A stretch of DNA of 64,000 nucleotides, taken from contig JASJCF010000005.1 in assembly GCA_030066265.1 (NCBI GenBank), forward strand, positions 414 to 64,413. The letters run 5' to 3'. Under the pieces are notes generated by a model. The model had not been told where the DNA came from, made no database searches, and was given only the letters and a program-made list of their open reading frames with translations. Below are positions 1 through 64,000 of the stretch, piece after piece. This DNA is from Acidimicrobiia bacterium. Its GTDB lineage: Bacteria > Actinomycetota > Acidimicrobiia > Spongiisociales > UBA5794. Every line of letters begins with the position of its first letter. Position 1 is the stretch's first letter. A program made the position numbers and the translations under genes.

Positions 1-120
1 TCGTCATGGTCTCGTCGGTGTCCATGACCCAGCAAGTCAGCTCCTGACCTGCGTCGATGCCCTCGACCACGGCGACACCGACGGTGTCCGTGTGATCGTG
101 AACGAGTATCTCGGGCGTCA
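1..120 (-). CDS. SAF / UxaA-N-terminal-like domain protein, 5' fragment (gene continues past window start)
   Basis: Reverse strand from ATG at 120 reads MTPEILVHDHTDTVGVAVVEGIDAGQELTCWVMDTDETMT. The LVH..D.VGVA...I..G pattern resembles SAF-domain N-termini. It is absent from the ORF track because it is truncated. Confidence 0.4.
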
Positions 121-414
121 TTGAGGCTCCAATCGTCTGGGAAGGAGTGTTGTCGATCCGGCATGGCGGAGCCGGATTGGATGCGTCGACCTCCGACGCA
201 ACGCCAGCCCATTGTGGCAGATCGCGGGGTGGTCGGTTCGACGACATTCACGCCCACGGGGATTGCTCGGGAGCATCCGCCCAATACGATTGCGCCGAGC
301 AGGAATCACACCGCGCCCAGATATCGGTCCGTGATCCCGGGCTCGAGTATCCAACGCTGGGTTGGCTTCCGGCAAACGCCCACACGGAGGCCCGGATCAT
401 GCGAGGATCGACGC

Positions 415-834
415 ATGGCAGAGCTCAAGACCCAGCCGCATGACGGTGACGTGGACGCCTTCCTCGCATCGGTGGACAACGAACGCCGGCGACGGGATGC
501 CATTGCCATGAGGGAGATCATGGCCCGGCTGTCCCGTGCGGAACCTCGGATGTGGGGGCCATCGATCATCGGCTTCGGCGAGTACCACTACACGAACCGG
601 TCCGGCAAGCACGTGTCGTGGATGCGCACCGGATTCGCTCCCCGGAAGCAAGCGCTCACCCTGTACATCATGGATGGCTTCGATGCATACGAATCCCTCC
701 TGGCCCGACTCGGGCCGCACTCCACCGGCAAGGCGTGTCTCTACATCAAGGATCTCTCCCGGATCGACCAAGCCGTGCTCGAAGAGCTGATCACGGCGTC
801 ACTCGCCCACATCGACGACCGGAGCGAGGGCTGA
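415..834 (+). CDS. DUF1801 (YdhG-like) domain protein
   Basis: Internal ATG of track ORF 121..834. MAELKTQPHDGDVDAFLASV...MWGPSIIGFGEYHY...ACLYIKDLSRID matches the YdhG/DUF1801 pattern. The upstream 98 codons are R/P/T-rich and look non-coding. Confidence 0.7.
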   Translation: MAELKTQPHDGDVDAFLASVDNERRRRDAIAMREIMARLSRAEPRMWGPSIIGFGEYHYTNRSGKHVSWMRTGFAPRKQALTLYIMDGFDAYESLLARLGPHSTGKACLYIKDLSRIDQAVLEELITASLAHIDDRSEG

Positions 835-862
835 CGCGCCGCCACGGTCAGGAACGATCTCC

Positions 863-892
863 TTGACAGGTAAGTGATTACTTACCTATAGT
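863..892 (+). promoter_or_regulatory. Sigma70-like promoter with embedded operator, probable leaderless transcript
   Basis: TTGACA (863-868), an 18-nt spacer, then TATAGT (887-892). A perfect inverted repeat AGGTAAGT-gatt-ACTTACCT (868-887) fills the spacer. The -10 ends 7 nt before the ATG at 900 and there is no SD. Confidence 0.55.
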
Positions 893-899
893 CCGCGGC

Positions 900-1664
900 A
901 TGGACGAGGTCTTCAAGGCAATCAACGATCCCAACCGACGCCTTCTGCTCGATGCCCTCTACGAGCGAGATGGTCAGTCGCTCGGCGAGCTGTGCCAACA
1001 GCTGCCGGCGATGACGCGCCACGGCGTGATGAACCATCTCCGGATCCTCGAGGGTGCCGGCCTCGTCACGACTCACCGTGCGGGCAGATCGAAGTTCCAC
1101 TACCTGAACCCGGTGCCCATCCGGCTCATCCATGATCGATGGATCAGCCGCTACGCCGAGCCACGCATCGGCCAACTCGCCGGAATGACCGTCACCCTGG
1201 AGGAAGGAGCCACGACCGTGACACGACCCGTTCACGTCTACAAGACCTACATTCGAGCCGACATCGCCGACGTCTGGGACGCCATCACCAATCCCGACAT
1301 GACGGCGCAGTACTTCTACGGGACCCGCGTCGCGTCCGACTGGACGCCCGGCTCCCGGATGACCTACTCGTATCCGGACGGATCCCTTGCTTCAGACGGG
1401 GAGATCATCTCGATCGACCCGCCAAAGCGGCTCGAGTTCACCTTCCACCCGCTGTGGGATGAGGAAATCGCCGCAGAAGGGCCATGTCGTGAGGTCTGGA
1501 CCCTGACCGAGATCGGCGAGATGGTCGAACTCGCCATCGAGCTGTTCGACCTCGTCGTCGACAGCGTGACCTACCGTGACTTCACCGGCGGGATCCCGTA
1601 CATCGCAGCCGGCTTGAAGAGCCTGCTCGAGACCGGTGAGCCACTTCCATCACAGGCGAGCTGA
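900..1664 (+). CDS. ArsR-family HTH regulator fused to an SRPBCC/AHSA1 (Aha1-like) domain
   Basis: The N-terminus FKAINDPNRRLLLDAL...LGELCQQLPAMTRHGVMNHLRILEGAGLV is a winged-helix ArsR/SmtB motif. The C-terminal ~150 aa (VHVYKTYIRADIADVWDAITNP...) is AHSA1/SRPBCC-like. Confidence 0.85.
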   Translation: MDEVFKAINDPNRRLLLDALYERDGQSLGELCQQLPAMTRHGVMNHLRILEGAGLVTTHRAGRSKFHYLNPVPIRLIHDRWISRYAEPRIGQLAGMTVTLEEGATTVTRPVHVYKTYIRADIADVWDAITNPDMTAQYFYGTRVASDWTPGSRMTYSYPDGSLASDGEIISIDPPKRLEFTFHPLWDEEIAAEGPCREVWTLTEIGEMVELAIELFDLVVDSVTYRDFTGGIPYIAAGLKSLLETGEPLPSQAS

Positions 1665-1730
1665 TCGGTCAATCCGACAAGCAGGCTGGACCACGAGAAA
1701 AGGCCGAATCAGGAAACGAGAGGGACCACG

Positions 1731-2087
1731 ATGCCATATGTGAGCTACGTCGAGTTCAACACCGGGGACCTCGAGCAAACGACTTCGTTCTATCGCTCGG
1801 TGTTCGACTGGGATCCCCAACCGTGGGGCGCCGACGACTACCTGGTGGCGAGCCACGGCGACGAGCCGGGTCTCGACACAGGCATCACGACGTCACAGGA
1901 CGGTCAACCCCTCACCGTGGCAACCATCACCGTCGACGATCTCGAGGGGTACATGGCCAAGGTCATCCTCGCAGGAGGCGAGATCGTGGTCCCGAAGTTC
2001 ACCATCCCCGGTGTGGGTCACGCCTGCTACTTCATCGATCCCACCGGCATGATCGTCGGAATGAACCAACCCGACACCGAGGCGTGA
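1731..2087 (+). CDS. VOC (glyoxalase/bleomycin-resistance) family protein
   Basis: 118 aa. VEFNTGDLEQTTSFYRSVFDW...GGEIVVPKFTIPGVGHACYFIDPTGMIVGM is a typical VOC fold signature. SD gagaggga lies upstream. Confidence 0.85.
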   Translation: MPYVSYVEFNTGDLEQTTSFYRSVFDWDPQPWGADDYLVASHGDEPGLDTGITTSQDGQPLTVATITVDDLEGYMAKVILAGGEIVVPKFTIPGVGHACYFIDPTGMIVGMNQPDTEA

Positions 2088-2124
2088 GCCATGAGCCATG
2101 AGCCATGAGCCATGAGCCATGAGC
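2085..2124. repeat. Heptamer tandem repeat (TGAGCCA)x5.7
   Basis: Read directly: tgagccatgagccatgagccatgagccatgagccatgagc. It starts on the stop codon of the VOC gene. Confidence 0.95.
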
Positions 2125-2157
2125 TGATTGTGCGAGCGAAGCTCGCTCCTCTTCACT

Positions 2158-2180
2158 CTCCCCCGGCTTTGCCGGGGGAG
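2158..2180 (+). terminator. GC-rich hairpin (possible terminator of the VOC gene)
   Basis: ctcccccggc-ttt-gccgggggag, a perfect 10-bp stem with a 3-nt loop. No U-tract follows, so a terminator function is uncertain. Confidence 0.3.
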
Positions 2181-2289
2181 ATGTCCGGAGGGAGGAACGA
2201 CCGAACGGGCAGAGGGGGCCAGCCCAGCACGCTGAGTCTTCCGACCGGCCCACCTCCGTCGACCAGTTCACTGTCGTCAGCCGGCCCCG

Positions 2290-2378
2290 CAGCTCCTCAG
2301 CTTCTTGGCTTCTCGGCTCCTCGGCTCCTTCGCTCCTCAGCTCCTCAGCTCCTCAGCTCCTCAGCTCCTCAGCTCCTC
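2290..2378. repeat. Octamer tandem repeat (CAGCTCCT)n with degenerate leading units
   Basis: cagctcctcagcttcttggcttctcggctcctcggctccttcgctcct followed by six perfect cagctcct units. It abuts the stop codon (2377-2379) of the large minus-strand gene. Confidence 0.95.
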
Positions 2379-5300
2379 ACAGTCCGAGGGCTCGGGCGAG
2401 GAAGGCTGCGATCTGGTATCGAGTGATGCGGTTCTCCGGGCAGAACTCCGTGTTGGCGGGCGGGTTGCAGCCGCGTGTCACGCCTGCCGTGGCGAGCTTG
2501 TCGATGTCGTTCTCGAAGATCGAGTCGTCGTCGTCGATGAACAAGTCTCCCCCACCATTGTCCACGTAGCCGAAGGCCCGGACGAAGAACGCCGCCGCCT
2601 GCCCGCGTGTGAGGAACTGATCGGGACAGAACCTCGTGTTCGCCGGCGGGTTGCAGCCCCGGGTGATGCCGGACGCGTAGAGCGCCTCGATGTCGTTCTC
2701 GAAGATCGAGTCGTCGTCATCGGTGAACGGATTCCCCGAACCCGGTGCGAGGTTGAGAGCACGATTCATCAGTGCTGCGAACTGCCCTCGCGTGACGTTG
2801 CTACTCCCGCAGTACCGGTCGTTGAGGGGGGGATTGCACCCGCGGGTGATGTCGGCCAGCGCAATGGCGTTGACATCCCGCTGGAAGATCGAGGCGTTGT
2901 CGTCGAAGAAGAAGTCAACGACCTCGACCGTCCGGAACGCCACGGCGAGATTCCCGCCGGAGTCCACGACCGAGTACTGAACGCGATACGAACCGGGCTC
3001 GGACGTGTCGACGTCCGTTGCATCGATGGTCAACAACGGTGTCAGATCGCCGTCCTGGCCATCGGTTGCCGTGGCACCGAGCTCGACATATGGGTTGCCG
3101 AAAGCGATCCGTTGCGGGTTCGGACCCGTCAACAGGATGAACGGCACATCGTCGGAGGCCACCGCCACGACTCGCCACACCGTCTCCGCCGCGTTGCCGG
3201 CGTCATCGCTGACGTCGTAGGTCACGAGGTAGCGTCCCGCCCGAGCATCGTCCACACCGGTCGAATCGGCAACGACGGACGCCGAAACGTCGCCGTCCAC
3301 GTCGTCCGTTGCGGTTGCCCCGAGCTCGGCGTACATCGCACCGGGGCCGACAACCTGGGTGGCCGGACCGATCAGACTGATCACCGGTGGGGTGACGTCC
3401 ACCACCTGCACCGTCCGCGTGAGCGTCGGTGCGGGATTGCCGTCGGAGTCGGAGACGTCGTAGGTGACGTCGTAGCTCCCGACTTTCGACGTGTTGACAT
3501 CTGAGTCATCGATGTCCGTCACGTTGATCGAGCCGTCCTTGTCATCTGCGGCATCTGCGCCGTACTCGACATACGTGCCGCCAACAGGGATCACGTATGG
3601 ATCCGGACCGGCGAGCGCCATCACGGGACCAGCCGAGCCGACGACGAGGACGGCACGCCCTTCACGAGCGATATTGCCCGCAGCATCGGTCGCCGTGTAC
3701 GTGACGGTGTATCCGCCTGCAACCGAGGTGTTGACCGATGAGTTGTTCACGACCAGGTTCGGCGATGGATCGATGTCATCCGTCACCGAGGCCCCCGGTT
3801 CGTTGTACGAGGCCCCCACGTCGAGCACCACCGGATTGTTGCCGCTCAGCGTGATGCCCGGCGGTGTCGTGTCGACGACCGGTGCGGCCACCACCTGCAC
3901 GGTGCGGGTCACCTGCGGTGCGGCCCCGGATCCGTTCGATACGTCGTACGTGACCAGGTAGATACCGGTCGTCGACGTATCGACCGCGTCGCCTCCAACG
4001 CTGATCGTGCCGGAGATATCGCCGCTCCCGTCGGCTGCTGCAGCACCTGGATCGGCGTAAAGATCGCCCTGCCTGATCACCTGTGGGTTTGCACCCTTCA
4101 ATGCCATCACCGGCGGTCCGGCTACGGGAGCCACGAGCACGGCACGTCCATCGGCCGAGCTGTTGCCCGAGCTGTCGGATGCCGAGAAGGCAACCGTGTA
4201 GGCGCCAGCCGCCGAGGTATTGACGACAGAGTCGTCGAACGAAACCGCGACCGAGCCGTCGACGTTGTCCAGCGCCGTGGCACCGGCATCGACGTACGTG
4301 GGATCACCGATCGCAAGCAGGACAGGATTGACGCCATTCAGCGTGATCACCGGTGGCGTGGTATCCGGTGATGCCGGTGAGGCGACCACCTGCACCGTAC
4401 GGGTGACCTGCGGGGCTGCGTTGCCGTCGTTGTCAGTGACGTTGTACGTGACCGAATAGGTTCCGATGGTCGATGCATTGACGGTGTCTCCCCCCACCAC
4501 GATCGACGGGGTGAGGTTGCCGTCCTTCTCGTCCCGGGCCGACGCTCCCAGATCGGTGTAGGCACCCCCTACGGTGATGACCTGGGGGTTGGCGCCCTTC
4601 AGCGCCAGGGATGGCCCACCGGAGCCGACCACGAGCACGGTCCGCTGTTTCTCGACGGCCTCGTTGCCAGCGGCATCTTCCACGTTGTAGGTGATGCGGT
4701 AGCCGCCCGCAACGTTGGTGTTGACGTTCGAGTCGACATCGATGCTGCCGGTGATGTTCCCGTCGGTGTCATCGGACGCCGTCGCCCCTGGGTCGACGAA
4801 CGGATCGCCGACATCGAGCACGATCGATGGGGAGCCCGCGAGGCTGATGATCGGCCGCGTCACGTCGACCACATTCACCGTCCGGGTCGCCGTCCCCCTG
4901 TTGCTCGAACTATCGAGCACGGAATACGTGACCGAATAGCTCCCGAGGAGCGCAGTGTTCACCGCACCTGCGTTGATGACGATCGAGCCAGTGACGTCAC
5001 CATCAACGTTGTCGTTCGCAACCGCCCCTCGCTCCACGTAGGCCCCTCCGAGAGGCACCACGAGCGGGTTGGGGCCGATGAGGTCGATCACGGGTGGGAG
5101 CGCATCGCGTACCGAGAACGTGCGAGTCTCAGGCAACGACGGCTGGCTTGCGGTGTCGATGGCGCGGACGGAGAGGACATAGGGCTGCGCTGACGGCAGC
5201 GTCGAGCCCAAGTCGAAGGTGTACGACCAGTTCGTCGAGGCACCACCCGGTGACGACAGTGAGGCGTTGAGGCTCGCCAGTGTGGGCTGGAACGACGTGC

Positions 5301-6705
5301 CGTTCCAGAACCGGCCGGTCACCTGATCCTGGATCGAGAGAAGGACTTCGGTGACGCCCGTTGCATCCGCAGCCGTGCCGGCGATGACGAGTGGCGAGTC
5401 TGCGATGGCTCCGTTCGGCGGTGTCGTGATCGCCACCGTGGGCGGCGCATCGGACGACGGGGTGATGTCGAGGTAGCGCAGGAGGGCTTCGGTGAAGAAG
5501 TAGTCCGCATAGATCGTGGAGACGTCGATCTCGGAGTTGCGGGGACGGTTCCCCGTCACGTGCAGCAGCAGCCCGGCGCTGTTGGATCCGTTCGAGCGAT
5601 ACGTCGACGACATGAGCGTCTCGAGGATGTCGCTCGCGGCGTCGAAGTACCGATCCGCCTCGGCTCCGGAGGTCAGGGTTGCGAGACGCAGCAGGCCCGC
5701 GGTCGCTATCGCCGCAGCCGAGCTGTCCTTGTCGCGCAGGCTGCTTCCGCCGGCGTCGAAGTCCCACCAGGGGATGTTGTCGGCGGGGAGGTTGTCGAGG
5801 AAGTAGTCAGCCAGATCCCTCGCCGCATTGAGGTTCGAGGCATCACCCGTGCGCTCGGCGAGCATCGCATAGCCGTAGATGCCCCAGGCTTGACCGCGCG
5901 CCCACGTGGTCTCGTCGCCCGCACCCGCATGCGTGCCTCGCTCGATGACGGCGCCGGTCGACGGGTTGAAGTCGACGAGGTGGTACGTGGACCCGTTGTT
6001 GCGAATGTGCTCGTCCGCTGTCACCTCTGCGTGACTGTCGACCATGCCGTTCCACGACGAGGTCTCGGATCCGTTGGTGGTCAGCTCGGCACCGTTGAGC
6101 AGGAGTTCGAGGTTGACCACGTTGTCGATGATCACCGGGAACGACCAGCTGCCAAAGCTCCACGATCGCGTGGCACCGACGTCGGGGTCGTAGCGAGTGG
6201 CGAGCGAGCGAGCCGCTGTCAGCAGGGTGTTGCGATAGGTGGTCTTGCCCGTCAGCTCGTATGCCAGCGATGCGGGGATGCCGACCATGAAACCGACATC
6301 GTGGGTGTCGGTTCGAGTCGCCTGTGATGACAGCGACGTGCTCCACGAGGTTGCCGCCGAGAGGAAGTCCGCCTGAGCCGTGTAGCGGTACATCTGCCAC
6401 AGGAGGGCTGGGAAGAACCCGCTCGTCCAGTCGGAGGCGGACACGGTGTCCCACTTCCCGTCTGATCCGGTCGACCGGGGGAACGACGTCGTCGACGGTA
6501 GATCGTCGATCGTGTCGCGGACCTGGTCCGCCACGAACTCCAGGGTGTCCCTCACCTCGGTCCGCAACTCGCCTGAGAACGCTTCAGCGCGCGACGCGCC
6601 ACGTGGGGCGCCGACGAGCGGCAGCATGGCAGCCGCCATGACCAGGACGACGAGAAGGGTTATCCGAGGTCTCCAACCCAGTCGTCCACCACCCTGGCTC
6701 CGCAT
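2377..6705 (-). CDS. Secreted multidomain protein: GH88-like unsaturated glucuronyl hydrolase + Ig-like region + 9 DUF5011/HYR-like repeats + 3 C-terminal Cys-pair (SLH-like) repeats
   Basis: Start set at ATG 6705 (SD GGAGG 5 nt upstream; signal peptide ...LPLVGAPRGASRAEA). GH88-type motifs present: WTSGFFPALLW, THDVGFM, WARGQAWGIYGY. There are nine ~72-aa repeats of the type G.NP....G..Y.D.GA.A.D..DG..T......V.T...G.Y.VTY.V.D..GN. Three C-terminal repeats read DD.SIFE.DI..L...GITRGCNPP.N..FCP....TRGQ.AAF..RA. Confidence 0.85.
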   Translation of the reverse strand: MRSQGGGRLGWRPRITLLVVLVMAAAMLPLVGAPRGASRAEAFSGELRTEVRDTLEFVADQVRDTIDDLPSTTSFPRSTGSDGKWDTVSASDWTSGFFPALLWQMYRYTAQADFLSAATSWSTSLSSQATRTDTHDVGFMVGIPASLAYELTGKTTYRNTLLTAARSLATRYDPDVGATRSWSFGSWSFPVIIDNVVNLELLLNGAELTTNGSETSSWNGMVDSHAEVTADEHIRNNGSTYHLVDFNPSTGAVIERGTHAGAGDETTWARGQAWGIYGYAMLAERTGDASNLNAARDLADYFLDNLPADNIPWWDFDAGGSSLRDKDSSAAAIATAGLLRLATLTSGAEADRYFDAASDILETLMSSTYRSNGSNSAGLLLHVTGNRPRNSEIDVSTIYADYFFTEALLRYLDITPSSDAPPTVAITTPPNGAIADSPLVIAGTAADATGVTEVLLSIQDQVTGRFWNGTSFQPTLASLNASLSSPGGASTNWSYTFDLGSTLPSAQPYVLSVRAIDTASQPSLPETRTFSVRDALPPVIDLIGPNPLVVPLGGAYVERGAVANDNVDGDVTGSIVINAGAVNTALLGSYSVTYSVLDSSSNRGTATRTVNVVDVTRPIISLAGSPSIVLDVGDPFVDPGATASDDTDGNITGSIDVDSNVNTNVAGGYRITYNVEDAAGNEAVEKQRTVLVVGSGGPSLALKGANPQVITVGGAYTDLGASARDEKDGNLTPSIVVGGDTVNASTIGTYSVTYNVTDNDGNAAPQVTRTVQVVASPASPDTTPPVITLNGVNPVLLAIGDPTYVDAGATALDNVDGSVAVSFDDSVVNTSAAGAYTVAFSASDSSGNSSADGRAVLVAPVAGPPVMALKGANPQVIRQGDLYADPGAAAADGSGDISGTISVGGDAVDTSTTGIYLVTYDVSNGSGAAPQVTRTVQVVAAPVVDTTPPGITLSGNNPVVLDVGASYNEPGASVTDDIDPSPNLVVNNSSVNTSVAGGYTVTYTATDAAGNIAREGRAVLVVGSAGPVMALAGPDPYVIPVGGTYVEYGADAADDKDGSINVTDIDDSDVNTSKVGSYDVTYDVSDSDGNPAPTLTRTVQVVDVTPPVISLIGPATQVVGPGAMYAELGATATDDVDGDVSASVVADSTGVDDARAGRYLVTYDVSDDAGNAAETVWRVVAVASDDVPFILLTGPNPQRIAFGNPYVELGATATDGQDGDLTPLLTIDATDVDTSEPGSYRVQYSVVDSGGNLAVAFRTVEVVDFFFDDNASIFQRDVNAIALADITRGCNPPLNDRYCGSSNVTRGQFAALMNRALNLAPGSGNPFTDDDDSIFENDIEALYASGITRGCNPPANTRFCPDQFLTRGQAAAFFVRAFGYVDNGGGDLFIDDDDSIFENDIDKLATAGVTRGCNPPANTEFCPENRITRYQIAAFLARALGL

Positions 6706-6972
6706 GATGCCCTCCGTATCCGCGCGGCCACCCAAGCCGTACACCACCAAGTGAAGTGACTCGCCTCGGTAGTGTCAATCCGCCCCCTCACCTGTGTTGG
6801 TTCGCTTTTCGCGAGCTGCCGACCCCATGCGGCTTCTCAGGATCCGACAAGAGGAGTCATCTGCGGAGCACTGGGTCTGCGAAGGGGCGCAGCGGCCCGT
6901 TTCGGGCCTCGGATGCGGACGAAGCTCAGGGCTACACGAAGTCGGCGCGCCTCGCGGGATTGACCGGAAGGC

Positions 6973-7986
6973 CTAGTTGTCGGCCCCGCGGTCTTCACCC
7001 CGTCGCGACCACGAGGGCCGATTCTCATCGACCGCCTTCTGGTCCACCGACTCCTCGTCCACCGATCCGGGGGCCTCCGAGCCCGAGCCTGCCGCCGTGG
7101 GACCGTCGTCGGTGTCCTCGCTCGCGTCGTCCTCCGGGAACGTGTTGGCGGGCTGGGGCGAGAAGAGCGTTGGCTTGCCAACGAGAGTGCGGCGCTCTCC
7201 CCGGCGTTGGGTGTAGATGACCCAGGCGACGCCACCGATGAACGCTGCGATCGACACCCAGCCGTTTCGGCTCAACCCGAGGAAACGGAAGGTCGTGTCG
7301 GTGCGCAACAGCTCCATCAGGAAACGGATGAAGGCGTACATGGCCACGTAGATGCCGAACGAGGCTCCTTTGGCCAGCTTGCCGTAGCGCTCCAGCACCA
7401 AGATGGTCGGCACGAGGATCAGCGCGTTCCAGATCGCCTCGTAGGCGAACGTGGGATGGAAGGTCTCGAACTCGCGGTAGGCCTCGGGACGACGGGCCGG
7501 ATCGATGATGATCGCCCAGGGAAGGTCACTCGGGGTTCCGAAGAGCTCCTGGTTGAAGTAATTCCCGAAGCGCCCGATCGCCTGCGCAAGCGGCACACCG
7601 ACGGCGACGGCGTCCCCGATGGCGAACAGATCGCCATTCCATCGGTTGACCATCCAAATCAGTGCGATTGCACCGAACAGCAGGCCGCCATAGAGAGCGA
7701 GCCCGCCCTCCCAGATGAACAGGACGGCCCACGGCCGACCTTCGAAACGAGCGGTATGAGTGATGACGTACGCGGCGCGGGCACCGAGGAACCCGATGAC
7801 GATGGCCCAGATCGCCACTCGCTCGAAGAGCTCGGAGCTCCCCCCGAATCGGATGTATCGCTGCCGAGAGACGATGATCGCAACGATCACGCCCACTGCG
7901 ATGAGGATCCCGTAGAAGTGGATCGTCAACGGGCCCAGTTCGAGAACGTTCTGGGCAGGGGAAGGGATCGCTGCGACGGGCATCAT
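6973..7986 (-). CDS. lgt: Prolipoprotein diacylglyceryl transferase
   Basis: LGPLTIHFYGILIAVG...GGLALYGGL...GRFGNYFNQELFG...HPTFAYEAIWN are typical Lgt motifs. Start set at ATGATG 7986, where ATGA overlaps the stop of the upstream gene. There is a long acidic low-complexity C-terminal tail. Confidence 0.9.
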   Translation of the reverse strand: MMPVAAIPSPAQNVLELGPLTIHFYGILIAVGVIVAIIVSRQRYIRFGGSSELFERVAIWAIVIGFLGARAAYVITHTARFEGRPWAVLFIWEGGLALYGGLLFGAIALIWMVNRWNGDLFAIGDAVAVGVPLAQAIGRFGNYFNQELFGTPSDLPWAIIIDPARRPEAYREFETFHPTFAYEAIWNALILVPTILVLERYGKLAKGASFGIYVAMYAFIRFLMELLRTDTTFRFLGLSRNGWVSIAAFIGGVAWVIYTQRRGERRTLVGKPTLFSPQPANTFPEDDASEDTDDGPTAAGSGSEAPGSVDEESVDQKAVDENRPSWSRRGEDRGADN

Positions 7987-8330
7987 CCGTATCGTTCCTT
8001 GAACTCCTGATAGGCGGCCCACGCCTTCGGTGCGTAGACGGTGCCGGGACCGCCGTTCATCTGGATAGCAACGCCCAGCGCCTCAGCGAATTCCTGCTCT
8101 GTCGCACCGTGGCGAACAGCCATGCGGGTGTGACTCGCGATGCAGCCTTCACACCGGTCCGAGATCGCAATACCGACTGCGATCAACTCTTTCGTCTTGG
8201 GCGAGAGTGCGCCGTCCGTGAACGCAGCGCGGTGCATGTGCACGAAGCCCTCGTAGACGTCGGGGATTCTCTCCCGGAGTTCTCGGGCAGATGCCTGCGT
8301 CGCCTTGATCTCGTCTTGGAAGTGGCCCAT
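7983..8330 (-). CDS. Carboxymuconolactone decarboxylase / AhpD-like family protein
   Basis: 115 aa with LSPKTKELIAVGIAISDRCEGCIASH (AhpD-type CxxC core). SD gaggag precedes the ATG at 8330. Confidence 0.85.
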   Translation of the reverse strand: MGHFQDEIKATQASARELRERIPDVYEGFVHMHRAAFTDGALSPKTKELIAVGIAISDRCEGCIASHTRMAVRHGATEQEFAEALGVAIQMNGGPGTVYAPKAWAAYQEFKERYG

Positions 8331-8452
8331 CGTGCTCCTCGCTCCGGTCTGTCACGGCCATGGTATGTCCGCCGCGCCCGTTCCACCCACGGACCCAGCG
8401 GTAACCCGACGGGTAGCCTGACGATCAGCTCAACGTCGAGAAACGAGGCACG

Positions 8453-9595
8453 GTGACGTACAAGGACACGGCCAGGGACCGCTTCGATCGAGTGGAGCCG
8501 GACCTCCAGGGATTGTCCCGATGGATGTACGAACACCCGGAGGTCGCCTTCGAGGAACACGAGACCTCCGCCCGCATGGCCGAGTTGCTGGCCGCCAATG
8601 GCCTCGAGGTCGAGTACCCGGCGTTCGGACTCGACACTGCATTCGCAGCACGTGTCGGCAGCGAGGGCCCCGAAGTGATCATCTGCGCGGAGATGGATGC
8701 CCTACCCGAGGTCGGGCACGCTTGTGGACACAACGTGATCGGAACGGCCGCCATGGGCGCAGGTATCGCCCTCGCCCCCATCGCCGACGAGTTGGGCGTT
8801 CGCATCACGGTGCTGGGCACCCCTGCTGAAGAGCACCTCGGTGGCAAGGTCGACCTCATCCAAGCAGGCGCCTTCGAGGGTGCAACGGCTGCGATGATGA
8901 TCCACCCGAGCACGAAGGACATCGTCGATCCCGCCTTCCTCGCCGTGAAGCACATCGACGTCGAGTTTCGGGGGAAGTCGTCGCACGCGTCGGGCGCGCC
9001 CGACCTCGGCATCAACGCGCTCGACGCTGCCGTCCAGGCGTACGTCAACGTCTCGACGTTGCGGCAACAGCTCGAGGACTCAGACCGCGTCCACGGCATC
9101 ATCACCTACGGTGGGGCGGCCCCCAACATCATCCCCGCCGTGACGACCATGGCGTGGTACGTGCGGGCAACGACAGATGACCGTCTCGCAGAGATCTACC
9201 CGCGAGTCGTCTCCTGTTTCGAGGCAGCGGCCATCGCCACGGGATGCTCGTTCGAGGTCCGACAGTCCGGCCACGAGTACGCCGACCTGCGAAGCGCTCC
9301 GGTCCTGGTCGATCTCTACGCGGAGAACTCGGCGGCTCTGGGGCGCCGGATGTACCGGTTGAGCGAACTCCCTCCCGAAACGTCGGGATCGACCGACATG
9401 GGGAATGTGAGCCATGTGGTGCCGTCGATTCATCCGATGCTCGACCTGCACTGCTACCCGACCGTCAACCATCAGCCGGAGTTCGCCGCCCACACGACCA
9501 CCGCCGACGGGGATGCGGCCATTCGGGACGGTGCTCTGGCCATGGCGTGGACGATCATCGACCTCGCCGAGGGCGACCGCTGGTCAGACCTCTGA
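8453..9595 (+). CDS. M20-family amidohydrolase/peptidase (AbgB-like)
   Basis: LSRWMYEHPEVAFEEHETS...ICAEMDALPEVGHACGHNVIG...GTPAEE are M20D signatures. GTG start at 8453. Confidence 0.85.
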   Translation: MTYKDTARDRFDRVEPDLQGLSRWMYEHPEVAFEEHETSARMAELLAANGLEVEYPAFGLDTAFAARVGSEGPEVIICAEMDALPEVGHACGHNVIGTAAMGAGIALAPIADELGVRITVLGTPAEEHLGGKVDLIQAGAFEGATAAMMIHPSTKDIVDPAFLAVKHIDVEFRGKSSHASGAPDLGINALDAAVQAYVNVSTLRQQLEDSDRVHGIITYGGAAPNIIPAVTTMAWYVRATTDDRLAEIYPRVVSCFEAAAIATGCSFEVRQSGHEYADLRSAPVLVDLYAENSAALGRRMYRLSELPPETSGSTDMGNVSHVVPSIHPMLDLHCYPTVNHQPEFAAHTTTADGDAAIRDGALAMAWTIIDLAEGDRWSDL

Positions 9596-12334
9596 CGCCA
9601 CCGCCGCGGGTTCCCGGCGGTCGAGCAGTCGACGCACGAGCTTCTCGCCCTCGACCACCCAGAACACGACCGTGGATGCGACGAGAACGACGGTGAGTTC
9701 GAAGCCCGTGAGCGCCTCGGTGCTCAGGAGGTTCTGCATCGGCTCCCAATAGATGATGATCACCTGGATGGCGAGCGTGATGAGCACCGTCCAGGTGAGA
9801 TACATGTTCGATCGGAGCCCGAGCGTGAACAGCGACTGCCGATCGGATCGAATCGCCAGCGCATTGCCGAGCTGAGAGAGCGCAAGCGTGGTGAACACCA
9901 TCGTCTGCCACGGGCGATCGCCGGCTTCGGCCCAGATGCCGACGCCCAGACACACGAGTCCCATCAACAGACCGACCAGGAGCACCTGCTGCCAGACCCC
10001 GCCCGCAAAGATGCTTTCGTTCGGCGGTCGGGGCTTGCGCTTCATCACGTCGGGCTCGGCTGGTTCGACGCCGAGCGCCAGGCCCGGGAACCCGTCGGTG
10101 ACGAGGTTGATCCAGAGGATCTGGACGGGCAGCAGCGGCAGGGCCAGCCCGACGAACGGGCCGAGGAACATCACCCAGATCTCACCGGCGTTGGACGTGA
10201 GGGTGTACCGCACGAAGCGGCGGATGTTGTCGTAGATCCGTCGACCCTCGCCGACCGCCGTCACGATCGAGGCGAAGTTGTCGTCCGTCAACACCATGTC
10301 GGCGGCTTCCTTCGCAACTTCCGTGCCCGCGATCCCCATCGCAACGCCGATGTCCGCAGTGCGCAGTGCCGGAGCATCGTTCACGCCGTCTCCGGTCATT
10401 GCGACGATGTCCCCATTGGCCTGCCATGCCTGCACGATGTCGAGCTTCTGTTCGGGCGAGGTGCGGGCGTACACCGCAACCGATGAGACCTCGTCGGCGA
10501 GGTCGGCGGCACCCTCCTCTGCTAGCTGCATGCCGGTCAGGACCCGTTCGTCGCCATCCATGATCCCGAGCCGAGTGGCGATCGCCTTGCCCGTGGCTGG
10601 GTGGTCACCCGTGATCATCACCGGCATGATCCCGGCCGTCCGACACGCAGCGACCGCTTGGCCGGATTCGTATCGCGGCGGGTCCGCCATGGCGACGAGG
10701 CCGTAGAGCACCAGCGCTGCCTCGGCTTGCTCAGCGGTCTCGATGGTCATGTCATGTTCGATGCGACCCGAGAGCGAGAGCACGCGATAGCCCTCGGCTG
10801 AGTACGTTGCTGCTCGTCCGAGGATCTGGTCACGCAACGACGGTGACAGTTCCACCGGGCCGTCAAGCGTGGCCACGAAGTCGATGGCGTCGATCGTCGC
10901 CTCGATCGCCCCCTTCACGGCACCAAGTGACGTCCCACCGTCTGCGGACGTGTGCAGCGTCACCATCCGCTTGCGCTCGGAGTCGAACGGTATCTCGGCA
11001 GTGCGCGGGTAGCGGGCGTTCGCCTCCGCTCGATGGAATCCCCCCTTTGCGGCCAGCGCCAGCAGAGCGCCCTCGGTCGGGTCACCGATGACGCTCCAGT
11101 CTTCGTCGTCGTCTTCGGGGGCAACGAGGGTTGCGTCGTTGCACAGGGCGGCAACCAGCAACAGATTCGACAGGGGGCCGCCCTCCTGCGGGTGGATGGG
11201 TTGCCCGTCGAGGACGATCTCACCCGCCGGTTCGAACCCCGTACCGGTCACGGCGAACTCTGCGTCGAGCGTCCACACCTTCTCGACGAGCATCCGGCCC
11301 TCCGTGAGCGTCCCCGTCTTGTCGGTACAGATGACGGTGACCGATCCCAGCGTCTCCACGGCGGGGAGGCGCCGGATGAGGGCATGGTGTTTGATCATCC
11401 GCTGGGCCCCCATGGCCAGACCGATCGTCACCACGGCGGGGAGCGCCTCGGGTATCGCCGCCACTGCGAGGCTGACCGCGGTGAGGAACATGATCTCGAC
11501 GTCCTCACCGCGCAACACACCGACCGCGAACACGATGATCGCAATGACGATGGCTGCTGCGGCGAGCCAGCGACCGAGCACGGCGAGGCGCTTCTGGAGT
11601 GGTGTCGCAGGAGCCTCATGGGTCTGGAGCAGGTCGGCGATCTGGCCGAGCTCGGTGTCCATGCCGGTTGCCACCACCACGGTTCGGGCACGCCCGTAGG
11701 CGACGGCAGTGCCCTTGAACGCCATGTTGGTGCGATCGCCGACCTGGCGACCGGCGTCCTCATCGATGACACCCACATCCTTGCTGACCGGTACCGACTC
11801 TCCGGTCAGTGCCGCCTCGTTCACGCGTAGATCGGGGGTATCGAGAATCCGTGCATCTGCGGCGACGAGATCACCGGCATCGAGGATGAGCACATCCCCG
11901 GGCACGAGCTCGGAAGCTGCCACCGTCGTTTCGACACCGTCCCTGACCACGCGGGCATGCGGAGCGGTCATGGTCCGGAGCGCCGCCATCGCCTGCTCGG
12001 CGCGATACTCCTGGAAGAACCCGATGGCTGCGTTGAGAATGACGATGGCGCCGATGACGATGGCATCGGTCGGTTCGCCGATTGCGACCATGATCGCCGC
12101 AGCGACCAGGAGCACGACGATCATGGTGTTGGCAAACTGGCGGAGGAAGAGTCTCCACCAGGGCTGCGTCGGCTCTTCCTCGAGTTCGTTCGGGCCGTAG
12201 ATCTCCTGCCGGTGCACCACCTGGTCCGCAGTGAGACCCATTGCGGCATCCGAGGCGACTACAGCGACGGCATCGTCCCCGCTGAGCGCCCACCATGAGC
12301 GATGCCCGACCCGATCGACCGTTTCCTCAGACAT
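9584..12334 (-). CDS. P-type cation-transporting ATPase, P2A (Ca2+-type)
   Basis: 916 aa with DKTGTLT, TGDGVNDAPAL, IPEALPAVVT (TM4) and WINLVTDGFPGLALG (TM6). The 3' end overlaps the convergent M20 gene by 12 nt. Confidence 0.9.
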   Translation of the reverse strand: MSEETVDRVGHRSWWALSGDDAVAVVASDAAMGLTADQVVHRQEIYGPNELEEEPTQPWWRLFLRQFANTMIVVLLVAAAIMVAIGEPTDAIVIGAIVILNAAIGFFQEYRAEQAMAALRTMTAPHARVVRDGVETTVAASELVPGDVLILDAGDLVAADARILDTPDLRVNEAALTGESVPVSKDVGVIDEDAGRQVGDRTNMAFKGTAVAYGRARTVVVATGMDTELGQIADLLQTHEAPATPLQKRLAVLGRWLAAAAIVIAIIVFAVGVLRGEDVEIMFLTAVSLAVAAIPEALPAVVTIGLAMGAQRMIKHHALIRRLPAVETLGSVTVICTDKTGTLTEGRMLVEKVWTLDAEFAVTGTGFEPAGEIVLDGQPIHPQEGGPLSNLLLVAALCNDATLVAPEDDDEDWSVIGDPTEGALLALAAKGGFHRAEANARYPRTAEIPFDSERKRMVTLHTSADGGTSLGAVKGAIEATIDAIDFVATLDGPVELSPSLRDQILGRAATYSAEGYRVLSLSGRIEHDMTIETAEQAEAALVLYGLVAMADPPRYESGQAVAACRTAGIMPVMITGDHPATGKAIATRLGIMDGDERVLTGMQLAEEGAADLADEVSSVAVYARTSPEQKLDIVQAWQANGDIVAMTGDGVNDAPALRTADIGVAMGIAGTEVAKEAADMVLTDDNFASIVTAVGEGRRIYDNIRRFVRYTLTSNAGEIWVMFLGPFVGLALPLLPVQILWINLVTDGFPGLALGVEPAEPDVMKRKPRPPNESIFAGGVWQQVLLVGLLMGLVCLGVGIWAEAGDRPWQTMVFTTLALSQLGNALAIRSDRQSLFTLGLRSNMYLTWTVLITLAIQVIIIYWEPMQNLLSTEALTGFELTVVLVASTVVFWVVEGEKLVRRLLDRREPAAVASEV

Positions 12335-12362
12335 GTCCGGAACAGAGCCTATGCGACCACGG

Positions 12363-13388
12363 TCACGACGAAGCCTCGTCCTCGTCGAGCCGCTTGTTCA
12401 CCCATTCGGTGACCGGTGCGGGCATCTCGGCCGGCCGATCTCCCCAGTCGTATACGACGACTGAGCCGGCTGCAGCATCGTGGAGGGATCTTCGCTGTGG
12501 GTTGAAGAGGATGCCGAGCAGTCCGAGGCCGAAGACGATGATCGAGATCGGAAGCACCAAGGTGCGTATCGCGGCGTGGCTTCCGGTGAGGACCCGGCCA
12601 TTGCGCCCGAGCACGCGGAGGCCGACGATCGCCATGCCGGCCGTCTTGCCCGCAATCGAGTACGAGGCCCAGTTGTACAGGAAGAGCCACGAGGAGAGCA
12701 CCATCAGGGCGAACAGCTGCCACGCCGTCGTGCTGGTGTCGATGTCGGTGAAGAAGTCGACCAGGAACGAGATGCCGAGTGCGATCAGGAGATAGCCGAG
12801 CCACATGAACACGACGTCGATGCCGAATGCGATCAGCCGGCTGACAGGGCCGGCGTAATGCCCGCTGATCTGGCCGCGGCCCGTCTCGTCCACCCCGGAT
12901 CCGGAGTCGAGGCCCTCGGGTGCAACGGGCCGCGTCTTCGGATCGCGTCCGACCAGGCGATAGGTGGAGTTGCCGATGATCACGTCGAGGGCGACCACCT
13001 GACGTCGGAACACATCGATCGCAGAACCTGCGATTGCACCCGTGCTCTCGGCGACGATGTCGCTGATCCCGGCTCGATCCACCAGCTCTTGCACATCCAC
13101 TCGGTCCATGAGGGCATCCACGTCGACGCGGTCCATGAGGGCATTGACGTCCACCCGATCGAGCAGCCGGTTGACGTCGACCCGGTCGAGCAAGTGGTTC
13201 ACGTCCACACGATCGAGCAGAGCGTTGACGTCGACCTTCTCGATGACAGCGTCGGGCTCGACGGCATCGACGACCACTCCCGTGGCCCGGGAGGTCAGGC
13301 GCGACAAGATCCCGGCACTGTGCTCATCACCGTCGTCAGCCGTCTGCGCGAGCAGCAACAGAAGCAGGAGTAGTTCACGATCCCTCAC
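12363..13388 (-). CDS. RDD-family membrane protein with N-terminal 9-aa tandem repeats
   Basis: The C-terminal half carries RLIAFGIDVV...GKTAGMAIVGLRVLGRNG...RSLHDAAAGSVVV (RDD domain). The N-terminal part has (DRVDVNALL)x6. The GTG start at 13388 is uncertain. The gene ends 28 nt before the ATPase start, so the two are probably co-transcribed. Confidence 0.75.
   Translation of the reverse strand: MRDRELLLLLLLLAQTADDGDEHSAGILSRLTSRATGVVVDAVEPDAVIEKVDVNALLDRVDVNHLLDRVDVNRLLDRVDVNALMDRVDVDALMDRVDVQELVDRAGISDIVAESTGAIAGSAIDVFRRQVVALDVIIGNSTYRLVGRDPKTRPVAPEGLDSGSGVDETGRGQISGHYAGPVSRLIAFGIDVVFMWLGYLLIALGISFLVDFFTDIDTSTTAWQLFALMVLSSWLFLYNWASYSIAGKTAGMAIVGLRVLGRNGRVLTGSHAAIRTLVLPISIIVFGLGLLGILFNPQRRSLHDAAAGSVVVYDWGDRPAEMPAPVTEWVNKRLDEDEASS
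13077..13238. repeat. 27-nt in-frame tandem repeat x6 inside the RDD gene
   Basis: Units begin at 13077, 13104, 13131, 13158, 13185 and 13212, e.g. gtccatgagggcatccacgtcgacgcg / gtccatgagggcattgacgtccacccg. They encode the VDVxxL(L/M/V)DR repeats. Confidence 0.9.
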
Positions 13389-13440
13389 AGTCCGGGACGT
13401 TATCCGATCGGTGAAGCTCGCGCAGACAACGATGAAGCAT

Positions 13441-13495
13441 CTCGGCTCCTCAGCTCGTTGGCTTCTCGGCTTCTGAGCTCACCTCCCGAGTCCCG
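13441..13495. repeat. Member of the dispersed short-tandem-repeat (STR) family
   Basis: ctcggctcctcagctcgttggcttctcggcttctgagctcacctcccgagtcccg. It shares the ctcagct.(c/g)ttggcttctcggct core with 2290-2330. It lies in a divergent intergenic region. Confidence 0.8.
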
Positions 13496-13546
13496 TAGGT
13501 CGCCGCATTGCTATCGTCGCTGCGATCCAGCCGCAGGAGCCTCGAC

Positions 13547-14353
13547 GTGACACCCGACGAGAACACTGACGCAACGGTTCGAAATCCCGGTGCGGTGCCC
13601 AGGTGGGTCGCCCTCGTGCTCCTGGCCGCGGTGCTCGTTGCCGGCTTCATGGCCGTCAGCTTCTCCTCGGATGCCGAGGACGCTCGCGCACAGGCCGACC
13701 TCCTCAAAGACGGCGTCGACCGGTCGAGCCTCCCGCTCGATCAAGCGGTTGCGCTTGCGGAACTCGCCCACGCACAGAGCGCCCCACTGCCCGCCTCCGA
13801 ACTCCACGACCATCATCACGATCATGGAGCCGAGCACACGGAGATGTCGCCCGAGGAGCAAGCCCTCTTCGAGGAGCAATGGCAGACGGCGGTCGAAGCG
13901 GCCGAAGGGCACGCCACCATGAAGCAGCTCGAGGAGTTGGGCTTCGTACGTTCATCCGGTGAGACCGACGGCGCAGGCGAGCATTGGACCAACTGGGAGC
14001 TCGTCGACCTCCCGTTCGACCCGGCACGCCCGTCACAGGTTCTGGTCGACGAGCTCGTCTTCGGTCAGGGACCCGAGCTGATCGCATTCTCGTACTGGGT
14101 CAGGTCGGACGGACCCCCGGAGGGATTCGCTGGCGATCTCGACGTGTGGCATCGGCACCGGGGCGTGTGCTTCGTCGACGGAATGATCATGGACGAGAAC
14201 CGCCAACCAGAAGAATGCGACGGCGACTGGTTCAATGGCGAGAACCTCTGGATGGTCCATGCCTGGGTCGTTCCGGGCGTCGAGAACGTCTACGGAGACT
14301 TCCACAACGTCAATCCCCTGCTCTGTGAGCGCGCATGCGGTCTGGAGGACTGA
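13547..14353 (+). CDS. Membrane-anchored His-rich hypothetical protein
   Basis: Start set at GTG 13547 (AGGAG 8 nt upstream). One N-terminal TM segment (WVALVLLAAVLVAGFMAV). His cluster HDHHHDHGAEH plus WHRHRGVCF and MVHAWV. No family recognised. Its end overlaps the copCD start by 19 nt. Confidence 0.6.
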   Translation: MTPDENTDATVRNPGAVPRWVALVLLAAVLVAGFMAVSFSSDAEDARAQADLLKDGVDRSSLPLDQAVALAELAHAQSAPLPASELHDHHHDHGAEHTEMSPEEQALFEEQWQTAVEAAEGHATMKQLEELGFVRSSGETDGAGEHWTNWELVDLPFDPARPSQVLVDELVFGQGPELIAFSYWVRSDGPPEGFAGDLDVWHRHRGVCFVDGMIMDENRQPEECDGDWFNGENLWMVHAWVVPGVENVYGDFHNVNPLLCERACGLED

Positions 14354-15960
14354 CCACGGGCCGCGGCGCAGCCGGCGAGCGGAACAGTCGGCGGTGGGAG
14401 CGGCTGACCATTGCAGCCGGCGCACTGATGATCTCGTTCACGTGGTTGCTGTTCTCGACGCCGGCACTCGCGCATACCGACCTCGCTGCGACGCGACCCG
14501 GCGATGGAGAGCTCTTGACCGACCCAGTCGCGCGCATCGAGCTCGAGTTCACCGGCGGGATCGCCGCCGAAGCGATCTCCATTCGACTGCTGGACGGTGA
14601 CGGGGGCGCCATCGCCGTCACGACGACGCTCGTCTCCGAGGAGCTGGTGGTCGTGGAGCCGCAGCTCGACCTCGAAGGCGGCCGGTACGCGGTGTTGTGG
14701 TCGGCGCGATCCGCCAGCGACGGGCATGAGGTCTCCGGATCGTTCGGTTTCGAGGTCGTCATTCCAGGATCGGGCGCCGACGCCGCACCGGTCCCGGAGG
14801 TCGAGTCCGCAGCGGAGGACGAGGTTGCGGCCGAGAACCCTCCGGCGGTCGATGACGCAGCCTCGGAGACCAGCGGGGACATCGTTGCGCCAGCAGCTGC
14901 TCCCGTCGCTGAACGACCCGCCGCAACGCCAACCGACACCGTCCCGTTGGCGGCAGCGGGTGAAGATGGTGGCGATGCGGTCGCAGCGTTCCTCGGATGG
15001 CTCGGCCGCTGGGTCTCGATGGCCGGAGCCATCATCGGGGTGGGAGCCATCGCTTTCGCGGGGACGTCGCTTGTCGGTACCGCAGGCGAAGTTCGAAGGG
15101 CGGCGTCGTGGATCCGCTTCGGCGGGATGCTCGTCTTGGCGGGATCGGTGATCGAGCTGACCGCAGCGGCGACCAGCGCGGGTCACGGCCTGCTGGCCGC
15201 GCTCATGCCCTGGACCTGGATCGACGTCCTGCCCGCGGCCCAGGCGTATGCGATGGTCCTCCGGATCGCCGGCGCCATTGCGATGCTCCAGAGCCCGCGC
15301 CTCGTTCGCACCTCGCCAGGCACGCCGGTGTCTGATCCACTCCGAGACGACGAGACGCAAGCGGCCGACCGGATGGAGGGTTCCACCGTTGCGACCGCGA
15401 CTCGAGCGGAGCCGCTGGGGAACCGCCTCGAGATCCAGCACGAGTGGGTGGCCCTCGCAGGCGCCACCATGGTGATCGGCTCCTTCGCCCTCGATGGGCA
15501 CACCGCCGACGCAGGCCTGATCGGGCGACTTGCGTCCATGGCGCACGTTCTCGCAGCCGGGGTCTGGGCCGGCGGCCTGGTGGTGATGGCTGACCTCCTG
15601 CTCCGTCGCCGTCGCACCTCGAGACGCACTGAAGCCGCTTCCGTAGCCATCCGGTTCTCCCGCGTTGCATCCGCAGCGCTCGTCCTCACGGCGATCGCAG
15701 GTGGAGCCCTCGCATGGTCACTCGTCGACGAACCCTCCGAGCTGTGGTCGGGTGCGTGGGGCCGCTCGCTCGCTGTCAAGCTGGCGTTCGTGGCGGCGGC
15801 TGCGGCGATCGGCGGCTACAACCACTTCCGGGTCGTCCCGCGCCTCGACCAGCCCGGGACGCATGCTTCCGATACGCTGCGCCGTACGGTGGCTATCGAG
15901 TCGTTGCTCATCATGGCCGTTCTCGCTGCCACGGCAGTCCTCGTGACCGCCGCCCCGTGA
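14335..15960 (+). CDS. CopC-CopD fusion copper-resistance/uptake protein (YcnJ-like)
   Basis: A signal peptide ending ALA is followed by HTDLAATRPGDGELL...GRYAVLWSARSASDGHEVSGSFGFEV (CopC fold with the mature N-terminal His). A polytopic CopD-like membrane domain follows. Confidence 0.85.
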   Translation: MRSGGLTTGRGAAGERNSRRWERLTIAAGALMISFTWLLFSTPALAHTDLAATRPGDGELLTDPVARIELEFTGGIAAEAISIRLLDGDGGAIAVTTTLVSEELVVVEPQLDLEGGRYAVLWSARSASDGHEVSGSFGFEVVIPGSGADAAPVPEVESAAEDEVAAENPPAVDDAASETSGDIVAPAAAPVAERPAATPTDTVPLAAAGEDGGDAVAAFLGWLGRWVSMAGAIIGVGAIAFAGTSLVGTAGEVRRAASWIRFGGMLVLAGSVIELTAAATSAGHGLLAALMPWTWIDVLPAAQAYAMVLRIAGAIAMLQSPRLVRTSPGTPVSDPLRDDETQAADRMEGSTVATATRAEPLGNRLEIQHEWVALAGATMVIGSFALDGHTADAGLIGRLASMAHVLAAGVWAGGLVVMADLLLRRRRTSRRTEAASVAIRFSRVASAALVLTAIAGGALAWSLVDEPSELWSGAWGRSLAVKLAFVAAAAAIGGYNHFRVVPRLDQPGTHASDTLRRTVAIESLLIMAVLAATAVLVTAAP

Positions 15961-15961
15961 C

Positions 15962-16022
15962 GGGAGTCGAGGGGGGACACTCGGAGCTTCTCAGCTCCTC
16001 AGCTTCTCGGCTCCTCAGCCCC
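15962..16022. repeat. STR-family member
   Basis: gggagtcgagggggg...ggagcttctcagctcctcagcttctcggctcctcagcc, lying between the convergent copCD and aapP ends. Confidence 0.8.
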
Positions 16023-16832
16023 CTAGAGAATCTGGCTGAGGAACAGCTTCGTGCGGTCGTGCTGCGGGTTCGTGAAGAAGTGCTCGGGCGTGCCTTCCTC
16101 CACGATCGTGCCGTAGTCGAAGAACATGACCCGGTCGGCGACCTCTCGGGCGAAGCCCATCTCGTGGGTGACGACCATCATCGTCATGCCCCCGAGAGCG
16201 AGTTCTTTCATCACGTCGAGCACTTCCTTGATCATCTCCGGGTCGAGCGCCGACGTCGGCTCGTCGAACAGCATGATCTTCGGCTTCATCGCAAGCGACC
16301 GTGCGATGGCAACCCGCTGCTGCTGACCGCCCGAGAGCTGGCCGGGATACTTGTCGGCCTGCTCGGGGATCCCGACCCGCTCGAGCAGCTCCATGGCGTA
16401 GTTCTCGGCTTCGTCCTTCGGCTGCTTGCGGACCCACTGTGGAGCGAGCGTGATGTTGTCCATCACCGTGAGATGCGGGAAGAGATTGAACTGCTGGAAG
16501 ACCATCCCGACCTCGGAACGGATCTTCTCGATGTTCTTGATGTCGTTCGTGAGCTCGATGCCGTCAACGATGATCGTGCCTTCTTGGTGCGCCTCGAGGC
16601 GATTGATGCAGCGGATATAGGTCGACTTGCCAGACCCCGACGGACCGATGACCACGACCACCTCGCGCTCGCGCACAGTTGCGGTCACGCCCTTGAGCGC
16701 CTGGAAATCGCCGAACCACTTCTTCACATCCTCCGTGACGACGATCGGATCACCGAGCGTCCGCGACGCCGCTTGGCCGCCGGCTGCGGCGTCGGTGTCC
16801 GGTGCTGACTGATCGCTGAATTCGTTGTCCAT
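16023..16832 (-). CDS. aapP: Amino-acid ABC transporter ATP-binding protein
   Basis: Walker [10 protein letters not shown], signature [13 protein letters not shown], Walker [17 protein letters not shown]-family ATPase. Confidence 0.9.
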
Positions 16833-16866
16833 GGTGCTCCTCTTGGGGTTCGAGACTATCGCACGA

Positions 16867-18759
16867 TCACCGCTCGCCGACGCCGAGTCTCTTCTCGAGA
16901 CGCAGGCTGATCCGCGAGAACGTGAAGGTGAAGAGCCAGTAGACGACCGCGGCGAAGATCAGTGTCTCCTTGATCGAGCCGAGGAAGCTGAACGGCTGGC
17001 TCTGCGCCGGAATGATCTGTCTGGCGATGTGAAGGAAGTCGAAGAGCCCGACGATCGTCACGAGTGACGTGTCCTTGAAGAGTGCGATCACCTGTCCGAC
17101 GAGTGCCGGGATGACGGCCCGCAAGGCTTGAGGGAGTGTGATGAAGACGATCATCTGGATCGTCGACATGCCGAGCGCCCGCGAGGCCTCCTTCTGGCCG
17201 GCGGGAATGGATTGCAGACCGCCGCGAACGTTCTCCGCGAGGTAGGCCGCACTGAAGAACGTCATCGCCCCGATGGCCCTCAGCACACCCCCGATCTCGA
17301 TGCCCTCCGGGAGAGCCACCGGGAGCATCAGGAATGCCACCAGCAACCAGGTGATCAGCGGCACGCCGCGAACGAGCTCGATGTACGCCGTGCAGAGCAG
17401 ACGGAAGATCGGCATCGTCGACGTGCGACCCAGAGCGAGGATCACCCCGAGGGGGAACGACAACACGATGGACGTGAAGGCGAGGACGATCGTCAAGGAC
17501 AAGCCGCCGAGGAAGAAGCTGCCGGGCACGTCGATCCCCGAGTCCGTGTCCATCGTGAACACGAAGAAGGCAACGAGGAACACCGTGATCAGCCACGCAA
17601 CGATCAGACCGCGGGATCCGTCACCTCCGAAGCTCGGCGCTGCCAAGGCGAACAGTGCCAGAGCGAGCAGCATGAATCGCCACACGAACGGCATCGGAAT
17701 GAACAGTGAGGCGAACGCGAGCAGCAGGAGGAACCCAGCGACGACACGGCCGACTTCGCCGGTGCCTGGCCTCGCCATCCACCACAGGAGAAGCGACCCA
17801 ATCGCCCCCATGACGAGGAAGCCGAGCCCGTGGACCGTGGCACCCTCCGCCCAGTCCCACTCGGGCTTCCGGAGCAGGATGAGGACGAGGACGGGGAACG
17901 CCAACACCCACAGGACGGTGAGGGTGCGCTTGATCGCAGCGTCGGCGGCGCTGCTGGCTCCTCCGACCAATCGGAAGAAGACGTAGACGATCACGGAGAC
18001 GACCGCGATCAGCGTCCACGGGATGGTGGTCGACTCGGCGACCGGTCGGAACACCTTCACCTGGGGTGCGCGGACACCCGCGGCCTCGGCTCCGTCGGTG
18101 ATCGCCTGGCCGTCCACGATCTTCGCAGGGACGGGCACATCGACAACCCAGATCACGGCGAGACCGAGGACGATCAGGACGCCCACGAGGCCCATGATCG
18201 GGATGATGGATTCCTTCGCCCGTTCGCCCGTCGCCGCCCGCAGCGCGTATCCGATCACCATGAGGACGGCACCGACGATGAACCACCAGATCCGCCCTTC
18301 CGAGATCCAGGCAGGGGCGTTGGGCGGTACCACGTCGGTCGAGTTGAACGGCCCCAACAGCCCTCCGAGGATGACGGCACCACCGACGCCCATGAGCACG
18401 GCGCCGATTCGGCGCGGCTCGGCCATGCCGCCGAGCCGCCACATCGCAAGCGAGGCGGCGAGCAAGCCGAAGACGATGCCCACGCTGAGCCAGACGCGCC
18501 ACATCTCGTCGCCGGGGTACGCCTGGACCATCAACAGCTTCATGTTGAAGGTGACCGCATCCCAGCGGCGGAGCGGATCGAACACGAAGTTGAGCAGCCC
18601 CCGGTACGCGAAGAGCACGATGACGATGGAAATGACCGTCATCACGCCGCTCGCGGGCGTCGAGAACAGGTTGTCGCGGAGCCAGATCCTCGGCCCCTTC
18701 GGGGGAGGCTCCGGAGCGAGTTCCTGATCGTCTACGAGGACGACGCCTTCGTCGGTCAT
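16867..18759 (-). CDS. aapM: Amino-acid ABC transporter permease with long N-terminal multi-TM extension
   Basis: The C-terminal part (...[16 protein letters not shown]...[24 protein letters not shown]) is a His/Glu/Gln/Arg-type permease core. At 630 aa it is much longer than typical AapM. Confidence 0.85.
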
Positions 18760-18760
18760 G

Positions 18761-20341
18761 TCAGCGCTCCACCAGTTGCATACGGCGGTTGAAGTAGTTC
18801 ACGATGGCCGAGATGATCAGGCTGCCCGTCAGGAAGAACGCCATCCACACACTGACGACGGGAAGCGACTGGCCGGTCTGGTTGATGATGGTGGTGCCCA
18901 CCGCCACGATGTCTGCGTACGCAACGGCGAGTCCCAGGGACGTGTTCTTGAAGAGGTTGAGGTACTGGTTCCCCAGTGGCGGGAGGATGATGCGGAATGC
19001 CTGCGGGAGGATGATCTGGCGCAGGTACTGACTGCGCTTCAGGCCGACGGCTTGCGCCGCCTCGGTCTGACCCTTCGGCACGGCCAGGATGCCGCCACGG
19101 ACGATCTCGGCGATGAATGCTGCGGTGTAGAGCGTCACACCGGTCCAGATGGCGAAGAAGGGCACCGTGAGGACCATGCCGGTCTCGCCGTACTGTGGGA
19201 TCTCGGCCGTGCCCCTGAGAATGACTGCGGCCTTCTCGAATACCAGCGGGCCTCCCGAACGTTGACCCTCGACCACCGTGTTGTAGTTCTCGGTCGAGAA
19301 GCTGCCGGCGAGCCATCCGAAGAAGTTCGCGATTCCATCGAGGATCAACTCGGCGACCGTCAGCTGCTCCCCGGAGATGGTGCGGATTTCGAATCCGCTC
19401 ACGACGAACGCGAGCAGGGCCACGACGATGCCGGAGAACCCGACGAAGATGACCCGGAACCAATCGTCGTCGGTCATCTTCCCGAACCCCGCCGGTGTTC
19501 GCCGCGACTCGAAGAAGTTGCGAATCCACAGTGCCGCACCGGCGATGGCGGCGATCGCCACCACGATCGGCACGATGACAGCCGGCAGGTCACGGATCAG
19601 GTCCGACACCCAGTCGAACACCGGCTCGAGCCAACCGAAGATCGGCCACGCGAACCACCCGACGACTGCGAAGAGCACGACCACGGCGAAGGCGTACCGT
19701 CCCCCGTGGCCGGGGTTCCCAGTCTCTTCTTGGTATCGCATACGGCGTTTCGAAACCCAGCGGCCGACAGCAATGCCGACCACGACGAAGATCAGCCAGG
19801 GCCAGAATCCGCCATCGGGGAAGATCCATGCGAAAGCGAAGCCCTTGTTCGAGGCCTTGAACCAATACTCCCCGACGTCGTCCGCCGTGAGTTCCGGGAG
19901 CCCGATGGCCAGGGCCGACCAGAAGAAGATCTGGACGAGGAGGGGGATGTTGCGGATCGTCTCGATGTAGACGACAGCAATCCGGTTGACGATCCAGTTG
20001 CTCGACAGCCGCGCGATGCCGATGATCGTGCCGAGAATCGTGGCGACGATGATGCCCGAGATGGCCACGCGGAGCGTGTTCATCATGCCGACGGTGAGTG
20101 CCCGAACGCCGGAGTCCGGGCTCGTGTCGATCCCCTCTCGAATCTGCACGCCGGTGGGATCAGAGAGCCAATCCCAACCGAAGGAGACATTGGAGGCGGT
20201 GAAGTTGGATGACGCCGTCTGGGCCAAGGTCACGAACACCACGATGACCGCGATCAGCACGAGGATCTGCGCACCCCACTTGAGGACTGCCGCGTTGCGC
20301 CACAGGGGCGTGCGCTGGTGCTGTCGAACCTCGACGGTCAT
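18761..20341 (-). CDS. aapQ: Amino-acid ABC transporter permease
   Basis: Contains YIETIRNIPLLVQIFFW and ...EAAQAVGLKRSQYLRQIILPQAFRIILPPLGNQYLNLFKNTSL. SD gaggaagg lies upstream. Its stop is 1 nt from the aapM start. Confidence 0.85.
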   Translation of the reverse strand: MTVEVRQHQRTPLWRNAAVLKWGAQILVLIAVIVVFVTLAQTASSNFTASNVSFGWDWLSDPTGVQIREGIDTSPDSGVRALTVGMMNTLRVAISGIIVATILGTIIGIARLSSNWIVNRIAVVYIETIRNIPLLVQIFFWSALAIGLPELTADDVGEYWFKASNKGFAFAWIFPDGGFWPWLIFVVVGIAVGRWVSKRRMRYQEETGNPGHGGRYAFAVVVLFAVVGWFAWPIFGWLEPVFDWVSDLIRDLPAVIVPIVVAIAAIAGAALWIRNFFESRRTPAGFGKMTDDDWFRVIFVGFSGIVVALLAFVVSGFEIRTISGEQLTVAELILDGIANFFGWLAGSFSTENYNTVVEGQRSGGPLVFEKAAVILRGTAEIPQYGETGMVLTVPFFAIWTGVTLYTAAFIAEIVRGGILAVPKGQTEAAQAVGLKRSQYLRQIILPQAFRIILPPLGNQYLNLFKNTSLGLAVAYADIVAVGTTIINQTGQSLPVVSVWMAFFLTGSLIISAIVNYFNRRMQLVER

Positions 20342-20431
20342 GTGCCTTCCTCAGCCGCGGGCCTCCATCCGCCCGCTGCGGAGGCACCATAGACGGAAGC
20401 CCCCCCGCTTTGCAGGGAAAATGCTGCGCCT

Positions 20432-20688
20432 TCAGCTCTGAGCGGTGAGCGGTAAGCCAATGGGCCGAGGAGCCGGGAGTGAGTCTCGAGTCTCGAGTCT
20501 CGAGTCTCGAGTTCTGAGCCTTGAGCCTTGAGCCAAGAAGCTCAGGAGCTGAGGAGCTGGGAGTGAGTCTCGAGTCCCGAGTTCTGAGCCTTGAGCCACG
20601 AAACTGAGGAGCTGAGAAGCCAGGGAGCTGAGGAGCTGGCAGGGAGTCTCGAGTCCCGAGTCCCGAGTCTCGAGTTCCTCGATCAGAC
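20432..20688. repeat. Composite STR array (heptamer/octamer units in ~80-nt higher-order modules)
   Basis: (gagtctc)n / gagtccc / gagttct, then (gagcctt)n, then gagccaagaa, then (gctgagga)n. This series occurs about 2.5 times and fills most of the aapQ / four-helix-bundle intergenic region. Confidence 0.95.
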
Positions 20689-20727
20689 CCCTTCCTTGCA
20701 ACGGCAAGCTGCGGTACGACTCGCCTC

Positions 20728-21087
20728 ATGCAGAACTTCAAGAAGCTGAGTGTCTGGAGAAAGGCCATGGAGGCCTCACGGGAGTGCTACGCAGTGACCG
20801 CCGGATTCCCAGCCGCAGAGCGGTTCGGTCTTCAGGCCCAGATGCGGCGGGCCGCTGTTTCGATTCCCAGCAATATCGCTGAGGGCAGCGGCCGCAGATC
20901 AAGTAAAGACTTCGTGCGCTTCCTGAGAATCGCCTACGGATCCTCTTGTGAACTCGAAACCCAGGCTCTGCTCGCGATCAGCCTCGAGTTCGGCGACGAA
21001 GCCGAGCTCCAGAAACTGCTGGCGGCGGTTGACGAGGTCCAGCGGATGCTGAGCACCCTCATCGACAGAGTGACCGGTGCGAGCTGA
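20728..21087 (+). CDS. Four-helix-bundle protein (23S rRNA intervening-sequence protein / Avd family)
   Basis: 119 aa. MQNFKKLSVWRKAMEASRECY...FPAAERFGLQAQMRRAAVSIPSNIAEGSGRRSSKDFVRFLRIAYGSSCELETQ is the family signature. It lies on the strand opposite to the surrounding aap genes. Confidence 0.9.
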   Translation: MQNFKKLSVWRKAMEASRECYAVTAGFPAAERFGLQAQMRRAAVSIPSNIAEGSGRRSSKDFVRFLRIAYGSSCELETQALLAISLEFGDEAELQKLLAAVDEVQRMLSTLIDRVTGAS

Positions 21088-21090
21088 ACT

Positions 21091-21145
21091 TCGAGCACGA
21101 GAACTCGGGACTCGAGACTCGGGACTCGAGACTCGGGACTCGAAG
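21091..21145. repeat. STR array in inverted orientation relative to 20432-20688
   Basis: tcgagcacgagaactcgggactcgagactcgggactcgagactcgggactcgaag, which is the reverse complement of a (gagtccc/gagtctc)n array. Confidence 0.9.
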
Positions 21146-21157
21146 CCTCCAAGACGA

Positions 21158-21189
21158 GAAGAAGGGCCGCCCGAGGGCGGCCCTTCTTT
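21158..21189. terminator. Bidirectional intrinsic terminator
   Basis: gaagaagggccgcc-cgag-ggcggcccttcttt. A 13-14 bp GC-rich stem with T-rich flanks on both strands, lying between the convergent four-helix-bundle gene and aapJ. Confidence 0.75.
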
Positions 21190-21209
21190 CGAGTTGCTAC
21201 TGGCTTCGC

Positions 21210-25110
<3,901 letters not shown>

Positions 25111-25126
25111 GATCGAGGGAGTATCG

Positions 25127-25573
25127 ATGAAGGTCGCGATCCTGATGGGTTCCGAGAAGGACATGCCGAAGATGCAGCCGTGCGCCGACGTGCTCGCAGA
25201 TTTCGGAATCGAACACGAGGTCCACGTCATGTCAGCCCACCGCACGCCGGAGCGGGTCGCCGAATTCGTCTCGGGCGCCCGAGAGGCCGGCTTCGGTGTT
25301 CTCGTGTGTGGCGCCGGCAAGGCCGCGCACCTGGCCGGGGCAGCGGCTGCTCATTCGACCCTCCCGGTGATCGGTGTGCCGATCGCGGCAGGCGGCATGG
25401 GCGGCGTCGACGCGCTCTACTCGACCGTCCAGATGCCCACGGGCATCCCCGTCGCCACGGTGGCCATCGACGGGGCGGCGAACGCCGGCTATCTCGCGGC
25501 ATCCATCCTCTCGGTCACGGATGAGGACGTCGCAACGAAACTCGCCGGCTACCGCGACCAGCTGAAGGGATGA
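25127..25573 (+). CDS. purE: N5-carboxyaminoimidazole ribonucleotide mutase (class I PurE)
   Basis: VAILMGSEKDMP...HVMSAHRTPE...GAGKAAHLAG...PVIGVPI. The AAHL(A/P)G motif suggests class I. No purK is present in the window. Confidence 0.9.
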   Translation: MKVAILMGSEKDMPKMQPCADVLADFGIEHEVHVMSAHRTPERVAEFVSGAREAGFGVLVCGAGKAAHLAGAAAAHSTLPVIGVPIAAGGMGGVDALYSTVQMPTGIPVATVAIDGAANAGYLAASILSVTDEDVATKLAGYRDQLKG

Positions 25574-26868
25574 TCCCTCGGTACTCCACACCGGAGATGA
25601 CCGAGCTGTGGTCTGAGGCCAACAAGCTCGCCGTGTGGAAGGAGATCGAGGCGCTGGTCGTCGAGGCCTGGGCGGAGCTCGACGTCGCTCCGGCAGAAGC
25701 AGCAGCAGCGGTGTGGGCCGCGCCTGAGGTGGATCCCGACGAGTGGAAGGAAAGAGAACGCGTCACCAACCACGACGTGGCGGCGTTCGTGGACCTCTTG
25801 GCTGCATCGACGTCCACCGGCGGGGAGTGGGTGCACTACGGCCTCACGTCCTCCGACGTGCTCGACACGGCGACAGGTGTTCTCCTCCGAGACGCAGGCG
25901 GACTCCTCCTCGAGGCGCTCGCGACACTGCATGCCACAGTGAAGCGTCGCGCCTTCGAGTTCCGCGACGATCCAATGGTGGGGAGGACGCACGGGATCTG
26001 GGCGGAGCCCACTTCGTTCGGCTTGAAGCTGGCGACCTGGGCCTTCGAGATCGAGCGAGACCACGATCGGCTCGTCGATGCCGTGAACGGTGTTGCCGTG
26101 GGGGCGATCTCGGGTGCCGTGGGCACCTACGCCCACACGCCTCCATCCATCGAGTTGTTCGTCTGCGATCGGCTCGGACTCAACGTCGAGCCTGCCTCGA
26201 CGCAGGTGGTGGCCAGGGACCGCCATGCGCACTTCCTGTCGGTTCTGGCGCTCATCGGTTCGTCCATCGAGCGGTTCGCCACCGAGATCCGCCATCTGCA
26301 GCGCTCCGAGGTGGGCGAAGCTCGCGAAGCGTTCCGGGAGGGCCAGAAGGGGTCGTCGGCGATGCCGCACAAACGCAATCCGATCGCCACGGAGAATCTG
26401 ACCGGTGCGGCGAGGCTGCTTCGGGGTTATGCCTCTGCCGGTCTCGAGAACGTCGCCCTGTGGCATGAACGGGACATCTCACACTCGTCCGTCGAGCGAG
26501 TGGTGCTGCCAGATGCGACGACGTTGCTCCACTACGCCCTGCAGCGCCTCACCGGGGTGATCGATCGCCTGGTGGTGGACACGGACCGGATGCTCGCCAA
26601 CCTCCAAGCCACGAGGGGGCTCGTGTTCAGCCAAGCCGTGCTGTTGGAGTTGATCGACACCGGCATGTCCCGTGACGAGGCGTATCGCATCGTCCAACGC
26701 AACGCTCTGGCGACCTGGGATGAGGGCGGCACCCTGCGCGAGCGCCTCGAGCGCGACGACGAGGTGACACTCGACGCCGCCACCCTCGAACGGTGCTTCA
26801 GCCCGGAGCGGTTCCTGGAGAACGCCGACATCGTCTTCGAGCGCCTGGAACAGTCTGTTCTTGCGTAG
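25570..26868 (+). CDS. purB: Adenylosuccinate lyase
   Basis: MIPRYSTPEM...GLTSSDVLDT...GSSAMPHKRNPI. ATGA overlap with purE. The last codons and the TAG lie inside palindromic element A. Confidence 0.95.
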   Translation: MIPRYSTPEMTELWSEANKLAVWKEIEALVVEAWAELDVAPAEAAAAVWAAPEVDPDEWKERERVTNHDVAAFVDLLAASTSTGGEWVHYGLTSSDVLDTATGVLLRDAGGLLLEALATLHATVKRRAFEFRDDPMVGRTHGIWAEPTSFGLKLATWAFEIERDHDRLVDAVNGVAVGAISGAVGTYAHTPPSIELFVCDRLGLNVEPASTQVVARDRHAHFLSVLALIGSSIERFATEIRHLQRSEVGEAREAFREGQKGSSAMPHKRNPIATENLTGAARLLRGYASAGLENVALWHERDISHSSVERVVLPDATTLLHYALQRLTGVIDRLVVDTDRMLANLQATRGLVFSQAVLLELIDTGMSRDEAYRIVQRNALATWDEGGTLRERLERDDEVTLDAATLERCFSPERFLENADIVFERLEQSVLA

Positions 26869-26906
26869 GGCATGCCCGCGTTCGCGGGCACCCCTTACGC
26901 AAGAAC
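26857..26906. repeat. Palindromic intergenic element, copy A
   Basis: GTTCTTGCGTAG-ggcatgcccgcgttcgcgggcacccc-TTACGCAAGAAC. The outer arms are 12-nt inverted repeats and the core is a GC-rich hairpin. Confidence 0.9.
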
Positions 26907-27809
26907 GGATCGAAGGGTCGAAATCGCCTGATCCGGACGGTGTGTGACGTCCGACCATGTGAACCGGAGGGTGCGCCAACCGAGGGCCTGCGTGCGGTTC
27001 TGCTTCTCACGATCCAACTGGAAGTCGCGACCGTCGGAGTGGTACGCACGACCATCCAGTTCGATGAGGAGAGCACGATCCGGGTAGGCGAAGTCCGCTC
27101 GGCACACGAATGTACCCCTCGGATCGAAGACCTCGTACTGCGGAATGGGCAGGCGTACGGCTCGCTCGTGGAGCACTCGAAGAAAGCGGTCCTCGAGGAC
27201 GCTCTGGGTCCGCCCATCGGACTCGAGGTGCACAGCGAGGAATGGCCGAATGACACCCACTCCCCTCCGACCTCGGCGCTGAACGCGCTTCACGAAGGCC
27301 GCCACCTCGCCGAACGTGAAGACGCCCCGACGCAGACCCTCGCTCAAGGCTCCCTCGACCAGCCACGGGCTCGTGGCACCGAGGTCGACGACTGTCCGGG
27401 CCGGATGCGTGAGCGGCAGGCCATCGATCACAATGCGATCGTGGTCCTCGAGGTCCAGCGACTCGTGGACCACGCACGACGTGCGATGCTCCCGCCGCCA
27501 ACGCCGCACCACGATGTGGATCGAGCGCGGGGCATGCTTGATCAGGCCCCATTCGTGGGCCGCTGTGTCGTGAGAGGCCACCGCCTCCGGCCCCACGCTG
27601 AGGATCTCCGCCAAGGTGTCCTGCCGCTCGAATCTCGGTGTGCCGGCGAAGCACAGGACGCTGTGTCTGCGGTGGACCAGCATTCCGCGTTGAATCCGTC
27701 GACCGATCGCAGAGTCCGTGAGGCCCGACCGACGGAGCTGATCGCGGTGTACCAATCCGAGTTGTGATTCGGCGATGTCGGCTGCCGCAGCGTCGGCTTC
27801 TGTCCACAC
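26895..27809 (-). CDS. DUF559 (Vsr/restriction-endonuclease-like fold) protein with AbiEi_4-like N-terminal domain
   Basis: N-terminus GLVHRDQLRRSGLTDSAIGRRIQRGMLV. C-terminus FVCRADFAYPDRALLIELDGRAYHSD...DREKQNRTQALGWRTLRFTW (DUF559 pattern). GTG start. The stop TAA is inside the right arm of element A. Confidence 0.8.
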   Translation of the reverse strand: MWTEADAAAADIAESQLGLVHRDQLRRSGLTDSAIGRRIQRGMLVHRRHSVLCFAGTPRFERQDTLAEILSVGPEAVASHDTAAHEWGLIKHAPRSIHIVVRRWRREHRTSCVVHESLDLEDHDRIVIDGLPLTHPARTVVDLGATSPWLVEGALSEGLRRGVFTFGEVAAFVKRVQRRGRRGVGVIRPFLAVHLESDGRTQSVLEDRFLRVLHERAVRLPIPQYEVFDPRGTFVCRADFAYPDRALLIELDGRAYHSDGRDFQLDREKQNRTQALGWRTLRFTWSDVTHRPDQAISTLRSVLA

Positions 27810-27853
27810 GCCCCAACCGTGTCAACGATCGGGTCGCAGATGAAGACCCCTGT

Positions 27854-27903
27854 GTTCTTGCGTAGCCGGTGCCCGGACGCGCGGGCACGCCCTACGCAAG
27901 AAC
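27854..27903. repeat. Palindromic intergenic element, copy B
   Basis: GTTCTTGCGTAG-ccggtgcccggacgcgcgggcacgcc-CTACGCAAGAAC. Confidence 0.9.
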
Positions 27904-27907
27904 GGAT

Positions 27908-28318
27908 TCACTGGTTCTGCATGTGGTGGGCGAGCGCGGTGATCCGGTCATCGAGGAAGGCTCGGATGTCGCCATCGACGCCGTTGCGATCCAGGGCTGT
28001 CGCCATGCAGGCGAGCCACTGCTCCACTTCGTCCGCACCGATCGCAAAGGGGAGATGACGCATCCGCATCCTGGGATGGCCCCGGCTCGGGGTGTATCGG
28101 GCTGGGCCGCCGGTCCACTCGACGAGGTACGCATGCAGCTTGTCGCGCGACACCGAGTCATCTCTCGGCAACATGGCGCGCAGCGTCGGGGCTTCCCGCT
28201 CGATCTCGTCGTAGAAGTCGTCGACGATCGCACGGATGCGATCTTCGCCACCGAGCGCCTCATACGGCGTCGGCTCCGGCCCCCATGGATTCGCCGCCGG
28301 GTTCGCCTCACTGGCCAT
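27908..28318 (-). CDS. glbO: Group II truncated haemoglobin (trHbO)
   Basis: YEALGGEDRIRAIVDDFYDEI...LHAYLVEWTGGPARYTPSRGHPRMRMRHLPFAIG...WLACM aligns by eye with mycobacterial GlbO. ATG 28318 is preferred, with GTG 28348 as an alternative. Confidence 0.8.
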   Translation of the reverse strand: MASEANPAANPWGPEPTPYEALGGEDRIRAIVDDFYDEIEREAPTLRAMLPRDDSVSRDKLHAYLVEWTGGPARYTPSRGHPRMRMRHLPFAIGADEVEQWLACMATALDRNGVDGDIRAFLDDRITALAHHMQNQ

Positions 28319-28377
28319 AGCGCGCAGGCTAGGTGCGGAGAACGTCACCGAGCCCGCCCGTCGCTAGCATCGCCACC

Positions 28378-29268
28378 GTGCCGGCGCTGGAACACATCGG
28401 GTCCGGGAAGGTCCGCGAGATCTTCCGCATCGACGACGACCACCTCCTCATCGTGGCGTCAGACAGGATCTCGGCATTCGACGTCGTGCTGGATCAACCC
28501 ATCCCCCACAAGGGTCAGGTGTTGACCGGCGTCTCGCTTCATTGGTTCGACCTGCTCGACACGCCACACCATCTCGTATCGGCCGACACCGCTGAGATGG
28601 GCTTCCTGTCCTCCGAGCAGCAGCGCGACTTCGCCGGCCGCGCCATGCTCGTGCACGCGGCGACGGTCATCCCGATGGAGTGCGTGATCCGGGGCTACCT
28701 CTACGGCTCGAGTTGGAAGGAGTACGAATCGGGCGGCGGGCCGACGACCGAGCACCTTCCTGAGGGTCTCCAGATGGCGAGCAAGCTCTCCGAGCCGATC
28801 TTCACTCCCGCCACGAAGGCCGAGGACGGCCACGACGAGAACCTCACGGAAGCCGAGGCCAGGGCGCTCGTGGGCGATGCGCTCTACGAGGAGCTGCGCA
28901 CGCGGTCGATGGGGATCTACGAGACCGGCGCCGACTACGCATCCGAACGGGGAATCATCCTCGCCGACACGAAGTTCGAGTTCGGGCGCAAGGACGGCGA
29001 AATCATCCTCATCGACGAGGTCCTCACCCCCGACAGCTCCCGGTACTGGCCCGTCGACTCCTGGGCTGAAGGGGCGGTGATGCCGTCGTTCGACAAGCAA
29101 CCCGTCCGTGACTGGCTCGAGGAACAAGACGGGTGGGACAAGCAGCCGCCTGCGCCCGCGATGCCTGATGACATCGTCCAGTTGACCTCCGATCGTTACA
29201 TCGACGCCTACGAGCGGTTGACCGGGAAGAGCTTCTCCGACTATCTCTCCGAGGCAGGTGCGGAGTGA
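28378..29268 (+). CDS. purC: SAICAR synthase
   Basis: LEHIGSGKVREIF...IVASDRISAFDVVL...ADTKFEFG. GTG 28378 chosen, so the start is uncertain; the track start is 28333. Confidence 0.9.
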   Translation: MPALEHIGSGKVREIFRIDDDHLLIVASDRISAFDVVLDQPIPHKGQVLTGVSLHWFDLLDTPHHLVSADTAEMGFLSSEQQRDFAGRAMLVHAATVIPMECVIRGYLYGSSWKEYESGGGPTTEHLPEGLQMASKLSEPIFTPATKAEDGHDENLTEAEARALVGDALYEELRTRSMGIYETGADYASERGIILADTKFEFGRKDGEIILIDEVLTPDSSRYWPVDSWAEGAVMPSFDKQPVRDWLEEQDGWDKQPPAPAMPDDIVQLTSDRYIDAYERLTGKSFSDYLSEAGAE

Positions 29269-29516
29269 CCGCATTCCGGTATCGGGTGACCATCAACCGC
29301 AAACGAGGGCTCTCCGATCCCGAAGGTGCGACGACCCGCAAGGCACTCCAGGACCTCGGCTTCATATCGGTGGAGTCCGTCTCGTTCGGTCGCATCCTCG
29401 ACCTCGAGGTCGACAGCAGCGACGCCGAAACCGCGCAGGCCGAGGTCGAGGCCATGTGTGCAAAGCTCCTCGCCAACCCGGTGATGGAAGACTTCACGAT
29501 CGAGGCGGTGTCGTGA
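29265..29516 (+). CDS. purS: FGAM synthase subunit PurS
   Basis: 83 aa. RYRVTINRKRGLSDPEGATTRKALQDLGF...LLANPVMEDFTIE. The GTG start overlaps the purC stop. Confidence 0.9.
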   Translation: MTAFRYRVTINRKRGLSDPEGATTRKALQDLGFISVESVSFGRILDLEVDSSDAETAQAEVEAMCAKLLANPVMEDFTIEAVS

Positions 29517-30205
29517 CGGTCGCCGTGGTGGTGTTTCCCGGCACGAACTGCGAACACGACATCGTCCACGCGCTCGACCTCGCAGGCGCCGAATCCGAGC
29601 TCGTGTGGCACACCGACACCGACCTCTCAGGTGCGATGGGCGTGGTCCTGCCGGGAGGATTCGCTCACGGTGACTACCTTCGCACGGGCGCCATCGCCAG
29701 ATTCTCTCCCATCATGGCCGAGGTGGAACGCCTCGCCATCGAGGGGACGCCGACGCTCGGCATCTGCAACGGATTCCAGATCCTGTGCGAGGCAGGCCTC
29801 CTCCCGGGAGCGCTCGTCGCCAACCGCGACCTCGCCTTCATCTGCAAGCCCGTCCACCTTCGGGTGGAGTCCACTGAGAGCATTCTGACCCGCAGTGCAA
29901 CGGTCGGGCAGGTCCTCGAGATCCCGCTGAACTCGTACGAGGGCAACTATGTGGCGGCAGACCTCGACGCCATCGAGGCAGACGGCGACGTGATCCTGCG
30001 CTACTGCGACGCCACCGGCCGCAGCGACGAGACCTCGAATCCGAACGGTTCGATGAATGCCATCGCCGGCATCACCAATCGAGGGCGAAACGTCGCCGGC
30101 CTCATGCCGCATCCCGAGCGGGCATCCGAGTCGATCCTCGGATCCGAGGACGGGATGGTGTTGATCGAGAGCTTCGTCGCTTCGCTGACGGTGCCCGCGA
30201 CATGA
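29513..30205 (+). CDS. purQ: FGAM synthase glutaminase subunit PurQ
   Basis: VAVVVFPGTNCEHD...GICNGFQIL...MPHPER. GTGA overlap with purS. Confidence 0.9.
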   Translation: MTVAVVVFPGTNCEHDIVHALDLAGAESELVWHTDTDLSGAMGVVLPGGFAHGDYLRTGAIARFSPIMAEVERLAIEGTPTLGICNGFQILCEAGLLPGALVANRDLAFICKPVHLRVESTESILTRSATVGQVLEIPLNSYEGNYVAADLDAIEADGDVILRYCDATGRSDETSNPNGSMNAIAGITNRGRNVAGLMPHPERASESILGSEDGMVLIESFVASLTVPAT

Positions 30206-32364
30206 CCGCCAAGGACCAGGCCCCACCGCACATCCAGCTCGGCATGACCGATGAGGAGTACGAGCATGTGATCGAGATCCTCGGGCGCGAGCCGATGGCC
30301 GCGGAGCTCGCCATGTACTCCGTCATGTGGTCGGAGCACTGCTCCTACAAGTCCTCGCGAGCGCACCTCGGTGCTTTCTCGGCAGATCAACCTTGGGTGG
30401 TCGTTGGACCGGGTGAGAACGCCGGGGTCGTCGACCTCGGCGACGGCTGGCTCGCCGCCCTGCGCATCGAGAGCCACAACCACCCGAGCTACGTCGAGCC
30501 GTACCAAGGTGCAGCAACCGGAGTCGGCGGCATCCTGCGTGATGTCTTCACGATGGGAGCACGCCCGATCGCCGTATGGGATCCCTTGCGCTTCGGGCCG
30601 CTCGACGAGCCACGCAATCGCTACCTGCTCGAAGGCGTCGTGTCCGGCATCGCCGGATACGGCAACGCCGTCGGGGTTCCGACCCTCGGCGGTGAGATCG
30701 AGTTTGCAGACCGGTTCTCACAGAACCCGCTCGTGAACGTCATGGCACTGGGCATCCTCCAACGTGATCAACTCGTCCTTTCAGCCGCCTCGGAAGTCGG
30801 CAGCCTGGCGATCCTGCTCGGCAACGCAACGGGACGCGACGGGATCGGCGGCGCCTCGATCCTCGCGTCGGCGTCCTTCGAGGAGGGCGACGAGGAGAAG
30901 CGTCCGAACGTCCAGGTCGGCGATCCGTTCGAGGAGAAGAAGCTCATCGAGGCGTGCCTGGAGTTGTACGACCGCGGTCTCGTCGAGGCGATCCAGGATC
31001 TCGGCGCGGCAGGGATCTCGTGTGCGACGTCGGAGACGGCGGGCAACGGCGGACGCGGGATGGAGGTCGATCTCGACCGCGTGCACCTGCGGGAGCCGGA
31101 CATGACTGCGGGTGAGATCCTCATGTCCGAGTCGCAGGAGCGCATGCTCGCCATCGTGCGGCCGGAGGACGAGGCGGAGGTGCTCGCCCTCGCAAAGCGG
31201 TGGGAGATCGAGGCCTCGACGATCGGCACCGTCACCGAAGGGCCCCAGCTCGTGGTTCATCATCGCGACGAGCTCGTTGCAGACGTGCCCGCCGCCTCCC
31301 TTGCGGACGACGCACCGGTGTACCACCGTCCGTTCGAGCGACCCGGCGATTTGGACGAGATCTGGGCTCGGGAACCTGAGGTGCCACCCGATGTCGACGC
31401 GGCGGCAACCCTTCGCCTCCTTCTCGACGATCCGGCAATCGGAGATCGGTCCTGGATCTGGACGCAGTACGACCACATGCTGTTCCTCAACACCGTCGTC
31501 GGGCCCGGCCACGACGGCTCCTTGCTCCGGATCAAGGAGACCGACAAGGGCCTCGCAGTCTCGACCGACGGAGATGCCCTTCGCACATACCTCGATGCTC
31601 GGCGGGGTGCAGCCCGGATCGTCTTCGAGTCGGCGCTCAACGTCGCCGTCACCGGGGCAAGGCCGTATGCGCTCGTGGACAACCTCAACTTCGGCAATCC
31701 CGAGGTGCCAGAGGTGATGTGGCAGTTCGTGGAGGCCGTCGAGGGCATGGCATGGGCCTGCGGAGAACTCGATGTGCCGGTCGTGGGTGGGAATGTCTCG
31801 TTCTACAACCAGACCGACGGCGTCGACATCTATCCCGCGCCCGTGGTCGGCATGCTCGGGTTCTGCGAACCGATGCCGGAGCGACCGCCGAGGCTGGACC
31901 GTGCCGAACCAGGGATGTCGATCTATGTGCTCGGGCCAGAGACGGTCGGAGACTTCGCTGCGTCGGCATACGACCGCATCGTCAACGGTGAGCTACGCGG
32001 ACGCCCGGCGGACGTGGATGGTGATGCCGCGCGCCATGTCGTTGCCGCAGCCGCCACCCTCGCCCACACGACCCCCGTCCTCCATGACATCTCGTCGGGC
32101 GGTCTGGCCGTCGCCCTTGCCGAGATCGCCATTGCCTCCCGGTGCGGGCTGACGGTCGACACGATGCCGGGACCGGAGCTCTTCGACGAGACCCCGCTGC
32201 GCTTCGTGGCGGTCACCCACGACGACGAGCTCGACACGAATGAGCCCCACCGGCGCATCGGCACGATGGGCGGGGACGTCCTCGACTTCGGTGACGCCGG
32301 GCGGATCGATCTCGCCGAAGCAACCGAGCTCTTCCGCAACGCCCTCCCACGCCGACTCCACTGA
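30202..32364 (+). CDS. purL: FGAM synthase subunit PurL
   Basis: EPMAAELAMYSVMWSEHCSYKSS...ESHNHPSYVEPYQGAATGVGGILRD. ATGA overlap with purQ. Confidence 0.95.
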   Translation: MTAKDQAPPHIQLGMTDEEYEHVIEILGREPMAAELAMYSVMWSEHCSYKSSRAHLGAFSADQPWVVVGPGENAGVVDLGDGWLAALRIESHNHPSYVEPYQGAATGVGGILRDVFTMGARPIAVWDPLRFGPLDEPRNRYLLEGVVSGIAGYGNAVGVPTLGGEIEFADRFSQNPLVNVMALGILQRDQLVLSAASEVGSLAILLGNATGRDGIGGASILASASFEEGDEEKRPNVQVGDPFEEKKLIEACLELYDRGLVEAIQDLGAAGISCATSETAGNGGRGMEVDLDRVHLREPDMTAGEILMSESQERMLAIVRPEDEAEVLALAKRWEIEASTIGTVTEGPQLVVHHRDELVADVPAASLADDAPVYHRPFERPGDLDEIWAREPEVPPDVDAAATLRLLLDDPAIGDRSWIWTQYDHMLFLNTVVGPGHDGSLLRIKETDKGLAVSTDGDALRTYLDARRGAARIVFESALNVAVTGARPYALVDNLNFGNPEVPEVMWQFVEAVEGMAWACGELDVPVVGGNVSFYNQTDGVDIYPAPVVGMLGFCEPMPERPPRLDRAEPGMSIYVLGPETVGDFAASAYDRIVNGELRGRPADVDGDAARHVVAAAATLAHTTPVLHDISSGGLAVALAEIAIASRCGLTVDTMPGPELFDETPLRFVAVTHDDELDTNEPHRRIGTMGGDVLDFGDAGRIDLAEATELFRNALPRRLH

Positions 32365-32486
32365 GGGAACGGGCGCGCCACGCACACCGAAGCGATGGTG
32401 TCCCGGGCCTGCACGGGGAGCGTGCGTCGCGTAGGTTGGCGCAGAAGGCGCCACCCGACGTTCGGCGCCATCGAAGGTAGAGGCAC

Positions 32487-32792
32487 ATGTACAAGCTCAC
32501 GCGCTCAGCCATGGTCGCCCAGGGCAAGGGCCCCGAGGCGGTTGCGTTCGCCACACAGGTGGCGGCGCACGTGACGGAACACCACACACCGGTCCAGGTC
32601 GGCGTCGAGATGGCTGGTGACCAGGGTCGCATTCATTGGTTCTCCGAGTACGAAAACGCTGCCGAGTGGGAACGAACCGGAATGGCTCTCGTAGCCGACG
32701 CGGAGTACCAGAACATGCTCGTCGCCGCGGGCGAGCTGTTCATTGCGGGAATGACACGGGACACGCTGGTTCGCCTGTTCCCGTCGGACTGA
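32487..32792 (+). CDS. Hypothetical protein (101 aa)
   Basis: High third-position GC (by eye) and an SD gaaggtagagg. No family recognised. Confidence 0.55.
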   Translation: MYKLTRSAMVAQGKGPEAVAFATQVAAHVTEHHTPVQVGVEMAGDQGRIHWFSEYENAAEWERTGMALVADAEYQNMLVAAGELFIAGMTRDTLVRLFPSD

Positions 32793-32894
32793 CGGCGCTC
32801 GACGACACGCCCAACCGAGAATCGGAGCCCCGCGCCACCGCTGCGGGGCTCCGGTGCGTTCCCGCTAAGACGCACACGACGGCAGGATCGCACC

Positions 32895-34328
32895 ATGACC
32901 GAACGCACCGACGCCAGAGACATCGTCTTGCTTCGGGCCGTCGACCAAGCGGCCATGTTGCGACGTCGGGAGATCTCAGCGACCGAGCTGCTGGAAGCCC
33001 ACCTCGATCAGATCGAACGAACGAACCCGGAACTCAACGCCATCGTCACGCTGACACCCGAGCGGGCGTTCGAGCTGGCTGCGGCTGCGGACGACCGCCT
33101 GTCCGAGGGTGGTTCGATTCCGCTCCTGACGGGCCTCCCGGTGGCACACAAGGATCTGCACGAAACGGCTGGGATCCGGACCACCTTCGGGTCGCGCGTC
33201 TACCGAAACTACGTACCCACCCGTAACGCGCTCATCGTTCAACGGCAGCTCGACGCTGGCGCGGTCACCGTGGGGAAGACCAACGCACCCGAGCACGGCG
33301 CTGGGAATCAGACCTTCAACGAGGTGTTCGGGGTGACGAGGAACCCATGGGACCTGTCCCTCACCCCTGGAGGATCATCCGGAGGTGCTGCGGTGGCCGT
33401 CGCAGCAGGCATGGTGTCGCTCGCCGACGGATCCGATCACGGCGCGTCCTTGCGCAATCCCGCTTCCTTCACCAATACGGTGGGCTTTCGACCATCCCCG
33501 GGCAGAATTCCCACCTGGCCGAGCAAGGACGTGTGGTGGACCCAGTCGGTGCACGGGCCGATGGCGCGCACCGTCGAAGACATCGCCTTGTTCATGGCCG
33601 CCACGGCGGGACCCGACCCGCGGATTCCCGTATCGATCGACCAGCCGGCATCGAGCTTCGCCACTCCCCTGCAAGCCGACTGGTCCGGTGTCACGCTGGC
33701 GTGGTCGGACGACCTCGGCGGACTCCCGGTCGAACCGGAGGTGACGACTGCGCTGCAGCCGGCGCGTGCGGCGCTCGAGGACGTCGGATTCACGGTGATC
33801 GACGCAGAACCTGACTTCAAAGGAGCCGAGGAGGTGTTCCAGGTCTTCCGCGGCCTGAGCTTCGTCCGGGAGTTCGGTGACGCTGTCCGGAGCGACCCGG
33901 ATAGCTACAAGGAGACGATCCACTGGAACACCGAGTACGGACGGTCGCTGACAGCAGCTGACATCGGCAAGGCCGCAGAGGCGCGCACTCGCCTGTTCAA
34001 TCGAGTCGCACGATTCCTGGATGAGCATCGATTCCTCGCGCTCCCCGCCTCTGCGGTTCCGCCCTTCTCCGTGGAGACCGAGTACCCGAGGGAAATCGCC
34101 GGGGTGAAGCAGGAGAACTACACCTCCTGGTTCGCATGCTGCTACTACATCTCAGCGATCGGACTGCCTGCCATCTCGGTCCCGGCTGGCTTCACCGACG
34201 ATGGGCTGCCCGTCGGGCTCCAGATCGTGGGCCGCCATCGCGCAGACCTGGACGTGCTCCGAGCAGCCTTCGTATTCCAGCAAGCGACGATGCTGTGGCA
34301 ACGTCACCCCCCTTCCGTTCTTGCGTAG
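32895..34328 (+). CDS. Amidase-signature (AS) family amidase
   Basis: GKTNAPEHGAGNQT...GGSSGGAAVAVAAGM...GSDHGASLRNPASF. The final codons plus the TAG are supplied by palindromic element C. Confidence 0.9.
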   Translation: MTERTDARDIVLLRAVDQAAMLRRREISATELLEAHLDQIERTNPELNAIVTLTPERAFELAAAADDRLSEGGSIPLLTGLPVAHKDLHETAGIRTTFGSRVYRNYVPTRNALIVQRQLDAGAVTVGKTNAPEHGAGNQTFNEVFGVTRNPWDLSLTPGGSSGGAAVAVAAGMVSLADGSDHGASLRNPASFTNTVGFRPSPGRIPTWPSKDVWWTQSVHGPMARTVEDIALFMAATAGPDPRIPVSIDQPASSFATPLQADWSGVTLAWSDDLGGLPVEPEVTTALQPARAALEDVGFTVIDAEPDFKGAEEVFQVFRGLSFVREFGDAVRSDPDSYKETIHWNTEYGRSLTAADIGKAAEARTRLFNRVARFLDEHRFLALPASAVPPFSVETEYPREIAGVKQENYTSWFACCYYISAIGLPAISVPAGFTDDGLPVGLQIVGRHRADLDVLRAAFVFQQATMLWQRHPPSVLA

Positions 34329-34366
34329 ACGGTGGTCGCGCGGCCGGGCACGGCCTACGCAAGAAC
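34317..34366. repeat. Palindromic intergenic element, copy C
   Basis: GTTCTTGCGTAG-acggtggtcgcgcggccgggcacggc-CTACGCAAGAAC. The arms extend to 16 nt (ttccgttcttgcgtag / ctacgcaagaacggaa). Confidence 0.9.
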
Positions 34367-34400
34367 GGAACAGGACGGCGTTCGGCGTCGTTACCGTTCC

Positions 34401-35243
34401 ATGACCATGAGCGACTCGACCATCACCACGTGCTACCGGCACCCGGATCGCGAGACCCGGCTGTCGTGTACGTCGTGTGGCCGCCCGATCTGCGTCGAAT
34501 GCAGTCACGACGCCTCGGTCGGTCAGCGGTGTCCTGAGTGCTCCGTTCCGGAGGGACGCAACCAGGTGGTCGCTGCCCGCCGGAGCGTCGGCCGCCCGAC
34601 GTTCCAGACCGCCCCGGTGTCCTTCTCGATCCTGGGTATCACGATCGCGATCTTCGCAGCGGGTCTCCTGTCGGCAGACATGGACACCTTCTTGTTCCGC
34701 AATCTCGCCCAGGCGAACTTCCTCGTCGCCGACGGCGAGGTCTACCGCATCTTCACGGCAGCCCTCCTCCATGGCGGCATCATGCACGTCTTCTTCAACA
34801 TGTACGCGCTGTACCTGTTCGGGCCTCGGCTCGAACAGCAGGTCGGGTCGCCTGCGTTTGCGTCCCTCTATGTCGCCGCCGCCGCGGCGGGTGGCATGGT
34901 CTCGTACGTCTTCGGGCCGATCAACCAGGTCTCGATCGGGGCTTCGGGTGCGATCTTCGGGCTCTTCGGCGCATGGATGTTCGTCGCCTGGAAGATGCGG
35001 GGGACTCCCGGTGGCCGGGCCATGTTCAACCAGCTCGGCGTCCTCCTTGCGATCAACCTGGCGCTCCCCCTGTTCGTGGGCGGAATCGACTGGCGCGCCC
35101 ACCTCGGTGGCCTCGGGGCAGGCGTCCTGATCGCCTGGCTGTGGTCGGTGTATGCGGTCGGCCAGCCCAATGCGAGGACGATCCGGACCATCATCGGTGC
35201 AGCGGTCGCGTTCGGTGCGCTGGTGATCACGATCTTCGTCTAG
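34401..35243 (+). CDS. Rhomboid-family intramembrane serine protease with N-terminal zinc ribbon
   Basis: CYRHPDRETRLSCTSCGRPICVEC...CPEC, then RIFTAALLHGGIMHVFFNM, GASGAIFGL and AHLGGLGAG. ATG 34401 chosen. Confidence 0.85.
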   Translation: MTMSDSTITTCYRHPDRETRLSCTSCGRPICVECSHDASVGQRCPECSVPEGRNQVVAARRSVGRPTFQTAPVSFSILGITIAIFAAGLLSADMDTFLFRNLAQANFLVADGEVYRIFTAALLHGGIMHVFFNMYALYLFGPRLEQQVGSPAFASLYVAAAAAGGMVSYVFGPINQVSIGASGAIFGLFGAWMFVAWKMRGTPGGRAMFNQLGVLLAINLALPLFVGGIDWRAHLGGLGAGVLIAWLWSVYAVGQPNARTIRTIIGAAVAFGALVITIFV

Positions 35244-35311
35244 CCGCACCTCTGCCCCTGCAAACGAGGGGCCCCGTCAGAAACCCCTTGCGATTCCGCT
35301 GACATCGGATA

Positions 35312-35671
35312 ATGTACAACCAAATGGTTGTAGATACCCTCCCCGACGAAGAGATCGACCTGCTGTTTCACGCGCTTGCCGACACCACGCGGCGTGACAT
35401 CGTCAAGCGAGCCATGGCCGGCGAACACTCGGTGTCCGGCCTGGCGAGGGGGTATGCCATGAGCTTCGCAGCGGTGCAGAAACACATCGCCGTGCTCGAG
35501 CGTGCTGGGCTGGTGACGAAGACGCAAAGGGGCCGAGAGCGCCTGGTTCGCACGGATATCGCCGCCATTGATCAAGCGTCCCGACTCCTCGACCAGTTCG
35601 AGGAGCTGTGGCGGAGGAGAGTCGACAAGATGGGCGAGATCCTCGCCCTGGAAACCGGAGCAGACACATGA
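35312..35671 (+). CDS. ArsR/SmtB-family transcriptional regulator
   Basis: LFHALADTTRRDIVKRAMAGEHSVSGLARGYAMSFAAVQKHIAVLERAGLV. An alternative start is the ATG at 35324. Confidence 0.85.
   Translation: MYNQMVVDTLPDEEIDLLFHALADTTRRDIVKRAMAGEHSVSGLARGYAMSFAAVQKHIAVLERAGLVTKTQRGRERLVRTDIAAIDQASRLLDQFEELWRRRVDKMGEILALETGADT
35315..35332. promoter_or_regulatory. Inverted repeat (putative ArsR operator) overlapping the arsR start
   Basis: TACAACCA-aa-TGGTTGTA, a perfect 8-2-8 palindrome beginning 3 nt into the annotated ArsR ORF. Confidence 0.45.
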
Positions 35672-36159
35672 CCGTCACCGCCATCCACAAGGACCCGGAG
35701 AACCTCACGATGTCGTTCACCGCCGAGTTCGACGCCACGCCGGAACGGGTGTGGAAGCTCTGGGAAGACCCTCGCCTGTTCGAGAAGTGGTGGGGTCCGC
35801 CGGAGTACCCGGCGACGGTGGTGACCCACGAATTCATCCCAGGGGGCAACGTGCGGTACTACATGACCGGACCAGACGGCGAGCAGTACCACGGCTGGTC
35901 CCGATTCATCGCAATCGATGCGCCGTCGTCGCTCGAATTCGGGGACGGGTTCTTGGACGACGACGGCAACGAGGTCGAAGGCATGCCGACCATGACCAGC
36001 CGGGTGGACATCACAGCCACCGGAAGCGGCACCCGGATGGTGATCACGACCACATTCCCGACCCTCGACGCCATGAACCAGCTCATCGAGATGGGCGCAG
36101 AGGAAGGCATGAAGGGCTCGCTGGGGCAGGTGGACGACCTCCTGGCGACCATGGCGTAG
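35668..36159 (+). CDS. SRPBCC/AHSA1 (Aha1-like) domain protein
   Basis: FDATPERVWKLWEDPRLFEKWWGPPEYPATV... . ATGA overlap with the ArsR gene. Confidence 0.85.
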   Translation: MTVTAIHKDPENLTMSFTAEFDATPERVWKLWEDPRLFEKWWGPPEYPATVVTHEFIPGGNVRYYMTGPDGEQYHGWSRFIAIDAPSSLEFGDGFLDDDGNEVEGMPTMTSRVDITATGSGTRMVITTTFPTLDAMNQLIEMGAEEGMKGSLGQVDDLLATMA

Positions 36160-36326
36160 CCGATACCGGCTGCGCCGAAGTCGCAGGTCTCGTTCTGCGA
36201 TACGAGGTCGGCAAGACACGAGGCAAGGACGAGAGCCCAGGCCTCCACGCTGCCTCCACGCTGCCTCCCCGATGGCCGCCGCCAGGAGGCCGTGGACCGT
36301 GCACCGCCCCCGGTACACTCCCGGCC

Positions 36327-37751
36327 GTGAGTCAGCACCCCCTGAGCGATCCACCAGTCGACCGGCCCGGTGAGGCCTGCGGGGTGTTCGGTGTTCGAGG
36401 CAACGATGTCGATGCCGCCCGGCTCACCTACTTCGGCTTGTTCGCGCTCCAGCATCGCGGTCAGGAGAGCGCAGGCATCGCTGTGAGTGATGGCGACAAC
36501 ATCACGGTCTACAAGGACATGGGGCTCGTGGCGCAGGTCTTCGATGAGACCGTGCTCGCCGGGCTCGGCGGCGATCTCGCAATCGGCCACACGCGATACT
36601 CGACGACCGGCTCCAATCGATGGGAGAACAGCCAACCGGTCTTCCGACATCTCGGCAGCAACGGCATCGCCCTCGCACACAACGGCAATCTCACCAACAC
36701 GGCGACGCTCGCAGCCGAGGTCGGACCGGTTGCTGCGACGACCGACTCCGAGCTCATGACCGAGGCGATCGCCGATGCCATGCAGTCGGGCGAGCTATCG
36801 CTCGACGAGGCCCTCACCACCGTCCTCCCGCGGTTCGAGGGCGCCTTCACTCTTGCGGTGATGGATTCGACGACGCTTGTCGGTGTTCGGGACCCACACG
36901 GATTCCGGCCGCTGTGTCTCGGGAACCTCGGTGACACCTGGGTCATTGCGTCCGAGACGGCTGCACTCGACATTCTCGGCGCAGACCTCGTGCGCGAAAT
37001 CGAACCGGGCGAAATGGTGATCGTCGACGACCACGGTCCCCGCTTCGTGAATCCCTTCCCCAAATCGAAGAGCTCTCTGTGCATCTTCGAGTTCGTGTAC
37101 TTCGCGCGCCCGGACTCGACCCTGCTGGGCCGGAATGTCCATACCAAACGCCAGCTCATGGGGCGGCTCCTCGCAGAGCAAGCGCCCGTCGAGGCCGACG
37201 TGGTGGTGCCCGTCCCCGAGTCGGGGATCCCGGCCGCACAGGGCTTCGCCGAGGTGAGCGGCGTCCCCTACTCGGACGGCCTCGTCAAGAACCGCTACGT
37301 GGGCCGAACCTTCATCCAGCCTGCCCAGGAGATGCGCGATCGGGGTGTGCGCATGAAGCTCAACGCCATGCCGAGCGTCATCGACGGCAAACGCGTGGTG
37401 CTCGTCGACGACTCCATCGTCCGAGGCTCGACGACCAAGCAACTCGTCGCCATGGTGCGAGAGGCCGGCGCAACCGAGGTGCACCTGCGCATCTCCTCGC
37501 CGCCGTACCGATGGCCCTGCTTCTACGGGATGGACACGGGAGACCGCTCCACCCTCCTGGCAGCCGATCGCTCCGTCGATGAGATCGCTTCCCATCTCGA
37601 CGTCGACTCCGTGGTGTATCTCACGCTCGAGAACCTCACAAGGGCCACGAGGTCGGATCCCGATGCCTTCTGCACGGCCTGCCTCACCGGCGCGTATCCC
37701 ACGGAGGTACCGCTCGCCGACAGCAAGTTCCTCCTCGAGCAGCCGTCATGA
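36327..37751 (+). CDS. purF: Amidophosphoribosyltransferase
   Basis: ...GEACGVFGV...LQHRGQESAGI...GHTRYSTTG...VPESG...DDSIVRGST. GTG 36327 gives a short propeptide before the Cys nucleophile, so the start is uncertain. Confidence 0.9.
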   Translation: MSQHPLSDPPVDRPGEACGVFGVRGNDVDAARLTYFGLFALQHRGQESAGIAVSDGDNITVYKDMGLVAQVFDETVLAGLGGDLAIGHTRYSTTGSNRWENSQPVFRHLGSNGIALAHNGNLTNTATLAAEVGPVAATTDSELMTEAIADAMQSGELSLDEALTTVLPRFEGAFTLAVMDSTTLVGVRDPHGFRPLCLGNLGDTWVIASETAALDILGADLVREIEPGEMVIVDDHGPRFVNPFPKSKSSLCIFEFVYFARPDSTLLGRNVHTKRQLMGRLLAEQAPVEADVVVPVPESGIPAAQGFAEVSGVPYSDGLVKNRYVGRTFIQPAQEMRDRGVRMKLNAMPSVIDGKRVVLVDDSIVRGSTTKQLVAMVREAGATEVHLRISSPPYRWPCFYGMDTGDRSTLLAADRSVDEIASHLDVDSVVYLTLENLTRATRSDPDAFCTACLTGAYPTEVPLADSKFLLEQPS

Positions 37752-38764
37752 CGAGCTACGAGCAAGCGGGGGTCAATCTCGATGCGGCCGATGAGCTCGT
37801 CGATCGCATCTCATGGCGCGTGACGTCGACCTGGACCGAGGACGTGGTTGGCGGCTTCGGAGGCTTCGCGGCTGGCCTCCAGATCCCGGCCGGCTTCGAC
37901 ATGCCGGTCCTCATGATGTCCACGGACGGTGTGGGGACGAAGGCCGATCTGGCTCGTCAGGCCAGGTTGGTGGAAGGCCTCGGCTACGACCTCGTCGCAA
38001 TGGTGGCGGATGACCTCGCCGCCGCCGGAGCTCAGCCCATTGCGATGACGGACTACATCGCCATCGGGAAGCTCGATGTCGATCTGGTCGAGACACTCGT
38101 CGAATCGATCACGGATGCCGCATCCGAGGCCGACATCGCGCTTCTCGGCGGCGAGACCGCCGAACATCCCGGCGTGATGCCGGCCGATCAGTTCGACCTC
38201 TCCGCCACGGCTCTCGGCATCGTCGAGATGGGGGACGAGGTGAATCCGGAGGAGGTCTCCTCGGGAGATGTCATCGTGGGCGTGAAGAGCCCGAATCTGC
38301 GATCGAACGGCTTCTCCCTGGTGCGAGCGATCGTTGCCCAGCAACTCCCCCTCGACGAGGACTTCCCGGACACGACGACACCGACCGCCGAGGTGCTCCT
38401 CGAACCGAGCATCGTGTATGCGCCGGCGATCGTGAACATGCTCGCAAGGGTCCATCCTCATGGCCTGGCACACATCACCGGGGGCGGTCTCCCCGGGAAC
38501 GTGATCCGCGTCCTACCCGATGGCCTTCGGGCGATCATCGAACGGGATAGGTGGGAGATCCCCCACGTCTTCAACGTCCTTCAGGCAACCGGGGGCGTGC
38601 CGCTCGGCGACATGTTCCGCACGTTCAACATGGGCATCGGATTCGTTGCGGTGGTTGGTGAGGACGACGTCGATGCGGCCCTGAAGGCGTTCGAGACCAG
38701 CGATCTCGAAGCTGCCGTCATCGGCCACATCACCGAGGGCGACTGGGGCGTTGAGATTCGATAG
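37748..38764 (+). CDS. purM: AIR synthase
   Basis: SYEQAGVNLDAAD...MSTDGVGTK...GGETAEHPG. ATGA overlap with purF. Confidence 0.95.
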   Translation: MTSYEQAGVNLDAADELVDRISWRVTSTWTEDVVGGFGGFAAGLQIPAGFDMPVLMMSTDGVGTKADLARQARLVEGLGYDLVAMVADDLAAAGAQPIAMTDYIAIGKLDVDLVETLVESITDAASEADIALLGGETAEHPGVMPADQFDLSATALGIVEMGDEVNPEEVSSGDVIVGVKSPNLRSNGFSLVRAIVAQQLPLDEDFPDTTTPTAEVLLEPSIVYAPAIVNMLARVHPHGLAHITGGGLPGNVIRVLPDGLRAIIERDRWEIPHVFNVLQATGGVPLGDMFRTFNMGIGFVAVVGEDDVDAALKAFETSDLEAAVIGHITEGDWGVEIR

Positions 38765-38841
38765 TGAGCCCTGCGAACGGGCCCGCACGCAGGCGGGTTC
38801 GCACGGGGTACCCGTTCCATCCGGCGTACGCTGCCGTTGGC

Positions 38842-39630
38842 ATGGAAACGGCGCTGCTCATCCTCGGAATCCTGATCGCAGGCTTCATCTTCGGGTCGAT
38901 CGCACGGTTCCTCGTGCCCGGCCACCAGCCGTTCTCCCTCGCCGAGACGACGATCATCGGCATGGTCGGCGCCGCCATCGGAGCGATCGCCGTGAACGCC
39001 ATCTTCGGGACTCAAGACGTCGACCGCCTCGATCTCGGGAGCATCGTCGGAGGCATCGTCGGATCAGTGATCGTGCTCATCGTGGCCACCGTGGTGGTCG
39101 AGCGCTTCGGGTGGCGAGATCGCCAGGACAGCGTTGAGCCCAGCATCGCCGACGTGATCGAGGGGGGCGAATCGACGGACGTCGAGTTCAAGTCGACGTC
39201 GCGGTGGAATCTGCACACCGGGTCGAAGGACGACCGGATGGAGCTGGCCGTGACGAAGACGGTGGCTGGCTTCCTGAACTCCGACGGCGGAACGCTCATC
39301 GTCGGTGTCGACGACGACGGCCGTCCGGTCGGCCTCGAACACGATCTCTCGCTGATGAAGGCACCCGACCACGACCGGTACGAACTCTGGCTCACCGACC
39401 ATCTGCAGAAGACGCTCGGGAAGCCTGCGATGACGTTCGTGTCGATCCGCTTCGAGCCGTACCTCCAATCGACCGTGGTGGTCATCGCCGTGTCTCCATC
39501 GGACCGGCCGGTGTTCGTGAACGAGCCCAAGGGCAACCGGACTGCCGACTTCTACGTGCGTATGGGAAACTCGACGCGCAAACTCCTGACGGACGAGTTC
39601 GCCGACTACCAGGCATCGAGGTGGAGATGA
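38842..39630 (+). CDS. GlsB/YeaQ/YmgE-type membrane domain fused to an AlbA_2 (Schlafen-like) putative nucleic-acid-binding domain
   Basis: The N-terminal ~85 aa (LLILGILIAGFIFGSIARFLVPG...IIGMVGAAIGA...GSIVGGIVGSVIVLIV) resembles YeaQ. The C-terminus has GESTDVEFKST...VAGFLNSDGGTLIVGVDDDG (AlbA_2 signature). Confidence 0.75.
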   Translation: METALLILGILIAGFIFGSIARFLVPGHQPFSLAETTIIGMVGAAIGAIAVNAIFGTQDVDRLDLGSIVGGIVGSVIVLIVATVVVERFGWRDRQDSVEPSIADVIEGGESTDVEFKSTSRWNLHTGSKDDRMELAVTKTVAGFLNSDGGTLIVGVDDDGRPVGLEHDLSLMKAPDHDRYELWLTDHLQKTLGKPAMTFVSIRFEPYLQSTVVVIAVSPSDRPVFVNEPKGNRTADFYVRMGNSTRKLLTDEFADYQASRWR

Positions 39631-40241
39631 CCGAGGAGACACCCTATCCCATCGATTTCGACGTGCCGGTCGACAGCGAGTACCGCAGCCGTGGCCTGGC
39701 CGCTCTCGGAGTCCTGCTCTTCGCCAAGGCGATCCTGCTGATCCCCCATCTGTTCCTGTTGCTCCTGTACTTCTTCGTGATCCAGGTCGTCGTGTGGATC
39801 GGGTATTGGTTCATCCTCTTCCAGGGTGGCAAACCGTTCTGGGTTGAGAACCTCGAGATCATCTTCGTGTCCTGGGCGTCGCGCGTGTTCGCCTGGTTCA
39901 CCAGCACCACCGACGTCTACCCGACCTTCGGCGCCGACGCCGACTACCCAGCCCAGGTGTCCGTCGTGGAGGCCCCCGAGCCTCAGAACCGTTGGCTGGC
40001 GGCTGCGGGGATCGTGCTCATCAGGCCCATCCTCGCCATCCCGCACCTGTTCATCCTCCTGTGGCTGACGCTGGGCACGCTGTTCGCAGCCTGGTTCGGT
40101 TACGTCGTGATCCTCATCACGGGTCAGCTCCCGCTGTCACTCCACTGGTACTTCGTGGCCTTCCATCGATGGTGGGCCCGCGTGTGGGGATGGATCGCAG
40201 CCCTGACGGACGAATACCCACCGTTCCACTTCCGGAGGTGA
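39627..40241 (+). CDS. DUF4389-type membrane protein (two repeats)
   Basis: Duplicated motif LIPHLFLLLLYFFV...W / AIPHLFILLWLTLG...W...YPPF. ATGA overlap with the previous gene. Confidence 0.7.
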   Translation: MTEETPYPIDFDVPVDSEYRSRGLAALGVLLFAKAILLIPHLFLLLLYFFVIQVVVWIGYWFILFQGGKPFWVENLEIIFVSWASRVFAWFTSTTDVYPTFGADADYPAQVSVVEAPEPQNRWLAAAGIVLIRPILAIPHLFILLWLTLGTLFAAWFGYVVILITGQLPLSLHWYFVAFHRWWARVWGWIAALTDEYPPFHFRR

Positions 40242-40298
40242 CGTGCGCCGGCGGGGCGCCGCCGATCGAGCGACATCCCCGCCGACGACAGTCTGAGG

Positions 40299-41252
40299 TC
40301 AGCCTTCGGCTGGGCACTGCCGCCTCACCGCTCGCTGGGACAGGCGAAGCACGGCGTACGCGAAGAGCACCAGCATGGCGATCGGGATCGCCACGGCACC
40401 GCCGATGATGATGAAGCTCACCGTTGCGAGCAAGACCTCGCCCGCCTGCTCGAAAGCCTCGGCGATGGGATTCGGATCTGCGGGATCGGCCGGCACACCC
40501 GGACCACCATCGGGCGCTTCGCTCACGCCGACGGTCAACGTTGCGTAGGCCGTTCTCGAGTCCAGGTATCGCAGCCGACCTTCGATCTGCTCGATCGTCA
40601 AGAGGACGTCCTGCATCCTGGTCTGGATCGTCACGAGATCCTGGATCGTGGTCGCCTCGGCCAGGAGGCGCCGATGGAACTGCTCTTGATCCCTCCAATA
40701 GCTCAGCCGGCCCTCGAGATCCACGTACTCCTCGGTGACGTCCTGGCTCGAGACCTGCGCGGCGACACGCTCACCGAGCTGCTCGACCCGAGAGACGGCC
40801 TCGTCGAAGCGCTCGGTCGGGACCTTGATCGTGAACCAGCCGACGGCATAGCGCTCGTCGTCGACATCCTCGATGCGGGACTCGCCGGATGCGACGTAGC
40901 CGCCGAGATCGCTGGCAATCACCCGAATCTGGCCGGCCGTGGCACCGAATGCACCGGGGTCGATGCGGATGTCCACCGAACCGTCCCGGATGATCTTGGC
41001 GTCGAAGGTGCCCGGCTCGATGTTCTCGAAGATGACGCGTCCGTCCTCGACAACGGCCCGGTACGCGCCCTCGCCGCTGGCATCGCTCTGCTCGGCGATG
41101 GGTTCAGCCTCGGCGACATCTCCGCCGTCGTCGACTGCCAGCATGCTCGCGTCGTCGTCAGACGAGCACGCTGCAACTGCCAACACGGCCACAACAGCCA
41201 GGATGATCAGGCGCAGGGTGACGGAATCGCTCCGCCCACTTCGTGTCTTCAT
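40299..41252 (-). CDS. DUF4349-domain lipoprotein
   Basis: Start ATG 41252 (SD ggagagag). Lipobox LAVAACSS. A central coiled region (VDLEGRLSYWRDQE...IEGRLRYLDSRTAYATLTV) and a C-terminal TM segment. Confidence 0.75.
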   Translation of the reverse strand: MKTRSGRSDSVTLRLIILAVVAVLAVAACSSDDDASMLAVDDGGDVAEAEPIAEQSDASGEGAYRAVVEDGRVIFENIEPGTFDAKIIRDGSVDIRIDPGAFGATAGQIRVIASDLGGYVASGESRIEDVDDERYAVGWFTIKVPTERFDEAVSRVEQLGERVAAQVSSQDVTEEYVDLEGRLSYWRDQEQFHRRLLAEATTIQDLVTIQTRMQDVLLTIEQIEGRLRYLDSRTAYATLTVGVSEAPDGGPGVPADPADPNPIAEAFEQAGEVLLATVSFIIIGGAVAIPIAMLVLFAYAVLRLSQRAVRRQCPAEG

Positions 41253-41403
41253 TGCTCTCTCCATTCGGTCTGCCGGCCCCCCGACCGGCTGCGCGTAGGA
41301 CGGGTGAACACGGCTACGAGGTTCCCGGCCGGACTCCTCGCCCGCCTTCCTCATGTCCCGTTCGAGCACGTCGCCATGCCGCCACCGGGCTAGCGTGCGG
41401 CCC

Positions 41404-42261
41404 ATGACACACCCATCCATCCCGGCCTCCGCCGTTGTGTCCGCCGACATCGACGATCATGTCGCCACCGTGTGGCTCGATCGGGCCGAGGCGAGGAACG
41501 CCTTTGCGCCGGAGTTCTGGCGGGACTTCCCCGCCGTCATCGAGGCCGTGGCTGCGGACCCCCGAACGCGGGTGATCATCGTTGCTGCCCGGGGGGACGC
41601 GTTCACGGTCGGCATCGACTTGAAGGCGTTCGGACCGATCCTGATGAGCGGAGGCGTCGATCCGGACGATCCGAGCCCGCCCGGTTCCGAGGTGGGACGA
41701 CGGCGTGCGATGTACGAACGCATCCGGGCCATGCAGCACACCTTCTCGGCCATCGCCGATTGTCCACAACCGGTGATTGCCGCCGTCCATGGCTACTGCA
41801 TCGGAGCCGGGGTCGACCTCATCACCGCATGTGACATGCGGTTCGCCTCCGCCGATGCCGTGTTCTCCGTGCGCGAGACCAAGCTGGCCATGGTCGCCGA
41901 CGTCGGGACCCTGCAGCGGCTCCCCGGCATCGTCGATCCCGGCTGGCTCGCTGACGTCGTGTACACGGGGCGAGACTTCGATGCCGCCGAGGCGCTCGAC
42001 CGGGGCCTGGTGTCGAAGGTGGCTGCGGATCCCGACGGCGTGCTCGAGCTCGCCCGTGCGGTCGCAGGGGACATCGCCGCGAACTCGCCTCTTGCCGTGC
42101 AAGGGGCGAAAGCCGTGCTACGGGCAGGCGAGGGCCGAGACGTCACCCAACACCTCGACTACGTCGCATTGTGGAACGCTGCGTTCATCCACTCGAACGA
42201 CTTCACCGAGGCGGCCATGGCATTTCTCCAGAAGCGGCCGCCGGAGTTCACCGGCGAGTAG
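41404..42261 (+). CDS. Enoyl-CoA hydratase/isomerase (crotonase) family protein
   Basis: VATVWLDRAEARNAF...VIIVAARGDAFTVGIDL...AAVHGYCIGAGVDLITACDMRFAS. Confidence 0.85.
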   Translation: MTHPSIPASAVVSADIDDHVATVWLDRAEARNAFAPEFWRDFPAVIEAVAADPRTRVIIVAARGDAFTVGIDLKAFGPILMSGGVDPDDPSPPGSEVGRRRAMYERIRAMQHTFSAIADCPQPVIAAVHGYCIGAGVDLITACDMRFASADAVFSVRETKLAMVADVGTLQRLPGIVDPGWLADVVYTGRDFDAAEALDRGLVSKVAADPDGVLELARAVAGDIAANSPLAVQGAKAVLRAGEGRDVTQHLDYVALWNAAFIHSNDFTEAAMAFLQKRPPEFTGE

Positions 42262-42409
42262 CGCCGGGGGATTTTCCCCGGTCGCATGATGAGCTTGTAC
42301 CATCAGTGCATGCACGGAATGCCCCGACATCATCGACGGCACCTGTTCGCAGCTCCGTAGGCGACGCTCTCGACGCGTCCCACCACCCACGAATGAACGG
42401 AGTACCGAC

Positions 42410-43681
42410 ATGACCGACCTGCAGAAACGCCTCCACGAGATCATCGCCCCCGTGATCGCCTTCGACAACGAGATCGAGATCACCGAGGGCAAGGGCAGTT
42501 GGGTGACGGGAGCCGACGGCAAGCAATACCTCGACTTCGCCTGCGGCATCGCAACGACGAACCTCGGACATCGGCCAGACGATGTCGTCGCCGCCGCCCA
42601 GGCGCAATTGAACAAGCTCTGGCACGCAGGCGGAGCGTTTCTGTACGAGCCCATCATCGAGGCCGCAGAGGCGATCGTCGGCATTGCGCCCGACAGCATC
42701 GAGAAGGCGTTCTTCATGAACTCGGGCGCCGAGGCGGTCGAGGCATCCGTGAAGCTCGCCCGCAAGGTGAGCGGGCGCCAGGGGATCATCACCTTCCGCG
42801 GTGCGTTCCATGGCCGAACGATGGGGTCGGTGACCTACACCACGTCGAAGGCGAAGTACCGACAGGGGTACCACCCGCTTCTGCCGTCGGTCTTCGTCAC
42901 ACCCTTCCCCCACCCCTTCGGTTGGGACATGACCCAGGAAGAGGCGAACGCATACGCGCTGCGCGAGCTCGAGATGAAGTTCCGCTACGAGGTGACGCCG
43001 CACGAGATCGCGGCGTTCCTGGTCGAGCCGATGCAAGGTGAGGGTGGGTATTACCCGGCAAGCCGCGAGTTCCTGCAGTCCCTCCGTGAGATCGCCGACG
43101 AGCATGGCATCCTCTTGATGATCGACGAGGTGCAGACCGGCTTCGGCCGCACCGGCGATTGGTTCACGAGTCAGGTCTACGACGTCGAGCCCGACGTGAT
43201 GATCATGGGCAAGGCAATTGCCAACGGCCTTCCGCTGTCGGGCGTTGCATCATCGGCCGAGATCATGGATCAGTGGCGTCCTGGTTCGCACGGGACCACC
43301 TTCGGCGGTAACCCCGTGTCATGTGCGGCATCCGCTGCGACCGTTGCCGGCCTCCGGGACGTGGTCCCCACCGTGCCGGCGACATCCGAGTACGCGTTCT
43401 CCCGCTGGAACGAACTCAAGGACCGCCATCGCACCATCGGCGACGTGCGAGGTCTCGGACTGATGATCGGAATCGAGCTGGTCAGCGAGGGGAACACCCC
43501 CGATCCACATGCCTTCGAAGCGATCTCCGCTCATGCGATCGATCGCGGCATGTTCATCCTCAATTGCGGTCCCGACGGAAACGTGATCCGGTTCATCCCG
43601 CCCCTCAACGTGTCCCGGGAGGATCTGGATCTCGGGATCGACATCCTCGCCGAGGGCATCGCCGCGTACGAGAACCGCTGA
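42410..43681 (+). CDS. Class-III (GabT-like) PLP aminotransferase
   Basis: LDFACGIATTNLGH...NSGAEAVEASVKLAR...LMIDEVQTGFGRTG...MGKAIANGLPL...HGTTFGGNP. Confidence 0.9.
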   Translation: MTDLQKRLHEIIAPVIAFDNEIEITEGKGSWVTGADGKQYLDFACGIATTNLGHRPDDVVAAAQAQLNKLWHAGGAFLYEPIIEAAEAIVGIAPDSIEKAFFMNSGAEAVEASVKLARKVSGRQGIITFRGAFHGRTMGSVTYTTSKAKYRQGYHPLLPSVFVTPFPHPFGWDMTQEEANAYALRELEMKFRYEVTPHEIAAFLVEPMQGEGGYYPASREFLQSLREIADEHGILLMIDEVQTGFGRTGDWFTSQVYDVEPDVMIMGKAIANGLPLSGVASSAEIMDQWRPGSHGTTFGGNPVSCAASAATVAGLRDVVPTVPATSEYAFSRWNELKDRHRTIGDVRGLGLMIGIELVSEGNTPDPHAFEAISAHAIDRGMFILNCGPDGNVIRFIPPLNVSREDLDLGIDILAEGIAAYENR

Positions 43682-43726
43682 CTGCTCGAGACCGCCTGCG
43701 GGCGGACTCGCAGTCACCGACGCAGA

Positions 43727-43752
43727 GAAGCCCCGGCACTCGCCGGGGCTTC
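43727..43752. terminator. Bidirectional hairpin terminator
   Basis: gaagccccggc-actc-gccggggcttc, a perfect 11-bp stem between convergent genes. Confidence 0.65.
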
Positions 43753-43775
43753 CGATCTTCACCGACGGAGTCGGC

Positions 43776-43967
43776 CTACTCCTCGCTGGTGAGAACGCCG
43801 CGCAGGCGCGGGTACCGCACCGGACGATGGGTGTGGCAGAACTCTGCCCGGTTGTATCGCGACAACTGCGTCGTGCACTCGGCGTGTGCGCAGGTCCGGT
43901 CCTCGTCGTAGGTCTTGGGACGACGAGAGCGGCCCTTGGGCCGCGATGCCTTGAGGATGTCAGACAT
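43776..43967 (-). CDS. Small conserved-looking Cys/His protein (63 aa)
   Basis: MSDILKASRPKGRSRRPKTYDEDRTCAHAECTTQLSRYNRAEFCHTHRP... has a C.H..C....C.H pattern. It lies immediately downstream of lnt on the same strand. Confidence 0.55.
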   Translation of the reverse strand: MSDILKASRPKGRSRRPKTYDEDRTCAHAECTTQLSRYNRAEFCHTHRPVRYPRLRGVLTSEE

Positions 43968-44071
43968 GTATCTAGGTGCCTTTCTTCGTGCCTCGAAAAA
44001 CGGCGCCGGCCTGGTCGAAGACACGCGGCAACGGCACCGGGAAGATCTCGGTTGCTGCGATTCTATTGGCC

Positions 44072-45583
44072 CTACCCCGAAGGTGCAAAACCATTCGAAG
44101 CTCCGCGGCCGCCAACGGCCGTCTTGTCGCGCTCGGAACTGCGGCTGACCACCACGGCGGCGAGGGCGGCAGCCATGGCGAGGAAGGCCAGCCAGTCTCC
44201 AAATCGGGCCCACAGCGTCGGGCCATCAGTGTTGAACCGCATGGTTCCGTAGAGCACCCGTTCTTCGAGCTGATCGGTGGTCTCACCGACGGTTCCGTCA
44301 GCGCCGATGAACGTGGACTTCCCGGTGATCGAGGCATACGCCGTGTCCAGTCCGATCGCCGCAGCGTTGACACGAACCATGCCGATCGCCTGATCCGTTG
44401 CGGGCGATCGACCATACGACGACGTGTTGGTGGTGACCACCATCATCTCCGCCCCAGCATTCGCCGTGGACCTGACCGAGCGTGCGAACGATCCCTCGAA
44501 CGAGATGACCGAGCCCAACGCACCCTCGCTGGTCGGGAAGACGACCGCTTCGGTGCCTCGGATCATGTCTCGGGGGACCCGGTCGAGCTGAGGGACGAAG
44601 TCGAACAGGCCCCGAAGCGGGACGAACTCTCCGAAGGGAACCGGATGCCGCTTGAGGTACTCACCAACCTTGACGCCATCGGGCGAATACAGGATGTTCA
44701 CGTTGAAGAAGTTGTCGTCTCCCTCGACCCGCGTGCCGGAGATGAGGATGTAGGCATCGAGGCGTCTCGCCTGCTCGATGATCGCCTGGAAGACCTCATC
44801 GTTGTTCTCGGGTTCGTACGGCGTGCCCGTCGAGTTCTCCGGCCAGATCACGAAGTCCACCGAACCGGCGGGGATGCCCTGCGTGAGCTCGAGATGTTGC
44901 TCGAAGATGCGCTGATTCTCGTTCTGGCACCGGGTCATCGGGCACGGTGAACCTCCCTGGACGATCGCCGACCTCCACACCTGCCCCGCCGGCGACGGAG
45001 CGAGGAAGAACCCGGCGATCGACAGCAGGATGATCACGCTGCCTGCATCGACGACCATCCGCCAGTCCTTGTGATGCTCGATCACCAGTGTCACCCCCGC
45101 CGCAAAGGCGACGACGAGCACCGTCCATCCCGCAGGTCCGATCCATTGCACGGAGCCGATAGGACCGGGGAGGCCCGCTGCGGGGTATCCGATATCGCCC
45201 CACGGAAAACCACCGAAGGGGAATCGGCCACGAATGAACTCCATGGCGACCCATCCCCCGACGGCGATCAGCCACCAGCGCCACGGCGTCCACAGACGGA
45301 AGACCCAGATCACCGCCACGTACAACGCGGTGAACGACCCCATGACGATGGAGAGAGGGAACCACGCAACGAATCCGAGCACCATCAACCAGTTGAGGAG
45401 CAGACCGAAGAACGCAGCCCCCCAGAAGAACCCGAGCGCAACGGCGTATGCGGCGCGTTCGACCATCCGTATGCCGATGAAGAGCGGCACCGGCGCGACG
45501 AAGGCGAGGGCTCCGAACCCGACAGGCGGGAACGCTGCCCACATCAGGACGGCGCTCGCTGCGACCAAGGCGAACGGGATCAT
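44072..45583 (-). CDS. lnt: Apolipoprotein N-acyltransferase homologue (nucleophile position is Ser)
   Basis: Polytopic N-terminus plus a CN-hydrolase domain. FVIWPENS, YLKRHPVPFGEFVPL and GSVISFEG align by eye to E. coli IIWPESA (E267), YNKNHLVPFGEFVPL (K335) and AAICYEI (C387). Confidence 0.85.
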   Translation of the reverse strand: MIPFALVAASAVLMWAAFPPVGFGALAFVAPVPLFIGIRMVERAAYAVALGFFWGAAFFGLLLNWLMVLGFVAWFPLSIVMGSFTALYVAVIWVFRLWTPWRWWLIAVGGWVAMEFIRGRFPFGGFPWGDIGYPAAGLPGPIGSVQWIGPAGWTVLVVAFAAGVTLVIEHHKDWRMVVDAGSVIILLSIAGFFLAPSPAGQVWRSAIVQGGSPCPMTRCQNENQRIFEQHLELTQGIPAGSVDFVIWPENSTGTPYEPENNDEVFQAIIEQARRLDAYILISGTRVEGDDNFFNVNILYSPDGVKVGEYLKRHPVPFGEFVPLRGLFDFVPQLDRVPRDMIRGTEAVVFPTSEGALGSVISFEGSFARSVRSTANAGAEMMVVTTNTSSYGRSPATDQAIGMVRVNAAAIGLDTAYASITGKSTFIGADGTVGETTDQLEERVLYGTMRFNTDGPTLWARFGDWLAFLAMAAALAAVVVSRSSERDKTAVGGRGASNGFAPSG

Positions 45584-45665
45584 GGGCAGAGAGGATAGGG
45601 AACGAGGTCGGTGTCGACCGTGAGACCTCCGATGCGGACGATCGGGAGCTGACTACTGTCGCCCC

Positions 45666-46457
45666 ATGGACGACCTGCACCTTGCGATCGAAGCGGCACG
45701 AGCAGGTGGGGCGGTGGTATCCCGGTTCTTCGGATCGCCTCCCGACCCGGAGTACAAGGGGAAATTCGACCCGGTCACCGTGGTCGACCGCGCAGCCGAG
45801 GAGGCGATCATCAGCCTCATCCGAAAGGAGCGGCCCGACGACGCCATCCTGGCCGAGGAGGCGGGTGGCACGGTCTCGGACGGACGGCAGTGGATCATCG
45901 ATCCCCTCGACGGGACCGTCAACTTCGTTCACTCGATCCCACACGTATCGGTGAGCATCGCCCTGTACGAGGGGCCCAGAGCTCTGGTCGGGGTTGTCCT
46001 CGATCCGCTCCGCGACGAGCTGTTCAGCGCTGCCGCCGACGAAGGTGCACGACTCAACGGTCACGTCATCTCGGTCTCCGCCGAGCATGACCTCGAACGC
46101 TCCGTGGTGGCCACGGGATTTCCCTACGACCACGATCAGCACGCGGACGATCTCGCCGTCGTGCTTCGCGAGATGCTCCGACGCGTCAACGGCATTCGGA
46201 GGCTCGGTTCGGCGGCTCTCGACCTCGCGTGGGTGGCGGCGGGCCGATACGAGGCGTACTGGGAGCTGGGCATCGCCCCGTGGGATGGTGCTGCGGGGAT
46301 GATGCTCGTCCGCGAAGCAGGAGGTCGGGTGACCGATCCCTACGGCCGGGATTCCACGCCGCACAACGGCCTCGTGGTCGCCTCCAACGGCGTCGTCCAC
46401 GACGAGTTCCGCGGCGTGGTCGAATCCTGGATGCCGATGCGCCTCGTCGATCCGTGA
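45666..46457 (+). CDS. Inositol monophosphatase family protein
   Basis: ILAEEAGG...WIIDPLDGTVNFVH...ATGFPY...WDGAAG. Confidence 0.9.
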   Translation: MDDLHLAIEAARAGGAVVSRFFGSPPDPEYKGKFDPVTVVDRAAEEAIISLIRKERPDDAILAEEAGGTVSDGRQWIIDPLDGTVNFVHSIPHVSVSIALYEGPRALVGVVLDPLRDELFSAAADEGARLNGHVISVSAEHDLERSVVATGFPYDHDQHADDLAVVLREMLRRVNGIRRLGSAALDLAWVAAGRYEAYWELGIAPWDGAAGMMLVREAGGRVTDPYGRDSTPHNGLVVASNGVVHDEFRGVVESWMPMRLVDP

Positions 46458-48022
46458 GGAAGCTCATCACGGCCGAGGCGGTGGTCACCGGGGCGGGCCA
46501 CCGCGGCACGGCCGTGCTGGTCGACCGGGGAAAGATCCTTGCCGTCGGGCAGCGAGAGGACCTCGAGCAACCCGGCCTCGAGCACGTGGCGCATCGGGAC
46601 GGATTCCTCTACCCGGGGTTTCGAGATGCGCACCTCCATGCGGTCCCCTACGCGTCGCTCCTGGCGGGCTGTTCGCTGAAGCGAGCGACATCCATCGACG
46701 ATCTCGTTGCTCGGCTGGAGTCTCATGCCGAGCGGCTGCCACCCGGCAAGCCCGTCGTGGCCACTCGCATGGATGACGAGCACCTCGCAGAGCGCCGCCT
46801 CCCGACCCGATGGGACCTCGATCGTGCGGTGCCGGATCGCCCTGCCGTCATCTACCGGTATTGCGGCCACGTGGCCGTGGCGAACAGCGAGGCGCTGGCA
46901 GCGTCAGGCATCAACAGCACCACCCCGGACCCTGAGGGTGGCACCATCGACCGCGACGCCTCTGGACATCCGAATGGAATCCTGCGCGAGACGGCCGCCG
47001 GAATGATCGCTCCTGCGCTCGCCCGTGGCAGCGACCTCGACCCAGCGACGCTCATCGCCGGTCTCGAGCGTCTTGCGAGCCTCGGCATCACCTCGGTCGG
47101 CGCCATGATGGGATACGGCGAGCAACCATCGGAGAAGCTCGAGGCGGAGGTCGAGGTCTGGCGGGCCGCAGCTCCGGACCTTCCCATCAACGTCGCAGGC
47201 ATCACGATCACCGACGATCCCGCTCTCTTGAGGCATGCTGCCGATCGACTCACCGGGGCAAGTCCCCGCCTCCGATGGCTCGGGGTCAAGCGGTTCGCCG
47301 ACGGGAGCTTGGGTGGGCACACCGCCGCCATGAGCGCACCGTTCGCCGACGTCGAGACCGCAGGCACCTATCGGCTCACCGAAGCGGACGCCGCCGTGGC
47401 GAAGAACGCCCTCGAACTCGACGGCATGGTCTGCATCCACGCCATCGGTGATGGCGCCGTCGAAGGTGTCCTCGACCTGTTCTCCGAGCTGATTGCGACC
47501 GGCGCCGACCCGAAGCGGCTTCGCATGGAGCACGCATCGGTGATCCGGCCAGACCAGGTGCGCCGGTTTGCAGATCTCGGTGCAACCGCCTGCGTACAGC
47601 CCGCCTTCCTCGCCTCGGAGGCGGACTGGGTCGCAGATCGAGTCGGACCCGAGCGGGCACCGTGGCTGTATCCGTTTCGGTCCATGCTCGAGGCCGGAAT
47701 CCCTCTGGCCGGATCGTCAGACTGCCCGGTCGAGCCTCCCCATCCCCTGTGGGGCATGGCCGCCGCTGTCGACCGATGCGGCATCTCGCCTTCGGAGGCA
47801 CTCACGGCGCATCAGGCAGTCGACATGTTCACGACGGGCGCCGCAGCGGCCATCGACGAGCCAACCCCCCTCGACACCGGAACGTCGGCAGATCTGGTGG
47901 TGCTGGACCGGGATGTGTCCGAGGCGACGCCGGAGGAGATCCGCAACGCCACCGTTCTCGCCACCTACGTCGCAGGCGAGCCCGTGGCGTGGGACCCTTC
48001 CCCACCGGCATGGATCGATTGA
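46454..48022 (+). CDS. Amidohydrolase-3 (YtcJ-like) metal-dependent hydrolase
   Basis: The GTG start overlaps the IMPase stop (GTGA). YPGFRDAHLH...VCIHAIGDGA...GSDCPVEP. Confidence 0.85.
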   Translation: MRKLITAEAVVTGAGHRGTAVLVDRGKILAVGQREDLEQPGLEHVAHRDGFLYPGFRDAHLHAVPYASLLAGCSLKRATSIDDLVARLESHAERLPPGKPVVATRMDDEHLAERRLPTRWDLDRAVPDRPAVIYRYCGHVAVANSEALAASGINSTTPDPEGGTIDRDASGHPNGILRETAAGMIAPALARGSDLDPATLIAGLERLASLGITSVGAMMGYGEQPSEKLEAEVEVWRAAAPDLPINVAGITITDDPALLRHAADRLTGASPRLRWLGVKRFADGSLGGHTAAMSAPFADVETAGTYRLTEADAAVAKNALELDGMVCIHAIGDGAVEGVLDLFSELIATGADPKRLRMEHASVIRPDQVRRFADLGATACVQPAFLASEADWVADRVGPERAPWLYPFRSMLEAGIPLAGSSDCPVEPPHPLWGMAAAVDRCGISPSEALTAHQAVDMFTTGAAAAIDEPTPLDTGTSADLVVLDRDVSEATPEEIRNATVLATYVAGEPVAWDPSPPAWID

Positions 48023-48088
48023 GGCGTCGATCGCGGCGTTGGTCGATCGCGGCGTTGATCGATCGCGATGTTGATCGAACGAGACCGT
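48023..48088. repeat. Decaying 16-nt tandem repeat rich in CGATCG
   Basis: ggcgtcgatcgcggcgtt / ggtcgatcgcggcgtt / gatcgatcgcgatgtt / gatcgaacgagaccgt, directly after the stop codon. Confidence 0.8.
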
Positions 48089-48143
48089 CCATCGAGACCT
48101 GGAACAACGGAAGCGTGAATCAGCGGGAGGACTCGGCGTCGGA

Positions 48144-48332
48144 TCAGGCAGGTCGCCCGGACCAACAGCCGGTGCAGTACGCGCCCCATTCGCCGTAGCG
48201 CGGGTCGTGGGTGAGCGCCTCGCCACAGGAGGTGCAACGGGACCGCACGAAGTCGTCGGCGACGCGCACGTGGGGGCCGTCCGAGGAAAGCAGTTCGGAC
48301 ACCAGGATCGCGTTGGATCGGCCATTCACCAT
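48144..48332 (-). CDS. Small zinc-ribbon-like hypothetical protein (62 aa)
   Basis: MVNGRSNAILVSELLSSDGPHVRVADDFVRSRCTSCGE...YCTGCWSGRPA. High GC3 and two CxxC pairs. It lies 40 nt downstream of the SelW-like gene. The SD is weak. Confidence 0.45.
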   Translation of the reverse strand: MVNGRSNAILVSELLSSDGPHVRVADDFVRSRCTSCGEALTHDPRYGEWGAYCTGCWSGRPA

Positions 48333-48372
48333 CGCCGGAAGGTACCGCCGTACCCGGCCTAGATGCCGGCGC

Positions 48373-48645
48373 TCAGCCTTCTTGGCTCTCCGGGACCGGC
48401 CCCACGATGGCGTCGATCGATGCGATGACCTCTTCGATGGTTGCGTGGCGGCCCAGCTCCTTCTTGGAGAACACGAGCTGGTCGCCCACTTCGACCTCGA
48501 AGACGCCTCCACGGCCGGGGATCACCGTGACGGACTCGATGTAGTGCTCGAACTTGTCGAGGATTGCCTGAACCATGCTCACGGCACGGTCGGTATAGCC
48601 TCAAGCCGCGCAGTATTCGAGGGATAGCTTCTTCATGCGCAGCAT
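48373..48645 (-). CDS. SelW/Rdx-family redox protein with in-frame TGA (probable selenocysteine) in a CxxU motif
   Basis: Track ORF 48373..48582 lacks the redox motif. Reading upstream in the same frame gives MLRMKKLSLEYCAA-TGA(48603..48601)-GYTDRAVSMVQAILDKF...IPGRGGVFEVEV.G.LVFSKKE.G. This matches the Rdx pattern IEYCxx[C/U]. SD GAGGA lies 8 nt before ATG 48645. Confidence 0.65.
48571..48591 (-). promoter_or_regulatory. Candidate bacterial SECIS hairpin
   Basis: On the mRNA: UGA-ggcuauacc-GACCGUG-ccgugag-CAUGGUU. A 7-bp stem (two G-U pairs) and a 7-nt loop containing GU. The loop begins about 17 nt after the UGA. Confidence 0.4.
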
Positions 48646-48750
48646 GCTACCGATCCTCGGAGACCTCGCTCCGCACCACTGTCTTGATGGGCCTCATCGG
48701 GCTCGACGCTATCGACGCCTACGAACGCAGACGGGCGGACGTCGGGCAGG

Positions 48751-49098
48751 TCAGGCCGCCCTGAACACCATCCCGTAGTAGCTGTCGTACGGCTCCCTTC
48801 GCACGACATCCACTTCGCCGACGACGGCCATCCCGATCTCCGGCTCGTCGATTTCGAGTTGACCGAGCATCCGCATCCCGTTCTCGAGCTCCACGATGCC
48901 GATCCCGAGCGTGGCGACCTCGTATTGCGCGGGAAGGTTGTGGACTCGCGTCCAGGTGACGAGTGAGCCGGTCCTCGGAAGCGGCACGGTGTCGAACTCG
49001 AAGAAGTCGTTCTGCTTGCACTCCTTGCAGACCATGCGGAACGGGTAGTGGGACGCCCCACACCGCCGGCACACGTATGCGTAGATGTTGCGATCCAT
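48751..49098 (-). CDS. DUF35 Zn-ribbon/OB-fold protein
   Basis: MDRNIYAYVCRRCGASHYPFRMVCKECK... followed by an OB-fold region. The start shares one nucleotide with the stop of the thiolase-like gene (TGATG). Confidence 0.85.
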   Translation of the reverse strand: MDRNIYAYVCRRCGASHYPFRMVCKECKQNDFFEFDTVPLPRTGSLVTWTRVHNLPAQYEVATLGIGIVELENGMRMLGQLEIDEPEIGMAVVGEVDVVRREPYDSYYGMVFRAA

Positions 49099-50273
49099 CA
49101 CGACTCCCTCACGAAGGTGCAGCACACCACGTTGTTCCCGAATCCGCCGAAGTTGCAGGTGAACCCGACCCGAGCACCTTCCACCTGTCGGGTCCCGCCG
49201 TCACCACGCAGCTGCGTGACGATCTCCCAGGCTTGGGCAACACCGGTCGCTCCCACAGGGTGGCCTCGGCCCTTCAACCCGCCGCCCACGTTGATCGGGA
49301 TGGTCCCCCCAAGGGCGGTCTCACCCTTCTCGAGCGCCAGGTGCCCCTCGCCCCTCGGGAAGAACCCGACCTCTTCGCTCTCGACGATCTCGAGGATGGT
49401 GAAGGCGTCATGGAGCTCTGCAACGTCAACGTCCTGTGGCGTGATGCCTGCCATGGCGAAGGCATCGTTCGCCGCCTTGCGCACGGCGAGCAGATCGGTG
49501 GGTTCGTCGCGCTCGAACACGGCGTGTGTGTCGGTGGCCTGCCCGATGCCGCTGATGCGGACGAGGGGACGGCCCAGCTCACGAGCCTTCTCCTCCGACA
49601 CGAGCACGAGGGCTGCTCCGCCGTCGGAAACCGGGCATGCGTCGAAGAACCGCAGCGGTTCGGCCACGTAGGGGTTGTTCGTCATCGCCTCGGGCGAATC
49701 CAGGATTCCCTCGATGGTGATGGGTTGTTGCAGGTGCGCCCACTCATTTGCGAGCGCAGCGTTCTGGTTCTTCACCGACACCATCGCCAGATGCCGCTCG
49801 GTGACGCCGTATCGCTCCATGTACAACCGCGTGAACATGGCTGCGTGCGCCGGCAGCGTCACCCCGTAGATGTACTCAGCAAGGGGATGGGTGAGGGTCG
49901 CGACGAAGTCGGTGGCCTCGAGGTTGTTGACCTCGCGCATCCGTTCGGCGCCCGCGACGAGCACGACGTCGTCCATGCCGGAGGCCACCGCTTGGAATCC
50001 CGCCTTGATGGCTGCAGCTCCCGATGCCGGACCGTTCTCGATCGCAGCGGCACCGGCCGGCATGAGGCTCAGGCTGTCGACCACGGCGCTGGCGAGCGCA
50101 GTCTGGTGGTTCACTCGCGGCGAGCCCATGTTGGCCACGTAGACCTGGTCGACCTCGGTCACCCCGGCATCTCGAAGGGCCATCATCGATGCGTACGAAG
50201 CGATCTCGACCAGGGGATACTCGAGCCTCGTGAACGTGGTGATGCCGATTCCGGCCACATAGACGTCACGCAT
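49098..50273 (-). CDS. Thiolase-fold (SCP-x/Ltp-type) protein lacking the N-terminal nucleophile Cys
   Basis: MRDVYVAGIGITTF...IENGPASGAAAIKAG...VLVAGAERM...GGGLKGRGHPVGATG...TCNFGGFG. Pro occupies the usual (C)ASG Cys position. SD ggaggggagg precedes the start. Confidence 0.85.
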   Translation of the reverse strand: MRDVYVAGIGITTFTRLEYPLVEIASYASMMALRDAGVTEVDQVYVANMGSPRVNHQTALASAVVDSLSLMPAGAAAIENGPASGAAAIKAGFQAVASGMDDVVLVAGAERMREVNNLEATDFVATLTHPLAEYIYGVTLPAHAAMFTRLYMERYGVTERHLAMVSVKNQNAALANEWAHLQQPITIEGILDSPEAMTNNPYVAEPLRFFDACPVSDGGAALVLVSEEKARELGRPLVRISGIGQATDTHAVFERDEPTDLLAVRKAANDAFAMAGITPQDVDVAELHDAFTILEIVESEEVGFFPRGEGHLALEKGETALGGTIPINVGGGLKGRGHPVGATGVAQAWEIVTQLRGDGGTRQVEGARVGFTCNFGGFGNNVVCCTFVRES

Positions 50274-51024
50274 CGGCCGACCTCCCCTCCATCTCCCAAC
50301 GTTGAGCCATGAGCGATGTCCCCGTCGGGTCGTACATCGATCGCGTCGCCGCAAGCGGATCCAACGGCGGTGTCGGCGGATCCGATGGCGGCAGGATCGC
50401 GTCCATTGCCTTGTCCAGCAGGTCCGCGGGCACGGGGCGACGGCCGACGACGAGCGTGGCGCGAGCAGCGTCGAACAGCTCCCGGGTGAGTGCCCACGAT
50501 GGCACACCGCCGAGCTCGTGGGGAGTGTCGAAGCGCTTCTCGAGCCGATACTCGATCATCCAACGCCGGAACCCGATCGGCGATTCGGCGACGATGAGGA
50601 CCTCATCGTGTCCGAGCGTGTCGATGTGGTACTCCATCTTGGCCGCAAACGCATGGGCACCGACACGCAGGCCCCGACGCAGCGCCAGCGTGTGGAGTGA
50701 CATCCCGAGGTCCGGGGTGACCTGCCTACCGTTGACGATGGCCGCCAGCTCGCCGTCGATCTGGACGGCGAGCACGTACTGGTCCTGATAGCGGTGGCGA
50801 TAGTGCGCCAGCAGCTCGGAGTAGACGCGGGCGGCCACCACGTCGTAGTAGTCGCGCTCGACATGGAGCAAGGGCTCCACGTGTCTCAGCAGGTCCGGGA
50901 TCTCATCACGATCGACCTGCCTCACCACCGCCGCTTCGCCGCTGGCGAGCATCATGTACTTGGGCTCGTACGGCTTCATCGGGGTGTCGACCGGCCGCAG
51001 GATCTTCTCTAGGTCGACGGACAT
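50266..51024 (-). CDS. Hypothetical protein (252 aa), operon member
   Basis: ATG 51024 with SD aaggagaagg. Its end overlaps the thiolase-like start by 8 nt. No family recognised. Confidence 0.6.
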   Translation of the reverse strand: MSVDLEKILRPVDTPMKPYEPKYMMLASGEAAVVRQVDRDEIPDLLRHVEPLLHVERDYYDVVAARVYSELLAHYRHRYQDQYVLAVQIDGELAAIVNGRQVTPDLGMSLHTLALRRGLRVGAHAFAAKMEYHIDTLGHDEVLIVAESPIGFRRWMIEYRLEKRFDTPHELGGVPSWALTRELFDAARATLVVGRRPVPADLLDKAMDAILPPSDPPTPPLDPLAATRSMYDPTGTSLMAQRWEMEGRSADA

Positions 51025-51049
51025 CGGGCTCCTTCTCCTTCGGTGGTCA

Positions 51050-53431
51050 TCAGGTCGGCGACGCGGAAACTGCCTGCGCAACCTTCTCCTGGGTGATCGG
51101 CATGGACGTGATGCGGACGCCGAGCGCATCGAAGACGGCGTTGGCGATCGCCGGAGCGGCGCCGATCATCGTGTGTTCCCCCACGCCTCTGGCGCCGAAC
51201 GGGCCATCCGGCTGGGGAACTTCGATGATGATGGGGATCATCTCGTCGGGGATGTCGAACGCCGTGGGGATCTTGTAGTCGGTGAAGTTCGGGTTCAGCA
51301 GCCGGCCGTCTTCGTCGAAGCGCATGTCCTCGTACAGCACGGTCGCCAGCCCCTGTACGAGACCGCCGGTGATCTGCCCTCTCACGAGGTCCGGGTTGAT
51401 CGCCTTCCCGGCGTCGACGGCGAGCGCCGCCTTGCGCACGAAGATGCGTCCGGTGTGCGTGTCGATCTCGATCACCATGCCGCATGCGCCAACCGTGTAG
51501 TGCACGTTGGGATGGCCGCCCTGACCGGTCTCCGGATCGCTGTTCGCGTTGGTGAACTCGGGCATGAACTTCCCACTGGCGACGATCGGGCCGCCGCGCC
51601 ACGTGCCGTCCTCGGTTTGGATCCCGTCGATCACGAAGTCCCGCAGGGGCTTGGCGAAGTCGGGGTCGGTGGTGCACTTCACCTGCTCGTCGGCCAGATA
51701 CAACGTGTCGTCCTCGTAGCCGTACACCTGGTGGATGACGTCGAAGATCTTCTCGCGCGCCTCCACCGCGGCCCTCTCGACCGCCAGGCCCGAGCTCCAG
51801 GTGACATGCGACGCCACGGTCTGCCACTCGTACGGATTGCGGTCGGTGTCCGGCGTCTCCACGCGGACCTTCTCGACAGGGAGACCGAGCACCTCGGCGG
51901 CGATCTGCGCCATCACGGTGAGGTATCCCTGCCCGAGCTCCATGCCCGAGACGCTGACGTTGACGCTGCCATCCTCGTTGAACTTCAAGAACGATGCCGA
52001 TGAGGCATTCGGCGGCATGGCGGGCGCCTTCCAGAACAGCGCGATGCCCTTTCCGATCACGGTGTTCGGATCGTCGGATTGCTCCTCCACGCCCCAGTCG
52101 ATCGCCGACGCCGTCTCATCGATGGCGGGGAGCAGACCGGACGGATTCATGTGGGCGCCGTAGGACAGCTCGTCGCCCTCGACGATGGCGTTCTTCCGCC
52201 GGAAGTCGACCGGATCCATGCCGATCGCCGCGGCGACCCGATCCAGGTGCGATTCGAGACCGAAATGGAACTCCGAATAGCCAAATCCCCGATAGGGGCC
52301 GCCAGGCGGCAGGTTGGTGTACACGCACAACGAGTCGTTGCGGATGTTCGGCACCCGGTACGGCCCGGTGGCTGAGAGACCCGCTGCATTGACCACGTTG
52401 GCGCCGTACTCGACGTAGGCACCGGCGTCCCAATAGAGCGTGTGCTCGACGGCGGTGATGGTGCCGTCGTTCATCACGCCCACCTTGAGTTCGGCAACCA
52501 CACCCTGGCGCTGGTAGGTGTTGTAGAACTCCTGCTCCCGGGTGAAGCGAAGCTTGACGGGATGCCCCTTCACCGCTGTCGCCATCGCCGCACCGATGAC
52601 CTCCATGGTCACCCCTGCCTTGCCGCCGAAGCCACCGCCCACATAGGGGGTGATCACGCGCACGTCCTTGTGGCTGAAGCCCAGCGGAGCGAGCGCCTCG
52701 GCGAAGAGGTGGCGCTGGGTGTGCGGCGATTGCGATGCCGTCCACACGGTCAGCCGGCCTGCGTGATCGAGCTTGCCGACGGTGACGTGCGGCTCGATGG
52801 CGCAGTGGGCGTACCGCGGAACCCGGTAGGTGTCGGCCAGCACGTAGTCGGCTTCGGCGAAGGCGCGCTCGGTGTCGCCCTTGCGGATCTTGCGCCAGTG
52901 AGCGATGTTCGTGCCGGCCTTGGGGAAGAACCAGGGCACATGGCTGTATTCGCCGAGATCCGGATGGATCAGTGGAGCTCCGTCGGCCACTGCCTCCTTC
53001 GGGTCGAGGAGCGCCTCGAGGACCTCGTACTCGACCTCGACCAGCTTGGCGGCCTGCACTGCCTGGCGATGGGTCCTGGCGATGACGCCTGCGACCTGCT
53101 CACCGACGAAGCGGACATGGCCCTGGGCGAAGATGTACCGGTCCCCCATGTACATACCGAAGTTGTACGGGAAGTCCTGGCCGGTGACGACCTTGACGAC
53201 ACCGGGAGCGTCCTCGGCTTTCGAGGTGTCGATGGAGACGATGCGTGCGTAGGCGTGAGGGCTCTCGACGACCGCACCGTGGAGCAGGCCCGGACCGAAG
53301 TCGAGGTCGTCGACGAACTGGGCGGCGCCACTGATCTTGTCGATCCCATCGATGCGCACGGCGGACGTTCCCACGGCATTGAGCTCGCCGTTGCGTTCGG
53401 CCTCCGCCTCGAACGGGTGGGTGGTCGTCAT
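51050..53431 (-). CDS. Molybdopterin-binding large subunit of a xanthine-dehydrogenase-family hydroxylase
   Basis: VGTSAVRIDGIDKISGAAQFVDDL...GGGFGGK... in 793 aa. ATGA overlap with the 2Fe-2S subunit gene. No CODH-type AYRCSFR motif was seen. Confidence 0.9.
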   Translation of the reverse strand: MTTTHPFEAEAERNGELNAVGTSAVRIDGIDKISGAAQFVDDLDFGPGLLHGAVVESPHAYARIVSIDTSKAEDAPGVVKVVTGQDFPYNFGMYMGDRYIFAQGHVRFVGEQVAGVIARTHRQAVQAAKLVEVEYEVLEALLDPKEAVADGAPLIHPDLGEYSHVPWFFPKAGTNIAHWRKIRKGDTERAFAEADYVLADTYRVPRYAHCAIEPHVTVGKLDHAGRLTVWTASQSPHTQRHLFAEALAPLGFSHKDVRVITPYVGGGFGGKAGVTMEVIGAAMATAVKGHPVKLRFTREQEFYNTYQRQGVVAELKVGVMNDGTITAVEHTLYWDAGAYVEYGANVVNAAGLSATGPYRVPNIRNDSLCVYTNLPPGGPYRGFGYSEFHFGLESHLDRVAAAIGMDPVDFRRKNAIVEGDELSYGAHMNPSGLLPAIDETASAIDWGVEEQSDDPNTVIGKGIALFWKAPAMPPNASSASFLKFNEDGSVNVSVSGMELGQGYLTVMAQIAAEVLGLPVEKVRVETPDTDRNPYEWQTVASHVTWSSGLAVERAAVEAREKIFDVIHQVYGYEDDTLYLADEQVKCTTDPDFAKPLRDFVIDGIQTEDGTWRGGPIVASGKFMPEFTNANSDPETGQGGHPNVHYTVGACGMVIEIDTHTGRIFVRKAALAVDAGKAINPDLVRGQITGGLVQGLATVLYEDMRFDEDGRLLNPNFTDYKIPTAFDIPDEMIPIIIEVPQPDGPFGARGVGEHTMIGAAPAIANAVFDALGVRITSMPITQEKVAQAVSASPT

Positions 53432-53898
53432 GGCGTCACCTCGCCGGAGCGCTGTCCCACCGCCAGCACGGCATCGATGATGGGCTCGTATCCCGTGCAG
53501 CGGCACAGGTTCCCGGACAGGGCTTCCTGGACATCGTGGCGGTCCGGGTTCGGGTTCTCGTCGAGGAGCTCCGTGGCGGACAGCACGATGCCCGGGGCAC
53601 AGAATCCACATTGGAAGGAGTTCAGGGTGATGAAGAGCTCCTGCAGGTCGCTCAGCCGGTCAGCACCGATTCCCTCGACCGTCGTGACTTCGTGGCCCTC
53701 GACCTCCACGGCCAAGACGAGACAGCTCCGCACGGTGCGTCTGTCGAGCAACACGGTGCATGAGCCGCAATCGCCCCGTTCGCAACCGATCTTCGGGCTC
53801 TTGACACCGATCTGCTCGCGAAGGACGTCGAGCAGGACATCTGCCGGCGCCACATCGAGATCCCACGACTCGCCGTTGACGGTGATCGTCACCTGCAT
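53428..53898 (-). CDS. [2Fe-2S]-binding small subunit of the Mo hydroxylase
   Basis: GCERGDCGSCTVLLD...FQCGFCAPG...NLCRCTGY. Confidence 0.9.
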   Translation of the reverse strand: MQVTITVNGESWDLDVAPADVLLDVLREQIGVKSPKIGCERGDCGSCTVLLDRRTVRSCLVLAVEVEGHEVTTVEGIGADRLSDLQELFITLNSFQCGFCAPGIVLSATELLDENPNPDRHDVQEALSGNLCRCTGYEPIIDAVLAVGQRSGEVTP

Positions 53899-53909
53899 CG
53901 TTCCTCCCT

Positions 53910-54794
53910 TCAGATCAGTCGAGTTCGATACTCGGGCCCGTCACCGTTCCTCCGCTGATCGGCTGCCACCAGCCCACGGGCGAGCATGACCTCGCACATG
54001 TGGGCCCGGTACTCCGCTGTCGCCCGCAAGTCGTTGATGGGACTGATCTCGCTCCGAACCATGGCCACTGCCTCGGCGATCACGTCTTCGGTGGGCGCTC
54101 TGCCCCGGATGGCGTCCTCGACTGCGTGGGCACGAACGGGGGTGGGCGCCACGGCACCGAAGGCGATCCGGTAGTCGTGGGCGTCGTCGACGACGATGGC
54201 GACCGCCGCCTGGGCGAGGTCCTCGCCTCCGTATCGCATGAGCTTGACGTAGCACCCCCCGTGTGTGGGCAGCTCCATGGTGAGGTGCGTGACGATCTCG
54301 TCCTCTCGCCTCGCCGTCTGTCGGAGGCCGACGAACCACGCTTCGATCGGCACCGAGCGGAACCCCTCGGGTCCCACGAGATGCACGTGCGCGTCGTAGG
54401 CCAACAGCACGGGACCGGCGTCGCACGAGGGCACAGCCGAGCAGATGTTGCCGACCACCGTCGCTCGATTGCGGATGCCGGGGGAAGCAACCGTCTCCGC
54501 CGCCTCGGACAGGAGCGGCGCATGCTCTGCGACGACGGACGACTCCATCAGGTCCGTGAATGTCACGAGGGATCCGACCGTCATCGTCCGGTCCGCAACA
54601 GCGAGGTCGCGAAGGCCGTCGATCGCCTTGATGTCGACAACGAGATCAGGGTGCACGGCATCGTCCCTCAGCCAAGCAACCAGGTCCGTCCCCCCAGCGA
54701 GCACCTGAGCGGAGCCGGAACAGTCCGCCAGGGCCCGGGTTGCCTCTTCGAGCGTGTTCGGCCTCACGTACTCGAAGTCGTGCGGGATCACCAC
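53910..54794 (-). CDS. FAD-binding medium subunit of the Mo hydroxylase
   Basis: FEYVRPNTLEEA...VLAGGTDLV... (CoxM/XdhB-like). GTG start with SD GAGGAGG. Confidence 0.85.
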   Translation of the reverse strand: MVIPHDFEYVRPNTLEEATRALADCSGSAQVLAGGTDLVAWLRDDAVHPDLVVDIKAIDGLRDLAVADRTMTVGSLVTFTDLMESSVVAEHAPLLSEAAETVASPGIRNRATVVGNICSAVPSCDAGPVLLAYDAHVHLVGPEGFRSVPIEAWFVGLRQTARREDEIVTHLTMELPTHGGCYVKLMRYGGEDLAQAAVAIVVDDAHDYRIAFGAVAPTPVRAHAVEDAIRGRAPTEDVIAEAVAMVRSEISPINDLRATAEYRAHMCEVMLARGLVAADQRRNGDGPEYRTRLI

Positions 54795-54887
54795 GGTGCC
54801 CTCCTCTCAGACCACCCAACAGGGGACCACCCAACAGTACGTGACCGGCCACCCGACGGCGATGACATCCGGGTATCGGCCATGCCG

Positions 54888-56294
54888 CTACCGCACCGCC
54901 TCGGCGAGCGCCTCGATGCCATCGACGAACACCTCCATCGGCGCCTCGACCAGACCGGCACCGACCATGCCGGTGCCCGGGATCCGCCCGGCGATCCCCG
55001 TGTTGATCTGAGGCTGAATGCCCGTGCGTACCACGAGGCCGGCATCGATGCCGACAGGGGTGCCGCGGAACTCGAGCATCGGGATCTGATAGGCCGGGTG
55101 CTCGGCCAGCGTGATCTCGTACATCTGCAGGGTTCGCCGCACGGCACCCGTGGCGGTCCCGCCGACGAAGCCCACGATGGCTGGCGCAGCAGCCATGGCG
55201 AAACCCCCGAGGCCGACGGTCTCGGTGATGGTGGAATCACCGATGTCGGGGCTTGCGTCATCGGCGCTGAATCCTCCGAGATAAAGGCCTTCGACACGTG
55301 GTGCCGGCGCGGTGAACCAGCGGTTGCCGGTTCCCGAGAGGCGGATCCCGAACTCCGTGCCGTTGCGCGCCATGACGGTGACGAGGCTCGAGGCGTCGAC
55401 ACCGGAGGCGGCGTCGGAGCCGAGCTTGCCGGCCGCCATGACGAGATTCAGCATGAAGTGATCGTTGCCATCGATGAAGTCGAATACCGCCCTTCGCTGG
55501 TCCGAGGGGGAATCGACGCCGTCGATCAGCGCCGATCCGATCTGGCGCAGGAAGAGGGAGGTGACGGCGCGGTTCCGGTTGTGTCCGTCGTCGCCCATCT
55601 GCAACGCTTGGGCGATCAGGGATTGGAGATCCACCGGTCCGCGGGTGCGCAGGACCGCGCCGAGCACCGGTCCCAGCACCGAGTCCATCCAACGCAGACG
55701 ATCGATGACCTCTGGGGCGAACGCGCCGTACCGCAGTACCTTGCCGAGCCCTTCGTTGAGGGTGGAGTACGCGACACCGTCGCCTGCATCGTCGTGGACG
55801 ACCGCAACCGGCATCGATGGCGAGATGACCCCGGCCATCGGGCCGACCGCGCTGTGGTGATGGCATGGCGAGAGTTCGATGTCACCGCGCGCCGCCAACG
55901 TCTCGGCTTGCTCCGGGCTCTCGGCAAGACCCTCGTAGAGCATGGCACCGATCAGCGCGCCCCGGAGCGGGCCACTCGCGTCGGCCCACTCCACCGGCGG
56001 CCCGGCATGCAGGAACGTTCGCTCGGCCATATCCGGCAGACACTCGCCTGCGGTGCCGATATCGACGAGCATCGGGCGAACGCCGAGCATGCGATCCACC
56101 GCGAGGCGGTTCGCTGCGAATGTCTTCCCGGCTGCCGCAAGAGTGGGGAGCGACGCCGCCGAGCCCGACACCGGCGGTCTCCAGTCGACGCGATACACCG
56201 TGGCACCCTGTTCCTCGACAGCAGCTGCGAGCAGGTCGGCCCCGGCTGCCACCACCGTGGGTTCGGAGTCGAGCAAACGGTCGAGCGATGTCAT
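54888..56294 (-). CDS. DUF1116 protein (E. coli YlbE/AllG-like)
   Basis: ...FLHAGPP...LSPCHHHSAVGPMAGVISPSMPV...NEGLGKVLRYG... . The start shares one nucleotide with the fdrA-like stop. Confidence 0.8.
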   Translation of the reverse strand: MTSLDRLLDSEPTVVAAGADLLAAAVEEQGATVYRVDWRPPVSGSAASLPTLAAAGKTFAANRLAVDRMLGVRPMLVDIGTAGECLPDMAERTFLHAGPPVEWADASGPLRGALIGAMLYEGLAESPEQAETLAARGDIELSPCHHHSAVGPMAGVISPSMPVAVVHDDAGDGVAYSTLNEGLGKVLRYGAFAPEVIDRLRWMDSVLGPVLGAVLRTRGPVDLQSLIAQALQMGDDGHNRNRAVTSLFLRQIGSALIDGVDSPSDQRRAVFDFIDGNDHFMLNLVMAAGKLGSDAASGVDASSLVTVMARNGTEFGIRLSGTGNRWFTAPAPRVEGLYLGGFSADDASPDIGDSTITETVGLGGFAMAAAPAIVGFVGGTATGAVRRTLQMYEITLAEHPAYQIPMLEFRGTPVGIDAGLVVRTGIQPQINTGIAGRIPGTGMVGAGLVEAPMEVFVDGIEALAEAVR

Positions 56295-57721
56295 CAGCGT
56301 TCCTCCATTCGCGCAGCGAGCCCGGCGGCGTGGCGAGCTGCTGCCGCGTTCGACACGTAGACAGCCGCTCCGGCGCTGTTGAGCGTCGCCGCCTGCCGTG
56401 CGAGCCCCTGGGGGTCACCCTTCGTCCCACACAGGGAGGCGATGACGGCGACGCCCGCATCGACGACCTGCTCGATCGCGGGCGCCAACTCGCCAGCCGG
56501 ATCGGGATTGGCACCGTGCCCCAGCACCACATCCAGAAGAGCGATTCCCACGGTCTCGTCACGTGCGGCTTCCGCCAGACGATCGAGGCGCACCGTCTGG
56601 TCGATCATGGGATGGGCGCGGCCTCTGGTGTAGCGGTCGTCCCCGTAGTCGACGAAGACGTGTCCCGACGACCCTTCGCTCGTGCCCACGGTTGCGCCGA
56701 GGGCGCGTTCCACGACGAACCGGGCATCGTCGCGCAAGGTTCCGCCCGAGAACAGGCCGCGAATGGTGCCCGGTCGACGATCGGACCGGGACGCGGGCCA
56801 CGCCGAATACGCTCGGGGCTCGCGGCCCAGCACTGCCAGAACCTCACCGGACCCGTCCTCGAGCGTCGTGTCGCCCATGAAGACGACGACCACCGGCGTG
56901 TCGCAGGCAGCTGCGGCGTCCCGCACCTCGGCGGCAACCGCCTCTGCCGGAGGTTTGGAGATCACCACGATCACGTCCGTTGCCGGATCCGCATCGAGGG
57001 CATGCATTGCTTGTTTCGTCGAACGTCCCCCGACCTCGCCGGAGAGATCCCGGCTCCCCGTGCCGATGGCATGACGGACACCGACACCGGCGTCGTCGAG
57101 GAGGCAGCACAACTGCTGGATGCCCGTGCCGGACGCACCAACCATGCTGACGGGGCCCGGCAGCACCGCATTCGCAAAGCCGAGGCCCACGCCGTTGATG
57201 ATCGTCGTGCCACAGTCGGGCCCCATGACGAGCAACCCGCGTTGGGCAGCTCTCTTCTTGAGCGCCATCTCATGCTCGATGGAGACGTTGTCGCTGAAGA
57301 CCATCACGTGCAGGCCGAGTTCCAAGGCCTCAGCGGCCTCTGCGTAGGCATGCTCGCCTGGCATCGAGATCAAGGCGACGTCGGCATCCCGAGCGGCATG
57401 ACCGATGGTCCTGGGGTCCGGAGCGTCCCAGCCACCCTCGGGAGACGGGCGCGCTACGAGCGCCTGTGCCAGGACCTCGCGTGCGACCTCGAGCGCAGCC
57501 TCGTCCTCGGCTCGGATCGCAACCAGGAGATCGTCGGCGCCCCAGTCGTCCGCTTCGGCGGTGTCGAACCCCATGTCGGCCAGGAGATCGAGATTCAGCT
57601 CGGTTGCCATGGCGACCAGTGCGGCGTGAACGCCTGCGACGTCGCCGACGGCCCGGCTGGCCTGCATCAATCGCACGGAGTCGTGGTAGCGGCCCCGATG
57701 TATCTGGATGCTGCTGATCAT
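56294..57721 (-). CDS. FdrA-like (succinyl-CoA-synthetase-alpha-like) protein
   Basis: IHRGRYHDSVRLMQ...LISMPGEHA...VMVFSDNV...GPDCGTTIING...GASGTG. ATGA overlap with the DUF2877 gene. Confidence 0.8.
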   Translation of the reverse strand: MISSIQIHRGRYHDSVRLMQASRAVGDVAGVHAALVAMATELNLDLLADMGFDTAEADDWGADDLLVAIRAEDEAALEVAREVLAQALVARPSPEGGWDAPDPRTIGHAARDADVALISMPGEHAYAEAAEALELGLHVMVFSDNVSIEHEMALKKRAAQRGLLVMGPDCGTTIINGVGLGFANAVLPGPVSMVGASGTGIQQLCCLLDDAGVGVRHAIGTGSRDLSGEVGGRSTKQAMHALDADPATDVIVVISKPPAEAVAAEVRDAAAACDTPVVVVFMGDTTLEDGSGEVLAVLGREPRAYSAWPASRSDRRPGTIRGLFSGGTLRDDARFVVERALGATVGTSEGSSGHVFVDYGDDRYTRGRAHPMIDQTVRLDRLAEAARDETVGIALLDVVLGHGANPDPAGELAPAIEQVVDAGVAVIASLCGTKGDPQGLARQAATLNSAGAAVYVSNAAAARHAAGLAARMEER

Positions 57722-58629
57722 CGGTGCACTCCTCCTGTGCGGCGGGAGACACGCTCGACGACGGTGCGGAGGCCGAGCACCATGCCTGCTGCCAACGCAG
57801 GCCCGGAGGAATGCCCGATGTCGGTCACCGAGCGGTGCGTCGCTTCCACATCGCCGCGTCCGCACACGGCGCGCAGGAACGCTCCCGCTGGTGCGGCGAC
57901 TTCGCCGCGAACGGCATGCCCGAGCAGCGAGGCCGACAGTGAAGTCGTCCTACGCGAGGCGATCGCACTGAGCGGCGCTGCGATCGAACCGAGGAGCGGT
58001 GCGGCCTCCAGGTCGCCGGTGGCGGGGCCGACGATCCGCACCGATGCCAGCATGCCTGCCACGTAGTCGTCGGCTTCGGGTGTGAGGCCGCTGCCTCGTC
58101 CGAGGATGCGATCCGCCGCCGCCACGACCGCATCAGCTCGCCCGGCCTCGATGGCCGAGGCGACCTCACAGCCAGTGACGCCCTCGATGGAATCCGGGAG
58201 AGCCTCGATGCGCTCGGCGACCTCGGCGGCGGCTGGCGTACCCACGCTCGGCGATGGATCCCACCATCGGGTCACAGCGACCGGCATCCGGGCATCGAGC
58301 GTGCCCTGACCCACCGTCACCAACGAGCCTGGAGGCAGCAACACACCCACCTCGGTTCGCAACCTCGGCGGGATGATCTCGATGCCATTGGGAAGCCGGG
58401 GACCGCCCCTGTCGGTGATCACCATGACGCCGTCTGACGTCTCCACCCATGCCGTGTGGCCGGAGCCGCCGAGAACGCATCCCTCTCGCTTCGACCCGGT
58501 GATGATCGCACGGATCCCGAGGCTGGCGACAGCGCGGATCGCCGACCGTGGAGGCCGCATTGTTGTGCCGACCCCGGGCGCGGTCACGAAATCAGCCCAG
58601 ATCGACGATCGCAGCGACGGGACCACCAC
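57718..58629 (-). CDS. DUF2877 protein (E. coli YlbF/AllH-like)
   Basis: ...[19 protein letters not shown]...[12 protein letters not shown]. The start is either GTG 58629 (overlapping the upstream gene by 38 nt) or ATG 58560. Confidence 0.7.
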
Positions 58630-59689
58630 CGGAGGGACCTTGATGCAGAGCCGCTACCGACACGAAGACGGCGGGATCGTCGACAGCCGCGGCGATGACG
58701 CCGCCGACAGCGCCCTTGATGTGGCGATGATGATGCACGTCCGAATCGTCGAGGGACACCTGCCTGCGTCCCCGCAAACGCGACGTGGGATCCGCTTCGC
58801 ACTTCGCAAACACGTTGACCAGCTTCCCATCGAGGTCCTCTGCGCGTGCGCGCTCGGGGAGCTCGAGGCCTGCCGAACGAATTGCCCGGTACACACCCTC
58901 GAAGTCGAGAGCATCGTGCATGACATCGTGACCGATGCGGTACCTCCCCCCGGCTCCGCGCACGTTGCCCACGACGACCGTCTGAGCCCGGTCGAGTTCG
59001 ACACCCGACGAACACGATGCCACCGACGAGTAGAGGCTCAGGTCGTGTCCGATCTGATCGGCGCCCGGCATGGGTATCTCGCCGAGCGCGACGGCGATAC
59101 CCAACGCAGAGGTGCCGTTGGACACGTTCATCGATTCGAGCGGGTCCTCGGTGTACACGGTGTGGCCGCGAGCCTTGGCGTCGTTGATCGTCTCCATCAC
59201 GAGCAGCGGCGTCTTCGTCTGGACGTAGTGCACGTCGGCAGGGTCGTCGATGCCTGCCTCGGCCATGGCACGCTGCACACCTCCGGCCACCTTTTCCACC
59301 ATGGCGGGACGGCCGATGTCTTCGGGGAGGATCACATCGCTCATGGCGTAGCCGACGGCCAGACGGGGATCGTCACCAGCGGGCGCGACATCATCGACAC
59401 GAGCGAAGACCGTGGCGTGTGGGCACAGGATGCCGTCGGTTCCCCCCGACCACACCATCGGGATCTCCGCGACCTCGGCCTCCGAGCGAGTTCCCCGCGC
59501 CATGAGGACCTCGCGGAACGCCTGATCGGCCAGGATCCGCGTGAAATCGTTGACACCGCCATTGCCTTCGGTCTTGCCCACCACGGCGATCACGCCATCG
59601 GCGTCGAAGACCCCTTCGTCGATCGCCTCGGACAAGCCCGAAGCGTCGCTCACACTCTCGAGCACGACCTTCCGTACCTCGATGGCCAT
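58592..59689 (-). CDS. Ring-opening amidohydrolase of the barbiturase / cyanuric acid amidohydrolase (AtzD/TrzD) family
   Basis: [49 protein letters not shown] and [14 protein letters not shown], i.e. the repeated Ser/Lys-containing motifs of this family. ATG 59689 with SD gggagatg. Confidence 0.85.
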
Positions 59690-59904
59690 CAACATCTCCC
59701 TTGCATCACTGGCCCCTGCACCGGATCCGAACCACCGAACCTCGCCAGTGAGCAACGGTGGCCACCTCCAAACCTACGCGAAGGCACCGGGATCGGAGGG
59801 CCTCGAGTCTCGAGATCGCAAGGGCTCGCGAAATGAGCATCGAGTCTCGCGCGCCGAGTTGACGCGTCGCCGCCCAATCGGGGACGCACCTCCAGGTGAC
59901 ACCG

Positions 59905-61572
59905 TCAGTCGAGCACGGCGCCGGACTCGGCGGAGCCGACCAACTTCGCATACTTCGCGAGGGCGCCCGTCGTGTACCGGGGCTCGACCGGAGCCAGATG
60001 GGCAAGCCGATCTTCCATGACATCGACATCCACCAGGACGTCCAACGTGCGGTTCGGGATGTCGACCCGGATGGTGTCCCCGTCCTCGACCAGCCCGATC
60101 GGGCCACCGTGGGCGGCCTCGGGGGCGACGTGACCGATGCACAAGCCCGTGGTCCCGCCGGAGAAGCGGCCATCGGTGATGAGCAGGACGTCCTTACCGA
60201 GTCCGGCACCCTTGATCGCGGCTGTGATGGCGAGCATCTCGCGCATGCCGGGGCCGCCCTTGGGGCCCTCGTAGCGGATCACGACGACATCGCCCGGGTG
60301 CAGGTCATGCCCCCAGAGCGCCTCGAGTGCGTGCTGCTCATCGTCGAAGACGCGCGCTCGCCCTTCGAATACGTCGAACTCGACGCCCGCAGTCTTGACG
60401 ACGGCACCGCCAGGGGCCAGAGACCCGCGAAGGATCGCAATCCCGCCCTGGTCCGCCAGCGGATGATCGATCGATGCAACGACATCCTGATCGTGCGGTG
60501 TGCTCACGTCGGTCAGGTTCTCGGCCATCGTGCGGCCGGTCACCGTCGGCACGTCACCGTGGATCAATCCGGCGTTCAACAGCTCGCGCAACACCACCGG
60601 AACTCCGCCGATCCGATCCAGATCGACCATGTGGTACCGACCGAACGGCTTCATGTCTCCGATGTGAGGCGTCCGACGCGAGATGCGATCGAAGTCCTCG
60701 AGCGTGAGATCCACACCTGCTTCATGGGCGATCGCCAGCAGATGGAGGACGGCGTTGGTCGAGCCCCCCAACGCCATGACCACGGTGATCGCATTCTCGA
60801 ACGCCTGCCGAGTCATGATGTCTCTCGGCCTGACACCTGACTCGAGCAGCCGGACCGCTGCAGCGCCCGAGGCACGCGCATAGTCGTCCAAACGGGCATC
60901 GACCGCCGGGACCGACGCCGATCCCGGGAGAGACATCCCGATCGCCTCGCCCACCGAGGCCATCGTGTTGGCCGTGAACATGCCTGCGCATGATCCAGCG
61001 CCTGGGCAGGCATTCTGCTCGAGCTCCAAGAGGCGATCGTCGCTGATGCGGCCCTCCGAATGGGCGCCGATGCCTTCGAACACATCGACGATGGAGATGT
61101 CGACGCCGTCGACCGTGCCAGGCAAGCTCGACCCCCCGTAGAGGAACACCGACGGGAGATTGTGACGCGCTGCTGCCATCAGCATCCCCGGGAGCGACTT
61201 GTCGCAGCCGGCGATCGACACCATCGCGTCAAACCGCTCGGCATGCATCACGAGCTCGACGGAATCAGCGATCGTCTCTCGCGAGACGAGCGACGCACGC
61301 ATCCCCTCGTGTCCCATGGAGATGCCGTCCGACACGGCGATGGTTGCGAACTCGAGACCGACGGCCCCGGCCTCGCGGACGCCCACCTTGGCGAAGCCGG
61401 CGAGCTTGGGGCCGGTCACGTTGCACGGCGTGACTTCGTTTCCTGCCGACACGACGCCGACCTGGGGCTTGTCGAAGTCGTCCTCGCCGAGGCCGACGGC
61501 CCGCAGCATGGCGCGCGCCCCCGCCCGAGAGGGACCGATCGTGACGTCCTGGGAGTGGATCTTGTTGGCCAT
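59905..61572 (-). CDS. ilvD: Dihydroxy-acid dehydratase
   Basis: ...[12 protein letters not shown]...[10 protein letters not shown]...TDGRFSGGT... in 555 aa. Confidence 0.95.
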
Positions 61573-61654
61573 CTCACCAGCGTACCGGCTGGCCCGATCC
61601 AGGGGGATGGACCGAGGTGACTAGTGAGGGAGCGACCGTAGTCTGGCTCCCACG

Positions 61655-62692
61655 ATGTCCCAGATCACCGAGACATTCCCGGAGATCCCACGCGTCGAAC
61701 CCCCCGAGCAGCCGAAACGGCGTCGTTGGAGCTTCGCGCAGAGAGCCGTCATCTTCCTCCTGTCGATGATGGTCATCGCCGCGTTCGGCGTATACGGCTT
61801 CCTCCGATACACCGAGGGCAAGATCGACCGGATCGCCGCCAGTGACCTGACCTCGCTCGAGCCCGTTGCAGCAGGTGGTGGAGCGCCCGTGAACTTCCTC
61901 CTGGTCGGTGTCGATGATCGATCGACCTTGCCGGACGACTGGGACGACACCTTCGGCGAGTTCGCGGGCCGCCGCACCGACGTCATCATGATCGCCCACC
62001 TCGTGCCGGGGAGGAGCATCCAGATGGTCAGCGTCCCGCGCGACTGGAAGGCATCGATCCCCGGGCATGGCACCAATCGCATCAACGCCGCGTACGTCCT
62101 CGGAGGGCCCGATCTCCTCGTCCAGACCGTCCAATCCGAGACCGGCATCCCGATCAACCACTATGTCGAGATCGACTTCGCCGGTGTCGGTGCCATCGTC
62201 GACTCCCTCGGCGGGGTGACCCTCGACTTCACCTACCCGGGCAGGGACCTGAAGTCCGGATTCCAGATCGACGCCGGGCGGCACACCCTCGACGGGGAGC
62301 AGGCGGTCGCCTATTCACGATCCCGTAAGTACCAGGAGCTTCGCAACGGAGAGTGGGTCTCGTCACGAGGTGGTGACATCGCAAGGACGGGCCGCCAGCA
62401 GGAGATCCTCATGGCACTGTTCGCCCAGGTCACGTCTCCGTCCGCTGCGTTCAACCTCGCGAGCTTCCTCCCCACCTTTGCCGACCAGATCTCAGCTGAC
62501 GAAGGGCTCACCCTCGGCCTCATGGCCGATCTTGGCAGGGACGCCCTGACCCTCGACTCCCGCTCGATCGATGCCAGGACGCTCCCGGTCGAGAACAGCA
62601 AGGGATCCGACGGACGGGCCTACGTCGTTCCGATCGACACCACGCAGTCCTTCATCGACGCCTTCATCGCAGGCGACCCCTTCCCCGGCTGA
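61655..62692 (+). CDS. LytR-CpsA-Psr (LCP) family protein
   Basis: An N-terminal TM segment, then NFLLVGVDDR...RTDVIMIAHL...VSVPRD...INAAY...VEIDFAG...LDGEQAVAYSRSR. Confidence 0.9.
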   Translation: MSQITETFPEIPRVEPPEQPKRRRWSFAQRAVIFLLSMMVIAAFGVYGFLRYTEGKIDRIAASDLTSLEPVAAGGGAPVNFLLVGVDDRSTLPDDWDDTFGEFAGRRTDVIMIAHLVPGRSIQMVSVPRDWKASIPGHGTNRINAAYVLGGPDLLVQTVQSETGIPINHYVEIDFAGVGAIVDSLGGVTLDFTYPGRDLKSGFQIDAGRHTLDGEQAVAYSRSRKYQELRNGEWVSSRGGDIARTGRQQEILMALFAQVTSPSAAFNLASFLPTFADQISADEGLTLGLMADLGRDALTLDSRSIDARTLPVENSKGSDGRAYVVPIDTTQSFIDAFIAGDPFPG

Positions 62693-62734
62693 CGCAGCCC
62701 ACCTGCAACGGCCACCACGGCAGCGGCCTCGGCT

Positions 62735-63913
62735 TCAGCGGTTCGACAGGATCTCGTCCAGGGCCTGCGCGAGCAGATCGATCTCGCCCGTCGTGTTGTA
62801 GGCGTGCACCGAGACGCGGAGCATCTCGGAGATCTCGCGACGGTTCATGTCGATGGGTGCAGACGAGGCACCGGTCACCGAGACGTTGATGGCACGCCGA
62901 CGCAGGGCGTTGCGGACCGAAGTGGCGTCCGCACCCTGCAACTCCACCGTCACGATGCCACCGGTCACGTCTCCGAGGTCGCGGACCGATGCCCCCGGAA
63001 TCGATCCGAGCGTGCGTCGTGCGTGAGCTGCCAGCTCTCGAATCCGCTGCCAGATCGGGTCGATGCCGATGTCGAGTGCGTACCGGGCTGCGGAACCGAA
63101 TCCGGCGATGGCGGCGTAGTTCTTCTCCCACGTCTCGAATCGGCGGCGATCTGAGCGAAGTTCGATGCTGTGAGGACCGACGTCGGCCGTCTCGAGTTCG
63201 ACGAGCGGCGGACGAATGCGCTCCCGGATTTCGGGTGCGACGTAGAGAAAGCCGACACCTCTGGGCCCTCGGAGGTACTTGCGAGATGTCCCGGAGAGCA
63301 GGTCGCAACCGATCGCTCCCACATCGATCGGGATCTGGCCGACCGTCTGACACGCATCGAGGAGAAACGGGATGCCATGCTCTCCAGCCACCCGGCCGAT
63401 CTCGGTGACGGGATTGACGAGGCCGCCGTTGGTCGGCATGTGGTTGACGGCGATCAACGCGACCCGTTCGTCGACCATCGCCTCGAGCGCTGCGACATCC
63501 AACGCCCCGGATGCGGTGTCAGGGACCACTTCGACTCGCACGCCCACCCGGTTGCGGACGTCGAGGAATGCTGCGAGGTTGGATGCGTACTCCGACGTCG
63601 TCGTGAGGATGCGATCTCCCGCAGACCACGGCATGCCGTAGAACGCCATGTCCCAAGCACGAGTCGCATTGTCCGACAGCGAAACCGTGGAGGAATCGGT
63701 GCCGATGAGCTCGGCCACGGCTTCGTACGCCCCGCTGATGCGATGCGCCATGGCATCACGGGTCTCGTAGCCGCCGTGGGCCGCCTCATGGTGGAGGTAG
63801 TCCACCACCGCATCGACGACCGGAGCCGGCATCAGCGCTGCGCCGGCGTTGTTCAGATGGGTGACCGTCTCGACTCCGGGGGTGTCGAGCCTCAGCCGGT
63901 CGACATCGATCAC
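62735..63913 (-). CDS. Class-V aminotransferase-fold PLP enzyme (cysteine-desulfurase-like)
   Basis: HLNNAGAALMP...FLLDACQTVGQIPIDV...SGTSRKYLRGPRGVGFLYV. The GTG start overlaps the upstream stop (GTGA). Confidence 0.85.
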   Translation of the reverse strand: MIDVDRLRLDTPGVETVTHLNNAGAALMPAPVVDAVVDYLHHEAAHGGYETRDAMAHRISGAYEAVAELIGTDSSTVSLSDNATRAWDMAFYGMPWSAGDRILTTTSEYASNLAAFLDVRNRVGVRVEVVPDTASGALDVAALEAMVDERVALIAVNHMPTNGGLVNPVTEIGRVAGEHGIPFLLDACQTVGQIPIDVGAIGCDLLSGTSRKYLRGPRGVGFLYVAPEIRERIRPPLVELETADVGPHSIELRSDRRRFETWEKNYAAIAGFGSAARYALDIGIDPIWQRIRELAAHARRTLGSIPGASVRDLGDVTGGIVTVELQGADATSVRNALRRRAINVSVTGASSAPIDMNRREISEMLRVSVHAYNTTGEIDLLAQALDEILSNR

Positions 63914-64000
63914 GGGGTGACCCGTCCTTCCATCCCGCCGGCGACCACCACCACCTGGCCGGTCTGATGTGAGCTGACCGTGTCCGATGCCAGCACCAGC
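63910..64000 (-). CDS. Short-chain dehydrogenase/reductase, 3' fragment (gene starts beyond window end)
   Basis: Reverse translation gives ...LVLASDTVSSHQTGQVVVVAGGMEGRVTP-stop, which matches the SDR C-terminal LASD..S..TGQ...V.GG pattern. Confidence 0.55.
   Translation of the reverse strand, partial: LVLASDTVSSHQTGQVVVVAGGMEGRVTP

Follow-up and report, generated by a model that had tools for sequence, protein, structure and literature searches.

The locus described here raises the question of which reaction is catalyzed by three proteins whose genes directly follow that of a predicted barbiturase. The first-pass annotation of the window (the whole stretch of DNA that was analyzed, 64 kb in length) had suggested that this trio cleaves ureidomalonate with phosphate instead of leaving it to a hydrolytic ureidomalonase. 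In Rhodococcus erythropolis, the classical oxidative route of pyrimidine breakdown (Soong et al. 2001/2002, cited in PMC3758960) comprises uracil dehydrogenase, barbiturase and ureidomalonase. In E. coli, AllF, AllG and AllH constitute an oxamic transcarbamylase, which converts oxalurate and Pi to oxamate and carbamoyl phosphate, and AllK is a carbamate kinase (Kim & Kim 2024, PMC11326118); this is the work to which the annotation had referred. All three genes are necessary, and the purified complex, which was assayed in the synthetic direction only, runs on carbamoyl phosphate, oxamate and Mg2+ and requires neither CoA nor ATP (PMC11326118). The trio of the window is probably a carbamoyltransferase of this AllFGH type, which now serves in oxidative pyrimidine breakdown after recruitment and would convert ureidomalonate and Pi to carbamoyl phosphate and malonamate.

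Organization of the trio and its operon

The three open reading frames lie on the minus strand between positions 58629 and 54888, exactly where the first-pass annotation had placed them, and were identified by Pfam search as AllH/DUF2877, FdrA/AllF and AllG/DUF1116, transcribed in the order allH, allF, allG (Table 1). The trio starts 7-35 nt past the end of the ring-opening amidohydrolase gene, and GTG 58587 or ATG 58560 is the probable start of allH. The stop codon of allH overlaps the start of allF (ATGA), that of allF overlaps the start of allG (TGATG), and a GGAGGA Shine-Dalgarno sequence precedes both the allF and the allG start. Judged by these overlaps and Shine-Dalgarno sequences, the adjacent genes are predicted to be co-transcribed.

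Table 1. Features of the predicted operon and of the separate amidase gene (coordinates within the window).
Feature	Coordinates	Strand	Domain or model matches and remarks
Barbiturase-type ring-opening amidohydrolase, 365 aa	58592..59689	-	PF09663, full length, E 2.4e-142
allH-like subunit (DUF2877)	57718..58629	-	PF11392 AllH/DUF2877, E 5.7e-19, full domain
allF/fdrA-like subunit, 476 aa	56294..57721	-	PF00549 Ligase_CoA, PF02629 CoA_binding
allG-like subunit (DUF1116), 468 aa	54888..56294	-	PF06545 AllG/DUF1116, E 6.7e-92
FAD subunit of xanthine-dehydrogenase-family Mo-hydroxylase, same operon as trio	53910..54794	-	PF00941, PF03450
Mo-hydroxylase 2Fe-2S subunit	53428..53898	-	PF01799, PF00111
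Mo-hydroxylase molybdopterin subunit	51050..53431	-	PF02738, PF20256, PF01315
GNAT-fold (predicted) protein, 252 aa, role unexplained	50266..51024	-	no Pfam match
Thiolase-like protein, same operon, role unexplained	49098..50273	-	PF22691, PF00108; kept in 27 loci
DUF35/OB-fold partner of thiolase-like protein, final operon gene	48751..49125	-	PF01796, E 2.3e-9; kept in 27 loci
Amidase-signature enzyme, outside operon	32793..34328	+	NCBIfam PRK07486, 461.8 bits (cut-off 465)

The three-subunit make-up of the AllFGH-type oxamic transcarbamylase family is thus present in the window, with homology to each of the assayed E. coli subunits. The allF-like protein has a succinyl-CoA synthetase alpha-like fold, matches FdrA (3dmy) in the PDB and shares 39% identity with E. 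coli AllF over its full length (residues 8-469); its score against the NCBIfam FdrA model PRK06091 (400 bits) is below the cut-off of 433. The allG-like protein matches PDB entry 3clq, shares 45% identity with E. coli AllG over residues 61-467 and retains the CHH..AVGPM motif. For the allH-like product, the homology to AllH (30% identity) is confined to the C-terminal domain of 115 amino acids. These identities are modest, and the two systems differ in several further respects. The gene order is allF-allG-allH-allK in E. coli, where the genes accompany allantoin genes, whereas the trio of the window accompanies genes for a barbiturase and a Mo-hydroxylase. In contrast to E. coli, genes of the allB, allC, allD and allE type for allantoin and purine degradation are absent from the operon and its conserved neighborhood, and no allK-like carbamate kinase gene is present in the operon. 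Furthermore, all barbiturase-linked AllG proteins, including that of the window, fall into one clade, which is distinct from E. coli AllG. The genomic context argues for an acyl-urea substrate other than oxalurate.

The likely source of this substrate is the amidohydrolase encoded upstream, which by its sequence belongs to the barbiturase clade of the AtzD/TrzD/barbiturase family. It contains a full-length PF09663/TIGR02714 domain (503.8 bits), its best solved structure is barbiturase 5hwe (532 bits, as compared to at most 307 bits for cyanuric acid hydrolases), and it is 69.6% identical to this barbiturase, but only 47.4% to TrzD. The protein carries the barbiturase-type SNG where cyanuric acid hydrolases have SRG, as well as an 11-residue barbiturase-type motif and the motif ASCSSG. 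It also passes the NCBIfam cyanuric acid hydrolase equivalog (458 bits, cut-off 360); this model looks over-inclusive.

The Mo-hydroxylase encoded behind allG presumably makes the barbiturate ring. Its molybdopterin subunit is only 27-30% identical to the enzymes of Rhodococcus, Embleya and the group-2 loci, which share 63-71% identity among themselves, and it is thus of a non-orthologous, non-Rhodococcus type. The gene for its FAD subunit is kept behind allG in the group-1 loci. The last three genes of the operon fit nowhere in the scheme proposed below. One of them adjoins the Mo-hydroxylase genes in 29 loci and encodes a protein without match in Pfam or NCBIfam; each of the top Foldseek matches of its AlphaFold2 model (pLDDT 65) is a GNAT acyltransferase (E 2e-6).

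Co-occurrence with barbiturase and carbamate kinase genes in other genomes

If the trio acts on the product of barbiturase, both should be found together in other genomes, and a survey of related genomes, a check that the first-pass annotation had itself proposed, gave a strongly positive result. allF and allG follow the barbiturase gene in 54 of the 58 species-level genomes that have at least 4.5 kb of sequence downstream of it, although these are not 54 independent events, since the 80 related loci are close kin with barbiturases that are 72-92% identical. The association is far above chance. It also survives rearrangement and spans lineages and phyla: the order bar-allF-allG is found in Haliangium, an ABC transporter sits between bar and the trio in Egibacteraceae, and in two loci (L048 and L051) the Mo-hydroxylase block has been relocated upstream. 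Using an HMM of orthologues, allH was detected in 71 of 83 sources; it is absent beside bar-allF-allG in five loci, even though E. coli requires all three genes. No paper describing the link between the trio and barbiturase was found in the literature searched.

The first-pass annotation had noted as a caveat that a carbamate kinase gene is missing from the window, and a tblastn search of the 64 kb with three carbamate kinases as queries indeed gave zero matches. The caveat is answered by the relatives, which carry such a gene in the locus. Of the 80 related loci, 10 contain it, mostly between bar and allH and otherwise nearby, and it lies directly upstream of the barbiturase gene in Embleya, in Nocardioides-type contigs and in one Pseudonocardiales contig. 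In Embleya, the trio shares an island with barbiturase and carbamate kinase genes; three contigs (L124, L125 and L127) hold the trio, an amidase, bar, the kinase and malonate genes inside 12 kb, and a further contig, L172, tiles with L095-L099. In the actinomycete islands, the trio is accompanied by RutG-like permeases and genes for malonate handling, in addition to barbiturase and carbamate kinase; the best matches of the permeases adjacent to the trio are RutG and uracil permease. No OTC/ATC-type transcarbamylase is listed in the kinase-bearing islands.

A comparison with the barbiturase cluster of Rhodococcus shows what takes the place of the trio elsewhere. Both clusters encode a barbiturase, that of the window being 69.6% identical to the solved enzyme, and a hydroxylase of the xanthine dehydrogenase family, the latter with 27% identity and non-orthologous. 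In Rhodococcus, however, an amidase-signature gene stands directly behind the barbiturase gene and the cluster contains neither the trio nor carbamate kinase, whereas the trio occupies this slot in the window. The Rhodococcus cluster also holds a UPRTase, two RutG-like permeases and a CoA-transferase/carboxyltransferase pair, none of which is present in the operon of the window. A tblastn search of the window and the 80 Acidimicrobiia-type loci for the malonate CoA-transferase/carboxyltransferase pair and a uracil permease revealed a single permease only.

A proposed phosphorolytic route and its alternatives

Based on these data, the following route can be proposed. The predicted barbiturase would open the barbiturate ring and supply ureidomalonate (H2N-CO-NH-CO-CH2-COO-), which is one CH2 longer than oxalurate. 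AllH-AllF-AllG would then use phosphate to remove the terminal carbamoyl group, yielding carbamoyl phosphate and malonamate. This step is modelled on the E. coli reaction with oxalurate: the same three families are encoded together, and in both cases an N-carbamoyl amide, H2N-CO-NH-CO-R, would be split by phosphate into carbamoyl phosphate and an amide. The substrate, the products and the phosphate dependence of the trio are what we infer; the conversion that the first-pass annotation had envisaged is supported by family identity, synteny and the linkage to the kinase gene. Carbamoyl phosphate could be converted to ATP, NH3 and CO2 by carbamate kinase, which is encoded in the cluster of relatives, as it is in E. 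coli, and is absent from the window, or it could enter arginine or pyrimidine synthesis. An amidase may finally turn malonamate into malonate; in other lineages, a CN-hydrolase takes its place. The conserved linkage points to an as yet undescribed, ATP-yielding end to bacterial oxidative pyrimidine breakdown.

It had also been stated that the operon contains no amidase-signature ureidomalonase. This holds true, and such a gene is likewise absent within 10 kb of barbiturase in the 80 related loci; to conclude that the trio replaces a ureidomalonase would go too far, as the window encodes, around 20 kb away, an amidase that belongs to one subfamily with that of Rhodococcus. This enzyme, the sole amidase-signature protein of the window, shares 50% identity with the amidase of the Nocardioides-type barbiturase islands and 38% with the barbiturase-adjacent amidase of Rhodococcus, and PRK07486 is the best-matching subfamily of all three. 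It is a candidate for the malonamidase or for a parallel ureidomalonase. Amidases of this subfamily are found together with the trio in actinomycete islands, where the malonamidase step that follows the trio is their more likely role. Since they occur both there and in the window, a hydrolytic route may coexist.

The same amidases lie at the heart of a different, rather unlikely explanation, according to which the trio makes carbamoyl phosphate from a downstream ureide: an amidase would split ureidomalonate, and the trio would then phosphorolyse allophanate, a biuret-like or another N-carbamoyl compound. In L124, L125 and L127, an amidase gene of the trio's own operon comes after allG, nitrifier genomes place allFGHK next to biuret and triuret hydrolase genes, and the trio of Peptoclostridium adjoins a cysteine hydrolase. 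However, no enzyme gene separates barbiturase and trio in the window and 54 relatives, in which the nearest 10 kb are free of amidase genes; the products of ureidomalonase, urea and malonate, lack an acyl-urea bond that could be phosphorolysed, and the operon does not encode a urea carboxylase. It is less probable still that the trio functions as a CoA-dependent or hydrolytic ureidomalonase, which releases urea and passes malonyl-CoA or malonyl phosphate to the GNAT-fold, thiolase-like and DUF35 proteins. FdrA does retain its CoA_binding and Ligase_CoA domains, and the group-1 operon always contains these three proteins of CoA-ester-type families while lacking the CoA-transferase and carboxyltransferase pair of the actinomycete islands; but the purified E. 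coli complex needs neither CoA nor ATP, and relatives have a carbamate kinase gene between bar and allH. Moreover, in L048 and L051 it is the Mo-hydroxylase, not the trio, with which the GNAT/thiolase/DUF35 block moves, and the block is missing from clusters of group 2, Haliangium and actinomycetes in which bar and the trio have stayed together.

The trio could also be an ordinary oxamate carbamoyltransferase of purine and allantoin breakdown, with the Mo-hydroxylase acting as xanthine dehydrogenase and the barbiturase being merely co-located. The sole assayed member of the family acts on oxalurate and oxamate, and in NCBIfam the Mo-hydroxylase subunits match models of xanthine dehydrogenase best, with every score below its cut-off. 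This reading is the most improbable of all, as genes for uricase, allantoinase, allantoate amidohydrolase and ureidoglycolate dehydrogenase are absent from the operon and the conserved neighborhood, and the adjacency to barbiturase is kept through rearrangements and across phyla. It would explain neither the RutG/uracil-permease-like permeases nearby and the malonate-handling genes of the islands, nor the separate clade formed by the AllG proteins of barbiturase loci. Phosphorolysis of ureidomalonate by an AllFGH-type complex is hence the preferred reading.

Related ring-opening systems

Energy conservation by a comparable logic is known from the arginine deiminase pathway and similar 'reaction modules' of ring opening, transcarbamylase and carbamate kinase (Barba et al. 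2013, PMC4016543). There, too, phosphorolysis of a ureido compound yields carbamoyl phosphate, from which carbamate kinase makes ATP; however, these modules use transcarbamylases of the OTC/ATC fold and N-carbamoyl amines, whereas the window encodes the unrelated three-subunit AllFGH type, which is proposed to act on an N-carbamoyl amide.

A closer counterpart was found on two plasmids, pSR8 of Aminobacter sp. SR38 and a Klebsiella IncF plasmid, where TrzD (100% identical to PDB 5t13) is encoded in the arrangement fdrA-DUF1116-trzD-carbamate kinase...DUF2877. As in the window, fdrA and DUF1116 adjoin the gene for a ring-opening amidohydrolase from this family, and both carbamate kinase and DUF2877 are part of the operon. 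The TrzD product carboxybiuret is isosteric with ureidomalonate, the replacement of CH2 by NH being the sole difference. The amidohydrolase, however, belongs to another clade (47% identity to that of the window) and acts on cyanuric acid, the gene order is different, and the operons are plasmid-borne in Proteobacteria and include a BMP/ABC transporter, one of them also atzF. For the trio in the TrzD operon, no function was reported in the literature searched; its substrate could also be biuret or allophanate in place of carboxybiuret, in line with the downstream-ureide explanation.

Whether AllFGH-type complexes are general 'acyl-urea phosphorylases' that partner Toblerone-fold ring-opening amidohydrolases is, in our estimation, an evenly balanced matter: barbiturase would supply ureidomalonate and TrzD carboxybiuret, and carbamate kinase would make ATP from the resulting carbamoyl phosphate. 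If this generalization is true, it would add two undescribed activities, a ureidomalonate (malonamate) carbamoyltransferase and a carboxybiuret (allophanate) carbamoyltransferase, and an energy-conserving, urease-independent variant of the oxidative pyrimidine and cyanuric acid pathways, in which carbon and nitrogen from the ureido group of pyrimidines and s-triazines are recovered as carbamoyl phosphate.

The barbiturase and the AllHFG homologs of the window

The ring-opening amidohydrolase of the window is, by its sequence, an enzyme of the barbiturase type. Among all solved structures compared, barbiturase (5hwe) is matched with 532 bits, whereas cyanuric acid hydrolases reach at most 307 bits, and the identity amounts to 69.6% to barbiturase and 47.4% to the cyanuric acid hydrolase TrzD. 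The enzyme shares with barbiturase the motifs SNG (SRG in cyanuric acid hydrolases), VQTKTPLL and ASCSSG, and loss of the arginine of SRG has been described for the barbiturase subgroup (PMC4051656). The name given by NCBIfam, cyanuric acid amidohydrolase, was therefore rejected on the basis of identity and motifs. The corresponding equivalog model (NF052395, cut-off 360) is passed by the window barbiturase with 458 bits and also by the barbiturase of Embleya (L081 14935-16095); scores within the barbiturase clade range from 458 to 486 bits. The model looks over-inclusive, and since barbiturase-clade proteins pass it, annotations are likely to label barbiturases as cyanuric acid hydrolases.

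The first-pass annotation had placed genes for DUF2877, FdrA and DUF1116 proteins directly behind this gene and had regarded them as homologs of E. coli fdrA-ylbE-ylbF. Both statements hold: open reading frames with Pfam matches to AllH and AllG and with the FdrA architecture are found at these positions (see table), and the identity to AllF, AllG and AllH of E. coli MG1655 is 39%, 45% and 30%, respectively. On the NCBIfam FdrA model, the window protein scores 400 bits, slightly below the cut-off of 433. The window stems from an Acidimicrobiia metagenome-assembled genome and is GC-rich (about 65%). The true start of allF is the ATG at 57721; the allH stop and allF start overlap in ATGA, the allF stop and allG start overlap in TGATG, and GGAGGA precedes both the allF and the allG start. 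Solved structures exist for FdrA (3dmy) and a DUF1116 protein (3clq), and none of AllH or of the whole complex was found among the solved structures. A 215-nt non-coding stretch separates the barbiturase gene from ilvD, which was considered as a member of the system and rejected, as it is conserved in none of the related loci; these loci have no conserved genes upstream of the barbiturase gene.

Coordinates of features in the window
Feature	Positions	Strand	Remarks
1465-aa protein	2377-6774	minus	nine bacterial surface Ig-like domains
purine biosynthesis run	22337-38764	plus	purA, purD, purB, purC, purL, purM
103-aa ORF	32481-32792		precedes the amidase gene; weak NIPSNAP match
amidase-signature gene	32793-34328	plus	among purine biosynthesis genes; borderline NCBIfam PRK07486
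Mo-hydroxylase/252-aa/thiolase-like/DUF35 block	48751-53431	minus	
allG ORF	56294-54888	minus	Pfam AllG/DUF1116, E 6.7e-92
allF ORF	57865-56294	minus	FdrA architecture, CoA_binding + Ligase_CoA
allH ORF	58629-57718	minus	Pfam AllH/DUF2877, E 5.7e-19
ring-opening amidohydrolase (barbiturase) gene	59689-58592	minus	full-length PF09663, E 2.4e-142; directly upstream of the trio

Linkage of barbiturase genes to the trio, amidases and carbamate kinases

A scan with the window barbiturase, restricted to one genome per species, yielded 80 loci with barbiturases of 72-92% identity, mostly from Acidimicrobiia and also from Haliangium, Egibacteraceae, Euzebyaceae and Nitriliruptorales. In a barbiturase homology search, all of the best 120 matches listed were at least 86% identical; wider diversity was drawn from actinomycete chromosomes mislabelled in a plasmid collection and from selected individual loci. 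The co-occurrence of trio and barbiturase, proposed as a check in the first-pass annotation, was confirmed: allF and allG lie directly behind the barbiturase gene in 54 of the 58 loci whose downstream sequence extends over 4.5 kb or more, a count that does not stand for 54 independent events because the loci are related. Loci with less than 4.5 kb are consistent with this arrangement as far as their sequence goes, and allH was detected in most loci using an HMM built from allH orthologues. The exceptions are L038, which is devoid of the trio, L030 and L039, which carry only allH, and L068, in which allH lies at the contig end. According to the HMM, allH is absent beside the barbiturase, allF and allG genes in five loci, namely L054, L060 (Haliangium), L032, L049 and L055, the last of which has an alpha/beta hydrolase gene in the allH position. 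The linkage is kept across rearrangements: in Haliangium, barbiturase, allF and allG genes stay together without allH, an ABC transporter is inserted in Egibacteraceae, and the Mo-hydroxylase block is relocated upstream in L048 and L051. In a neighbour-joining tree, the barbiturase-linked AllG proteins, including those of Embleya, Nonomuraea, Haliangium and Egibacteraceae, form a single clade, which is separate from AllG of E. coli, Peptoclostridium, pAPEC and the TrzD-linked operons.

A different layout is found in Rhodococcus qingshengii, whose barbiturase is 99% identical to 5hwe. Here, a UPRTase gene precedes the barbiturase gene, whose stop overlaps the start of an amidase-signature gene directly behind it, and neither the trio nor a carbamate kinase gene is present within 10 kb. 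For the classical organism, a ureidomalonase producing urea and malonate has been described (Soong et al., as cited in PMC3758960), and the position of the amidase gene fits this published biochemistry. The slot behind the barbiturase gene is thus occupied by an amidase gene in Rhodococcus, whereas it is occupied by the trio in loci of the window type, a pattern expected of alternative routes for one intermediate. Further genes of the Rhodococcus island code for a Mo-hydroxylase together with CoxG, for two permeases resembling RutG, for HyuA, and for a CoA-transferase paired with a carboxyltransferase. Its Mo subunit (L091 17345-19867) scores 1400 bits with the NCBIfam model for the aerobic carbon-monoxide dehydrogenase large subunit, group 5; its surroundings make a role as the uracil/thymine dehydrogenase more likely than one as a CO dehydrogenase.

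The window itself contains one amidase-signature gene, located away from the trio. The encoded protein shares 50% identity with the amidase of the Nocardioides-type islands and 38% with the barbiturase-adjacent amidase of Rhodococcus, and PRK07486 is the best NCBIfam match of all three. As malonamidase and ureidomalonase would cleave the same malonyl-N bond, the window amidase could act either after the trio or in parallel to it.

As noted in the first-pass annotation, no carbamate kinase gene is present within the 64-kb window (the source contig comprises 82,785 bp), though 10 of the 80 related loci possess one. In L067, L069, L077, L078 and L080, the carbamate kinase gene is located directly between the barbiturase gene and allH. 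It lies immediately upstream of the barbiturase gene in Embleya (302 bits on the NCBIfam model, cut-off 266), Nocardioides anomalus, five Nocardioides-type contigs and one Pseudonocardiales contig. One protein of 490 amino acids (P0348, L093 4240-6299) was considered as a true carbamate kinase-barbiturase fusion and rejected, as a split kinase ORF is found just upstream; the usual pair of kinase and barbiturase genes has probably been distorted here by a frameshift or by the assembly.

The trio of Embleya is found 18 kb from the barbiturase gene, adjoining genes for a Mo-hydroxylase and a permease. A metagenome scan centred on Embleya AllG revealed a recurrent unit, in which allH-allF-allG and the genes for a RutG-like permease, a Mo-hydroxylase and CoxG point away from each other. 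An amidase-signature gene comes after this unit in L124, L125 and L127, where a convergent operon encodes HyuB, a CoA-transferase, a carboxyltransferase, carbamate kinase and barbiturase. Tiling of L172 with L095-L099 gives the order allG<allF<allH / permease>Xdh>CoxG>amidase>HyuA>HyuB>NmrA>carbamate kinase>barbiturase. The best matches of the island permeases are RutG and uracil permease rather than xanthine permease. No transcarbamylase of the OTC or ATC type is among the listed genes of the actinomycete islands with kinase and trio, and the trio is therefore the sole candidate source of carbamoyl phosphate there. HyuA and HyuB, members of the ATP-dependent hydantoinase/oxoprolinase family (caprolactamase-like), are encoded repeatedly in islands with a barbiturase gene across several lineages (L092, L094-L099, L081, L091 and loci of the second Acidimicrobiales group, e.g., L067 20355-21083) and are without a step in the scheme proposed below.

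A candidate phosphorolytic route for ureidomalonate

The trio has a biochemical precedent. That E. coli allFGH encode an oxamate carbamoyltransferase, as had been stated in the first-pass annotation, is confirmed by a publication: oxamate formation requires allF, allG and allH (formerly fdrA, ylbE and ylbF) together (Kim & Kim, AEM 2024, PMC11326118), after these genes had been named as candidates already in 2012 (PMC3364942). The purified complex condenses carbamoyl phosphate and oxamate at pH 9 with Mg2+ as its sole need; the assay was run in the synthetic direction only, and the next gene of the operon, allK, encodes carbamate kinase (PMC11326118). In nitrifier genomes, allFGHK are located beside genes for biuret and triuret hydrolases (PMC12625717). 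Further contexts are found in Peptoclostridium acidaminophilum (L087), with the order PucR, permease, cysteine hydrolase, permease, DUF2877, FdrA, DUF1116, carbamate kinase and both permeases of the NCS2 type, and on the ColV plasmid pAPEC-O2-ColV of E. coli (L086), where a cytosine permease gene accompanies the trio and carbamate kinase gene. The module of trio and carbamate kinase appears to serve several N-heterocycle pathways.

From the family identity of the trio and its operon linkage to barbiturase, both of which are established, we infer with moderate confidence that ureidomalonate is the substrate, and carbamoyl phosphate and malonamate are the products. Barbiturase would form ureidomalonate, the terminal carbamoyl group of which would be moved to phosphate by AllH-AllF-AllG, and the resulting carbamoyl phosphate would be consumed by carbamate kinase or biosynthetic transcarbamylases. 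Malonamate would be converted to malonate by an amidase, presumably the amidase-signature enzyme in Nocardioides-type islands and a CN-hydrolase in Embleya and the second Acidimicrobiales group; in actinomycetes, malonate could yield acetyl-CoA via the CoA-transferase and a carboxyltransferase-type decarboxylase. The barbiturase reaction is reportedly reversible, so that a downstream step pulling it would make sense.

Ureidomalonate (H2N-CO-NH-CO-CH2-COO-) forms a chemical series with carboxybiuret (H2N-CO-NH-CO-NH-COO-) and oxalurate (H2N-CO-NH-CO-COO-). TrzD, 100% identical to PDB 5t13, is encoded on pSR8 of Aminobacter sp. SR38 (L085 6052-19413) and on Klebsiella pKqs_SB610_3 (L084), the latter with atzF nearby. 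The trzD operon consists of genes for a hypothetical protein of 454 amino acids, FdrA, DUF1116, TrzD, carbamate kinase, an amidohydrolase, a BMP/ABC transporter and DUF2877, which hints at a branch of cyanuric acid degradation that proceeds by phosphorolysis; the logic of the barbiturase-linked trio probably extends to this pathway.

Of the bacterial routes of pyrimidine degradation, the oxidative one is the least well defined; for its final step, the searched literature offers no more than a "ureidomalonase" activity. Outside PMC6952224 and PMC3415516, which concern family sequence space and gene neighbourhoods, no literature link of barbiturase or TrzD to FdrA, DUF1116, DUF2877 or carbamate kinase was found. 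Here, a known enzyme family is predicted to act on a new substrate, and a pathway that is itself poorly defined would gain an energy-conserving branch that has not been described before. If this is true, many Acidimicrobiia, actinomycetes and some myxobacteria end the pathway by phosphorolysis, gaining one ATP per ring via carbamate kinase and freeing the two nitrogens of the ureido group with no need for urease. For the AllFGH family, discovered only recently, this would mean a second substrate and, from the trzD operon, probably a third, and an unrecognised branch would be added to cyanuric acid and s-triazine degradation. Routine annotations such as "acyl-CoA synthetase FdrA", "cyanuric acid amidohydrolase" and, for the Mo-hydroxylase of the cluster, "CO dehydrogenase" would have to be corrected.

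The Mo-hydroxylase block and other genes

The Mo-hydroxylase of the window, which is presumed to make the barbiturate ring, is 27-30% identical to the enzymes of Rhodococcus, Embleya and the second Acidimicrobiales group, which share 63-71% identity among themselves; it is not orthologous to the Rhodococcus type (27% identity). Enzymes of the window type are always accompanied by genes for a 252-aa protein, a thiolase-like protein and a DUF35 protein, and in L048 and L051 the whole block has moved together. None of the three accompanying proteins fits the proposed scheme. Exact-sequence searches retrieved no entry for AllG, the barbiturase or the product of the gene at 61655-62692. The 252-aa protein encoded in the operon has an identical entry at NCBI, "hypothetical protein QNJ71_01060 [Acidimicrobiia bacterium]", and lacks a Pfam match. 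It was considered as a hidden amidase, which was rejected since its weak structural model (pLDDT 65) resembles GNAT acyltransferases; a GNAT fold is weakly predicted from this model. Elsewhere, the window encodes Lgt, a P-type ATPase, CopC/CopD and an ABC transporter.
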